Numbered from the stretch's first letter, positions 1 through 64,000 are shown. The stretch is 64,000 nucleotides of DNA from Mizuhopecten yessoensis (GCF_002113885.1 NW_018408786.1:411794-475793), one strand, 5' to 3'. Program-made: numbers and translations. The notes: generated from the letters alone by a model not told the origin.

Positions 1-3000
1 TGTAGTAGAGAGGCCTCCATCCACAGCTATAACGTACAGGACCACCTCATCTCTTTGGAAGTCCACTAGCTTAGATTTAACGGTGATACTAGCCGTTTTA
101 AAATTGAAGCTGAAATAATCTTTGTAGGCTATATCGTCTTTTTTCGTTGGAGCTAAACAAACAGACATTACGAAGTAGTAACAAGTTATCTTACGTAGTC
201 AATATTCAAATCCACGTGTTATTTGAAGTACGTCAATATACCACTCCACAGGTAATATCACATGAACTTACACGAAAGCATACAGATATCTGTCTCACAA
301 TTATAGAATACATTGTACTGGAAAGTCGTTCATGATTCCAAAAAATATCCGCAAATTAATAATGGAAAAAATACTTGCCACCTGATAAAACAATGATTCT
401 ATGAACGCTCGTTTGCTCGTCTTGACATGACATGGTATAACTATTTTCTTACAATTCTAGATATACTCTGCCTGGGAAACTATTAATGCTGAAGATAGAA
501 TTGTCTGAAAGTCTAATTATGTCAAGATTAATATATATTTTTTACATCATTTAACTTACACTTTCACATTACCTAAAATCTTTAAACTAGCATCATATCT
601 AGTTCTTTAACTTACTTGTACATCCTGGCTAACAACTTAATTTACACCTGTTTTCTTAACTTACGTCGTACTTAATCCCTTAACTTACTCCTTACCAAAC
701 AGAAAAGTTAGATCTTGCGACTCCACATCAGTTGCATTTATTTCATCAATAAGTGTTTGATCAATGCTTGCGTCACGCGAAACATTGACGGCGTAAGTTT
801 TAGCGGAAAACACTGGTGCGTTGTCGTTGACGTCAGTCACTGTCACCTTGACATCTACAGTACTAGTGAGAGATGGAGTTCCTTTATCAAACACCAACAC
901 CTCGCAAGTATGTAACCTCACTGTTTCAAAGTCTAACGCAGACGTCAATGTGAAGATGATTTTGAAGATGTCAACTGTTGTTATATCTATAAAAAACAAA
1001 ATGGAATTAAATGATATATTTTCTGAATTCTTCCAGAAACTAAACTTCTTTCTGATTTAAACTGTGTGGTGTTTCAACAGTTCCTATATGAAGATGTGCT
1101 GTAGTTATTGCAATTGAGCTTACTTAGTCCTGAAATTTATATACCGCTTAAGGGCATTAACAACCATAACTGACGCTTCTGTCAATCAAATCTGCGCTTT
1201 AGCATTAAAACTTCGTCACAGAGGTATACTTACTCTGTGATTACTAATGTACCATTCTTATATAAGCAAGTTATTAATGAAAGCAGTTTAATAAGATAAT
1301 CACTATAATTGATTTGTTTAGTGTAATACGCACTCAGCTTGGCTGTAAATGGACAGTCTGAATCTAGTGTTACAGACACATCAATGTCACCATTTTCTCC
1401 AATATCTTCATCTCTGATAAAACCAAAGGATTCCGTCTGAAAAGTAAAAAAATTATTAGTACCTGTATAAGGTCAAAATTATATTATCATTATATTATAT
1501 ATACCAATAAAGTCTATGGTGAGAAATATTGCCCTTGCTCTTATATTTAGAACAGATATATTTAGAGCTGATCAAAGAACATAAATGGCCAATTAAATAT
1601 AAATTGACCCGACCAAGTGCTCTTTAATGGTACAAGTATATGGTTTTATTTTTCCAAATTCACACTCTTGTGCAGAAGTGATTAACTGGAATTTCACTAA
1701 TGAAGCTATCATTGAAGCAATAAAAGAACATAATGCCCAACAACAAAACCCAGGATTCTTCAGGGTATTACTCATATTTCATATAACACATACCTGACAA
1801 AAAAATACGACAACCATACAATCCTATACCGAACACACTACAGAATATTTTGAAATTAATGTCATTTTGAGCTTTTGGTATGTAGAGCAGATATGTGTTA
1901 AAATGGATTCAACTTACAGAAATCAAGCTCAGTGTCTTAATATATAACATAATGTGATCTCCATAGATATTGGTATTACTGTAGATGCCACAATTTTCGT
2001 AAGGATTCTGTCTCCTTAGTAGTATTTGAACTACACGTACAGCACAAGATTTACGAAATGTATGACGGCTTAACTATCAAACACATGTTAAAACTATAAC
2101 TGCATCTTCATACAAACCCAACATATGTATACTTAAATAGGCATTTTTGATAAAATTGGAAGAACGATTGCTTAACACTTCAAGCATTATAACAGCTTGT
2201 GATATTACTGTTATTTAAATCTGCGTATACTACGCACAAAATATTCCTATCATAAACTATAGTGACGGTACGTATCACTAGAATTATGACCGTTTAGTAT
2301 AGAGGAGTATTCCACGTTTAAATAAAATCATATGTCAACAGTATGCACGATTGAATTCGAATTGAGATTGTTCGTTGAGCGAAGATAGATCAACTGTTTG
2401 AAAGTACTGTCTCCTGGAATTTCTCAGTTTGTCACAATTGTTTCGTAACCCTGTTGTTGTTGTTCCAAGTTGGAGGTATACTAGGCACTCGGCTTTATAA
2501 AGGACTAAGGAGAGAATCGATACTGCAATATGGCTGACACTCCTTTATTGTATTTTCAAAAACTTTTCAATTGAATTCCTTTGTATGGATTGTTTTTTAT
2601 TGACGTTATTTCATGGGTACTTCTCAACATCATGAATATTCTTAACTGAAATGTTAAATTTTGTTCATATTTCTATAATAAAAGTTTATGCATTATTTCT
2701 TTGTTTCAATCAGTTGGTAATTTATTAATTATGCATATTTTAGAATTTCACTTCAAGTTTGAGGAAAAAAGTTCCTTAGAGTAAAAAACCAAGTATATAA
2801 CCTGGCATGTGTAAAATAGACCTCATATGCCCTCCTTATCGCCAACACATCTCCTATAACTTTCTCACTCTCTGATATTCCTCATGATTTTTCTTTCTTT
2901 ACCTCGTCGCTAATGCGCAGGTCCTCCTTTACTGTGATGTCATATCCCCCTCCGGATGACTGATCGCTGAAGATTGGACTGTTGTCGTTAACATCCTGTA

Positions 3001-6000
3001 TCGTTACCTCTACGGGAACGACTGCTGTGAGACGATATGGACTGCCAGCGTCAGCTGCCTGGCAACACAAAAATGTTTGATATATCTTTGTTTGGTTTTC
3101 TGCATTGACAAACCAAATATTTCCGAAAGGCGCTTCTATATTTCAAGTAATTTTGTTTTACACATCAACCTATGTAATAAACACAGTATAAGAAATAAAC
3201 GTGCTTCGCGACATTTAATAAAAAATGTTTTTTGTTGGTTAATTTACTAGCCTATGACTTTAAGTGAGCTTTGAATAAATGACACCATTTTGCTCTGCAA
3301 TGTCATAATATTACTAGTACCTGCTTACATTGTGTTATTAGAATTAGCATAATTTCTCCTTGTTGAAACTATTAAAAACATTTAGTAGACGTTTTGAATA
3401 TTAAGTAAATACTTAAATTACAACTTGTTCTCATTCACTTATTATTAACTTGACAACGCATACATGGTACTTACTTCTACAGAAAAATCGCAGAGCGCAA
3501 AAGCACCTTCTCGGTCCAGGTTTTTCTTCAATGTCATTACGCCAGTCGCCGAATTAATAGCAAAGTGACTGAAACAAGCTGTCCAATAACAATTTTCTTG
3601 TTAAGTTACGTGAATAATGACATTATAACAAAACATTTAGAAAGGTCCAGTACGTAATGTAAGCATTCAAAGAAAAAAACGTATTCCTAACTCATTTAAT
3701 TCGGTCATCCGAAGATGTACTTGCATGGCAAATCTGGTTACTGCAGGTGCAGTAGTATAGAAGATATGTCCCGGACAAACCTTTTATATAAAGGGAATAT
3801 AAAATAGATGAATGAAGTATCTTTTTTTAAGTCCTAAAGAAGAGAAAACAACACAAACATATGTTCTCCTTGGTGCAGCTTACCGTCAGATCCCACAATT
3901 GTATAGGTTATTTTTTGGTTGAGCCCCTCGTCCTCGTCTTTGGCGAGTACATTTACTATATTTGTATTGATGGGTATGTCTTCCTTCAGAATGCGGCGGT
4001 ATTTATCAGTCGAGCCAAACGTTGGATGGTTGTCATTCATGTCAGTCACAGTCACAGTCACCTGTTAAATTGTAACACATTTGTGCGGTTATCGTACAAA
4101 AATACATCGATTTGAACTTATTTCTGAGGCTGCATAGAAACACACGGAGGAAGAACTTTGCATACCACACTTGATACCCAAACCTCAATATTGAATTTAC
4201 ACAGGGAGTGTCATTAGGACACATCGTTTAGATGTAACTCATAAATTCGGAATCGCTGAAGGCATAATTCTAACCTTTCTCTGAAATTTTGTATTGATAA
4301 ATAGCCACGTCTTGGAGAACTCTGAAGAAGGGTTGTAACCATATGGTTTGAAAAGACCGTCCTCATGGGACCCTGGCTGTTGCGAGAACGGTAAACCACA
4401 AATAAACAAACAAGTGGTTTGCAAAGTTATGGACAAAGAAAAATCGACAGAAATAGAAGTAGGATAAATCCATAACAACCCTTAGGTAATCTAATTGCGC
4501 ATAATTTGTACCACTGACAATCGTACAGTGGTCACCCAAATGTAACGAGAGATCTAGATGATTTTATACGATTATCACATTTGCTTAAAAACATTTATGT
4601 GGCCTATAAGCCATAGGAATAATTGTTAGTCTTAATATACAGTATTCATTAGGCCTCAAACAACCGAAACCAATTGCGCCGAACTAGATTTAGTTATAAT
4701 AGGACATAAACTGTTGACACGTTTTGCGACTTGAAATGACCAACCATTGATTATCATGAAACCAACTACACATAACTGTATTTTCAATTTGCCGCTTAAA
4801 TTCGATTCGGAACCAAATCTGAACATCAATATGGCCGCCATTGGCCATCTTGGATTATGTGAAAAAGCCAGTTGGTTTCCGCGCGGAATATTTTGAGTAT
4901 AATGTCACTTTCTACAAATGTCTTTACTATCAATTTCCGGCTTAAGTTTGATTTCGGCCCAAATCTAAAAATCAACCAAGCTACCAGCGGAGCCATGTGT
5001 CACAATAACTTCCGTGGATCTTTTGTTTATTTCGATATAAAAGTGGTACCATTACAACACGTAATGCTAACACCGTTAGTATTCGGTCTCTTGGTGTTGC
5101 AGTACCAAATATGTAGATTTCTTCCTATAGTATATTCTTTAATGGGAAATAAAATTAAACCTATAACTTGTATCATTTTACATTAAGGACAGTTTTTAAT
5201 TTATTGACTTATTATTGACATTTTTTACAAAGTATTGAGGAAACTTACTAGTGCTAAATCTGTGTCATCCTCAACGGTAGCACGTACAACAATTACGGTA
5301 GACTGAATCGCTTCCCTGTCAAACGGGTCTTCGACCTTGATGTTACCGGAAGATTCAACCTTCACGTTTTCAGCTCCTGAAACCTTGTCAAAAATTACCG
5401 TCTTGCCATTCTGGCTGGTCACATCACCAGACAACGTTCCTATATCTATATTTGGGATGTTTTCTGGAATAGACATTTGGATGTCTTGAAGATTAAATTT
5501 TACTTTCCCGGATGAGGAGTCGTCCTCCACAATTTCCAACGTCAGTGTGGCCGTGGAGGTAAGGGGGGGGTTGCCTTTGTCCATGGCGATCAGTATGACT
5601 GTGAGGTTCTTGATGGGTGGGTCGGATGTTTTAGTACGCATGACACCACTGCTATTCAGAGTGAGGCTAAGTCCAGTCGGCAAGGACATATTGATTGGCT
5701 TGTTTATCTGGCCATTCAGACCACTGTCTCGGTCTAGAGCGGTTACTACCATGATTGGTTTCTCAGCCTGACCGCTGAAATCCGACCTGTTATGGTTAAA
5801 GCAATATATGCATGTTAAATGATTAATAAATGCAGGGCTGTCTCTTGCAAATCAAAGTGAATACAACTCAATTCAGCTTCGTAAACAAATTCGATGAACA
5901 AGGTCGATATCATAAAAAATCGTGCACACTCTTGTTCAATAAATTAAAACAGACTAAACTGCGAGTGAAGAACAATTCTTAAGCTTTCCAAACATCATTG

Positions 6001-9000
6001 TTTTATCTTCAAAAAAAACAACACACACACTTAAAATTGTATTATATTCCAAGCTCTGTTTTTAATAAAGCTGACAATTTAAATTAATATCAAGTCTTCT
6101 GGTTAGTAGCATTTTTTTAAAATTATAATTATCTTGATATATACTCCACAAACCGAATGCAGAAACCACCATTACTCCAGTTTGTTTCCATTATAAAGCC
6201 ACTTAACACTTATAAAATATTTCAAATTATTTTAGTAAAGTGGATTTATTAGTGCTTTAACCCTGTCCTACCCTCCTTTCTGGGTTTTGACAAAACGGAC
6301 CCTAGTAGTATAATAACCCATATCAACTCACTTTTTTATTTTGATGTAGTGGGCTCCAGTAGAGATATCTTGTGTGAAGTAAGGTGCGTTGTCGTTTACG
6401 TCCGTTACTCTTATGGTGACCGTTGAAGAGCTGCTTCTTGGAGTTTTTCCATTATCCTTTGCTACTGTAACCAGTTTATATTCAGTTGTAGTTTCGTAAT
6501 CTAAATTCTTGTCACAACGAATAACTCCATCGTTATCAATAGAGAATATTCCATCTTCATTACCACTGAAACATAAAGCATCATATAGTGCACTATATAG
6601 TTGATATTAAAACAAAAAATAAATACAACTAGGATTCAAATTAATACCTCCACAAGATCACCCTCGCTTACCTGATGAAGTTGTAACTGGCTATATCCCC
6701 GTTCACACCCTCATCTTTGTCAGAAGCTGAAACATTAAACAACGAAGAACCAATCGACTTGTCCTCCGGTATGTCCGCTATAAGAGCTGCAGAATCAAAG
6801 ACTGGGTCATTGTCGTTTACATCAATGATTCTCACCACCATCGTTGTGGTCACACTGCGGAGTGGACTTCCGTTATCACGTGCTAGTAAGGTGAAGTTAT
6901 GAAATGGAATTGTTTCTCTGTCCAGTGAATGTGCAACAGTAATTTGTGCAACAGTAATTTTTCCCGAGAGTCTATTGTCTATTCGGAAGTAACCGGAGTC
7001 TCCTTGGATTCTGTAAAATACTCGGCCATTTTCGTCTTCGTCCAGATCATTTGCTGTTACCGTGGTGACAACATTTCCGATTGATGCTCCCTCACTTATA
7101 CTCGTTGACCTCCTTGATGAGAAAAATATAAAAAAAGTTATAATAAAACTGTGAAAATGAAAACTATTAGTTACCATTTACAACATATTTGTATCGGTAT
7201 ATAGTTCATCTATATTTCGAAAAAAGTCTGTCCAAAGAAACAAAATATTTTCAACTGTTTATTTTTAAGAGATTGCATTGCAATCTTTCACACAATTTCT
7301 AGCAGTAGTTCTAGTTCTACGATACAGTGGCACCTTCAACTAATTGATTTTTTTCACAAAATTGGGTGTATTCAGCACAAATGATAGACTATATGTATTA
7401 CACAATAATTTAAAATAAGTATCTAATTAGTTATTCAGAGGATAAGGTAACAAATTGAAGTAAGGCGGGTTTGGGTTTGTACTGACAGATACAGTCTGAG
7501 CTAGCAATTAATTATCAAGTAACTTTACAGTAGAAAGAGAAAAAGAAATGAAAGAACTATGTCAATGACCCAGTTTTGAACAAAACATATCCAATTATTG
7601 CAGCCAGAGGAATTTGCCTACACAATTGCCATTAATTTGTGTTATATGAACCTGTATATAATATATATTTCCCAATCGGACAAAAATAATTCGCAAAAGA
7701 CATTTAATTTGCTTTTCGCTCTACGACATTATTACATGTATATAGATTGATTATAGATGTTCAATGATTAGTCAACAATACACGACCTACCAGTCTCCTG
7801 ACGTGAAATCGAACGTTGGTGTATTATCATTGATGTCAGTCACCGTGATGTTTATGCTAACCGACCCTGTGTTTACACCATCATCAGCCGTGACGACAAG
7901 GGTTACAATATCGATCACCTCACGATCAAGTTCTGAAATTGTTGTTATCACACCCGTCTCTGGGTGTATTGCGAAATTACTACTGGCTATTGCGAAGGTA
8001 AAAGAAGGATTTTCATCGGCGTCAGTAGCAGTGATGCCACTATCGACCTGAAAGAAAGCACGATGCAGAGGATATGACAAATGAAAAGTTAAATAAACAA
8101 GTTAAAACAATTAGAAAACGAAGGAAAATAACATTATTTATTAAAAAAATCGGAGGTCTTGCATGAACAATATATGGTGTAGTGGTGAATCTTCCCCCTT
8201 TACACACCTTAACAGTCCTTCCAGTAGAGCTACCTTCCTCTATTTTTCCCGTGTACTTTGAGCGCTCAAACACAGGCGCATTGTCGTTGACATCATCCAC
8301 TACCACTTCAATATCTCCAAGTACCTGTTGGAAAGGAAACAGAAATAGAGATTGTTTTATCCAAGTTGGTGAAAATATATGTGAAAACCATCCAGGAAAA
8401 AACATCCCTGAATGATTTGTTAGTCACAGACCCAAAGGAATATCAACTTCTTTTGTCTCTAATCTACCCTCCCTGATGACATTTCTAGTTTAGTGGTCAG
8501 CATATCTTGTGTTCTTGTCAGAAACAATCCATTTCAGTTTTGATGACATTTTCGCTTACTAATCTCTTCATTAATTTTTAATTACAAGTTCATTTTTTGT
8601 GTGTATGTGATATGACTATGAACCACCAATATCATTATAATAAATAAGACAAATACCTTGATGAAATAAATCGTCCAAGACAGGTAAAAGACTCACGGTT
8701 AGAGAACAAGAAGTCTCACTGCTCTTGAATGCTGTTATTGCGAACTGCAGCTTTTGTTCATTCTGGTTTTCTCTATCCAGTCTTTTCTTTGTTAGGACTT
8801 CCCCCTGCATACCACATCAGCAACTTAAAAATCTTTTAAACTACGCATTACAACAAATTTCAATAATTGGTTTATTCATTAAAATAATCGTTTGAAAAAA
8901 CATGAATTTTTAAATTGCTAAAAGACACCATAACTTATTTGGTACTTAATGAATGATTATATTAAAAATTATAATATTATAACAAATTTCAATTTCAATT

Positions 9001-10434
9001 TCTTCATTAACATCATCGTTCAAAATACATGACATGTTAAACTGCTCAAAGACACTAGAACTCATTTGGTATTTTATGGCTGATTTTCATAAAAGCCTGA
9101 ATTACATATATCTTAATAAAATGGAGTGGGTCAAAAAGTAATAACAACGGTAGCTTCCCGAATAACCCTGGATCCTTAATAAAATGAGGATTGAGGGATT
9201 ACCGTAGTTTGGTTGATTGTGAAGTATTCCTCGGCTCTGCTACTCGCAAACTCATAACTGATGAAGCCGCTGACATTAGCCCTAACCACAGGTGTACCTG
9301 GGGGCATGTTTTCAAATACATTGGCAATGAAATTCAACCCTAGATTAGTGCCAGGTTGTCGAGACAGGTTCACAATCACGTCAGCCGTGTTGTCCTTTAC
9401 TCCATCACTTGCTGTCACGTTTATAAGTATGTTTGCCGAGTATTTTGACTCTCCGCTTATATCCCGAAATGGTATAAGTTCTGTTCTAGCCAATGTCTGT
9501 ATGACGCCTTGATGGTTAATACTGAAGAACGAACTGTCAACACTGTAGGTCAGAGTTGTCATGGTGTCGATATCAGTTGCCTGGACTACACCCACCAACA
9601 GACCTGACAGAGAGGTGGGAAAGATGTCGAACGAGTATGTTGTGTCTGAAAATTGAGGCGGGTTATCATTGACGTCCGTTATGTGCAGGACTACTTTGGT
9701 TGAAGCCGTCATTGAACACACACTGACTTCAATATTGAAAATGATCGGCGACAGGCCACTCTCAAAGTCGAGACCACCGGGTCCAATGCTTACGTCAGAG
9801 GACCCAAGTGTCAAGTTTGTAAGTGGTATATCTGAAGATGCTAATGTGAAAGGATCTGAAATTGAATATTCGATTACTTTTGACTTTGTGTTTTCTCTTT
9901 TCGTTACGACCATTGATGCTCTAATGATAAGTACTTTGAGCGTTAAGATTTTAGAGCCGTACGTAATGTCAAATGTGTCCAGGTAGGCTGTAATGCTGGA
10001 CTGTCCAGTAATGGTGGTCAGGCTGATGGCGATTTTAGAGTACACATTTTCTCCAGATAACCGATATTTCACTGACTCTGGGGCATTATACGAATCTCCT
10101 GACCGCAACGTTGGTAACGTGGCCAGTAACTGCCCAGAAAACATCCCGTCAGCAACAGTGACACAAAGTTCTGTTGGTATCGACACATCTGACCATGTCT
10201 CCAATATGGCCACTATTTTGTCAGCGACCACCAGGTCACTAAACGCCATCTTGGTTTGAATACCCAAAGCAAAACTTGCATCTGAACTAGACAATGCAGA
10301 ATCCAGGATCACGGTCACTGCAGAACAATTTACTTCATACCGGAAGTTATTCTCTGTAAATGCCTTTATAAAATTGACTTCCGGTACATCAGTACATAGA
10401 TTCGCGACGTCATTTGCGAAAGGGATGGTAAAAA
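1..10434 (-). CDS. Cadherin-repeat block of the above gene (13 exons, about 11 EC repeats, some degenerate)
   Basis: Motifs TDVNDNPPQF, DDVNDNAPVF, TDINDNTPTF, IDVNDNDPVF, TDVNDNAPYF, TDMNDNHPTF, QDVNDNSPIF, TDVNDNAPVF; LDRE, LDYE, LDFE. All junctions keep the frame. Confidence 0.95.
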
Positions 10435-13400
10435 CTGAAAAGGTAAGAGCATAGATAACATTTCCAGTTATTCCATTATATTGCCTCTTTCAAACAGATT
10501 TCATGGAACAATTTGCTACGCTCTTTCTCTGTAATTGTAGGTTTTTTTTCAGTGTAACAGTATATCTAGTTAAACATATAAAGCAATGCATCTTAAGTTA
10601 TGATTGTGTAACCGTTTCTTATATCTATATCCATATAACAGTTTATCTTTGGTTGTAATACTGTTATGGTCAACAATGAAGCACGTGAATTAATTCTCAG
10701 TATAGCTTACATGGACAAGTGTCGTTTGACCTTCATCATTAAAACAATTACAGACGTGTATTATTTACAACAAAAAGGTGTACCCTTTTCAAAGATATTA
10801 AGTTTGAAAACAAATTTGTCAAAGACTGGTGAATATTGATAATGTATGAAATAACAAGAGATACCTTTTTATGAAATTTTACTGTATATTGAATACATAG
10901 TATCTGAATAGTCGACTGCTATTGAAATTTGTTCAATTTGTTTGCAGGTTTTAACCACCAGAGGGCACGTTGTTGTAAGTATTGCAACAATTTACAAATA
11001 ATTACAACAGTGACAAAAAAGCAGATTGGTGAAAGGGGTACAATCTTTACAGGTTTAGGTATCCTTGTTCTAGCTCCAAGTGTGCTTTTGATGTTTGGAC
11101 GTTGCAAAGATCAACGTAAAGATTTAACTAGTTTCAAATGAAATGGACTGATGGTAAAAGGAAAATATGTTTGTAGTTAAATATATACATTTAAGGTATG
11201 TACTTATCTCTATATGAACAGTATATCTATAATTATCTACAAATACTATGAAGTTTACTTACTTGGTGTTCCAACAGGCTTTGGTACTTGCAGGGACACG
11301 GTAAGGTTCGGATAGGCGAACAGGACCTTTGGTACTGCAATGCATAAGCAAAAGAAGAATTCAAAACTTAACTACACAAATGAAGTTGTTTTTGATGCAT
11401 TAAAACTAAGATGTAATAAAAAAAAAACACCAAGATACTGTAGCATAACATAATAGTATTTAACTTACAAACCAAAAAAGATCGAGTATGTTGTCTTCAT
11501 TAGGACCATTGACATGTTAATCCAATAATCAATAAGCATCCTCCTCAACCTATCGATTGTCATTTTATAATCTGCAAAGTTCTAGATAAAAATATACTAC
11601 AATGTACAAAAACATATTTTTATATTGTGGTAATTTGATTGATTTGGACCTTTGATCCCAATGTAACTAGGGCTTCTTATCACGAGTAATCATCCAGTGC
11701 AATTTGATAATGAAGCTGGTCCTGAAACTGTTCACAGACTGGCGGCGGATAAGGGGATTATCTACAGTATCTAATCTCCGTAACGTAGCTATCACAAATC
11801 AACGTATAGTTCCTGGCTATGGAAATATGTTCATTTATGCGTGAGATAAGGATAATATTTAAATGAAAACCTAAATCAAAAGTTATTCCATCATTAGTAT
11901 TTGTAAAGTAGAAAAAAATCGAAAAAAAGCATAAAAGCATATTATTTTTTTGGTTTGTCATGGGCATTTTTAAGAACTTTGTTTCCAACGAACCAAGTAA
12001 CTCGTCACAAAAAATAGGAATTTGATACTGTGTTCGGTTACGCATTCAAGACGATTTCTAATGTTATTTGTAGGAGAAGATAAATAGGATATTCTAACCA
12101 CATCAACATGAACGAAACACCTACCAGGCGTGCAGCTTCTCTGATCCTTAGTTTGGATGAAGCCTGACTCACAACGACAGCTCCATTCCCCAAATCTTTC
12201 CACACATGCACTGTTAGGTGTTACACAGACGCCTGTTTCACTGTGGTCACCACAGCGACCGTTGAGAAGGATGTCTGTTCTGTTGGACCCGGTTTTAACG
12301 CAGGGAACTTGGACTAAAATAGAAACCACAAATCTCTCTGTAGTTTGTATGCAGCCAAATAAAGACCGTACAAAAGAAGTATATTAATCAGGATACGCTA
12401 TTTTAGCTATGTTCTAAATGATTGGCTCACGGATGCAGCATGCTATAACATAACTACTATAAATCTAATATTTCTTTAGCTTGATCGAAAAAGCACACAG
12501 TTAACATACAGTTTGAACATTCTCATGAACAGCTGTGTGGCGATTCCCCAATGAATATTCAACAGACTATAATATGCACTTTTTAAACATTTATGATCGT
12601 TTGCAACATAGCTCCGATCAAACTTGTTCTATACACGCAGTTGATTTCCTAGAACAACTTGATAAAATGAGAGAGAAAAACAAAGAAATGTCGCTTATAC
12701 AATGCTGTTGAGTATACCTTAGTTAATCGCCAAAATCTGTTTCATGAGAGAAAATGCAATAGAAAGTAGGTTGAAACATTTGAAAAAAAGACCATCTATG
12801 ATTAATGCTTATGTATCTTTTTTTTATATAAGCATTATATGGTCAACACCTGTACAAATCAGCCCACTAAAATACTAAACGAGTGTATGTGGTCGTTTTG
12901 ATGCTTAAAAATAAACAGAGACTACGTTATTCTCAACCTAGAAATGAACTGACTATCCATTCCACATTCTTATGAAACAGTTTTCAAATGATCAATCATC
13001 TACCGATTTTATCATTCTATTGTTCTGAATATTTCATATTTTTGAAACTTATAACTGTTTAAATATTCTAATTTCTAAAACCTTTCTAAATTAACTCGTT
13101 TGCTGTAAGATCTCAATAGAGATAGATTTTCGTCAATTTTTTGGAAAACTTATGATTATGCACATTTTTCTCTTGGATTCTATTGTCATTTTGGAGAGAA
13201 ATAAAATAGCATATGCAACGAAACATATTTAATTCTCCGAGAAATTATAAAATATGTTAACTAAGTAATCTCGTTTAGAGCGTGATCGAAAACCAAACGA
13301 TAATAGTGAGAAGTGCGAGGTAAGCTACATAATTCAATCGTATAGATATATATTATTTAAAGCGTCCTTGCTTTCCAGTTTCATAGTATAAAAATACTGT

Positions 13401-16400
13401 ACCTGATTCATTGAAATTGATAGAGTTGGGGTCTATTTTTACGATGAAAGCCAGGTTGTTGAGCTCAGCCTTTTGACCATTGACTACAGCTGTTTTGAGT
13501 GCCTCTGGTGTGACGGGGCTTGATAGGGTCACTTCGTAGTCTACATTTACACTTCCTTCCCTACAAAATACAGTTTATATGTTATACGAGAATAGATTTT
13601 TTTTCTGGATTTAAGTAAAGTATCTTACATCCGACTGCATGCGCGTGGCATTACCATTGTGAAAAAACCCTTTGAAGTACAGGTCACAAAATCGGGTAAA
13701 AATTCCGATGCTGCAATATGGTAAGTGCCGACAGGAAATTTAATCTTATACACAAATCGAATAGAATATCAACTTTTTTGTGTTGTTTCAAACAGAGGGA
13801 TGTTCAATTAAATTGTTATACTCACATCAGTGACATGAATGGAGGATGATTCGAAATATTCCCAGAATACATTTTCTCATCATTGATGAGAGCGAAATTA
13901 TCTAATTAACGTATTATTGGTACGTATGTAATTAATTTACATGTTTGCAATTATTATGTCTTAATCAATAATATATATATGGAATTTTAGCCCTCATTAC
14001 AATCAGAAATCTTTCAAAAGCTTATTATTTACAATTAGGAACGAAATTGGCCAAGAGATACAGTCCCAGTTGTGTCCGGCTTGGAACAAGTGTACTATAG
14101 TTAGGAACAGTTATCTTAAATGTTGTTGGGTAATTTTGTCTTTTTTTCATTTCAGAGTACCTCCATTGCTATCATTCCTTAAATTTTATTGTGTAATTTT
14201 GTCTTTTTCGTTTTAGATTATCTTCATCGGTCACATGCCTAAAACGTTGTATAGGGCTTATGAACTTCTGGTATTTGAGAACGATATTGTTTATTTGGAA
14301 TACTTCGCGGAGTACTAGAAGTTGCCATGGCCGTGGACATCACATTAATGGCTGGTAGTACATGTAACACATTATGGATATCTAAATAACAATAACAGGG
14401 GTACATCTAAATCAAAAGCATCATATATCAAACTATTAACATTATCGTGTATCCAGGTAAGAAATATAAGTAACTAAAGTCGGAAGCGTACCTAAAGAAG
14501 AGAAACCCTGTGATAGTTTAAACTAGTATTCACTGCTGCTAATAAGCAGTTTTTCTGTAACAGATAGCCCGCGGGCAATCTGCAGACTTTATTCCTGCAA
14601 AATGATAGTTTGAGGTGTGCTAGTAATATAACGTAGCGGACAACACGCAAGAAACAACTGTACACAAATGTCACTTACGTAAGCCGTAATAGCACAACAG
14701 CCAGTAACGTGTTACCAAGGGACGCTTGGAGGATTATTTTCAACTGAGAAAGAAAAATGAACATATCATGCGCATGTATGGCTTACTGTGAATGGAATTA
14801 TCTGAGCAGACATGTAACTCTTTTTAAGTTGCATAAATATGTGAGCTAGTATATGCACAACGTACTGTGTACACACTGATCAGTGATAATCCAAATAGCT
14901 TATTTAAATGTTAACTAATTTATATCAATTTTAGGTATAATTTAGAGCTTTTTTTCTTTTTTAATCCACACAATTAGGAATCACCTTGAACAAAGAAAAC
15001 TTAGATGAAGTTTCAGTTTAATGGACCAACGGCAACTTTAGAAAAAATGAATATGAATCTTTACGTCTGCCACAATACTTTTAGCAACGTTACTGTTCGG
15101 GTCATTAATTAAATGAAGTTTCAGATTAATGGACCAGCGGCAACTTTAGAAATAATGAATATGAATCCTTACGTCTGCCACGATACTTTTAGCAACGTCA
15201 CTGTTCGGATCATTCATTTCTATTGTAAACTGCTGGATAAGAGTCAGGCTACATTCATATGTCTTCAGTTCAGGCTCGTTTCCCCCTGGAAAATAAATTG
15301 TATTAAATCAAAGAACTTTCTCTTAATATAAAGACAAAATACAGAGGTCAACAGCAAAACAGGTGTAGGTAAGAGATGTTCTATAGATGTAGCAAACTAG
15401 ATCTCCTTCTAAATAACTCATTGTTGAAAAAAGCGAAATAAAAAACTGTGAAAACCACCATGCTTAGAAGGAAATTATTTTCGAATTCTTTAAAATGTCA
15501 TGAAGCTAAAAAGCTAAGTAAATTTCCAGTACGTACTCGGAGTGCAGGTGCCATCAGGCTCAGCCCCGTTGGAGTCGTAGAAGCCCGTCGTACACACACA
15601 CTTTTCATTGCATTCAGAATCCGCCGTTTCACATTCTCCTTTTACATTGTTACACGCCGCCCCGAGACCAAGTTCTGTTTAATAGTGAATCACACATTAC
15701 GTCAGTTAGAAAGAATGGAAATAGTGCGAGACATTAAAAAGACTGTGAAATGTTTGTACACTTACTTAGTAACTTCAGGCTAATCAATGAGATCGAACAG
15801 AAGGCAAAGTCCTTATGTCACTTTGGAAAAGATTATATCTTTTTATCTTAAACAATATGTTGATTTTATTTACTGGTACAATATTATTAAAAGGATTCTG
15901 TAAACATTCGGAAATAATCTATGGGTAGAAAAAAGTGTTGTAATTCCGAATGGCAGAACAAGTACTGTAACCTAATGGCAGAACAAGTGCTTTAAACCTA
16001 CGGGCAAAACAAGTATTGTAAACCTACTTGCAGAACAAATGCTTCCAACTTCGTAGAATCCTGCGGTACAGACACATGTGTCGCTGTCTCCACATCTGGC
16101 ATTCTGATCTGCACACTGGTCTGACACGTCGGAGTCACAGCTTCCACCAAGAGCTAGCTCTGAATCGAAAATGTTAGCAACTCATTTACACAATTTGTAT
16201 TGGGAAAGTAAAAGTTGTGACTGTTATATTCAGATATCGGTACATTTAAGATAAAAAAAATGTAGAGCACATGCAAAAATCACAGGCATCACATCAAAAT
16301 CTCCTCAGCAAGAGAATTATTGCTTAATTAGGATCACTTCTAAAATACTGATATCTGAAAGGTCATAACTACATGTACATTTCTAAAATATTTTTCTACT

Positions 16401-19400
16401 GAAATAAGACATTACCCCTTAGTAGAAATACACTCCAAATTATTATTATAGGAACAACATGTTCTTATGTGAGCTTTATATATTGAAACGAGTAATGACA
16501 GATATTGTTTCGACAAACAATCGAATCGACCGAATAGAACTGCAATACCTCAACTTACAAGTAGTCAGTTAACTCAACTTATAGATATAGTTGGTTGTCC
16601 CTACCAATCAGAGCCCACAGAAAACATTTTTGAAGTAATTTCAACTTTTAAAATTTCAATGTAAAGTATTCTATCTTTGGGTCCTTCCCATGGGTATGAT
16701 GTAAGTCAATCACACTGTAATAATGTATACGTCTGTCAATCAGGGGGAAAGGAAGAAGGGTTGGGTACTTATAGTGTGTCTTCAAGCATCCTTGGCCGTT
16801 GGGAACATTATTATTACCATTGAAGTAAACAGTAAACAGTAAACAGTATATGACGTACGTGCTGCACAGATTCCGCCGGGGCTCCTGTAGAAACCTTCTT
16901 TACAGCTACACGATAAAACACCTTTTCCTGAACAATCAGCGTTCATGTCGGCACATTGATCGGGTATTCCAATAGAACAAGTCTGACCAAGTGCTAGCGC
17001 TGTGAACATTAAACAAAGTTGACAGGTAGGAGTAGAAATATATAGTCAAAGATGACATATAATGATAATATACAGCACTTCTTAGTGCTCAATGTCATTT
17101 GGAAATTTACTCCTAGTGGTTTAACAGCACATGTAAAAGTATCATTCCAGATTCATGGAAGTGTTTATAATACATATATACTACATATTCTACCTGTGAA
17201 TATGAGGTGATTTGGTATTTACCGGACAATTGTGACAAAAGAGGGCTATAAAGGTAGAAGTAGACAGTTTAGTAGTAGAAACCCTTGGAATTTTTAAGGG
17301 TTGTCAGCTCTCTGGTAGGAAATGGTAAACTGTTCCAGGAGGTTGCTGCTACCTTACCAAAACATCGGTTTATATAAGTCACGGTAAGAGATTTTCTGAA
17401 ACATAGCCAGGATTCTGTGTCCGACGGCTGATAAATGGTGACAAGCTCCTGTATATACTTAGTTACTGTTCCAATCTGTGACATATACATGTGCCTCGCC
17501 TTTCTTAACTGTAGTCTATATCGTTAAGGTAACCGATCCAACACATACATGTATGTAGAAAACGTTTAACCAGACGTGTTGCAGTGTTCTGGACTCTCTG
17601 CGGAAGACTTTGATTAGTTTATCGTATTTATCACCGAGCAATGCATAATCGTGGTTCAGACGAGAATGTAGATTTCCCAAACGATGGATAAAAGGTTTCT
17701 TATAACCTTGCCGAAGATTGAAACAAAGTAGATTATATGTGCATTTCACATCGTTTATCCATATAAAACATTTAGAAAAAAATGTTTGGGTAATAAATGA
17801 TGCCCTTAAATCCCTTTATTGGCAGGTAATGGGTTTAGGGAATTGTATTTTACATGTAATTAATAACGTGGGGATATAATACTTCATTAATGAGAATTGA
17901 GTGGGCAATACCTGGACAAACTTCCTGCTAGTTTAAGCCAAGAACCCATATTTCTCACAATCTTTTCACAATCTTTATTTTTAAATAATGCAACAGAAAG
18001 AAACTTTCAAAAAGGAGAGAGAAAGGAAAACTAAATAGCAGATTAGGATGCTATTACGTGTCGACAATGAGATAGGAGGTGTTTGTAGAATGTTTTCAAT
18101 CCCAGTGTTGTGATAAATATGTTTTATATTTATTTCTTGAATCAGTAGTAGACGTCTGTCCAACTGGAAAAGACCAATGGTCCAGCACTGGCAAGCTCTT
18201 TCCTAAAATGTTAAAAAAATTCTGTGCATAATTATTTGCAACTTTTTTCTTATGGAATAATATTGAGAATTGAAAGATTAAATACTTACTACTCAAACAA
18301 CCTCCAGCATCAGCAGCTCCGTTCGAGTCGAAGTAGCCATTTGCACATACACATGTTCCCTGCACGCACTCAGAATTAGATTCATTACATGCAGTTGGGG
18401 TGACGGTACAGTTAGCTCCAAGAGGAATTTCTATCAAAATATAGTTGTGCATATATGTGAATATACTTAAAATATTCCAGTTTAAGAACAGAGAACACTG
18501 ATAAATGAAAAACATTCATGTATACTGATTATTGAAATACGATGTATATGTGGAGACACAAAACAGAGTGTACAGTGGCATTTGCGGTCACATTGAAATA
18601 ATGATTAAAGCAGCAACATTTAAAATATAAATGGAAACATTGAATGAAGAATATACCCATGAAAATATTGACAAACCAATCCTATAAGCATTGGGTAGAA
18701 ATCGATTAAAAATAAAACACATTCAAATAATTATGTTCCAAATATCAAATATGGATAACACAAGGCGAAATATAAAAAATATCACACTGAAAGCATTAAG
18801 AATTCTTAAAATACACAACTTAAAGCACATGCTTCATCTTTAAAGTCATAAAATAAACACTGATGAGGAAAATATAAGGAAACGCTTTAAATCAGACCGG
18901 TTAAATAAATACACCGGTGATGCAAATAAGGCATTTATTACGCACACATAAATATAGAAAATGCATACAAAAACATTACTAATGCACACTTAAACATTTT
19001 TTATATAAAATATAAAAGTAAAACATTGATAAAACAATAATAACGAAAGTAAAACAAAAAGAAAGCACAAAAACATTGCGAAAAGCAAATAAAACATTGA
19101 TAATACATAGTAAAGTATTGATAATGAATACTTAAACATAGATGATATAAAAAAAAAAAAACCACATACAACATTGATAATACATAGTAAGTATTGATAA
19201 TGAATACTTAAACATAGATGATATATAAAAAAACACATAAAACATTGATAATTCACAGAAGAATATTTATAAAGAACACTTAAACATAGATACTATAAAA
19301 AATACTAAAACATTGAGAAAGCACATTAAACATTGATAATGTGTACTACACGTTGAGAACACACACTGAAACATTAACTATGCAAACTTAAACATTGACT

Positions 19401-22400
19401 ATACACAAGAAAACATTGATAATGAACAAAACATCAGTAATGCTGCTCAAATATGTTAATAAACACAAAAGTATTGATAAGCACACTACAACATTGATAA
19501 CGCACACTTAAACACTGCAAACACACACATAAACATTGATAATATACACTTAAACATGGATAGAGAAAGCACACTTAAACACTGTAAACACACATAAACA
19601 TTGATGATGCAACTTTGATATTGATAATATACAGTAAAATATTTATAATGCTAGTTAACATTAGTAATGCACACTGAGACACGACAAAAGTCTGAAATAA
19701 TGCTTTGAAAAAAATGACTGTGCAAACGGTCAATGCTAATACCTACCTGTATCATGATATATACTCAAGCAAAACTGTGTTGTATACAAGTATGTTGTGT
19801 GTTAATATTTTAATGTACATTATTGTATACGCCCGCACACATTTCAATCACATCAGTTTAATTAATATATGCAAACAAACGCTTGGTTCAGAATGCCTCA
19901 ATTAGGCCGAGTTTAGTATTTGTCCCTCGTTTTATATGTGGTAATGATAGTTGTAGGTTTAGTAGTGGTTATTGTTGGTGTGTATTCCGTAATGGAAACC
20001 GTCCTATTAGCTGGAAAAAGAATAAGTTATGATACGTATGCATGTAAAGTATACAAAGCAAGCGACGATTACCGCGATGGCAATCCACTCCAACCCGCTT
20101 ATTACAACGAGAGTGCTACCACTTCGACGTATAGCGAAAGGATACATTACCTGGCATTGTAGTCAGAACTGGTGTGGTAGATGTAGTAGTGGGAGTGGCA
20201 GATGTGGTTGTGGGTGTGGCAGTTGTCGGAGTGGATGTGGAATTTGTGGTTGTAGGTGTAGCAGTTGGGTGTGGAAGTTGTGGTTGTGTGTGTGTTGGTA
20301 GTGGGTGTGGCAGTTGTGGTTGTGTGTGTGGTGGAAGTGGGTTTGAAAGTTTTTGTTGTGTGTGTGGTGGTAGTGAGTGTGGAAGTTGTGGTTGTGTGTG
20401 TGGTGTTAGCGGGTGTGGCAGTTGTTATTGTGTGTGTGGTGGTAGCGGGTTTGAAAGTTGTTGTTGTGTGTGTGGTGGGAATGGGTTTGGAAGTTGTGGT
20501 TGTATGTGTGGTGGGAGTGGGTTTGAAAGTTTTTGTTGTGTGTGTGGTGGTAGTGGGTGTGGACGTTGTGGTTGTGTGTGTGGTGGAAGTGGGTTTGGAA
20601 GTTGTGGTTGTGTGTGTGGTGTTAGCGGGTTTGGAAGTTGTGGTTGTGTATGTGGTGGGAGTGGGTGTGGAAGTTGTGGGTGTGTGTGTGGTGGAAGTGG
20701 GTTTTAAAGTTGTTGTTGTGTGTGTGATGGGAGTGGGTTTGGAAGGTGTGATTGTGTGTGTGGTGTTAATGGGTTTGACAGTTGTTGTTGTGTGGGGGGG
20801 GGGGGGGGGGGTAGTGGGTGTGGAGGTTGTGGTTGTGTGTGTGGTGTTAGCGGGTGTGGAAGTTGTGGTTGTGTGTGTGGTGGTAATGAGTGTGGTGGTA
20901 ATGGGTGTGGAAGTTGTGGATGTCGGAATGGTGGTAGTGGGTTTGGAAGTTGTGGTTTTCGGTGTGGTAACTGTGGTTGTGAGGGTGGTGGTGGTACTGG
21001 TAGTGAATGTTGCAGTTTGTGTGGTAATTTTAGTTGTCGGTGTGGTATTGGCAGTGGTGGTGGTGGTTGTGGGTGTGGTTGGTTTCGGTGTTGTAATTGT
21101 CGTTTTATATGTGGTAATGATAGTTGTAGGTTTAGAATTGGTTTTTGTTGGTTTTTATTCCGTAATGGAATCTGTCATATTAGCTGGAAAAGAATAAGAT
21201 ATAAGACGCATGCATGCAAAGTATAATGGTAATATGTTTATACTCACAAATACCAACCTTACTGGCATTATACAACCGATGGCGTTAAAATCGCATACTC
21301 GTTTGGCTTCTCACGGTGGTGATATAATAGTTGCTCCACTCTTCCTGTGCCTGCTTTTTAGAAGTGGAAGACAAATCATAAAGCATTGTATACATGTGAC
21401 TCACCTTGAATTTCTGTTGTGGTAACAAAAGTAGTCGTCGGTGTGGTAGTGGTGGTTGTGGTGGTTGTGGTGGTGGTAGGTGTGGTAGTTGTGGGTGTGG
21501 TAGTGGTGGTTGTGGGTGTGGTAGTGGTGGTTGTGGGTGTGGTAGTGGTGATGGTGGTGGTTGTCGGTGTCGCAATAGTGGTTGTAGGAGTGGTTGTGGT
21601 GGTTGTCGGTGTGGTAGTTGTGGTTGTCGGTGTGGTAGTGGTGGTTGTGGGTGTGGTAGTGGTGATGGTGGTGGTTGTCGGTGTCGCAATAGTGGTTGTA
21701 GGAGTGGTTGTGGTGGTTGTCGGTGTGGTAGTTGTGGTTGTCGGTTTTGTAGTTGTGGTTGTCGGTGTGGTAGTTGTGGTTGTCGGTGTGGTAGTGGTGG
21801 TTGTCGGTGTGGTAGTGGTGGTTGTGGGTGTGGTAGTGGTGGTTGTCGGTGTGGTAGTGGTGGTTGTCGGTGTGGTAGTGGTGGTTGTCGGTGTGGTAGT
21901 GGTGGTTGTCGGTGTGGTAGTGGTGGTTGTCGGTGTGGTAGTGGTGGTTGTCGGTGTGGTAGTGGTGGTTGTCGGTGTGGTAGTGGTGGTTGTCGGTGTG
22001 GTCGTTGTGGTTGTCGATGTGGTAGTGGTGGTTGTCGGTGTGGTCGTTGTGGTTGTCGGTGTGGTCGTTGTGGTTGTCGATGTGGTAGTGGTGGTTGTCG
22101 GTGTGGTCGTTGTGGTTGTCGGTGTGGTAGTGGTGGTTGTTTGTTCAGTGGTAGAAGTGGTTGTCGGTGTGGTCGTTGTGGTTGTCGGTGTGGTAGTTGT
22201 GGTTGTTTCTTCTGTGGTTATAGTTGTGGGTTGTGTTGTTGTAGTTGTAAGTTCTGTGGTTATAGTTGTGGGTTGTGTTGTTGTAGTTGTAAGTTCTGTG
22301 GTTATAGTTGTGGGTTGTGTGGTTGTAGTTGTGGGTTGTGTTGTCGTAGTTGTAAGTTCTGTGGTTGTAGTTGTGGGTTGTGTGGTTATAGTTGTGGGTT

Positions 22401-22844
22401 GTGTTGTTGTAGTTGTAAGTTCTGTGGTTATAGTTGTGGGTTGTGTTGTTGTAGTTGTAAGTTCTGTGGTTATAGTTGTGGGTTGTGTGGTTGTAGTTGT
22501 GGGTTGTGTTGTCGTAGTTGTAAGTTCTGTGGTTGTAGTTGTGGGTTGTGTGGTTATAGTTGTGGGTTGTGTTGTTGTAGTTGTAAGTTCTGTGGTTATA
22601 GTTGTGGGTTGTGTTGTTGTAGTTGTAAGTTCTGTGGTTATAGTTGTGGGTTGTGTGGTTGTAGTTGTGGGTTGTGTTGTCGTAGTTGTAAGTTCTGTGG
22701 TTGTAGTTGTGGGTTGTGTTGTTGTAGTTGTGGGTTGTGTTGTTGTAGTTGTAAGTTCTGTGGTTATAGTTGTGGGTTGTGTTGTTGTAGTTGTAAGTTC
22801 TGTGGTTGTAGTTGTAGCTTCTGTTGAAGTTGTCGTTGAACTAT
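1..22844 (-). CDS. Mucin/EB-EGF/SEA/cadherin-repeat protein (Fat/protocadherin-like cadherin superfamily member); partial, 3' end beyond the left edge, 5' end unresolved
   Basis: Phase-compatible GT-AG exons, 5'->3': 22844-21405, 18430-18290, 16999-16859, 16159-16028, 15674-15537, 15285-15173, 14743-14679, 13560-13403, 12313-12125, 11334-11263, 10434-9203, 8804-8697, 8324-8208, 8047-7791, 7112-6672, 6565-6332, 5786-5249, 4061-3884, 3578-3475, 3058-2903, 1436-1334, 986-696, 128-<1. There are eight DxNDNxPxF linkers plus LDRE/LDYE/LDFE and AxDxG cadherin Ca-binding motifs. The join of the mucin exon to 18430 is inferred from phase only. Confidence 0.85.
12125..12313 (-). CDS. EGF-like exon between the SEA domain and the cadherin stalk
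   Basis: Phase 1-1 exon VQVPCVKTGSNRTDILLNGRCGDHSETGVCVTPNSACVERFGEWSCRCESGFIQTKDQRSCTP, with the EGF C-x-C-x2-G-F-x7-C end. Confidence 0.88.
13403..15285 (-). CDS. SEA domain split over three exons (15285-15173, 14743-14679, 13560-13403)
   Basis: Spliced translation GNEPELKTYECSLTLIQQFTIEMNDPNSDVAKSIVAD|LKIILQASLGNTLLAVVLLRLT|EGSVNVDYEVTLSSPVTPEALKTAVVNG...IDPNSINF. This fits the SEA pattern (F-T-x2-[LM]-x-D-x2-S ... GSVxVDY ... IDPxSI). Phases 1/0/2/1 are consistent. Confidence 0.8.
15537..18430 (-). CDS. Four tandem phase 1-1 exons, each a 6-Cys EB/EGF-like module
   Basis: Exons 18430-18290, 16999-16859, 16159-16028, 15674-15537. Each reads LGxxC...C...NxxC...CxCxxG[FY][FY]...C, e.g. LALGQTCSIGIPDQCADMNADCSGKGVLSCSCKEGFYRSPGGICAA. 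Confidence 0.88.
17270..17700 (-). mobile_element. Degenerate 3' end of a CR1/L2-group LINE ORF2, intronic
   Basis: Frameshifted fragments SRLNHDYALLG..KL, RVQNTATRLV, KYIQELVTIYQPS and RCFGKVAATSWNSLPFPTRELTTL resemble the post-RT C-terminus of L2/CR1 elements. Confidence 0.65.
18960..19640. repeat. Degenerate A-rich intronic tandem repeat
   Basis: Recurring aaacattgataat and cacttaaaca motifs with irregular spacing. Confidence 0.7.
19913..20010 (-). CDS. Short duplicated Thr-rich exon ending in a stop; candidate alternative terminal exon
   Basis: Acceptor ttttccag, then ANRTVSITEYTPTITTTKPTTIITTYKTRDKY*. 19927-20053 is a diverged copy of 21100-21225. Confidence 0.4.
20151..21183 (-). pseudogene. 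Second Thr-rich mucin exon, disrupted (pseudo-exon or stop-containing terminal exon)
   Basis: Good acceptor (ttttccag) and donor (CCAG|gtaatg). It has an in-frame TAA at 21157-21155 (ANMTDSITE*), a frameshift near 20266, a length of 1033 bp (not 3n) and a G-run at ~20794-20811. Confidence 0.65.
21405..22844 (-). CDS. Thr/Pro-rich mucin-type exon (480 codons; TTTTTQPTTITTEL and TTTPTTT repeats)
   Basis: 1440-bp phase 1-1 exon with acceptor ttcag|AT and donor CAAG|gtgagt. The Thr-rich minus-strand frame is open throughout; the poly-Val ORF 21419-22873 (+) is its antisense mirror. Confidence 0.8.
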
Positions 22845-22950
22845 CTGAAACAAATACAGTAATTTCTAGTTAACATTAATTGTCTAGCCCTGACGCTTAT
22901 GATACCACCTATCTCAATTTTTTTTTAAATGAGTACTCACCGATACTCAC

Positions 22951-23217
22951 CTTCCCACCATTCGGGAGACCTTCGACTGCTGAAATGTACTGGTATATAC
23001 ATACCTGCATGTATAACTGTATTTGCCTCCCATTGTCTGTTACAATCTGAACTTATCAGTTCTAAGTGTGCTTGTATGTTCTGTCATGATATCGCCTCCA
23101 ATGGTCTGTCGAAATTCCATCTCCATTCGACTATTATAATTTCAACCCCAACAACCTCTGTCGCAATTTTTCTTTTCAGTCTCGCTTTCCATTCTCTGTT
23201 GTGATTTCTCCTCCTTC
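22951..23217 (-). pseudogene. Exon-like segment upstream of the mucin exon, with one in-frame TGA
   Basis: 267-bp phase 1-1 segment (acag| ... GAAG|gtgagt) in frame with the mucin exon; open except for TGA at 23086-23084. Confidence 0.4.
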
Positions 23218-24493
23218 CTGTCGTGATAATTAATGTAATACCGTTCATATTTTAGCAAAAGCAGAATGATCAAATTGAACAATGAACTTTCAATTGAACC
23301 AATCTTAAAATCTTAAAACATTTCTTTATATATAGGAAGGTTCACTGGCATAACAGTGAAAATGTCATAAATACTAGCGACATCAATCTTGGCAAAATTG
23401 ACTGACATCTGTATGGTGTAAACTAACGAAACGTGTCATCAAGAATACCATCAGGTATCATGAAAACAAGAGGACCAATGGGCATGCATCGTGTATGTAT
23501 TATTAAGTAGTGTATATTTTTAATGTTGTGAGGATCTTAATGGCGTTTCAAACCAAATTAAGTTAAGTATAAATGCTTTAGACATAGTGTGATTGAACAC
23601 ATATTCGCTATTTCCCTTCTATTGTTCTGTACCTATTTGTACAACATCAAATCACTTGTGTCAAGTGCTTTAAGGTAAATGTTCCATCCATACCTGTGTA
23701 TCTCCCACACTGGGAACGGAGGTAGATTCACAATGCTGGGAATATCTGAGGACTGGATACCTACACCAGGCCAAGACCATAACGTCACCTGTGTTGATAT
23801 AAATCTCATAAAAGGGATTTTACCGTTCACCACGCGATCTTCTTCGGGTACAACCCAATCCTGTGGTCGACGGGGAAATTGTCACCTGTCTTCTCTCCAA
23901 TTATCTACAAATGGGAAACAATATATAAAACAAGGTAATCGTACAAGTCAGTTTCTATAACAACATACGTATAAGCTAATTGTATTAATTATATATCTAT
24001 GTACTGTAAAGCGCTTTAGAATGGCTTATGTTAGCTTATTATTATACGTCATACGAGAGTTCCTCTAACTTCTAACCTCGACCAGAATATAAATCGTAGT
24101 CTGTTTTATATACTTCTATAAAATATTGTCAGCATACACATGTTGATGATATTAAACCTAATAAAGGTCTACATTACAATGCTAATTGTTGTCCTAGCCC
24201 ACCAGACAAAAGACATAGAAATACAGTTTGGCTGTGTATTACAAACTCCATTCATTCTTACGCTATGTACTGATATTGTAAATACAGTTTGGCTGTGTAT
24301 TACAAACTCCATTCATTCTTACACTATGTACTAATATTGTACATTGAAATTGATTGCGGTTGAAATAGCTCTGAAATCTGAACATATTTACAGCTGACAT
24401 TTAACATGAACTAACGGTCTGTATAACTTTGATAATCACATCACGCATAATAAACGGTCTGCATAATTATCTTTATCATTACAGACTTGCCTG

Positions 24494-24662
24494 TATTCCG
24501 TCTTTGCTCTCTTGAGAGCAGGTATTGATTGTTACGTCATTTGTTTGTGAGAGTAACGTCATCATTTTTTGAGAAAACGACGTAATTTGCTCACACAAAC
24601 CAATGACGTAACAATCAATACCTGCTCTTAAGAGAAGATAACTCAATACGCAAAGACGGAAT
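24494..24662. mobile_element. Palindromic MITE, family A, copy 1
   Basis: Long TIRs tattccgtctttgc...gcaggtattgattgttacgtca; the homologous copy at 44102-44291 is in opposite orientation. Confidence 0.8.
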
Positions 24663-25409
24663 TAGAGTGTGATCGACGGAAGGTCATTGTATTTTCTTCA
24701 CACTCTTATACAAGCAGGTCTAAGCACACTTCAGGTCACAACTGTTGTAAAGAGACCACAAACACAAACAATTACCACTGATGTGGTGGTAGTAACATAA
24801 AACGTGAGCTAGAATTACAAGTCCTCTGAGCAACAATTCATCTTCAACTCAGTTTCATCAAACACATTAATTAAAAACATCAAACAATAATAGGAAGGTA
24901 TCTTAACAAAATCGATAGAGTTACTATTTATCATCATGTGTTAAACAGTTATAGTGAAATCAATGTAAAAAAAAAAGAAATCAGGAAATCGTTATCAGTT
25001 TTATTTAATAGGAATGGAAATGGTACTACAGCGGTTCAAAGGTACGCTCTCTTCAAATTGGACAGTTTATCACTTTAGCTACTACAAAAAATATACTGAT
25101 CATTATCTGACTTACTTCACATAGTAACACAGCACAACCTCGAAAGTATGTCCCTCTTTTCATATGCCACCTAATTCATTACCAACATATTTAAATGTCC
25201 CCATTTCACTCAATTTCTTAAGAATTCCCCTTAAATTTATCGCCAAACCCCTGTATAACGCCACAAATCATTAGTCAAACTAAGAAGATATACCGATTTC
25301 AGAACAAAGTACAGTGAATAAGACAAGAACCAATGCTATTTTCTTGCTTTAAAAGTAAAATTGGTATGAGTTTCTAGTATCTAAAATTAATTATATAAGA
25401 TTAGTTACC

Positions 25410-26100
25410 CCAATTTCACCATTTTCATCTCTATAAATGCAGACACTGACATGCCAATGTTTTCCCCTTTGGCCAAACCAGTCTGTCTGCTTCTCTCTAT
25501 ATCTCATTGGTAGAAACTTCATAGCCCAGTCCATCACCAAAACTCAAAGCGCTTTAAATTCTCCAGCTTTTGTATTCTAAAACGATCCTGGTTAACGTTT
25601 CTTACAATATGAGCTTTCCAGTCATGGATTTTCTGTATTGCGTCCTGGTAGTTTTTGCCTGTATCTTCTTTAAAGTCATCATCTCCCATCTTGTCAATAT
25701 CTTTGAACACATCATTCTCAATGCCATGTAGAAGTTCACACCTATCACACACTAATGTATGAATGTGTTCACAGGGACATTGAAAATGACAGTTTTCAGG
25801 GTCACTCAAAAGCCACTGAAGACAATGATCAGCAAACAGACATTCTTTCTCCAAATGTAGTTTATAGTCTGAATTCACTGGACAAAAATGATGTCAGTAT
25901 ACATCATTTTTGCTGTGTACAAGATATAGAAACATAGTAAGATTTCTATGGTGATGGTCACTTTTGACAGAGGGTGTGTCCGTCAGTGACAGATGCTGGT
26001 CAGTACTACTTCTCCTTAAATACTATATAGATACTACTGGAACAGCCTCCCAACCTTCATCGCCGACAGTACAGACCTCTCAACACTGAAGGCAAATCTC
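25410..26100 (-). mobile_element. Frameshifted DDE transposase remnant (Sola3-like by recollection)
   Basis: SDYKLH..FADHC..LSD..CEHIHTLVCDRC..WKAHIVRNVNQD, then after a frameshift VLVMDWAMKFLPMRYREKQTDWFGQRGKHWHVSV. The superfamily label is unverified. Confidence 0.6.
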
Positions 26101-26426
26101 CTCTCTCACAAATTCTAAGCGTACATGTTGTTTTTATCATATAGTTCTAAAAAATAAAAATAAAAATACTTGTTTTTAACCGATCTCTCTGACGCCTCTA
26201 AATAATGTTCAGTATATTGAACGTTTTAGAGTATCCTGTTGAAGTTGAAGGTAGATCAGTATCACAATCTGCATTCTTCATCAGTTTGAAAGGTAGAGGT
26301 TAACCTGGGTGGTTTTTTTCAGAAACATTTTTGTGCAGAATGTCCCTTTAGACAAATCTATAGAAGTAACTGTAACTGATATGATAAAAGCGGATATAAA
26401 AAACCCAACAATAACAAAATAACACA

Positions 26427-27637
26427 AAACAAGCAATACATGTCCCCTACCGGCCCCCGCAATCTATTAAGATGCAACAGTGACCTCAACCTAGATCCGA
26501 GGACCTTGAAACTTGAACTTGTCCAATATATTGATTTTTTTTACAATAATGTGAAGTTTGACTAAAATCCATGAAAGAATGAGGCACTAGAGTGCTGACA
26601 AAGATTTTCTAAAATAGTAATAGTGACCTTGTCTTGCCCCGATTACCTTGAAATTGTCCAAGATATTTAAATTCTTTACAATAATGTGAAGTTTGATTAA
26701 AAACTAGGAAAGAATGAAGGCGCAAGAGTGCTGACAAACTTCTTCGGACAGACAGCGAGGAAAACTTTAGGTATTCTTGTTTTCTTCTCCCTCCCTGCCA
26801 CCCCCACCCAGTTTCACCGGTAAGGGAATAAAAATACTAAGAAATCTTATTTGTTGATTGTAAAGGTATCTTTACAAGTGTGTGAAGTTTGATAAACAGG
26901 CAAGGAAGAATGTTAAATAAAATTTTCTATTTATAGTAACTGTGACCTTGACCATTTGACCTTAAAACTCGAACCTGTCCAACTCAAACTTGTCGAAGAT
27001 ATTTTAATTCTTTATGAGTGTGTGCAGTTTGATTAAAATCCATGAAAGAATGAAGACACTAGAGTGCTGACAAAGATTTTCTATTTATAGTAACAGTGAC
27101 CTTGACCTTGATCCGATGACCTTGAAACTCGAACTTGTCAAAGATATTTTAATTCTTTATGAGTGTGTGAAGTTTGATTAAAATCCAAGAAAGAATGAAG
27201 ACGCTAGAGTGCTGACAAAGATTTTCTATTTATAGTAATAGTGACCTTGACCTTGATCCGATGACCTTGAAACTCGAACTTGTCGAAGATATTTTAATTC
27301 TTTATGACTGTGTGAAGTTTGATTAAAAACCAAGAAAGAATGAAGACGCTAGAGTGCTGACAAAGTTTTTCTATTTATAGTAATAATGACATTGACCTTG
27401 ATCCGATGACCTTGAAACTCGAACTTGTTGAAGATATTTTAATTCTTTACATGTGTGTAAAGTTTGATTAAAATCCATGAAAGAATGAAGGCTCTAGAGT
27501 GCTGACAAACCTCTTCGGACAGACGGACAGACGGACAGACGGACAGACAGACAGACGGACATACAGACAGACGGACGGACGGACGGACAGACGGAGGGGA
27601 AAACTATAGTCCCCCCGGTTTCACCGGTAGGGGACTA
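26427..27637 (+). mobile_element. Non-autonomous Helentron/HINE (Pearl/DINE-1-like) element with 145-bp core repeats
   Basis: Exact subterminal inverted repeat gtcccctaccgg (26442-26453) / ccggtaggggac (27624-27635); 3' hairpin ccggt-ttc-accgg; (GACA/GACG)n at ~27517-27592; core units starting at 27096, 27241 and 27386. A decayed internal 3' end lies near 26745-26830. Confidence 0.85.
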
Positions 27638-29252
27638 AAAAGGACAATACATATAAATAGAATCATTCTTCGCTATACTTAAGCCCATTAGTCCCATAAC
27701 TCATATATCTTCATCGTGTCATTACACCATTATGTTCCTTTGTCGATACAATGACTTACAACAAGTTAAAAAAAATACAGAATAAAAAGATTTTCTGTTG
27801 GGATGATATAAATGCCAGTGTTAGTTTACAGTCTATTTGTGGATGAGGTGCTATACTGCAGTCGAGGTCACTTAACTTTAAATATTTACATAAATGATAC
27901 TTAAGTGTTTAGAGATCTCTATCAATATCACGTTACGCAAAAACATTCTTTCCGGAAACATACCGTTGGTGAGCTATGTTTAAATCACTAATTAAGGAAA
28001 TACTTAAATATGTACTTAACTACTCTGATGTCTGTAAGCCTATCTAACACACTATGGGAACATATCGTCTTTTAAACGCCCTTTAGTCCTTTAATGGAAA
28101 CAAATATTTCATTCCATGTTTAATCTAAATTAAAATCGGCTTGCGTGTGAAGTCAGTAAACTATGACACCATAGTGACAATCAAATCAATAAGAACGATT
28201 ACGTTAGATCGGTTAATACATGTACAAACACACACTGGTCCTCTGAGTCATACATTTACCGTACAGTGGAGTACATGTACAAGAACTGGGGTCAAAACGC
28301 TTTGAGGTAAATGCATCCATACTTGTAGAAAAGAACATAGAATCCCGTGGTGAACAATAAGTCTGCTTTGTAATTAACATTGGGAAGTTTTACGCCGACA
28401 GCTATGACATGTATGGACACATACATGTACTAAGATATGAACAAAATATACAGTTATATAACAAACCAGGTATGGCATAAACAAACCAGGTATGGCACAA
28501 TATTTTCTCACACACAAGATCATCAAAATGTGGGATAATATTATTTCTATCACTAGACATAGCCTTGAAGCTTTTAGAAAGAAATTTTGCAGATTTTAAA
28601 TAGATAATTTGATTTAATGTACACTGTGCGAATACGATTTTATACGTCATTGAATATGCCCCCCAACCCCCACCCCCACCCACCCAACCAAACTGTTACT
28701 CTCACAAATAAAGGGACCGACAACAATCAAATTTCTTAAACTAATGTTACATTTTGCAGCTTTTATATTTGCTATCATTAAAAACATATATGTAGTTTCT
28801 ATAGTTGAGTATTATAAAGTGATTTTAAATCTTTAATTGATAATTTACAGTAACGTAAAATACGAATTCTTCAAAGTTGTTTTGGGGCTGGGAAATATTT
28901 ATAGAAAAAAAATGTGTAAAGTAAGCGCCTAACTACATACATTCGAGTGTGTACAGTTCTACCTAAACTTCCTTATGTATGTCAACACCCCTTCAGGTCG
29001 GGGTTCGAGAAAAGAATACACCTGCTGTTACCCAATGCATGTATCGTAAGAGGCTACTAATGAGGAAACCCCCCAGCAGAATTGGGGATTTGCTTTTGTG
29101 CCCTCTATTTGGGGACACAAAATCGACCAAAGTAGATCTTCTGCACCCGTTGCAATATTTGGGATATCTTTTTTTCTCTCTACTTCTAACTACCTTTTAT
29201 TTCCTAGTGCCTTGCTTGGCAAGACTTCAGTTTTAGCTTTAATGTTGAACGT

Positions 29253-29630
29253 TCGCCCAGGTGAGGAAGGCATTGGGTTCTGTCCCCAGGCCGGGATATA
29301 CCAAAGTCCTTTCTAATGGTAATTGTTATTCCCTGCTTTAAGATAAGCATTTAGGGTGATGGTAACAACTGGCTCACCCGTTGTCAGTATAATGTGACCG
29401 GGCGGGATGCTGTGCTTGGTGCCTTCAGCATGGTATTTCAATAAGATAGCACAATAAAGTCGGAATTAGATCAGCTCTGTTACAAGGAGGCAAGTACACC
29501 AACATACCCAGACTCCGGCACACATACACACATACATGTACACACATGCACACGTACACAACACACATACAGACACGTTCTTAAATGACCTTAGCTGTTA
29601 ATAGGACGTAAAACCAAATAAAACCAAACC
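29253..29630 (+). mobile_element. SINE with a different (Meta/MESC-like) body and the same 3' tail as the 30425 family
   Basis: Degenerate B box gggttctgtccc, ataccaaagtc..aatggta core, (CA)n stretch, tail cttaaatgaccttagctgttaataggacgtaaaaccaaa. The domain name is from memory. Confidence 0.6.
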
Positions 29631-30424
29631 TTATGTCAAGTTCGCACTAAGAAGATACAGACATTCATTTGTGAAGTCAACGCCTATGATACATTGACAC
29701 CTATGTGCAAAGTCAACGCCAAGATAGTACAAACAAGAATACACAATCTTCCATTTATTTTGTGTAGCAGCGTTTATCATTTCTGTATTAATCGTATCAA
29801 TGAGTCCTGTGTCATTTAGTGAGTACACCCATGTCATATTTTTCTTTCTGCTCCACTGAACTTCAAGGGTGATCTTGGAAAGCGTGCTTTATGTAATAAC
29901 CGGGATCTTGAATTCGTGTCCATTACATGGATACGAATGATATAACCTGTTTATCTTCTGTTTGCTGACATTTCTTTGCTTGGATATTGTGAAACTATAC
30001 GTTTTGAGTCTTGAGTACAATGATAATCGTCGTGTACAAATATATATGAAACTAAATCAAGAAGTTGTTCCTTCCCCCACCCCCCACCCTACACGTCGTC
30101 TTAATATGTTCACGGGTTGACCTACATGCACCGCATTCAGATTTATGTGTAGGTGGGAAGGCGATGTTTATCAACGCTTTACAACGTTAGGTGACAACAC
30201 TCCACATGGAGCTTTCTGTAAGGATGTTCAATAACAGGCATGGTTCGTTAATTAATCTAATATGCATACTAACTATCTTGTTCATTCCTTATTTTTATTA
30301 TTATGTTTTTATGTTTCCGTACATAATCACACTAGATAGATGATAGGATGTGAAAAATCAGACCGTGTTAACGAGAATTCACGTATGACGTACAATCGGT
30401 ATTAATGATCACCGTCATTTAAAA

Positions 30425-30640
30425 GGGGGCCGTGGTGGTCGAGTGGTTAATGTGTCTGACCGTCTACGATCACTAACATTTGGTTGCGGGTTCAAGGCCT
30501 ACGCGGAGTAGTCGCCAAGTACTTGTCGCAGGTCAGTGGCTTTTCTCCGGGTACTCCGGTTTCCCCCCTCAAAATAAACATGGCACGTCCTTAAATGATG
30601 ACCATAGCGGTTAATAGGACGTAAAACAGAAACAAACCAA
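30425..30640 (+). mobile_element. tRNA-derived SINE with V-type central domain
   Basis: Pol III A box tggtcgagtgg, B box ggttcaaggcc, core ttttctccgggtactccggtttc, and tail cttaaatga..catagcggttaataggacgtaaaac(aaac)n. Confidence 0.8.
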
Positions 30641-30789
30641 TCCAAACATCATTAAAAATCCTCGGTATGAAAGTTGTCAGAGTTACAAGTTAAGCGCTGG
30701 TATTAACATTGTTGAAGGCCAATCTTCAAAGACAATATTGATGTGTTGGAGCGTTTTAATAGATCAACGGTTTTTGTATTAATACTTGC

Positions 30790-30940
30790 TTCTTCGATAC
30801 TCCGGGGGTTACGCTCACTTTCGCTCTCTGCACCCCTGGACTATGTCATAGCAAAATCGAAGGCACAAAGATTGCTGTTTGATTGATCTCAGGTAAAAAA
30901 AAAAACAACATGACCAATCGCTAGGCTGATACCTGTCCTG
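30790..30940. mobile_element. MITE, family B, one-ended fragment
   Basis: ggggttacgctcactttcgctctctgcacccctggactatgtcatagcaaaat plus adjacent interior sequence. Confidence 0.75.
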
Positions 30941-31264
30941 GATTAAAATGGAAACGATGCAAATCTTAAACTAGATGTGCATGTACAAATCTTTTAACAC
31001 TCAGTTAACGCATACACAAGTAACTCATTGTATGTGGCCTCATTATACATTCTAAAGTTTTTAATTTATTTGAGAACTCACTGTTTATGCAGAAGAAAGC
31101 TACCTTAGCGTGGCGGCAGCGACACACACAGGAAACTATTTAGTTTGGTCTAATTGTACATGCAAAAGTAACTATTTAGTGTAGCCTAATATTGCACACA
31201 CTCAAAATGCTAATTTAGCGTGGCCTTATTTTTTTCAATTTATCACTTTCTCGAGTGAAATGCT

Positions 31265-31313
31265 GATCACATCACGTGATCTGCATCTTCACCAATCAAC
31301 ACTGAGTATAAAA
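31265..31313 (+). promoter_or_regulatory. Possible plus-strand Pol II promoter cluster (E-box, CCAAT, TATA)
   Basis: tcacgtga (~31272), ccaat (~31292) and tataaaa (~31307) within 45 bp, upstream of the decayed coding-like block. Motif evidence only. Confidence 0.25.
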
Positions 31314-32214
31314 CTTCCTTGTCTGAAATAGGCTTCTTCTCGCATATATGGGTACATGATGTATGTTACAAGACACAATTTCAATTGTTTATCTACACAT
31401 ATGATCTAAAGTAACCACCTACATTACTGGATTTACATCTTGCATAACATTTTCATCTTTGTATTCTTTTTCATTTTATTTTTTTAAATCCTCTTGTCGT
31501 GTTTTATGTGTTCAAAAGACTCTCGACTCCTCCTACATTCCTTCCACTCTCACAATCAACAAAACAGTGGATATTATGGCGATAGCTGGTAGAACAATGG
31601 AAAACGATCAGAAGTATCCAACCAATACCTCGATTGACGATTGCCAAATTTACACCGTGTTCTTAGACCCTATGCTATTTAAACAGCACCCACTTATTTC
31701 TAAAATGCGGGACTTGTTCTTGAATGTGTTGTTGGTTTTTTCTCTTTTTTAGCCTGTCATCGTTATTCTGTTAAGAGGCGTTCCTGTACAGTTTCAGAAG
31801 AATACTGAGGTTAAATTTCACTTCCTGGTCGGTAAAAGTCTAGAGCAGCGTCGATAAAAATACAAGAAGAAAATACCGTGGGGAGTAAACTACACTATCA
31901 GAGTTCGTGTCTGTGACGTGTGGGAATCGATATATACCAGTATTGTTGTAATGCAAAAATTGGTGAAGGAAAAAAATAATGAAATATGAGAAAGATACAT
32001 GTGTATGTACTTTAGTATTGACGCTACGCTACGACAATACCTGATGAAAATATGAGGATAAAAATATTGGTATTTAAGTGTTAGCAATACCCTACCCAAA
32101 TGTCTGATTAAGTTTAAAATGTAACCACTAAGTCATATTTTGATTGTTTGTATGGAGTTTCACGTCTTTAAAACAGCTCAGGTCATATGAGCCTTATAGA
32201 GAAGTACGTATGTG

Positions 32215-34585
32215 AGCACAACGTCTGATAACGATAACATATGTAACTAAAACCTCCGATAAAGATTACATGTGTAACTACAACGTCTGATAAAGACTAC
32301 ATATGTTACTACAACGTCTGATAAAGATTACATGTGTAACCACAACGTCCGATAAAGATTACATATGTAACTACAACGTCCGATAAAGATTACATGTGTA
32401 ACTACAACGTCTGATAAAGATTACATGTGTAACTACAATGTCTGATAAAGATTACATGTGTAACCACAACGTCTGATAAAGATTACATATGTAACTACAA
32501 CTTCCGATAAAGATTACATATGTAACAACAACGTCTGATAAAGATTACATATGTAGCTACAACGTCTGATAAAGATTACATATGTAACTACAACGCCTGA
32601 TAAAGATTACATATGTAACTACAACGTCTGATAAAGATTACATGTGTAACCACAACGTCTGATAAAGATTACATTTGTAGCTACAACGTCTGATTAAGAT
32701 TACATATGTAGCTACAACGTCTGATAAAGATTACATGTGTAACTACAACGTCCGATAAAGATTACATATGTAGCTACAACGTCTGATTAAGATTACATGT
32801 GTAACTACAACACCTGATAGAGATTACATATGTAACCACAACGTCTGATAAAGATTACATTTGTAGCTACACCGTCTGATAAAGATTACATATGTAACTA
32901 CAACGTCTGATAAAGATAACATATGTAACTACAACGTCCGATAAAGATTACATGTGTAACTACAACACCTGATAGAGATTACATATGTAACCACAACGTC
33001 TGATAAAGATTGCATATGTAACTACAACGTCTGATTAAGATTACATATGCAGCTACAACGTCTGATGAAGATTACATATGTAACTACAACACATGATTAA
33101 CATTGCATATGTAGCTACAACGTCTGATGAAGATTACATATGTAACTACAACACCTGATAGAGATTACATATGTAACTACAACACCTGATAGAGATTACA
33201 TATGTAACTACAACACCTGATAGAGATTACAAATGTAACCACAACATCTGATAAAGATTACATGTGTAACTACAACGTCTGATAAAGAGTACATATGTAA
33301 CTACAACGTCTAATAAAGACTACATATGTAACTACAACGTCCGATAAAGATAACATATGTAACCACAACACATGGTAAAGATTACAAATCTAACTCAAAC
33401 GTCTGATAAAGATTATATATGTGACTACAACGGTTGATAAATATTACATATGTAACTACAACGTCTGATAAAGATTCCAAATCTAACTCAAACGTCTGAT
33501 AAAGATTACATATCTAACTCAAACGTCTGATAAAGATTACATACCTAACTACAACGGCTGATTAAGATTACATATGTAACTCAAACGTCTGATAAAGATT
33601 ACAAATCTAACTCAAACGTCTGATAAAGATTACATGTGTAACCCAAACGTCTGATTAAATATTACATATGTAACTACAACGTCTGATAAAGATTACATGT
33701 GTAACCACAACGTCTGATAAAGATTACATATGTAACTACAACGTCTGATAAAGATTACATATGTAATTACAACGTCTGATAAAGATTACATATGTAACTA
33801 CAACGTCTGATAAAGATTACATATGTAATTACAACGTCTGATAAAGATTACATATGTAATTACAACGTCTGATAAAGATTACATATGTAACCACAACACA
33901 TGGTAAATATTAACCACAACGTCTGATAAAAATTACATGTGTTACCCAAACATCTGATAAAGATTACATGTGTAACCCAAACGTTTGATAAAGATAGCAT
34001 ATGTAACCACAACACCGATCTCTCTGACGCCTCTAAATAATATAAAAATTACATGTGTTACCCAAACATCTGATAAAGATTACATGTGTAACCCAAACGT
34101 CTGATAAAGATAACATATGTAACCACAACGTCTGATAAAGATTACATATGTAACCACAACGTCTGATAAAGATTACATGTGTAACCCAAACGTCTGATAA
34201 AGATAACATATGTAACCACAACGTCTGATAAAGATTACATATGTAGCTGCAACGTCTGATAAAGATAACATATGTAGCTGCAACGTCTGAAAAGATTACA
34301 TATGTAACTACAGCGCCCTTTTAAAGATTACATATGAAATTTCGTTGCCTGATAAAGATTACATATGTAACTTCAACTTCTGATAGGGATTACATATGTA
34401 GCTACAACGTCTGATAAAGATTACATATGTAACTACAGCGCCCTTATAAAGATTACATATGAAACTTCGTTGCCTGATTAAGATTACATATGTAACTACA
34501 GCGCCCTTATAAAGATTACATATTTGACTACAATGTCTTGTCTGATAAAGATTACATATGTAACTACAACGTCTGATAAAGATAA
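32215..34585. repeat. 31-bp minisatellite, ~75 copies
   Basis: Unit gtaactacaacgtctgataaagattacatat, with no unique spacers. Confidence 0.97.
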
Positions 34586-35682
34586 AACGACGGAATAAAC
34601 AACGAAAAACACAACTGATACACCCGATTAAATTTTATTTTGAGCCGTGAACATAAACTTCCTTTTCAGAAAAATATATGCGAAGTCGTGTTCCCAAGTC
34701 TGATCTTTGAAAGCCGTTTATTCACCGGAAGTTGGCTGCTGTAGACAACTACCGAGGCATGTAAATGAGCCAAAGAGTAGGTCGTCGTTAGGAAAACAAA
34801 TTACATTAAATACCAAGAAAGTGGATCAGGTGTAACAGAGAGTTGTTTGACGTGTGTACGTGCAATGTATGTGCTGTGATGCATGTGGCGCAGATATCGC
34901 ATGCTATTAATTATATATCCTACAGACAATGACACCAGGTAAAGAGTGTCAAACGCTTCGGCGTATTTTATAACATTAACAAAAATACTAAATCGGGTTG
35001 TCGACGGCTCCATTCAAAACAACATCCTCTTTATAAACAAACATATCTTCTCAGGTCATCTTGTGTTCAGTTTTATAACAGAGGCCGAGAATCCCACTTT
35101 ACCTTAACTTGGTCTACGTAGCAGATCTTTAAATAACTTAATTGTAATATATTTTTTAAACAACTGAAACAGACCTGTTATATCTTTTATTCTATTGTTG
35201 TAAATTTTTTGCGCTCCTTTATTTTGTATATTCATTCGGAGTTATTTACATTCTTTGTACAGAGTTTTACGTTACTGATCAAACAAATAAATTACATTGA
35301 AAGATGAAGATAGTGTTGAAATGCGTAAAAAACTTAAATTTTTATTAATTTTCAAATTTTAGGAAATTACTAGTTCATTTCAAGTAAAATATTTAGTTAA
35401 AGATATTTATTATGAACCGTGCATTACACAAAAGAGATAAATGTAGCTATCAGTGTTACAGGCAAACCTCGGGGTTAACAGTCATGTGTAAATAATCTTC
35501 AGATTTAGGCTTGCCGTTAGCTTTTTGTTTTGGTTCAGGTACAACAAAACTGACCAATTGCTAGGTTGATAGGTGTTCGTTGAAGATTACGGAAGGGCTA
35601 CACCCGAACATTAAAGCCGGTCAATTTTAACGATGCGATACTGTGCGATACCTTTCATCCTAAAGAATCAGACAAGTATACA

Positions 35683-35845
35683 CGAAAAGGTATAGGGTTA
35701 CCTGCCCGACCATGGATGTGGGTTTTCTCCAGGTACTCTGGTTTCCTCCCACATTAAGACTCCGCGCGCCAACATCCGGGCCAACAAGAGTGATTAATTA
35801 ATAAAAGTTGAAATAACTTGTTTAGTAGTTGTTGTAAAATAAATA
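35683..35845 (+). mobile_element. 5'-truncated copy of the 43445 SINE family
   Basis: gaaaaggtatagggttacctgcccgac..gtgggttttctccaggtactctggtttcctcccac..gtgattaat is colinear with 43518-43670. Confidence 0.75.
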
Positions 35846-37717
35846 TAAAAGTGTACTAAAAAACAATCCGCAAGGTGGCGCGCATCGATCCCTCGATTTT
35901 GTCTGGACAAATAAAGGGTGAAGAGGACAAATACATACGGAAGGCGAGACCCTTTAGAACATGCAGGGTCTGGGACTTACACACTTAACTTTCGAAACCA
36001 TAACGATTTCGAGTCTCTGCGTGGAAGCAAAAGACCATCGTTAGATAATCGGCAAAAGAAACTATCTTTGCACTTTTTACTTAAATCAAAATCAAATTCA
36101 GAAAATAAAGCTTTATCACTTTTATTCCAACCAAATTGTAAAACTCGATTCGGAGGTAAACCAAACTGTATGCCGACTTTTGCTCTCAGCAATAAGTTTC
36201 TTTTGGAAAATGCCTAAATTTATGTCGGCACAATTGCATTTTTCGGAACAATTGATATTCTTTTCGGTGGCTTCTGAACTTGTCCGAAGTTTGACTTACT
36301 CTTGACGAGATAAGTAAATCTGATAATAAATCCGATGTAATCGTTCTCCGTTCCGAAGCTTCAGCTGAAATACCAGGACTTTCAATCATTTTATGCTGAA
36401 GGTTCATAAACAGATCATAAGGTCGCCACCACCATGGCTGTGAAAGTTGCTGCTATTTAATAATAGCTACCAAATGATGCATCAATATTCTCTGCAGAAG
36501 GCAATACTATACCTCGACCACACTTGAATACATATTAACCAATGGTGCACTGCAGGTAAGTATCTATTCGTTATTACATAATGCTGTATACCCGAACAGT
36601 TAAACTTTCGCCTTTTTCGCCCTCCGTCATGGGATACTATTCATAGAAGCTACATGTAAACAAATTCTTCCAGTGAAGGGCGAACATTTGTCTTGGCGAA
36701 AGTTTCCCGCCATTCAGTACTACCCAGAATGCTGTATTGTATTTTGTTGAATCCCTTAATATGATAGATAATTTACTACTAACAGGTAATTTTTAACTCC
36801 GTTTTACAGATTTTTAAACCACTTATAACAAAGTCTGAAATAGACCGATGACAAAGTAGTTAGAATCAATTACATTAATTCAAACCTTCAAACGGTGAGT
36901 GAGCAGTGGCTTAGCTTTTAAAGATGGCGCCGAGACGAGATTGCCAATATATTATGCCTTCATAATTATTGATACACGAGTACAAGCCCAATGCATAGCA
37001 TATCACAAACCATTTACAACACAGCACAATGTATTAGACTGTATTGATCTTCTGCGAAGACGAGCTCTGTTTCATTGTACGAGTAGTGCAACAAATTTTG
37101 AATCTCTTTATGAAAAAGTAAATAATATTCTAATCCACTTGAAAGCTATCTGTCTGTTCCAAAAGTGTAACTAACCATAGTCACCCACCTTTAATATTTG
37201 TTTTTTTATTTACGTTAGAATTATTGAGGTTTATTTTGTACATTTCGTTTTGTTTGATGTTAATTCCTATTTTCAGACATTAACCTTTTCTATTGCCAAT
37301 GGGCTGTAAAAATGTAATCATAATAATAATTGTCGGTTTTCCTCCGTTTCTAATCTAAGGCATGACTCAAGTATTAATGATTAAAGCTATTTACATGAAC
37401 TAATTATCTGTTTATATCATTAATGTGATAACGTCACAACCTCATTTTAAGGGGAAGAATCAGGCTTACAATGTGTCAAGGTGAAAGGTCAAGTAGAACA
37501 GAAGATGACGGATATACGATACGGGAAGGAGAAGAGGAAAGGATGGGTCGGGTACCAATAAATGGCCTAGGAGGTCAATGGAAGGGTTGAAGTAACAATC
37601 TAGTAGATATCCTGGGTAACGGGTGTAGAAAGGGTCTAGAACAACAGGTGAAGATCGACGGAATCAGGGAATTCAAGAGAAGACAAACGCTGTGTCCGAT
37701 CGGGTGCCCCAAGGTCA

Positions 37718-37979
37718 TCTTCTATACTCAAGGGGTTACGCTCACTTTCGCTCTCTGCACCCCTGGAATATGTCATAGCAAAATTGAAGGCTCGGTGTGG
37801 ATGAGACGAGACGACTAGTTTGAGCATTTGATGTCAATCAAAAGATTGACTTGCTTTGCTATCAAGCTCAGTGTTCCCCCTGAGACCAAACAAATAGCTA
37901 GCCGCGTGCCTTCAATTTTGCTATGACATATCCAGGGGTGCAGAGCGCGGAAGTGAGCGTAGTACTAGAGTATAGAGGA
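37718..37979. mobile_element. MITE, family B, copy with both TIRs
   Basis: TIR ttacgctcactttcgctctctgcacccctggaatatgtcatagcaaaattgaaggc and its reverse complement at ~37908-37961. Confidence 0.85.
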
Positions 37980-39335
37980 CTTACCAGGGTGGATCTAGTG
38001 TAGCATTGTAAATTGAAGTGTATATTGCAACATTAGTAAATTAAGTGTAGCAAGGGTCGCATATCGAGATAAATACTTAGCGGAAGGACCATAATGTTAC
38101 CAATATATTAGCTCAAATTAATGTCTGTGTATCGGCCATAGCGGTTTTTATATCTCTCGCGTTGATAGGAATGTGATCACGTGAATGTGGACACTAAACC
38201 GTTACCAGTCGACCAAGTTTGGAATGTTGTTGAGCGACTTTGGGCTAATTATATCGTAAAACTGCGATGATATCCTCTAATAAGGATATCAGACATTAAA
38301 TTTTATACCATTTGATTTGAATAAGGCCATGGAATAACCGTAATTAAATCTGTAACGTTAAAAACAAATCAGAAACGTAATATAATGCAAAAGCCCTCAT
38401 ACATGATTATATATATTTTCCCTCCTTACATTAAGTACTAAATATCCTGACATGATGGGCTAAAACTATAAATTAAGAAAAAAAAATGAAGACATATTTG
38501 TTTCTGGACATTGTGACAATTCTTTGCTGTACAAAGACATGGACGTTAAAAAAAGATGTGTCTCCTAAAATATTGTTTTCCTCACTGATGTCGACACTTT
38601 TTTCTGTTGTTCTTGAGAAAGACCATACCGGCAAATATGGTACTTACTTACTTACTTGTTTTAGCACTAGTTCAAGTTCTTTTTTACTGAAGTTTTACAA
38701 TTTATTGCAATTCTGACAGATAAGACAAAGACACTCACAAGGACACACTCACACTGACTCGCACACATCATCCTCATCATCAAGGACACTCTAACTAACT
38801 CGCACACATCCTCCTCCTCCTCCTCCTTCTCCTCATCGTCATCCTATCAGCAACAGCAGCAGCAATCATTCGTCATTCATCATACTCACATTCATACGCA
38901 CGCCAGAACATGTTTCACCCTCATTCACCCAGACAAGACTTATCAATATAATGGTATATTATAAAATTTGTATTCAATACACTGATATACAACATGTACC
39001 TTAACATGACCTGTTCTAGTGATGACCTCTTAATAAATCTGCTCTACGTTTAAACGTTAGTGATAAATACTTTCCTAAAATTATTAAGTTCTTTTGTGTT
39101 TTCGATTTTGAGTAATTGAACGGATTTAAACATGCTAGGCCTTTTGAAATTATATTGCCTTATGAATTTAGACCGGAGGTCTGAATAGCGATTACATTTA
39201 ATTATAAAATGAAATTCATCTTCTATATCATTTTCATTACATAAAATACAGTAGAAGTTCTTACCAATTCATATAACATACAATCAAACTTCCTAAACTA
39301 TAATAATTGTACTCACAGTGACCCTTGTCTTCAGC

Positions 39336-39750
39336 TCCATGGCGTAACTGTCCAATCCCAGAATCAACGGTATCTGAGGACCCATGGCGTCACTGTCCAA
39401 TCCCAGGATCAACGGTATCTGAGGATCCATGGCGTAACTTCCAATCCCAGGACCAACGGTAACTGAGGATCCATGGCGTAACTGTCCAATCCCATGATCA
39501 ACGGTATCTGAGGATCCATGGCGTAACTGTCCAATCCCAGGACCAACGGTAACTGAGGATCCATGGCGTAACTGTCCAATCCCAGGATCAACGGTATCTG
39601 AGGATCCATGGCGTAACTGTCCAATCCCAGGACCAACGGTATCTGAGGATCCATGGCGTAACTGTCCAATACCAGGATCAACGGTATCTGAGGATCCATG
39701 GCGGAACTGTCCAATCCCAGGATCAACGGTGTCTGAGGATCCATGGCGTA
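39336..39750. repeat. 45-bp minisatellite, ~9 copies
   Basis: Unit gaggatccatggcgtaactgtccaatcccaggatcaacggtatct. Confidence 0.95.
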
Positions 39751-39759
39751 TCTGCCAGG

Positions 39760-40400
39760 TCAGAAGATTTGTTGCCATTGACGTCTTTCGAAGGTATTTA
39801 ATAATCTCGGTCACACCTCAGGAGAACGACGTGGTTAAATTTCACTTCCTTGTTGGTAAAGTATGTAGTAGCGGTTGTTTTTCTACATTATTGTCATTCA
39901 GAGGTGCGCAGGTACAGCTGTGATGCAACGAAAGGAAATACTGCATTGAGCTATTTGCATTAATTTCCATTTTTCCTTCATGAAAGAAAGATAAATGGAA
40001 AAGTTAACTTGAGAATTTAGGAGCTTTATCATTGGCGGTACCATCCATATGAGAACACGTCACCACAACCGCCTGCTATAAAAATCTATATGCCAACAAC
40101 GTGCAATGTACCTGTGGTATGATGCATGTGACGCAGATATTGCATATGTTATTAAAAAGGCGTGTGATTTATATGCTTTAGAAAACAAACCCTCACTGTA
40201 AGATGGGTTATACGACATCAACAGATACTAAATCAGCTAGTTGACCGCTCCGTTCAAAACAACACCATCATATTGACATACATCTCAAGTAATCTTAAAA
40301 AAGTCGGAAACCTGATCCACAGGATGTTCTGGTCTATATAACAAAACCCAGTTGTGTCTCACCTGCCACACTTCGTTGTTTACCTGGGCAAAGAGTTTTG
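39760..40400 (+). pseudogene. Decayed coding remnant, weakly GT31 beta-1,3-galactosyltransferase-like; paralog pieces at 31780-31880 and 34860-35030
   Basis: Ordered fragments VKFHFLVGK, YKNL, LWYDACDADIAYVIKK and QILNQLVDRSVQNN. The paralog differs at synonymous positions. Many stops and frameshifts. Confidence 0.3.
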
Positions 40401-40679
40401 TTAACCGACTCAAGACTGTCTTGTTAACGTCCAATAAAGCATTCCAAAAGTTAAATTCATACATATTCAATTTCAATATAAGAAAGGGAATTTAACAAAT
40501 GCTTTAATAGTTTACAACGCTTTGCTTCGTATACCTGTCTGTGTGTCTTATTAATTGGGTTCAGAACTCCTATTTCAAACTCGATATACGTCAATATCTA
40601 TATAGACCGTCGATATGAATGGATAACAGCGAGAAGTAGAGAAAACCGATCAAGTGGATTGTCTATAAATAATCGGGAT

Positions 40680-42597
40680 GGATCTAGTGTAACGGGGCCA
40701 ATCTAGTGAAATGATGGATCTAGTGTAATACAAGTTATAGGTGTGGATCTAACACAACAGTGTTTTATCTAGTGTAACGGGGCCGACATAGTCTTTAACA
40801 GGGATTGATCTATAGTTTAACGATATATCTAGTGTAACAAGTGTTGATCTAGTGTAACAGGTGTTGATCTAGTATAACAGGTGTTGATTTAGTGTAACAG
40901 GGGTTGCTCTAGTGTTACAGTGGTTGATCTAGTGTAACACGTGTTGATCTAGTGTAATAGGTGTTGATGTAGTGTAACAGTGGTTGATCTAGTGTAACAG
41001 TGGTTGATCTAGTGTAACAGGTGATGATCAAGTATAACAGGTGTTAATCTAGTGTAACAGGTGTTGCTCTAGTGTAACAGTGGTTGATCTAGTGTAACAG
41101 TGGTTGATATAGAACAACAGGTGTTGATCTAGTGTAACAGGTGTTGATAGTGTAACAGGTGTTGATCTAGTATAACAGGTGTTGATCTAATATAACAGGT
41201 GTTGATATAGTGTAACAGGGGTTGCTCTAGTGTAACAGTGGTTGATTTAGTGTAATAGTGGTTGATCTAGTGTAACAGGTGTTGATCTTAAATAACAGGT
41301 GGTGATCTAGTGTAACAGGGGTCGATCTAGTGTAACAGTGGTTGATCTAGTGTAACAGTGGTTGATATAGAACAACAGGTGTTGATCTAGTGTAACAGGT
41401 GTTGATCTAGTATACCATGTGTTGATCTAGTATAACAGGTGTTGATCTAGTATAACAGGTGTTGATCTAGAGTAACAAGGGTTGCTCTAGTGAAATAGTG
41501 GTTGATCTAGCCTAACAGATGTTGATCTAGTGTAACAGGTGTTGAACTAGTATAACAGGTGTTGATCTAGTATAGCAGGTGTTAACCTAGTGTAACAGGG
41601 GTTGCTCTAGTGTAACAGTGGTTGATCTAGTATAACAGGTGTTGATCTAGTTTAACAGGTGTTGATCTAGTATAACAGGTGTCTGTCTAGTGTTACATGT
41701 GTTGATCTAGTATAACAGGTGTTGATCTAGAGTAACAAGGGTTGCTCTAGTGAAATAGTGGTTGATCTAGTCTAACAGATGTTGATCTAGTGTAACAGGT
41801 GTTGATCTAGTATAACAGGTGTTGATCTAGTATAGCAGGTGTTAATCTAGTGTAACAGGGGTTGCTCTAGTGAAACAGTGGTTGATCTAGTATAACAGGT
41901 GTTGATCTAGTTTAACAGGTGTTGCTCTAGTGTAACAGGGGTTGCTCTAGTGTAACAGTGGTTGATATAGTATAACAGGTGTTGATCTAGTGTAACAGGT
42001 GTTGCTCTAGTGTAACATCGGTTGATCTAGTGTAATAGTGGTTGATCTAGTGTAACACGTGTTGATCTTAAATAACAGGTGGTGATCTAGTGTAACAGGG
42101 GTCGATCTAGTGTAACAGTAGTTGATCTAGTGTAACAGTGGTTGATCTAGTGTAACAGTGGTTGATATAGTATAACAGGGGTTGCTCTAGTGAAACAGTG
42201 GTTGATCTAGTCTAACAGATGTTGATCTAGTGTAACAGGTGTTGATCTCGTGTAACAGGTGTTGATCTAGTATAACAGGTGTTGATCTAGTATAGCAGGT
42301 GTTAATCTAGTGTAACAGTGGTTGATCTAGTGTAACAGGTGTTGATCTAGTGTAACAGTGGTTGATCTAGTGTAACAGGTGTTGATATAGTATAACAGGT
42401 GTTGCTTTAGTGTAACAAGGGTTGATCTTGTGTAACAGGTGTTAATCTAGTATAACAGGTGTTGATCTTGTTTAACAGTGGTTGATCTAGTATAACAGGT
42501 GCTGATCTAGTATAACAGGCGTTGATCTAGTATAACAGGTGTTGATCTAGTATAACAGGTGTTGATCCAGGTTATAGTAATATATCTAGTGTAACGG
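40680..42597. repeat. 20-bp minisatellite, ~90 copies
   Basis: Unit gttgatctagtgtaacaggt, degenerate at the left edge. Confidence 0.97.
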
Positions 42598-43444
42598 GGG
42601 ACAGTGGTGGGCCTTAAAACATGTGTAGCTTACTGAATATCCTGACTGAAAGGGCACTGCGTGTAATTAAAAAAAATACGGGTAACGTTCATCATGACTG
42701 GTAATGACTACAATGTTATAATTGATATCATATTCATATACGTTGAACACGTATTATAATTTGTTATTAAAATGGAAAAGTTAGGAAAATCAAGAGTACA
42801 TGTTTTATGCATACAGAGTGTATATGTTCTATTTCTTATTTCTCTTGTAGCAAAAGATGGTGGCGTATGAAGACATAAATGTTTCTGAAATTGAAAATCA
42901 AAGGCGAACAAATGTTTGTATCTTAATACTTTCAATTTCCCTCATTTTTCTTATCAGAACTGTTTTTCCTTATCTTATTATTTTGACTGAGGCCGTTAAG
43001 ACCCATTTATCAAAGTTGCTACTTGATCTAATATATCTAATATATATATATATTTACAAATAAATGCGACACGCAAACAAACTCCTTATACTAGATTACA
43101 TATACTCACAATGTGCCTTGTTCGGCGGTGTCTACAGATCCGTGCCTGTCCAATCGGAGGGTCAACGTCGTATGCAGATATATTGCAGAAAAACTGTAAA
43201 TCAGTTGGTTTGGTGTCATCAGTGCCTTAGGCAGTTGTTTTTTAAGAGAATGTTCATCATCGTTACCTCGGATGGATTTTTTTACAGCAGTGTCTTTCCC
43301 AGCTAGGACCCTCAACAGTGTATCCAGTGTCCTCTCCTACCCGTACGGAACCTGTGGTACATACAGACAGTGGTACGCTGTTGTCGAGGAATTTACAAAA
43401 GTACGGAAGCTCATAACACAAAGAACGTCAGATAATAACAAGTT

Positions 43445-43670
43445 GGTCAGGTGGCGCTGTGGATAGCGCACTCGTCTTTTACCGGGGGCAGTCGGGATTC
43501 GATTCCCCGATCGGATGTGAAAAGGTATGGGGTCACCTGCCCGACTTCGTGGGTTTTCTCCGGGTACTCCGGTTCCCTCCCACGTTAAGGCCCCCACGCG
43601 TTAACAGTCGGGTAAACATTAAGGGTGATTAATATAAGCTGAAGTGTTTTGTTATATAATTGTTGTTAAG
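43445..43670 (+). mobile_element. Second tRNA-derived V-type SINE family, near full length
   Basis: A box gtggcgctgtgg, B box gattcgattcc, core gtgggttttctccgggtactccggttccctcccac; a truncated homolog lies at 35683-35845. Confidence 0.8.
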
Positions 43671-44101
43671 TAACAAACAAACAAAAAATCAAAAAAATCT
43701 GATATACAAAAATTCATATAGCGCTCTATCAAATTTACAAAATTACACTTTACAGAGCATTATAATGATCGTTCTAAAGTTTCTGGAGCGCATATCAAAA
43801 TAAAAGTAATAGTAATAATGTAAATCGTTTATATAGCGCTATATCCTGCTGTAGGGCGCTTTACACTATAAAGAATACATGTACAATTAATATAAAATAC
43901 ATATAAAATACTTAGCCCGATTTTCAAGAATACAGTTTCTTTATACAATAAGCATACATGACGTTCATTTATATATATGTATGTATAGAGGGTGACCTTG
44001 CGTATCCAAACTACCGACGAGAAATACGCTAGTTACTGCTAATATTGATGGTATTACTGCAATTCTAAAACGTAAGCGGGCTAAGAGGACATCGATCCGA
44101 C

Positions 44102-44291
44102 TATTCCGTCTTTGCGTATTGCAGAGTTATCTTCTCTTGGGAGCAGGTATTGATTGTTACGTCATTGGTTTGTGTAAGAAAATGGCGTCGTTTTTTCAAA
44201 AATTGATGACCTTACTCTCACAAACAAGTGACGTAACAATCAATACCTGCTCCAAAGAGAAGATACCTCTGCAATACGCAAAGACGGAATA
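44102..44291. mobile_element. Palindromic MITE, family A, copy 2
   Basis: ~65-bp TIRs tattccgtctttgcgtattgcagag...ttacgtca; the centre is the reverse complement of the copy 1 centre. Confidence 0.85.
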
Positions 44292-44386
44292 ACTGACGAT
44301 GACGTCATTTTTGACACCCACTCTATCTTGAAAAGTTTCAAGGCATAACAGGGATGTATACAAATTTGTTTACTCTGTAAAGTTTA

Positions 44387-44718
44387 GTTTGTTTGTGTTT
44401 TACGTCCTATTAACAGCTATGGTCATTTAAGGACGTGCCAGGTTTGGTTTGTTTGTGTTTTACGTCCTATTAACAGCTATGGTCATTTAAGGACGTGCCA
44501 GGTTTGGTTTGTTTGTGTTTTACGTCCTATTAACAGCTATGGTCATTTAAGGACGTGCCAGGTTTTGTGGTTGAGGAAAGCCGGAGTTCCTGGAGAAAAA
44601 CCACCGACCTACGGCCACTGCCCAACGTACATGTAGGACTTGAACATGCGACCCAGTGGTGGAGGGCTAATGGTAGAGGAATGTCAGACGCCTTAACCAC
44701 TTGGCCACCGCGGACCCC
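44387..44718 (-). mobile_element. tRNA-derived V-type SINE with triplicated 60-bp 3' tail
   Basis: Minus strand reads ggggtccgcggtggccaagtggttaaggcg..gttcaagtcc..ttttctccaggaactccggctttcc. The tail repeats three times at a 60-bp period (44387-44563). Same family as 30425. Confidence 0.85.
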
Positions 44719-46347
44719 ATTTCTGTATTGAGCATTCTTTTGTAAAGCCTTCCACATTATAATATACATCACAATTTGTACAAAATTAATGCAGTTGGTC
44801 AGGAGAGTAATACTTGTTTTATAGTTTAACTGGTCAGGAGAGTAATAATTGTTTTATAGTTTAAACAGTTTCAGCAACGGACTGTTAACAGTGGTTTGCC
44901 TCGTGCGGGAAGGGACATTTACTGCAAACATACAGGCATGCAATTCGTATTTCTATTCTTCCACGAACCCTAGGGAATATCAAAGAAAAATGATAATATT
45001 TGACGTTGAAAGTCTGCCCTGGATACAGGTAACCCACAGGGGCTACCGTATATTTGACTTTTTAAACATCAACCAGGAAGTGATTCAAAATCTGCAGGTA
45101 CAATGTTTGTGTGCAGACAAGCGTAGTAACTCGAGATCAACAGATCAGCGATATACCCTAACATATCTCTACGTATCTGTGTCTATGCCAGCTGTTGTAT
45201 CTTAGCTAAGGCCGATATATCGGGGTAGAATTATATTATTGAATTTCCATATTATAAGTAATACATTTTCTAACTCTTATCTTTGTTGATATAAGGAAAC
45301 CATCTGTAACAGCGTAGCATCGTGATCTCGTGTTTTCAGTTTGCGTGCTTGGATCACAAGTATCCTCGCAACCTCGTGTTTCAGTGTCGATAACTCATTA
45401 AAGATAATTTAAAACAAATGTAATTTTGTGATAGAAATCTTCCACTATGTTAGCCTAGACTTAGCCATTCTAAACTAGTATGGCCTTCTCCCCTTGTGTT
45501 CGTGTTCCAATATTCATGTTTATGATTTTGTAAAAGGACTAACATAATTAAAGAAATCCTTATGGCTGCTCCATATTTATCATTTTCCCTCGTCTTTTTT
45601 GTATTTCCTTGGGAGGGTTTTAAACGAGGGCTTTACTTTGTCCCCTACTCTTACATATTTGTTGTATGCGCCTTCTCCTAGTTTCAATATAACTCTGTCT
45701 ACGATTTTTTGTGTGCCGTTCGAGTTAAAACCTAGTGCAATGAAGTATGAAGCTATGTAAACATGTCATTTGTAAGAAATCGTCAGAAGTGTGTTTGAAA
45801 CTGTTTAGTGCTCTGCGCAAATACTCGGATCAAACACGTGTTCATAGTCACGGAATGATTACGTTCCTCTGTACTTTACCTTTCCATTGAATAAATTCTG
45901 ATGATGTAAAAATTCTAAATTGCAAGCCGAAAGCTAACTTAAAATCTTTTGAATATCTTAACCGATACCGGGCACTAACTTTAAATACATAAATAATAAT
46001 AATAATAAGTAAATGCATGTATTTGTTGTTCAGTTTGTACGTGTGGACATCGTGACAATTGTTTGCCGTATAAAGACATGGAAACTGCATCAAGTTAATA
46101 GAAAACGCGAAAGAATATGTGTAAAACAAAATACATCTCCATGCAGCACAACCGCAGGCATACATGCATAGGGAGATATTAGCCAGGTGGCATAGGACAA
46201 CTACTGTAGTTAGCGTCTGATAAGGAAGTTCCTACAATTCCTCAAAATTGTGTTGATTAATGTGTTAGATTTATTGAATGTACGTGTTATTTGTATTGAT
46301 TGTATAAATGTGTACTGTTAAGTGCTTTAGAGTGGCGTGTACTAGCT

Positions 46348-46426
46348 CATCTTCGCTAGCTAATGGTTACGATCCGGTACGATCCGGTCTTCCGTACCGG
46401 ATCGTAACCTTTGGCTAGCGAAGATG
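46348..46426. mobile_element. Short foldback/MITE-like palindrome
   Basis: catcttcgctagctaatggttacgatccggtacg pairs with cgtaccggatcgtaacctttggctagcgaagatg (34-bp arms, 2 mismatches). Confidence 0.65.
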
Positions 46427-46673
46427 ATTCTAGCTAGATAGGGCGCTATATCAAATATATATTCATTTACATGTATTTATGTATCTTTCTCAATTTTTCT
46501 CTCGCTAGTTTCAAAACTTTTTTCTCGCCGTCTTACTATTTTGAATGGGATTTTAAAGGTTAGATAATTTCGTTAAACTTCGGTACTTTTATTTCTTCTT
46601 TTTAATACTATTATAGTTCTTACCAATACAAACGTCAGACAGACAAGTGACTTGCTCTGTCACGATGGACATG

Positions 46674-46938
46674 GGCCCGTATTCATGAAACCGTTCTCAT
46701 GCTCAAGCATGGATTCTGTGCTCAAACTAACTTTCTTTTAACACACTTACATCATGTCAAACGATCAAAAAGTCAATTATAAACATTGAAAACAGTATTT
46801 GGCTTTAAGTCTCCTTAATATTTTTTCAAAATCATTGACAAATAGAGATTTGTTTATTAACTTATAACCAGAACAAGAAATTAGGCTTGAGCATAAAATC
46901 TATACTTGAGCACGAGAACGTTTTTTATAGGCCTTGGT
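46674..46938. mobile_element. Diverged MITE, possibly PIF/Harbinger-type
   Basis: The left arm gggcccgtattcatgaaaccgttctcatgctcaagcatggattctgtgctcaa is inverted at ~46875-46925 (ttgagcataaaatctatacttgagcacgagaacg). Confidence 0.55.
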
Positions 46939-47120
46939 CTAGAGATCCATACCAGGGTAACTCTCCAAACAAAGGACCAAAGATGTAAGCGGCTACGTGG
47001 CAGTGTATATTTCCACTCAGAGGTTTTAGTGAAACTGATGCCCTTGTCAGTTTTGCTGGGAACATTTTTAAATCTCGTTTCACAGCATCTAATCCGGTGT
47101 CCTTCGCACCAGTACAGAAT

Positions 47121-48668
47121 CTGTGGTACAAGGAGGTATAGTGGTACAAGGAACCTGTGGTACAAGGCGGTATAGTGGAACAAGGTGGTATATAGTGGTA
47201 CAAGGAGGTATAGTGGTACAAGGAACCTGTGATACAAGGAGGTATAGTGATACAATGAGGAGGTATAGTGGTACAAGGAGGTATAGTGGTACAAGGAGGT
47301 ATAGTGGTACAAGGAACCTATGGTACAAGGAGGTATAGTGATACAAGGAGGTATAGTGGTACAGGGAGGTATAGTGGTACAAGGAACCTATGGTACAAGG
47401 AGGTATAGTGATACAAGGAGGTATAGTGGTACAAGGAACCTATGGTACAGGGAGGTATAGTGGTACAAGGAACCTATGGTACAATGAGGTATCGTGATAC
47501 AAGGAGGTATAGTGGTACAAGGAGGTATAGTGGTACAAGGAACCTGTGGTACAAGGAGGTATAGTGGTACAAGGAACCTGTGGTACAAGGAGGTATAGTG
47601 ATACAAGGAGGTATAGTGGTACAAGGAACCTGTGATACAAGGAGGTATAGTGGTACAAGGAACCTGTGATACAAGGAGGTATAGTGGTACAAGGAACCTG
47701 TGATACAAGAAGGTATAGTGGTACAAGGAGGAGGTATAATGGTACAAGGAGGTATAGTGGTACAAGGAGGTATAGTGGTACAAGAAACATGTGGTACAAG
47801 GAGGTATAGTGATACAAGGAGGTATAGTGGTACAAGGAACCTGTGATACAAGGAGGTATAGTGGTACAAGGAACCTGTGGTACAAGGAGGTATAGTGGTA
47901 CAAGGAACCTGTGGTACAAGGAGGTATAGTGATACAAGGAGGTATAGTGGTACAAGGAACCTGTGATACAAGGAGGTATAGTGGTACAAGGAACCTGTGG
48001 TACAAGGAGGTATAGTGGTACAAGGAACCTGTGGTACAAGGAGGTATAGTGATACAAGGAGGTATAGTGGTACAAGGAACCTGTGATACAAGGAGGTATA
48101 GTGGTACAAGGAACCTGTGGTACAAGGAGGTATAGTGGTACAAGGAACCTGTGGTACAAGGAGGTATAGTGATACAAGGAGGTATAGTGGTACAAGGAAC
48201 CTGTGATACAAGGAGGTATAGTGGTACAAGGAACCTGTGGTACAAGGAGGTATAGTGGTACAAGGAACCTGTGGTACAAGGAGGTATAGTGATACAAGGA
48301 GGTATAGTGGTACAAGGAACCTGTGATACAAGGAGGTATAGTGGTACAAGGAACCTGTGGTACAAGGAGGTATAGTGGTACAAGGAGGTATAGTGGTACA
48401 AGGAACCTGTGATACAAGGAGGTATAGTGGTACAAGGAACCTGTGGTACAAGGAGGTATAGTGGTACAAGGAGGTATAGTGGTACAAGGAACCTGTGGTA
48501 CAAGGAGGTATAGTGGTACAAGGAACCTGTGGTACAAGGAGGTATAGTGGTACAAGGAGGTATAGTGGTACAAGGAACTTGTGATACAAGGAGGTATAGT
48601 GGTACAAGGAACCTGTGGTACAAGGAGGTATAGTGGTAAAAGGAACCTGTGGTACAAGGAGGTATAGT
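47121..48668. repeat. Composite 18/16-bp minisatellite with a 120-bp higher-order repeat
   Basis: Units ggtacaaggaggtatagt and ggtacaaggaacctgt; 47821-48360 repeats exactly every 120 bp. Confidence 0.97.
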
Positions 48669-50689
48669 ATTAGAAATATCTTTAAGCGAAATATAGATAT
48701 ATCTTATTCACATTGCAACATATTTAAATGTGATAAATATCTTTATGCGTAACAGAAATATATATACAAGATATACAAGAGATGTCTCTGAATAAATAAA
48801 AATATCTTGAATTCAAATGGAGATAGCTTTCAATTATTTGAAAATATCTTATGTAATTTAGTAGTAAATACATTTACATGTTAAAGCGATATATCTTTAA
48901 ATGTCATATAAATATTTCTAAAATAAAACAGTTTCTTTCAAAAGGAAAAGAGGTATATGTTAATAAATGAAGATATCATAATTTCTGAGACTTTTGAGAT
49001 TTCTGTTAATGAAACGTGACCACAAAATAAGCATTTAAATAACCCAGCAGAAATACAGCTAGTTCATATATATAACAGTATCGCCCTCGTTAAATGTGAG
49101 CGGATTTGGTGTATCTCGATCTTTTGAAAATTCAATGAATGGCATCCCTTTTATCGCCCACTCATACTTAAAAAGTTTAGAGTCCCTACAGGATAATAAT
49201 TTCAACAACATGAACGGACCGGTTAAAGGTTTTACAAAAAAAGCGATCACTGATTCATCGGGCTTTCTTTTGCCAGTCGTAAAAAAAGTCCTTCACTGCA
49301 TTTGTATCCTTCTGAATGGTTTATATACAACAGTCCTGTCTATGCTAAACTACCGACCATTTGGAATAACAAAAGAAAACGATAACGACTTGTTTGGATG
49401 TTGGGTAAATGACTGTCCCCGTGACAAGAACCACACAAGGGCTGCTGAATATTTTACATTACAAACCACAACAAGGAAGTAATTAAAACTCAGGCAGGCA
49501 TAGTAACCCATCGAGGTCAACCAGATATACCGTGTACCTATACCCGTGACACATACACATTTGGCTCTTTGCCAGATCTTGTTTTATGTAGGTTTTCAGT
49601 CATATCCATTATGATTTCTTTTCACTACCTTTCACCGAACATAAAACATTTATTATCTAAAACTCAACACCCATGTTAAGGTGTAATAACGTTTTCCGAA
49701 TCACTGTATCGCGTGCATTAACTTTCCCACGTCACTCTGACCTCACCCGTATGTCAATTTGACCTTGCGTCCGTACATAAGTACACAAGCACTAGAGTTT
49801 ACTGACAACGATGTAGCGTGTCCATAACAAAAAGATACATGGAATGTACTTGTATTCTTGATTTTTTTTATATCATATTTCCTCTTTAATAACTTTTTCT
49901 TTTACTAATAAAACAACAAAAGACTATATTGCTCTTTTCTCATTATATTTTAACTTATAAGTAACCTCGTGTTACGTTTTAGCACGGAATTAGATTAAGC
50001 TATCTAAGTCCGTGGTTTTAGCTTGTAAACTGTGATCGTATATTAGTGTTCATTATATTCCTTTGTTTTTCCAGTGTTAGTTTGGTTTTTCTTTGTACAA
50101 ATGTGTATATGAGACGAGTGCATTTTTGTCAGTAACCAGTGGATTTATTTGATTATTTGATAGGTTGGTTGTCTCAGTCCCAGGATAGGAAAGCAAGCAG
50201 CAATCCTCTGTTTAACATGACGATGAGGAGCAAGACATTGAGAGAAAAAGGTCAATATTTGGACACTGACATTAATATGGCTTAAATCTTGGAACAAAAA
50301 GATAATATCACAGGAAGTTCAAGAACTAGATATCGTAAGGATAGTTTAACTGATTTCACAGGTTTAAGTTTTCTTGTCTGAAAATCAATATAACACCCCT
50401 GTAAGGAGACAATCTTTACAGTATATCAATTTGTTTCTATTGACAGGTGTGTCTTGTTTCATAGCGAGTCTGATGGATCGACAAAGCCCGAGTCAGCAAT
50501 GAGCTGTTTAGAGGGGTCCATTGGGAAACATACCACAGATTAGATCACCTGTTTAGAGGGGTCCATTGGGAAACATACCACAGATTAGATCACACAATGC
50601 CGATTTGTATTGTTTTATTCAGACATCAACAAACTGTATGGGTACAACTGTAAAAATAAAGTCATCGATATTTTGTTTTGTTGATGTAA

Positions 50690-50862
50690 GGGCTATTCCA
50701 GTAAAACACCTATCACACCCCGAACTCCAGATTTTGTTCATGGATACCGCAACAGAATTTAAGTAACGATTTGCATAGAACTAATCGGCAGGAAACCCAA
50801 CCATGGATGGAGGTGACTTAAATTGGAATACTGGAGTTCGGTAAATTTTCACTGTACAGCCC
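50690..50862. mobile_element. Tourist/Harbinger-like MITE
   Basis: taa-gggctattccagtaaaa..ccgaactccag ... ctggagttcgg..ttttcactgtacagccc-tta: imperfect TIRs with TWA flanks. Confidence 0.55.
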
Positions 50863-51264
50863 TTAGCATAGTTCACAATGATGATGCATAAAACAGGTTT
50901 AACATTCATTTTTAAATTGACACCTGGTTAATGTTGTTTTTCAGCTACCACAAGGATAGCATACTTTGAGTTGATGCTTTAATTATAAAATATATATGTT
51001 TATATAATATGAGCATACTTAATCATTAAATGCTAGGATAAGCAACACTTGAGATACTTATTTTGGAAGTCCGCACTGAACACAATAGAGGCACCTGTCA
51101 CTGTTTATAGCTGCCAGTGAGTTGATTGGTCCGTCTCTCGGTATTCCGTTTTGTTGGTCATGTATAACACCAAAGTTATACTTACTAAAGTCATCAATAA
51201 TAAATATAATATTTACGGCCTATGTACACACGAGTTAAAAATGTTCCAGTTAAGAATGATCTCG

Positions 51265-51427
51265 GCATCAACTGTTGAGTCTATGAGGCTGGTCCGGTAC
51301 CTAGGAATTACGTCAGCATCAACTGTTCAGTCTATGAGCCTGGTCCGGTACCTAGGAATTACGTCAGCATCAACTGTTGAGTCTATGAGGCTGGTCCGGT
51401 TACTAGGAATTACGTCAGCATCAACTA
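51265..51427. repeat. 51-bp tandem repeat x3, probably in the TopBP1 3' UTR
   Basis: Unit gcatcaactgttgagtctatgaggctggtccggtacctaggaattacgtca, ~190 bp downstream of the stop. Confidence 0.9.
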
Positions 51428-51618
51428 TCACACTGTCATGATCACGAGGAAGAACTCAGCCTCACCTGTGACACTGTCACCATCACAAGGAATACATAAT
51501 GATCACTGTGGCACACAAATGACCATCTTTCACACAATAAGCCAAGAGGAATGAGCACTTCTTGTTGTTTTGAGTAGACAGTCACTTGTTTGTAACGTTC
51601 TCCTACATGCAGACACTG

Positions 51619-54600
51619 TCAGTGATGTTTGGCCCGCCTATTTCTGGACTCGCTTGAGGAAGATGATGACAATTTTCTTCTTCCGCTCATCTCTCCTTTC
51701 ATACTGAAGAAAGAAATAACACATTTTTTAAAAATTAATTTGGAGGACAGGACCAACAAAGCTCAGATTCTCATCCTTCACTTGAATAACGTCCAAATCA
51801 GGACCAACAGTTTGTTTATGATCAAATGATGCAGTAGATAACTTTTTGGTGTATTTGTTTTCATTAGTCTTAACCTTTTCACCCCTATGTAACTTTAGTA
51901 GACTCTACCATGCATTGATCTGAATGAGTTCATTATGGTCTACAGTGGAGAAAGGGTTAAAAGAGCAAGTTGAGATTGAAAAAGTATGTGCCTGACTTTA
52001 AAGGGAGTGTGTGGTAGACACAGCTGTTGAGACTGGTACCAACTTTACAATGAGGGCACACACCTCTATGGGAGAGAAACTATCGAATAGCACTGGTACC
52101 AACTTTACGATGAGGACACACACCTCTATGGGTCAGAAGCTGTCGAATAGCGCTGGTACCAACTTTACAATGAGGACACACACCTCTATGGGAGAGAAAC
52201 TATCGAATAGCTCAGGTACCAACTTTACAATGAGGACACACACCTCTATGGGAGAGAAACTATTGAATAGCGCTGGTACCAACTTTACGATGAGGACACA
52301 CACCTCTATGGGAGAGAAACTATCGAATAGCTCAGGTACCAACTTTACAATGAGGACACACACCTCTATGGGAGAGAAACTATNNNNNNNNNNNNNNNNN
52401 NNNNNNNNNNNNNNNNNNNNNNNNNNNNNNNNNNNNNNNNNNNNNNNNNNNNNNNNNNNNNNNNNNNNNNNNNNNNNNNNNNNNNNNNNNNNNNNNNNNN
52501 NNNNNNNNNNNNNNNNNNNNNNNNNNNNNNNNNNNNNNNNNNNNNNNNNNNNNNNNNNNNNNNNNNNNNNNNNNNNNTCGTATAGCGCTGGTACCAACTT
52601 CACAATGAGGGCACACACCTCTATGGGTCAGAAGCTGTCGAATAGCGCTGGTACCAACTTCACAATGAGGGCACACACCTCTATGGGAGAGAAACTATCG
52701 AATAGTGCTGGTACCAACTTCACAATGAGGGCACACACCTCTATGGGTCAGAAGCTGTCGAATAGCGCTGATACCAACTTAACAATGAGGGCACACACCT
52801 CTATGGGAGAGAAACTATCGAATAGTGCTGGTACCAACTACACAATGAGGGCATACACCTCTTTGGGAGAGAAACTATTGATTAGTGCTGGTACCTACCT
52901 ATCAATGAGGGCACACACCTCTATGGGAGAAAAACTGTTTGTTAGCTGTTTGGTCACCTCTGTCGAACAGAAGTTGTTGAGACATGGGACCGGCTTTTAA
53001 CTCAGAGATCAAATGTGCAAAGGACAGATATTAAGGCTGGTTACCTACCTTACACTGAGGGCAGACACCTCTGGAGGACAGACATCCTCAGGACGAGGCG
53101 GAGGGCTGGTTACCTACCTTACACTGAGGGCAGACACCTCTGGAGGACAGAAATCTTCAGGACGTGGTGGAGGGCTGTCGGTCAGATGTGCAGCAATGAA
53201 GTCAGGGCGCAAACATGATACATTGTTACTGAGGAGTACCTCCAGGTCTTCCTGTAACCAATGAAGATGGGAAATGTTCAATCACTTCTTATTGATCATT
53301 GGTTGATCAGATGAAAGCATGATAGGGCTCAAAACACTGCCATATTGCTAGTTAATTCTACATCATCAGTATTAAATTGTAAAATTCAATCAAATAGATT
53401 ACAATAATCATCCAAATGTGTTCATCTATTCTGTCTTTAAAAAGTTTATTGCAATTTTTTGAATTATTCAACATTCAACACTGTCTAGAAAATGACAACC
53501 AATCAGAATTGAGGAATTACCTGTGACCTCATTAATAATATCCGAAAACTTGGCGAGTCATGATATTTATTATGAGTGTATACCCCTATACATGCTAAGT
53601 CTAGTTCAACATTGGCGAAAAATGGTATCATCTTGGCCTTAGTGTGTAGAGTCAATACTAAGTATGACATTAACTGTTACTTTTAGTAAATCAAATATGC
53701 ATGGCTAGTGTAAATGTTTTCTTCTAAAAAAAATAGCTTATGATGGGCTCAAATAAAGTGCTCAACATTTTTTCCTTTCTTTTCTATGGCACTTTTGAAT
53801 TTGATTTCACTGATTGAGATACCTCAGGGAAGTGAGAACTTCTGTGACATGTACAGGAGAAACAATCGTCACACTTCACATCTTCTCAAAACCTTGCCAC
53901 ATATCAGTGAGAATCCATCATACCAAGTATGACTTGATCAAAGGGAGACCACCGATGAGAACTTCATCTTACAGTATGTATACCAAATAAAAGATTTTTG
54001 GGGAAAAAAGTCAGAATATGTAACTGTTAACAACTGACCTGTGACATCTTGTACTTGGACAGCTCTATGAAGGCATGTGTAGCAGACAGTGACCTTGAGA
54101 ATGGTGGTCTGAAACAACGGTTTGTACACCAACATCAGATCAACTACATTACTTCTCCATCTATTTCAACTAGTTTGTTTGTAGTTTGAAAACAGTTACT
54201 AAAATGGTTAATTTCATTACAAAATTTATTAATTTTTTTTTTTTTCTTCATTAAACAGAAATTATAATTTCCAACAATAGATAAGAACAATACACTGGAA
54301 CAATGGTCAAACTGATCATTAAAACGGCCCATTCCTTTTCATAGCAAATTTCTGATTGGTAAAACGGTGAATAAAATTTGTTTTATTTGTAATATATTGA
54401 AATGTTTGAATAAGAAAATCTTGAAGTGCTTCTGTTTTCCTACAGTATACCTACTTGTTGGTGAGAACAGTGGCGCCTCCTGCAGCCAGTAATCTGCGGA
54501 AGCTTGATTCCTTGTTTGGGTCAGCACAGAGTAGTACTTTCCAGCCACTGAATGCTCCAAAACAGGATCCCGACCTCTGTCAAAAGCAAACATATACAGT

Positions 54601-57600
54601 GCTTATAGCCAAGACATAATTCGCAGTTAAAACTCTAATTGGACAAGATATTTTTTCTCTTAAGGAAAAGTAACGTCTCAGTTTGATATTATGTCAGCGA
54701 ACTTTTACATTGAACCTATTTTCTTTGCACAAGAATTAAAGGGATGTTTTTTTTCGGAAATGTTCATAACCATCTGTTACTGTTTTGGCAATTGAGTCCT
54801 GTATATGAAAGTCAATGAAGTCCTGTTGGGAAATATCTCCAACAGACATTCTTTAATGTGTCTTTACTCTTTCCTACTTTCCCCTCCCTACGAGTTGTTT
54901 TCCTCTACCTGTCGCTCCTCGTCCACTGAAACCCTCCAGGAGTGTGCGGCCGCAGCGAGCTTGACCACCACCTGGTTCTTACTACTGGCCAGGCTGGAGG
55001 TGCCCTCTCCTCCCCACTCGTATAATGCCTCCTGTCAGTCAATTCAAATACAAATTCAATTACGTACATTTCCTGTTTTTATCAGAAATATATTTTTCCT
55101 TGAGAAATAACTTGATTAAACTGGAATAAGAGATCTGGGGCCTGTTTGTTTATCTGGAACAAACAAACGGTTTGTCTGTTTTTAAATGTAACATTTTTGG
55201 GTACAAATACTGGCAGACCTGCAAACGTTTTTGCAGGCCTTACAAGACTTTGTGAAGGCTTGCCTGAAAGCAGAGTCAGATTAATAGGGACAACCTTATT
55301 TCATAAAAGAGAACAACTCTGGTCCATCCGGTTTAATGGGTACAAAAACAAACAAAAAATTGCTCATAGGACTGTAAATCTCAATTTGTTACTTTGACAT
55401 TTACCAAGTTTAATATGAATTTGCTACTTTATGTAGTAATTTGTTTGAAAGATTGGTTTTTATACATGTACTGGCAAACCTGCCATCCTGTCAGACTTAC
55501 CGGTACAAACTTGCCTTCCTGTCGACAGGCCTCAAAGTAAGATTTGTGAAGCACCCATTTCCCTGATGCAACGCTAGCAAGAAACTTCTCGTTGCGAGAT
55601 GGCAGACCTAAAGTCAGAATGTATATTATGAACATAGGAACTACAGGCTAAATGGTAAAAAAATAGTCATTCAGATTCTGGAATTAGATATAGACTCACT
55701 CACCAAACATGAAGCATTCATGATCACTTGCTTTTAAAGCTTCACACTTGCATTGACACTTACCTATAACCAGGTGAGTACAGGCAGAACTGTACATCTG
55801 GCCGTCCAGCATCTGTCCCCCTAGCTGTTCCACAAGCGCACCATAGTGGTCCTTTTCCTGCAACAGAAAATAGGACTTGAGAAACACAGTTGAAAATCAG
55901 AAATTGTTGTCCATTGCGGCTTGCCAATCAGAAATGTGAAGTTAACATGCAGCAAAAAACAATGTGCATTGTCCCTAACCTCTGGAACTAACCTGGGTAT
56001 GATTAATGAACAAAGGGCCATAACTGTAGTAGATAGGCATACAACCTATTTCAATATGCAACACTGCCTTCCCAAGAGGTGCTCGCATACAAAACTTGGA
56101 AAGTGTAGTTGACAAAGTATATGGATATACCCCAGACATAATGATGTACTGACTAACTGACAGATCAAGCATAAACCTGTAGTTATAATAGAAGTCCAGA
56201 CCGAGCATAAATCTATAGTTATAATAGAAGTCCAGACCGAGCATAAATCTATAGTTATGATACGAGACTAACCATCCTCGACACTCCAGGAGTTACGCTC
56301 ACTTTCGCTCTCTGCACCCCTGGAACATTATTGAACAAAATCGTAACAAAATTGAAGGCTCAGTGTGCGCCACCTTGTTGATGAGACAAGAAGACTAGTT
56401 CGATCCTTTGATGTACATATGGACTGACTTTGAAGTCGGGTGTCGTCCCTTTGTAATGTTCAAAGAACAGATATCAACCTAGCGATTGGTCAGGTTTGTT
56501 TTTTTAACCCGAGACCAATCAAACAGCTGTCTTTGTGCCTTCAATTTTGCTATTACATATTCCAGGGGTGCAGAGAGCGTAAGTGAGAGTAACCCCTGAA
56601 TACTGAGATTGGGAACTATCACCTCAGTAGTAGAGCTGTAAAGAAGCACATTTTACTGTTGAACTTACCTCTTGTGATACTCCAGACAGCAAGAACACTG
56701 GTGTAGGTCGAGCTGTCTCCTCCTTGGCCTTCTCCTCAGCATCACTCACTGCGACAACTGGTTCTGAGATATCTCCCCTAGTGGAATGTCTGGGCTTGGG
56801 GAAGGCTGCCAGAACCAAACATATACATAACAACAAGAAATACAGGAGATATCTGCCATTGTATACACATATATAGTACTACTTGGGGTGATCCATTTGG
56901 ACCAAGGGACTCAAAATAAAGGAAAGTTTTTCTCTTGCCTCCTATTAAACCAGGCATTCAATCAAATCTATTCGAAATCTGTTTGGTGGTTTCAGAGAAG
57001 ATGCAAAATATGAAAATAGTATGACAGCAATAGCTTACTTCAGCTTAGGCAAGGTAAAAATTGAATAGAAAAGAACAGATTGGTCTTAAAGTACAACGGA
57101 ATTTTAGACAATACTTACCCAGAGCTGGAGCTTCAGGAGTCTTTATTCTGTCATCTTCTGGGTGTCGGTCAGGTGTCTTACCCTATAAAATAACATATTT
57201 AACATTATTAAAATCAGCAGCAATGCTTAACCTTCCATGAGTTACATTGGTCTGTAGCACAATCACTCACATAATATGATTATTTTTATCAAGTAGCAAA
57301 ATTTCAGTCTTTAAATATTTTCTTTGTCATCCATAGAAAACATACATGGTAAAAAGGCAGTTTTTTTAAACAAAAGGACCAAGGCAATTACACAAAACAT
57401 TGGTGGACATGAGACCTCTTTTTACACAATTACAATGCATGTCATATTGGCGTTAATAGACGACTGTCAATTTTTACACTTTTTAAACGTTGAAAAATTA
57501 TATTAAGAGGGCTTAGATATAATTTTGTAACAATATGATATGAAACAAGAGATATTTTTATGTAGGCCTTACATAATGAGGAAGGTGTGGTACAGGCTTT

Positions 57601-60600
57601 TCTTCCTCTTCCTCCTCCTCCTCCACCTCAGAGAACTCAGCATCAAGGTAGCCCGGGGGCAGGGCAGGGTCCTGTGTCGGGCTGCATGCTCTCTCCAGCT
57701 TGTGAGCCAGCTTCTCCTCCTCCAGTCTGAAGAGTAGTATAGTTATTAGTTAAAACAATACAACCAGCACTTCCTTTGTCTATGGAGTTCACAACTCTAT
57801 CCAGGGAACAAAACCGTGGCCTTGACCTTTAAATGATGGTCTTGGATGATGCATACTACAGTTTCACCAAAAACACTTCAGCCATTCAAAATGAGAAATA
57901 CTTAGAACAACAAAAAGTTAGTTATATGACCAATGAAATGACAGAAACCTTATATGATGTCTATGGTTTAAACCAGGAGAGATCTTACCTTCCTGTGGGA
58001 TCATCCCAGGTGATCTGTACACTCTGTGAAGCCTCGGGGCCCGAGTTGTTCTCCAGGGACTTCCCTATTGGGTACAAACACAACACACAATATCACTATT
58101 CATAAAAGTACTTCAAGATAATTTAAGCAATTAACTATTTTCTTTGAAACATTTCCAATCAATTACTTAATGTTCTGCTTAATCAGATTAATTTTAATGA
58201 ACTCAAAGCCATTGCCAATGTCTCCCATTGTGAGTTGAGATGGACGAAGGAGTAGGGCAACATTTCTGCATGTCGTTAAAAGCCATATGTTCCATGGGGC
58301 AGCATGTATTTATATACTAACCCCCAGTGGTCTGTCTGCTGTTCCTTCGCTCATTCTGGCCAGACTGCTCGTCTAAAAATACAACACACAAAGGGTCACT
58401 AACCACATATCAATAGTCCATCAAGACAGCCTGGGAATAAGTAATCTCTTAATCCTAGATGTAGTTTTACAGTTATAACAAAAGTCTGTAAATAATGAAT
58501 CCTATATGTTTGTCACACTATTACTCTAATACCAGCTAGGATCCTCTAAATATTTACAAAATGTCACCCTGATTCAAAGATCTTAAAATTAGAACAGTCG
58601 CAGTCTTATATCGTAGTGATTAGAGATCATGAATTTTGACCCTATTTAATTATATCATACAAACTATTGTGATAAATCATATACAACTACTCCTACTGTT
58701 TAGTACATGATGGTCACTTGATGTATATAATTTTGCAAATAAAGCTTTACGATGGAACAGAGAGCAACACAAACAGGCTACAATGGAGAGTACAGAATAG
58801 AAACGCCACAAATATCTCTTCAGATGACAAAACAGTCTACATACCTTGAAGACTCCAGCGGTTCTGGTGGGAAGGGGGACGACTATGGTTACTGTTCCGT
58901 CCCTCCCCCGACAATTCCCCCGATGTCTCTCCCGACATGTTCATCTGTCCGCTGGCTGTTACAACAAATAATTAACACTCACATCAACTATCGAAGTATT
59001 CACTCTACTCAATAAAACTATATTTTTCCTCATTTGTGTTTTCATTCAAACTTATTCATTTAGATCTTGGAAACATTTCTAAGACTTCAACAGGGCCTGG
59101 TAATATCTTCAGCACTTTATTCGACTTTGGGATTTACAAATTCTCACAAAAACAGCTTTAAAGATTATCATTAAATCACATGTAACTCCACTCCACATAT
59201 TAAATATCTTCATACTTACAGTTCAGCCTTTTACTTTTTCTCCTTGTGTTTTTCTTAGCTCTGTAAATCAAACAGGAAACATTCAATGACCTCAATAATG
59301 ACCCAGAAAGGTATGTATTATATTTGTTGATAATAATCACCTCTGAGAAATCCATTAGGATTTTTTTTCTTCTTTGAAATCTAATTTGCAGGTATAATAG
59401 ATCAAGTTATTTTTTACCAATCACAATTTCTTTTAAAATTATAAAACATTTCCTATTCAGTGGAGTATTGTGAGAAAAAAATTACATCAAAAATGAACCT
59501 GTCACAGTAAATTCTGGATAAAAACGTTAAAAACACAAAAATAAAACTTACTTTGATCCCATCATTTTCTCAAGCTGTTTGGAGAGGACTTCCCGAAGCT
59601 CCAATGTTCCACCGATTTCCAGTCCCTCCTGTTGGGTCGAAACAAAAACGGATGAAACAACTGTTTGCAGTACTTTAAACGGTCAAAATAATGATAGACT
59701 AATTAGTGGCTGTTTTGTATTGTAATATAAACAAATTGAGCAGGGGCTCACAAAGACATACTTCCCCAACACAGTGGTCAAGTGTAACCTTTGACCCTTT
59801 AACCTTTATGACCCATAACCACCCAAATCTTACAGGTGTAGCACCTGACATTACATGTTGAGGGGTTTGTGTGATATTTTGTACAGAACCTTTTTATGAT
59901 GAACGGACACAAAGATAAAGCAATTACTTTACTACTTACATCCTCACTCCTACCCGCGTAGGTAGTGTAACAACTCTGTATCTTTCTTCACTTTTCTTTG
60001 CAGATATTTGACAAAGGCTAAAGGCCAGTTCGGCATTTAAACAAGGGCAATAGATATTGTTTTTTCAGAAGTAATTGGCTGTAACCAAGAATAGCAGTTT
60101 ATTTGGTGGCAAAATTAGCTCATGTTACATTTATGTTGAGATTTAATTACCGTTTCTTTGGCACCGCCTTCTTGTTCCATGACCTCTTCTCCTGACTTCT
60201 GCCCTTCCTCTTTTGGAGATGTGTCTGGTTTAGTCCCCTGAGGTGGTGAAGATGATTCAGATCTTAATGGCGAGATTTCTTGTTTAGTATCGGACTGGAG
60301 GTCCTCAGTTTTGGACAATGCTGGCTTAGAATTAATGCTTTGTTCTGGTTTTGGTGATGGCGATAGCTGTTTTGAGTGCGAAGTAGACGTAGTGGTATTT
60401 GAACTTGAGGCAACCTCCTCTCCCTTCCTCGAACCAGCTCGTCCTGCCCGGCGACTCGCTCGGCCAGGTGTCTCCGTCCGTTTACTGGTCACCACAGACT
60501 TTAGACAAACAACAAATACAAACATTAAAATACAGCATAGACAAAGTTATCCCTTTTATCCATTAAATGTTTTACTTATAACTTATGGCAAACCCAGTAG

Positions 60601-63600
60601 TAAACTGATGAAATTCAGGGAATGACCCAATGACTCTTTTAGTGCATCACCATAATGTTAAATAGACTTGCAGATGGTCAAAAAGAATTGATGCTATAAC
60701 TGTGAACACTTTGATTGTAAATTTATCTTCTTTACCAAGCATAAATATGAAGCTTTGGATTGAAAATGTGACTTACCAAGGACAGATTGGGGTTGAAAGT
60801 ATGTGGGAACAGTGACTCATCCACCCTGGCCATTTGTTCCTTACACTGAAACACAAGATAGATTGCGATCAATTTGCAGTTAAAACAGAGCATTTTCCAA
60901 GACATATATCATTTAAACAAAATTAGCATGCTCTACAATGCGATCAATGTTGACTAAGTCCATGTCCAGGGTCTAGTTTGACCACCTAGATATTCCAGGG
61001 ATTCAACATAGTGAAGACAGTGCTTCATAATAATTTTCAGAATGAGGCATTCCTCAACAATAAAGCCTTCACAAATCTCGAGGTAATGGTTAGAATTAGT
61101 ATTGAGTTTACCCTTTCACCACTGTAGACCATAATGGACTCATTCATGTCAATGCATGGTAGAGTCTACTAAAGTGACATAGGGGTGAAAGGGTTGATGA
61201 AAAGAGAAATGCAGATATAATCATTTCATCGTTGGGTTTCTACGCCTGTATCTGATTGCATGCAAACTAAATGTATGAATAGTTCTGTCGCATAAAAGTG
61301 CTACAAAGAAATGCAAATCGGCTTGTGGGCAAAATGACTGAAAATCTTGCTTTTTTAATCCTTCCTATGGAAAATAAATAAAAGTTTGCATTTAAATGCA
61401 CTAAAATTCTAAAAATTTTGCTGAATATTTACATCTCTAGCTTCACTAATGTGTGGTGCTACATCGCATCTTTGCTGACATGGTCTAGGCAATTAATATA
61501 TGACAAGATAAATAAACAGGCATTTAACTGTTTATACCATTTCAGCGGTTGTTAGCATAGTAACAGATCATTATTGTATTCATACCATTTGTAGCCAGTG
61601 TGGTGACACAATTATCTTGCCTTGGTCACGTGCCAATCGGAACTCTTTTGTCGTGTCATTTGCACGTCCCTGTAATAAAAAACAATAAACAAGTGATACT
61701 TGTCTCACCTTTACTCAAAATGGATGAATTCTATGTACACACAGTATTGAGAACGCAAGCTATATCTTACAAATTTTAGAATATTCACTGATCAACTTGT
61801 ACTTAAATCTGTCTACACTCACATTTTTGTTTTAAACATGCACTGTATGTATTACACTAGTCGCTAACCATTATATGTATATGGAGTGTGTAGTTTGGTT
61901 CAGCAATTGCAATTACCTGTATGTAGCAAGCTTATAACTGTCTATACCTGAGATACCTGGTACATTTTGTATTTAACCAGTATAGGAGTAATTGTCAGCA
62001 TTTTACCTTGAACATATAACGAGTTAATAAGTTGTTTGCCCTGACCAGGTTTCAGTGATTAAGTATGCCACTTATAAAATTGACATTAGGCTTCTAACAG
62101 ACAAGGATTCATATGAAATGAGTGTAGACTGCCTTTGTGAATCAATATACATTCACACTCTAAAATAAAATACCTCTGACAGTTCTACAACAAATTACTG
62201 TCCTTACCTGGAATATGTAACAAGAACACTGCTGTCTGTAATGTGAGAAAGAGTGCTTTGTCCTTACCTGGAATATGTAGTGAGTGCTGAGTTGTCTGAC
62301 CTTACCTGGAATATGTAGTGAGTACTTAGTTGTCTGCCCTTACCTGGAATATGTAGTGAGTACTGAGTTGTCTGCCCTGACCGTGAATATGTAGTGAGTA
62401 CTGAGTTGTCTGCCCTTATCTGGAGTATGTAGTGAGTACTGAGTTGTCTGCTCTTACCTGGTATATGACGTGAGTATTGAGTTGTCTGCCCTTACCTGGA
62501 ATACGTAGTGAGTACTGAGTTGTCTGCCCTTACTGGGTATATGACGTGAGTATTGAGTTGTCTGCCCTTACCTGGAATACGTAGTGGGTACAGGAATTGT
62601 CATATGACCAACGGTAGTCCCCTCCAAGGTCAGACACAATGTTGTTGAAATCAGATTGTTGAGATGATAACTTCTTATTGACGACAATGGTGACACCATG
62701 AAGGGGAGGGACCTCCTTGTCCACCTTTATGTGCATTAGAAATCAATGCAGTGTTGTAGGAAGAGTAACATGAATAAAATTGTACCAAAAGACAGAATGA
62801 AAATTCTATGTACTCTACAAAAAGCATCGAAGAGATCTAGAAACAATTTGCCAATTACAATAACAGATGTATCTAAGCAAAGACCAATCATATTTACAAA
62901 CAAGTTCTTGTTTTGGATAGATATCGTCCAAAACTACCAATATGGGGTGGATTGAAAACTATAATTTCATTTCAGAAAGATCACCTTCAGTCTGAGGTAC
63001 ACCATCCTCAATACTCAAGGGGTTACGCTCACTTTCGCTCTCTGCGAACATCAAAAGAAACTCTCGGTCGCGTAACGGTAACTGGAATATCGAGGATGGA
63101 GGTATACTGACCTTTATTGGAGTTTTCTCAACAGCAGGCTGGCCTTCTTCCATGTTCTTCAGACCCTTTTCTATCTGTATAGTGTATAGCTCATCCAGAG
63201 GCTATATAAAACAGTAAGTACCAGAAATTCACACAGCTCCGTAAACATAAACCAACCATGATATCATTGCTACACACAGGCGGTCCTATTATTGTAACAA
63301 TGTCCACTGGTGATGGAGCCATCCATGGTGCATTGTTACATTTGAATTGCGGAGCAAGACACTGCACTCAGTCACATTATTCTGACAAGGTGCTTGACTG
63401 ATGTGTTTAATATGAAGACAGTCAAGAAAGAAAAGAAAACTTGAGATCACTAATGCACCTTGGGAAGCAAATCAATTCACTCAAGTCCTCTTTTTATCTT
63501 ATAGAGGGAGCACTGAAGCAAAAATGATTTTACAAGGGGCCTTCAGATTATTTTATCATGATCAGGGATCTCCCCAGGGTATCCTCATATTATTTACTCA

Positions 63601-63936
63601 TAATCAGGGTTTTCCTCAAAGGCTCCTCCAATTATTTTATCATGATCAGGGATATCCCCTAGAGCTATTGGATGCTCTGCATGGATTCGATTTCTGACTT
63701 GTGACACTAAAAACACATGTAATGTCAAATATGTTCCAGGTATTTTTCATCAAGACACCAACGTAAGTAGAGATCAATAAAATTTTAACACTAATAGATT
63801 AATTAAACCACTGTTTAGAGATGATGTAAAGCCGATCATTTTTGTCTATCTTGGTGTAATCTCGACTTACCAAGCTGGTCTTCCTCCTGCTGACTTTGCG
63901 ATGCCCTTCTGGAGTCTCCAGTGAGGCCAGGGCATC
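51619..63936 (-). CDS. TOPBP1: DNA topoisomerase 2-binding protein 1, C-terminal 751 aa (BRCT6, ATR-activation domain, BRCT7/8); 5' part beyond the right edge
   Basis: 21 GT-AG exons: 63936-63871, 63201-63112, 62724-62572, 61669-61586, 60845-60777, 60498-60151, 59628-59552, 59260-59220, 58955-58845, 58372-58322, 58064-57989, 57726-57573, 57182-57119, 56805-56669, 55857-55764, 55607-55501, 55031-54909, 54576-54455, 54108-54039, 53251-53118, 51703-51619 (2256 bp, TGA at 51621-51619). TopBP1 motifs: [99 protein letters not shown]. Confidence 0.97.
51870..51960. mobile_element. ~90-bp piggyBac-type MITE, copy 1 (last TopBP1 intron)
   Basis: ttaa-cct(t)ttcacc ... gaaaggg-ttaa (TTAA flanks, CCC/GGG-type ends); inverted homolog at 61107-61197. 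Confidence 0.7.
52030..52940. repeat. 60-bp minisatellite in the last TopBP1 intron, spanning an assembly gap
   Basis: Unit ctggtaccaactttacaatgaggacacacacctctatgggagagaaactatcgaatagcg; similar to the exon-end/donor at 53105-53155. Confidence 0.95.
52384..52577. other. Assembly gap (194 N)
   Basis: Run of n inside the 60-bp array. Confidence 1.
56271..56612. mobile_element. MITE, family B, copy in a TopBP1 intron
   Basis: Same TIR at both ends; the interior is homologous to 30790-30940 and 35535-35625. Confidence 0.85.
57989..58064 (-). CDS. TOPBP1: TopBP1 exon carrying the ATR-activation core (SQ site and WDDP tryptophan)
   Basis: Translation [25 protein letters not shown] matches the SQxxQIxWDDPT motif of vertebrate TopBP1. 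Confidence 0.93.
61107..61197. mobile_element. ~90-bp piggyBac-type MITE, copy 2
   Basis: ttta-ccctttcacc ... ggtgaaaggg-ttga; the interior is the reverse complement of 51870-51960. Confidence 0.7.
62200..62600. repeat. 38-bp minisatellite made of the TopBP1 BRCT6 exon end plus its splice donor
   Basis: Unit cttacctggaatatgtagtgagtactgagttgtctgcc, ~9 copies beside the real donor at 62571. Confidence 0.93.
63001..63099. mobile_element. MITE, family B, ~100-bp internally deleted derivative next to a TopBP1 donor
   Basis: ccatcctcaatactcaaggggttacgctcactttcgctctctgc ... gaatatcgaggatgg; the ends are inverted (ccatcctc/gaggatgg). Confidence 0.7.
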
Positions 63937-64000
63937 CTACAACACAAAAAATGGCTCATGACAGATTTCTATTCCCAGATTGCTATTTGAAGCGTTAACT

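Follow-up and report, generated by a model that had tools for sequence, protein, structure and literature searches.

An unusual order of known domains in a scallop cadherin-related gene with an EB-SEA-EGF head and an optional threonine/proline exon

Does one scallop gene carry a mucin-like Thr/Pro tract, cysteine-rich modules, a SEA domain and an EGF module in front of a long cadherin stalk, and might the outer part come off the cell? An earlier note on a 64,000-nt stretch of Mizuhopecten yessoensis DNA (the window) had proposed such a protein. We found that the gene lies on the minus strand of the window and that all the exons named in the note are present there, with compatible splice phases throughout, from the Thr/Pro exon to the cadherin exons (Table 1). 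An existing M. yessoensis database protein, P0001, covers the EB-SEA-EGF-cadherin part in 2233 aa, ends in a transmembrane (TM) segment and a tail, and carries a Fat-like name. Analyses of the joined protein were run on P0001 and its orthologues, with the Thr/Pro exon handled by reference alone. According to a genome search, the first EB exon (EB1) and the whole EB-SEA-EGF part are single copy in M. yessoensis.

Table 1. Features of the cadherin-related gene in the window, in the direction of transcription
Feature	Position	Strand	Phase	Properties and evidence
Candidate 29-nt micro-exon	22951..22979	-		tttcag/CAGTCG...GGGAAG/gtgagt; within the sole conserved block upstream of TP1
Thr/Pro (PTS, mucin-like) exon TP1	21405..22844	-	1 at both ends	1440 nt, 480 codons; open frame, repeats, acceptor and donor
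TP1-EB1 intron	18431..21404	-		2974 nt, partly retained in RNA; AT-rich 21-nt satellite at about 18944-19650
Second Thr-rich tract TP2	20151..21184	-		Rejected as coding exon for the cadherin RNA
EB module 1	18290..18430	-	1-1	6 Cys; Pfam EB 4.7e-7, 30.2 bits; joints on both sides
EB-like module 2	16859..16999	-	1-1	6 Cys; weak TIL match; six-Cys pattern, aligns to the other modules; joints in 4 runs
EB module 3	16028..16159	-	1-1	6 Cys; Pfam EB 3.4e-5, 24.3 bits, exactly the cut-off; joints in 4 runs
EB-like module 4	15537..15674	-	1-1	6 Cys; weak TIL/EB matches; joint to EB3 in 4 runs
SEA exon a	15173..15285	-	1-0	beta1 and start of alpha1; splice sites, part of P0001
SEA exon b	14679..14743	-	0-2	alpha1 and beta2, LKIILQ..LLRLT; in P0001, conserved in orthologues, splice sites
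SEA exon c	13403..13560	-	2-1	G/SVNV turn, beta3, alpha2, beta4
EGF-like Cys-rich exon	12125..12313	-	1-1	Weak cEGF (1.6e-3), EGF_CA; 97% tblastn match to P0001
72-nt linker exon	11263..11334	-	1-1	PKVLFAYPNLTVSLQVPKPVGT; in P0001 and orthologues; not listed in the earlier note
First large cadherin-region exon	9203..10434	-		About 260 aa, beta-rich, without family match, then the first recognisable EC repeats
Further cadherin-repeat exons	31..8324	-		P0001 residues 838-1684, by tblastn of P0001 against the window

The four six-cysteine modules claimed in the note correspond to four exons with six Cys each, of the EB type. When single exons were scanned with Pfam EB (PF01683, cut-off 24.3 bits), modules 1 and 3 reached the cut-off and modules 2 and 4 fell below it; the whole-protein scan of P0001 recovered EB at 3.6e-10. 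The EGF module placed N-terminal to the cadherins is likewise encoded by an exon at that point, but its cEGF and EGF_CA matches are weak.

The SEA region is split over three exons and is therefore invisible to an exon-by-exon Pfam scan; it appears in the contiguous database protein only. There, the Pfam SEA profile (PF01390) matched over positions 2-90 of 106 with 22.3 bits (E 1.5e-4), the one match in three orthologue segments scanned, with none for the Ylistrum and Pecten segments. The proposed SEA domain with EG-SVNV held up in its motif (LTEG/SVNVDYEV in M. yessoensis) and in its predicted fold order, but its score lies under the 26.4-bit gathering cut-off and the middle exon (14743-14679) had been overlooked. 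Across four scallop sequences the turn motif reads EGSVNV, PGSIKI, PGSVNI and PGSVNI, with G253 and S254 invariant. AlphaFold, on which the note had proposed to check for a SEA fold, returned the SEA-type order b-a-b-b-a-b with a mean pLDDT of 57 (E26-36, H42-59, E63-72, E76-84, H90-102, E111-126), the G-S pair falling in the b2/b3 turn between strands 63-72 and 76-84. Judged by its sequence, this turn fits the G/S-[VI]-x-[VI] pattern of self-cleaving (MUC1-type) SEA domains. The top Foldseek match of the model was the SEA-bearing TMPRSS6, and the three VIA matches with Z>=8 were all SEA domains (TMPRSS6 82-211, Gpr126 368-530 and MUC16 1ivz; Z 8.2-8.5), with generic ferredoxin-like folds nearly as good (Z 7-7.8). 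The top shape match in ESM-Atlas was a cluster with SEA in 60% of its members, and a language-model search of the Atlas placed a SEA cluster at rank 5 (score 0.84), a weak lead. A profile of the four SEA sequences retrieved nothing from PDB sequences. Overall, the evidence for the SEA assignment is weak but concordant.

Below the EGF-like module and the linker, the Pfam Cadherin profile (PF00028) matched P0001 in 9 stretches at E 1.4e-115, together with Cadherin_FAT4_N, Cadherin_2 and CELSR2_9th, and about 13 EC repeats were found. Exon translations contain Ca-binding linker motifs of the DxNDN type (DVNDNPP, DVNDNAP, DINDNTP, DVNDNDP, DMNDNHP and DVNDNSP). The gene extends beyond the low end of the window, where about 27 hydrophobic residues of P0001 (..WFTAMTVLAAVLGVCFTVLLVLIFYFI..) would anchor the protein in the membrane, ahead of a tail of about 210 aa without known domain. 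EC repeats recognised by profile, DxNDN linkers and a single TM segment after the repeats place the protein in the cadherin superfamily. For residues 366-665, which lead from the EGF-like module to the first clear EC repeat, AlphaFold gave no usable fold (pLDDT 33); this part probably consists of beta-rich, degenerate EC/Ig-like repeats.

RNA joined these exons as the note had required, linking the mucin-like exon to EB1 and the EB, SEA, EGF and cadherin exons to one another. The joints 15674>16028, 16159>16859 and 16999>18290 (EB4-EB3-EB2-EB1) were seen in four RNA runs. At the step from EB4 to SEA, 103 reads had a loose end that reproduces the beginning of the SEA exon, the consensus at 15536 matching its first 30 nt, and RNA contigs from three studies as well as raw polyA reads joined EB1-EB4 to the SEA exon. 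The Logan RNA contigs L004/L005, from a related scallop, hold a single open frame from EB1 through the cadherins. The predicted junction 21405->18430 was recovered as exactly that joint (TP1>EB1, 18430>21405) in 11 raw polyA reads with 6 different starts, GT..AG ends and an unbroken frame. One raw-read run alone could show what is joined upstream of EB1: among its 30 classifiable spliced reads at EB1, 11 use TP1 and 19 use a 74-nt exon that lies on a foreign scaffold, and joints downstream of EB1 have 56-73 reads, well above either count. The RNA library was unstranded. A word-index search for shorter RNA-derived fragments preceding EB1 found none. The gene has at least three 5' RNA forms, of which the TP1 joint is one and, in this single run, not the commonest.

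The Thr/Pro tract of 480 aa described in the note was confirmed as an exon of that length, composed of 74.5% Thr and 10% Pro in 7-residue units. Its tandem units of 21, 42, 63 and 168 nt are each a multiple of three, and on sequence grounds the exon resembles the tandem-repeat Pro/Thr/Ser (PTS) domain of membrane mucins. The A/C-rich repeat is open in all three frames (230-500 codons), so the length of the open frame alone is no proof of coding; the coding evidence is the repeat period, the in-frame joint and conservation across species. Pecten and Ylistrum likewise have a Thr/Pro exon upstream of EB1, homologous to that of Mizuhopecten and matching it in splice phases, and the Thr-rich frame is preserved in the three genera despite different repeat units. 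With phase 1 at both splice sites, TP1 is frame-neutral, like the neighbouring module exons. TP2 was rejected as a further coding exon: splicing from TP1 to the acceptor at 21184 runs into a stop 9 codons on, the Thr frame changes near 20270, and among the RNA joints above the listing threshold none starts at 20151 or leads to 21184.

Upstream of TP1, a single block (23028-22923) is conserved, with about 80% identity to the sequence at the corresponding place in Pecten maximus and Ylistrum balloti. It holds the candidate micro-exon, which is open in M. yessoensis and Y. balloti in a frame running into the Thr frame. The Thr frame of TP1 contains no AUG, and this block has none that is conserved. 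An 'exon A' (ATG at about 23034) combined with the micro-exon was rejected as the start; the intervening intron would measure just 25 nt and the ATG is missing in the other two species. Neither a start codon nor a signal peptide was found upstream of TP1, and secretion and O-glycosylation of a TP1 isoform are therefore assumed.

The orthologues in Pecten maximus and Ylistrum balloti share the same EB-SEA-EGF head, and database searches found orthologues in Pectinidae only. NCBI names the three scallop models 'protocadherin Fat 4 / Fat 1-like', and a signal peptide is absent from the cadherin models of all three species. The gene models in the three scallop genomes thus carry a Fat-like misnomer and an incomplete 5' end. 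The satellite of the TP1-EB1 intron recurs in the orthologous intron of P. maximus and Y. balloti. One of the three scallop gene models translates intronic satellite. Searches of databases and literature found no protein of this domain order outside scallops. Within these searches the claim of an order without precedent held beyond scallops, but the EB-SEA-EGF-cadherin part was already present as NCBI models in three of them.

The reading that we favour, and hold to be somewhat probable, is a single-copy type I cadherin-related gene of the scallop lineage with an alternatively built 5' end, TP1 in part of its mRNAs, and a SEA domain that would act as a fuse. Its ectodomain opens with the four EB modules, after which come a SEA-type domain, an EGF-like module, a short linker and about 13 cadherin repeats, and then the TM segment and tail. 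Inclusion of TP1 in some mRNAs would add a PTS domain of about 360 threonines to the outer tip; in other mRNAs EB1 is joined to a different upstream exon or remains unspliced. If the TP1 isoform enters the secretory pathway, the PTS domain would be densely O-glycosylated, and the SEA domain, having the G-S-[VI]-x-[VI] turn of self-cleaving SEA domains, may be cut during folding with its halves non-covalently paired. Cleaved SEA halves normally remain together until pulled apart (PMC10556640), so the 'release at the SEA site' envisaged in the note would need force or a second event. A glycosylated PTS-EB tip could thus be tethered to a cadherin stalk stiffened by calcium, through a link that gives way when pulled; it would serve as a mechanical fuse or a detachable, sugar-coated tip rather than a spontaneously released fragment.

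Alternatively, the region may contain two transcription units, with a small stand-alone mucin-like gene placed either ahead of the cadherin gene or within one of its introns, a large 5' one, and the TP1>EB1 joint a minor read-through that serves no function itself. The mucin unit would then consist of upstream exon(s) and TP1 and end past an unused donor or in a short last exon, with the first cadherin exons elsewhere. Such an arrangement draws on the partly retained TP1-EB1 intron: in dataset X24, depth is 9-26 throughout 18480-21470, whereas the EB exons reach about 57-74 and the other introns have 0. About 15% of the RNA is unspliced, and retention would end a mucin-only reading frame; RNA contigs run unspliced across the TP1 donor (21105-21435), where the frame stops 8 codons past it, much as it would after TP1>21184, and X8 contig 10 is unspliced from EB1 to 19956. 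Further, the 19 reads give EB1 another upstream partner, and in Ylistrum the NCBI annotation makes the Thr/Pro exons a gene apart, of 464 aa, which ends at a stop in a second Thr-rich exon. That model is not a well-supported gene, however, because its MDTA start is improvised and it has no signal peptide. Moreover, the phase-1 TP1 donor and EB1 acceptor keep the joint in frame in three genera, TP1 supplies 11 of 30 classifiable spliced EB1 reads, which is no trace amount, and neither a polyA site nor a terminal exon speaks for a second unit. We regard two units as possible but doubtful, in both the read-through and the displaced first exons that they entail.

Equally unlikely, in our judgement, is a larger gene, in which an EB/fn3 gene on another scaffold (C4628) forms the N-terminal part with a signal peptide and reaches EB1 through the 74-nt exon or the Thr/Pro module. 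The scaffolds would then be misassembled, or differ between animals; trans-splicing of two pre-mRNAs is far less likely. In the 19 polyA reads, EB1 follows exactly on the donor end of the 74-nt exon (C4628:221882-221955); this exon is flanked by an acceptor and a GT donor and is open in the frame of EB1. The adjacent gene is built from EB modules and fn3 repeats, no further exon could be recognised over 8 kb downstream, and the missing signal peptide of the cadherin models in all three species would be accounted for. A paralogue as the origin of these reads was rejected, EB1 and the EB-SEA-EGF part being single copy and X24 showing no mixed bases in the EB exons. Nevertheless, both loci lie deep within gap-free stretches of large scaffolds, and the phases disagree on C4628, where the nearest fn3 exon upstream ends in phase 1 but phase 2 is required by the 74-nt exon. 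A 24-codon open frame is expected by chance about one time in three, and the joint is visible in just one run. No homologue of the 74-nt exon or the fn3 exons was found within 15 kb upstream of EB1 in the chromosome-level P. maximus assembly, and a search upstream of the Pecten and Ylistrum genes gave nothing convincing. The 5' end of the cadherin gene may also point to a fault in the reference assembly. A giant mosaic adhesion protein that combines an optional 480-residue mucin module and a distal self-cleaving SEA 'fuse', switches between a glycan-coated and a bare tip, and perhaps takes its N-terminal part from the EB/fn3 gene (by misassembly; trans-splicing being much less likely) seems improbable as a whole.

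Least likely, and in our view very improbable, is that the Thr/Pro tract is a minisatellite transcribed without being translated, as a 5' leader or non-coding exon, with the protein starting downstream or from another 5' exon: the lack of an AUG and the three open repeat frames would suit this, but the unit lengths in multiples of three, the Thr-rich frame kept in three genera, the frame-neutral phases and the absence from P0001 of an in-frame AUG with signal peptide downstream of EB1 argue against it.

Adhesive contact of cadherins is attributed to their outermost EC repeats. Under the favoured reading, a single gene with TP1 in part of its mRNAs, a mucin tract, EB modules and a probably self-cleaving SEA domain stacked above the EC repeats would mask or regulate the adhesive tip. 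The force-sensitive breakpoint would shift from the membrane, its place in MUC1-type mucins and PCDH15-type cadherins, to the distal end. Should the isoform be translated and cleaved, it would offer a natural test of SEA 'fuses' in series with a calcium-stiffened rod, and inclusion or skipping of one exon could switch the surface between anti-adhesive and adhesive states.

Among known systems, the closest folds to the SEA model are TMPRSS6/matriptase-2 (Z 8.5) and Gpr126/ADGRG6 (Z 8.3), with rmsd 3.1-4.8 A over 101-106 aligned residues; the likeness is one of fold only, at 10-11% identity, and these proteins are otherwise unrelated to the scallop protein. Fat has 34 EC repeats with membrane-proximal EGF and laminin-G domains, and Dachsous has 27 EC repeats. 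The scallop protein resembles them in its long EC array, single TM segment and FAT4_N-like first repeats (Pfam). It differs from them in its number of EC repeats (about 13), in its EB-SEA-EGF head and in the stretch from the last EC repeat to the TM segment, where Pfam recognises nothing, neither laminin-G nor EGF; the Fat-like name of the scallop models is a best-hit label, not a family assignment.

The order of the head recalls MUC1, MUC3, MUC12, MUC13 and MUC17, which have a PTS domain and, after it, SEA with a G-S-V-x-V turn and an EGF-like module close by. In these mucins, however, SEA sits directly on the membrane, whereas about 1650 residues lie between the scallop SEA and the TM segment; they comprise the EGF-like module, the linker and the EC repeats (about 13), with some 1600 residues in the cadherin repeats. 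Since the cadherin repeats separate SEA from the membrane, the cell would keep a long cadherin after a break at SEA. The four EB modules between PTS and SEA also set the scallop protein apart from transmembrane mucins.

EC repeats and a ferredoxin-like SEA-type domain occur together in one ectodomain in PCDH15, CDH23 and CDHR2/PCDH24, which have the membrane-adjacent SEA-like domains MAD12, MAD28 and MAD10, respectively (PMC6586460, PMC8691648), and PCDH15 EC11-EL matched the scallop model with Z 7.4. Their SEA-like domain is juxtamembrane, after the last EC repeat and without a self-cleavage motif, whereas the scallop SEA precedes the first EC repeat and keeps the G-S pair. Vertebrate CDHR5 (mu- or mucin-like protocadherin) is also a type I cadherin-related protein that combines EC repeats with a mucin-like domain; no sequence orthology between CDHR5 and the scallop protein was found. 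CDHR5 carries 4 EC repeats at its tip and the mucin-like domain next to the membrane (PMC8691648), whereas in the scallop protein the mucin part would be at the tip, with SEA between it and about 13 EC repeats below, and SEA, EB and EGF, which CDHR5 lacks, are all present. The two agree in the optional nature of the mucin part: some CDHR5 isoforms skip the mucin-like domain (PMC8691648), and the scallop Thr/Pro exon is optional too. Compared with these systems, the EB-SEA-EGF-cadherin gene with its optional Thr/Pro exon stands out by the unusual order in which it strings together known parts, and represents a genuine and new variant of mosaic cadherin.

The window encodes, with certainty, a type I protein built of four EB modules, a SEA-like domain, an EGF-like module and cadherin repeats, which is scallop-restricted within the reach of our searches. 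All elements of the mucin-EB-SEA-EGF-cadherin finding lie on the minus strand of the window (G000:C5459:411794-475793), in an assembly of 988 Mb and 82,659 contigs. Stop-to-stop translation placed, downstream of a Thr/Pro frame, four short frames rich in Cys, pieces resembling SEA, an EGF-like frame and a set of cadherin frames that continues to the low end of the window; the exon chain was derived by reading the splice sites. The Thr/Pro, EB, SEA, EGF and cadherin exons listed in the earlier note are all present, but that list had missed the second SEA exon and did not include the 72-nt linker. Approximately 130 nt into the intron that follows SEA exon a, the last part of this exon and its donor recur as an incomplete tandem copy (15041-15145, minus; ..NDPNSNVAKSIVADVKIHIHFF against ..NDPNSDVAKSIVADVRIHIHYF), which could act as a decoy or an alternative donor.

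Exons and associated features of the mucin-cadherin locus (window positions unless another sequence is named; L002, Pecten maximus locus; L003, Ylistrum balloti locus; C4628, another scaffold of the same assembly; L006, a stretch of C4628)
Feature	Position	Strand	Splice phase or remark
TP1 (Thr/Pro)	22844-21405	minus	1-1
EB1	18430-18290	minus	1-1
EB2	16999-16859	minus	1-1
EB3	16159-16028	minus	1-1
EB4	15674-15537	minus	1-1
SEA a	15285-15173	minus	1-0
SEA b	14743-14679	minus	0-2
SEA c	13560-13403	minus	2-1
EGF-like exon	12313-12125	minus	1-1
Linker, 72 nt	11334-11263	minus	1-1
First cadherin exon	10434-9203	minus	phase 1 at start
74-nt exon	G000:C4628:221882-221955; L006 1499-1575	minus	own acceptor and GT donor
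AT-rich 21-nt satellite	18944-19650 (~0.7 kb); L002 6772-8720 (~1.9 kb); L003 about 8350-15500 (~7 kb)

Used as the query of an exhaustive HMMER search, the first cadherin frame (437 aa) returned one close protein, P0001 (2233 aa), the NCBI model of this locus, filed under Mizuhopecten yessoensis and labelled 'Protocadherin Fat 4'. It contains EB1-4, the three SEA exons, the EGF-like module, the linker, approximately 13 EC repeats, a TM helix and a tail. Pfam assigned it Cadherin (1.4e-115, 9 stretches), FAT4_N-like repeats and EB (3.6e-10). In an exon-by-exon scan, EB1 and EB3 reached the EB cut-off, EB2 and EB4 had weaker TIL/EB matches and the EGF exon had weak cEGF/EGF_CA matches; each of the four EB modules contains six Cys. 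Orthologues were found in Ylistrum balloti (XP_060078091), Pecten maximus (XP_033732970/71) and as a protein called on Logan RNA contigs, and none outside scallops in these searches. Neither SEA nor EB occurred in any of the ten nearest other cadherins, whose N-termini are LRR, PKD, fn3 or plain EC. The earlier note knew of no characterised protein with this order, and these searches found none outside scallops, but the EB-SEA-EGF-cadherin part was already represented by the NCBI model. The models of three species (P0001, P0151, P0152 and P0154) carry the names Fat 4 or Fat 1-like, which are unfit because the protein has approximately 13 EC repeats and the gene models of the three scallop species lack laminin-G. 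These models are also incomplete at the 5' end, since all are without a signal peptide. P0001 starts at an ATG within the intron preceding EB1, and the N-termini of the Ylistrum and Pecten models are likewise artefacts: the former is a translated part of the intronic satellite (MFKCAIPMFKCAIS...), and the latter start inside EB2.

The domain at residues 186-306 of P0001 is probably SEA on the combined evidence, its Pfam score being below threshold. Pfam matched SEA only when this region was excised (E 1.5e-4; score 22.3 bits, cut-off 26.4; profile positions 2-90 of 106) and gave no SEA match for the segments from Ylistrum and Pecten; a profile of the four scallop sequences matched no PDB sequence. 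An AlphaFold model of low confidence (pLDDT 57, from an alignment of four sequences only) is in line with the SEA fold anticipated in the earlier note, its elements following the SEA-type order strand-helix-strand-strand-helix-strand. Foldseek ranked TMPRSS6 first in the PDB (E 6.5e-3) and also listed the MUC16 SEA, and the top ESM-Atlas shape match was a cluster with Pfam SEA in 60% of its members. On re-alignment, only three chains reached Z>=8, all of them SEA domains (TMPRSS6 82-211, Gpr126 368-530 and MUC16 1ivz), while MUC16 SEA5 and PCDH15 EC11-EL scored 7.2-7.4 and unrelated ferredoxin-like folds 7-7.8. Gly-Ser is invariant in the four scallops, and the model puts it in the turn that links strands 2 and 3; the turn motif, EGSVNV in Mizuhopecten yessoensis and PGS[VI]x[VI] in the other scallops, agrees with the self-cleaving SEA type.

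Mizuhopecten yessoensis RNA aligned to 15480-21470 comprised contigs of three runs, drawn from three studies, and the raw reads of one polyA run (X24), so that raw-read counts come from a single unstranded run of unspecified tissue. All four runs contained the EB4>EB3, EB3>EB2 and EB2>EB1 joints (70, 73 and 56 raw reads, respectively), and in 103 reads EB4 ran on into SEA exon a. Support for the SEA>EGF>cadherin joints comes from P0001, from the models of the orthologues and from two Logan contigs of RNA from a related scallop (L004 and L005), which read in a single frame from EB1 through EB4, SEA and EGF into the cadherins and whose 5' ends enter the unspliced satellite-bearing intron. The predicted joint of TP1 to EB1 (18430>21405) was seen in 11 raw reads that have 6 different starts and show GT..AG intron ends, the TP1 side aligning over only 31 nt with the repeat skipped by the aligner, and its product is in frame (..T-T-E-I-Q-E-I-P-L-G..). 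An isoform with the in-frame Thr/Pro exon is thus shown at the RNA level; in this one run it made up approximately one third of those spliced EB1 reads that could be classified. The raw-read animal was homozygous for non-reference exonic bases at 18344 (C>T), 16116 (C>T) and 15642 (T>C), the T at 18344 also being present in two of the three contig runs; these are ordinary polymorphisms relative to the reference.

The Thr/Pro tract is an open frame of 497 codons (21379-22869), nearly pure Thr/Pro, with unit lengths of 21, 42, 63 and 168 nt (Tandem Repeats Finder), each divisible by three. Since this A/C-rich repeat is open over hundreds of codons in all three frames, its openness alone is no proof of coding. 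Between its splice sites TP1 measures 1440 nt and codes for 74.5% Thr and 10% Pro. A Thr/Pro exon also lies upstream of EB1 on the same strand in Pecten maximus (291 codons) and Ylistrum balloti (407 codons), with phase 1 at its acceptor, its donor and the EB1 acceptor in both, and the satellite occupies the Thr/Pro-EB1 intron in all three genera. At NCBI, the Ylistrum Thr/Pro exons form a separate 464-aa gene, with an improvised MDTA as its start and its end in a second Thr-rich exon. Two more tandem-repeat arrays in the window (39296-39920 and 46884-48707; units such as GIGQLRHGSSDTVDP and PCTTIPPCTTGSLYHYTSLYHRFLV) have long open frames on both strands and look like non-coding minisatellites within the repeat-rich 23-60 kb interval.

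Upstream of the Thr/Pro exon, comparison of the three genera revealed neither a conserved AUG nor a signal peptide. The single other conserved upstream element is an 85-105-nt block (23028-22923, minus) containing a candidate micro-exon of 29 nt (30 nt and of ambiguous phase in Pecten), bounded by tttcag and gtgagtat, with a Thr-compatible frame open in Mizuhopecten and Ylistrum. A TATA-like element (TATATA in the window, TATAAA in Pecten) precedes this stretch by approximately 25-30 nt, and the block could represent either a core promoter followed by a very short first exon or a micro-exon inside the gene.

The picture of one mucin-cadherin is limited by a retained interval, the non-use of TP2 and a foreign joint. 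In polyA RNA, 18480-21470 had a depth of 9-26 (15-35% of exon depth); the EB exons had approximately 57-74, and the other introns in the aligned interval had no coverage. Three runs include contigs that cross the TP1 donor unspliced, where the frame ends eight codons on (..EIQGESHVYNAL-stop), and one contig is unspliced from EB1 up to 19956; this RNA reflects either intron retention or a mucin-only transcript whose 3' part it would form. The second Thr-rich tract, TP2 (21184-20151), was rejected as a coding exon of the chain: entry from TP1 meets a stop after nine codons, its Thr frame shifts near 20270, and no TP2 joint reached the listing threshold in the aligned RNA.

In 19 polyA reads, the EB1 acceptor was joined to sequence missing from the window, with one exact match (G000:C4628:221926-221955), the end of a 74-nt exon. 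Misassembly or a structural variant is one candidate explanation, in which case the EB/fn3 gene on C4628 would be the true 5' part; trans-splicing is the other. EB modules and fn3 repeats lie upstream of the 74-nt exon, no recognisable exon follows within 8 kb, and the exon is open in EB1's frame (chance expectation for 24 codons, approximately 1 in 3). The 74-nt exon requires phase 2 at its start, but the adjacent fn3 exon finishes in phase 1. EB1 and the entire EB-SEA-EGF part are single-copy in the genome, X24 reads were free of mixed bases across the EB exons, and in Pecten maximus no homologue of the 74-nt exon or of fn3 exons lies within 15 kb upstream of EB1.

We infer that the Thr/Pro isoform would be secreted and O-glycosylated and that its SEA domain would self-cleave. 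Because cleaved SEA halves stay associated and separate only under force (PMC10556640), the likeliest role would be that of a detachable, force-sensitive glycan tip rather than spontaneous release. Our literature search found no paper treating SEA domains, cadherins and bivalves together. Known relatives are arranged differently from the scallop protein: CDHR5 shows the reverse order, its optional mucin-like domain coming after four EC repeats (PMC8691648), and in PCDH15, CDH23 and CDHR2 the SEA-like domains are juxtamembrane (PMC6586460).
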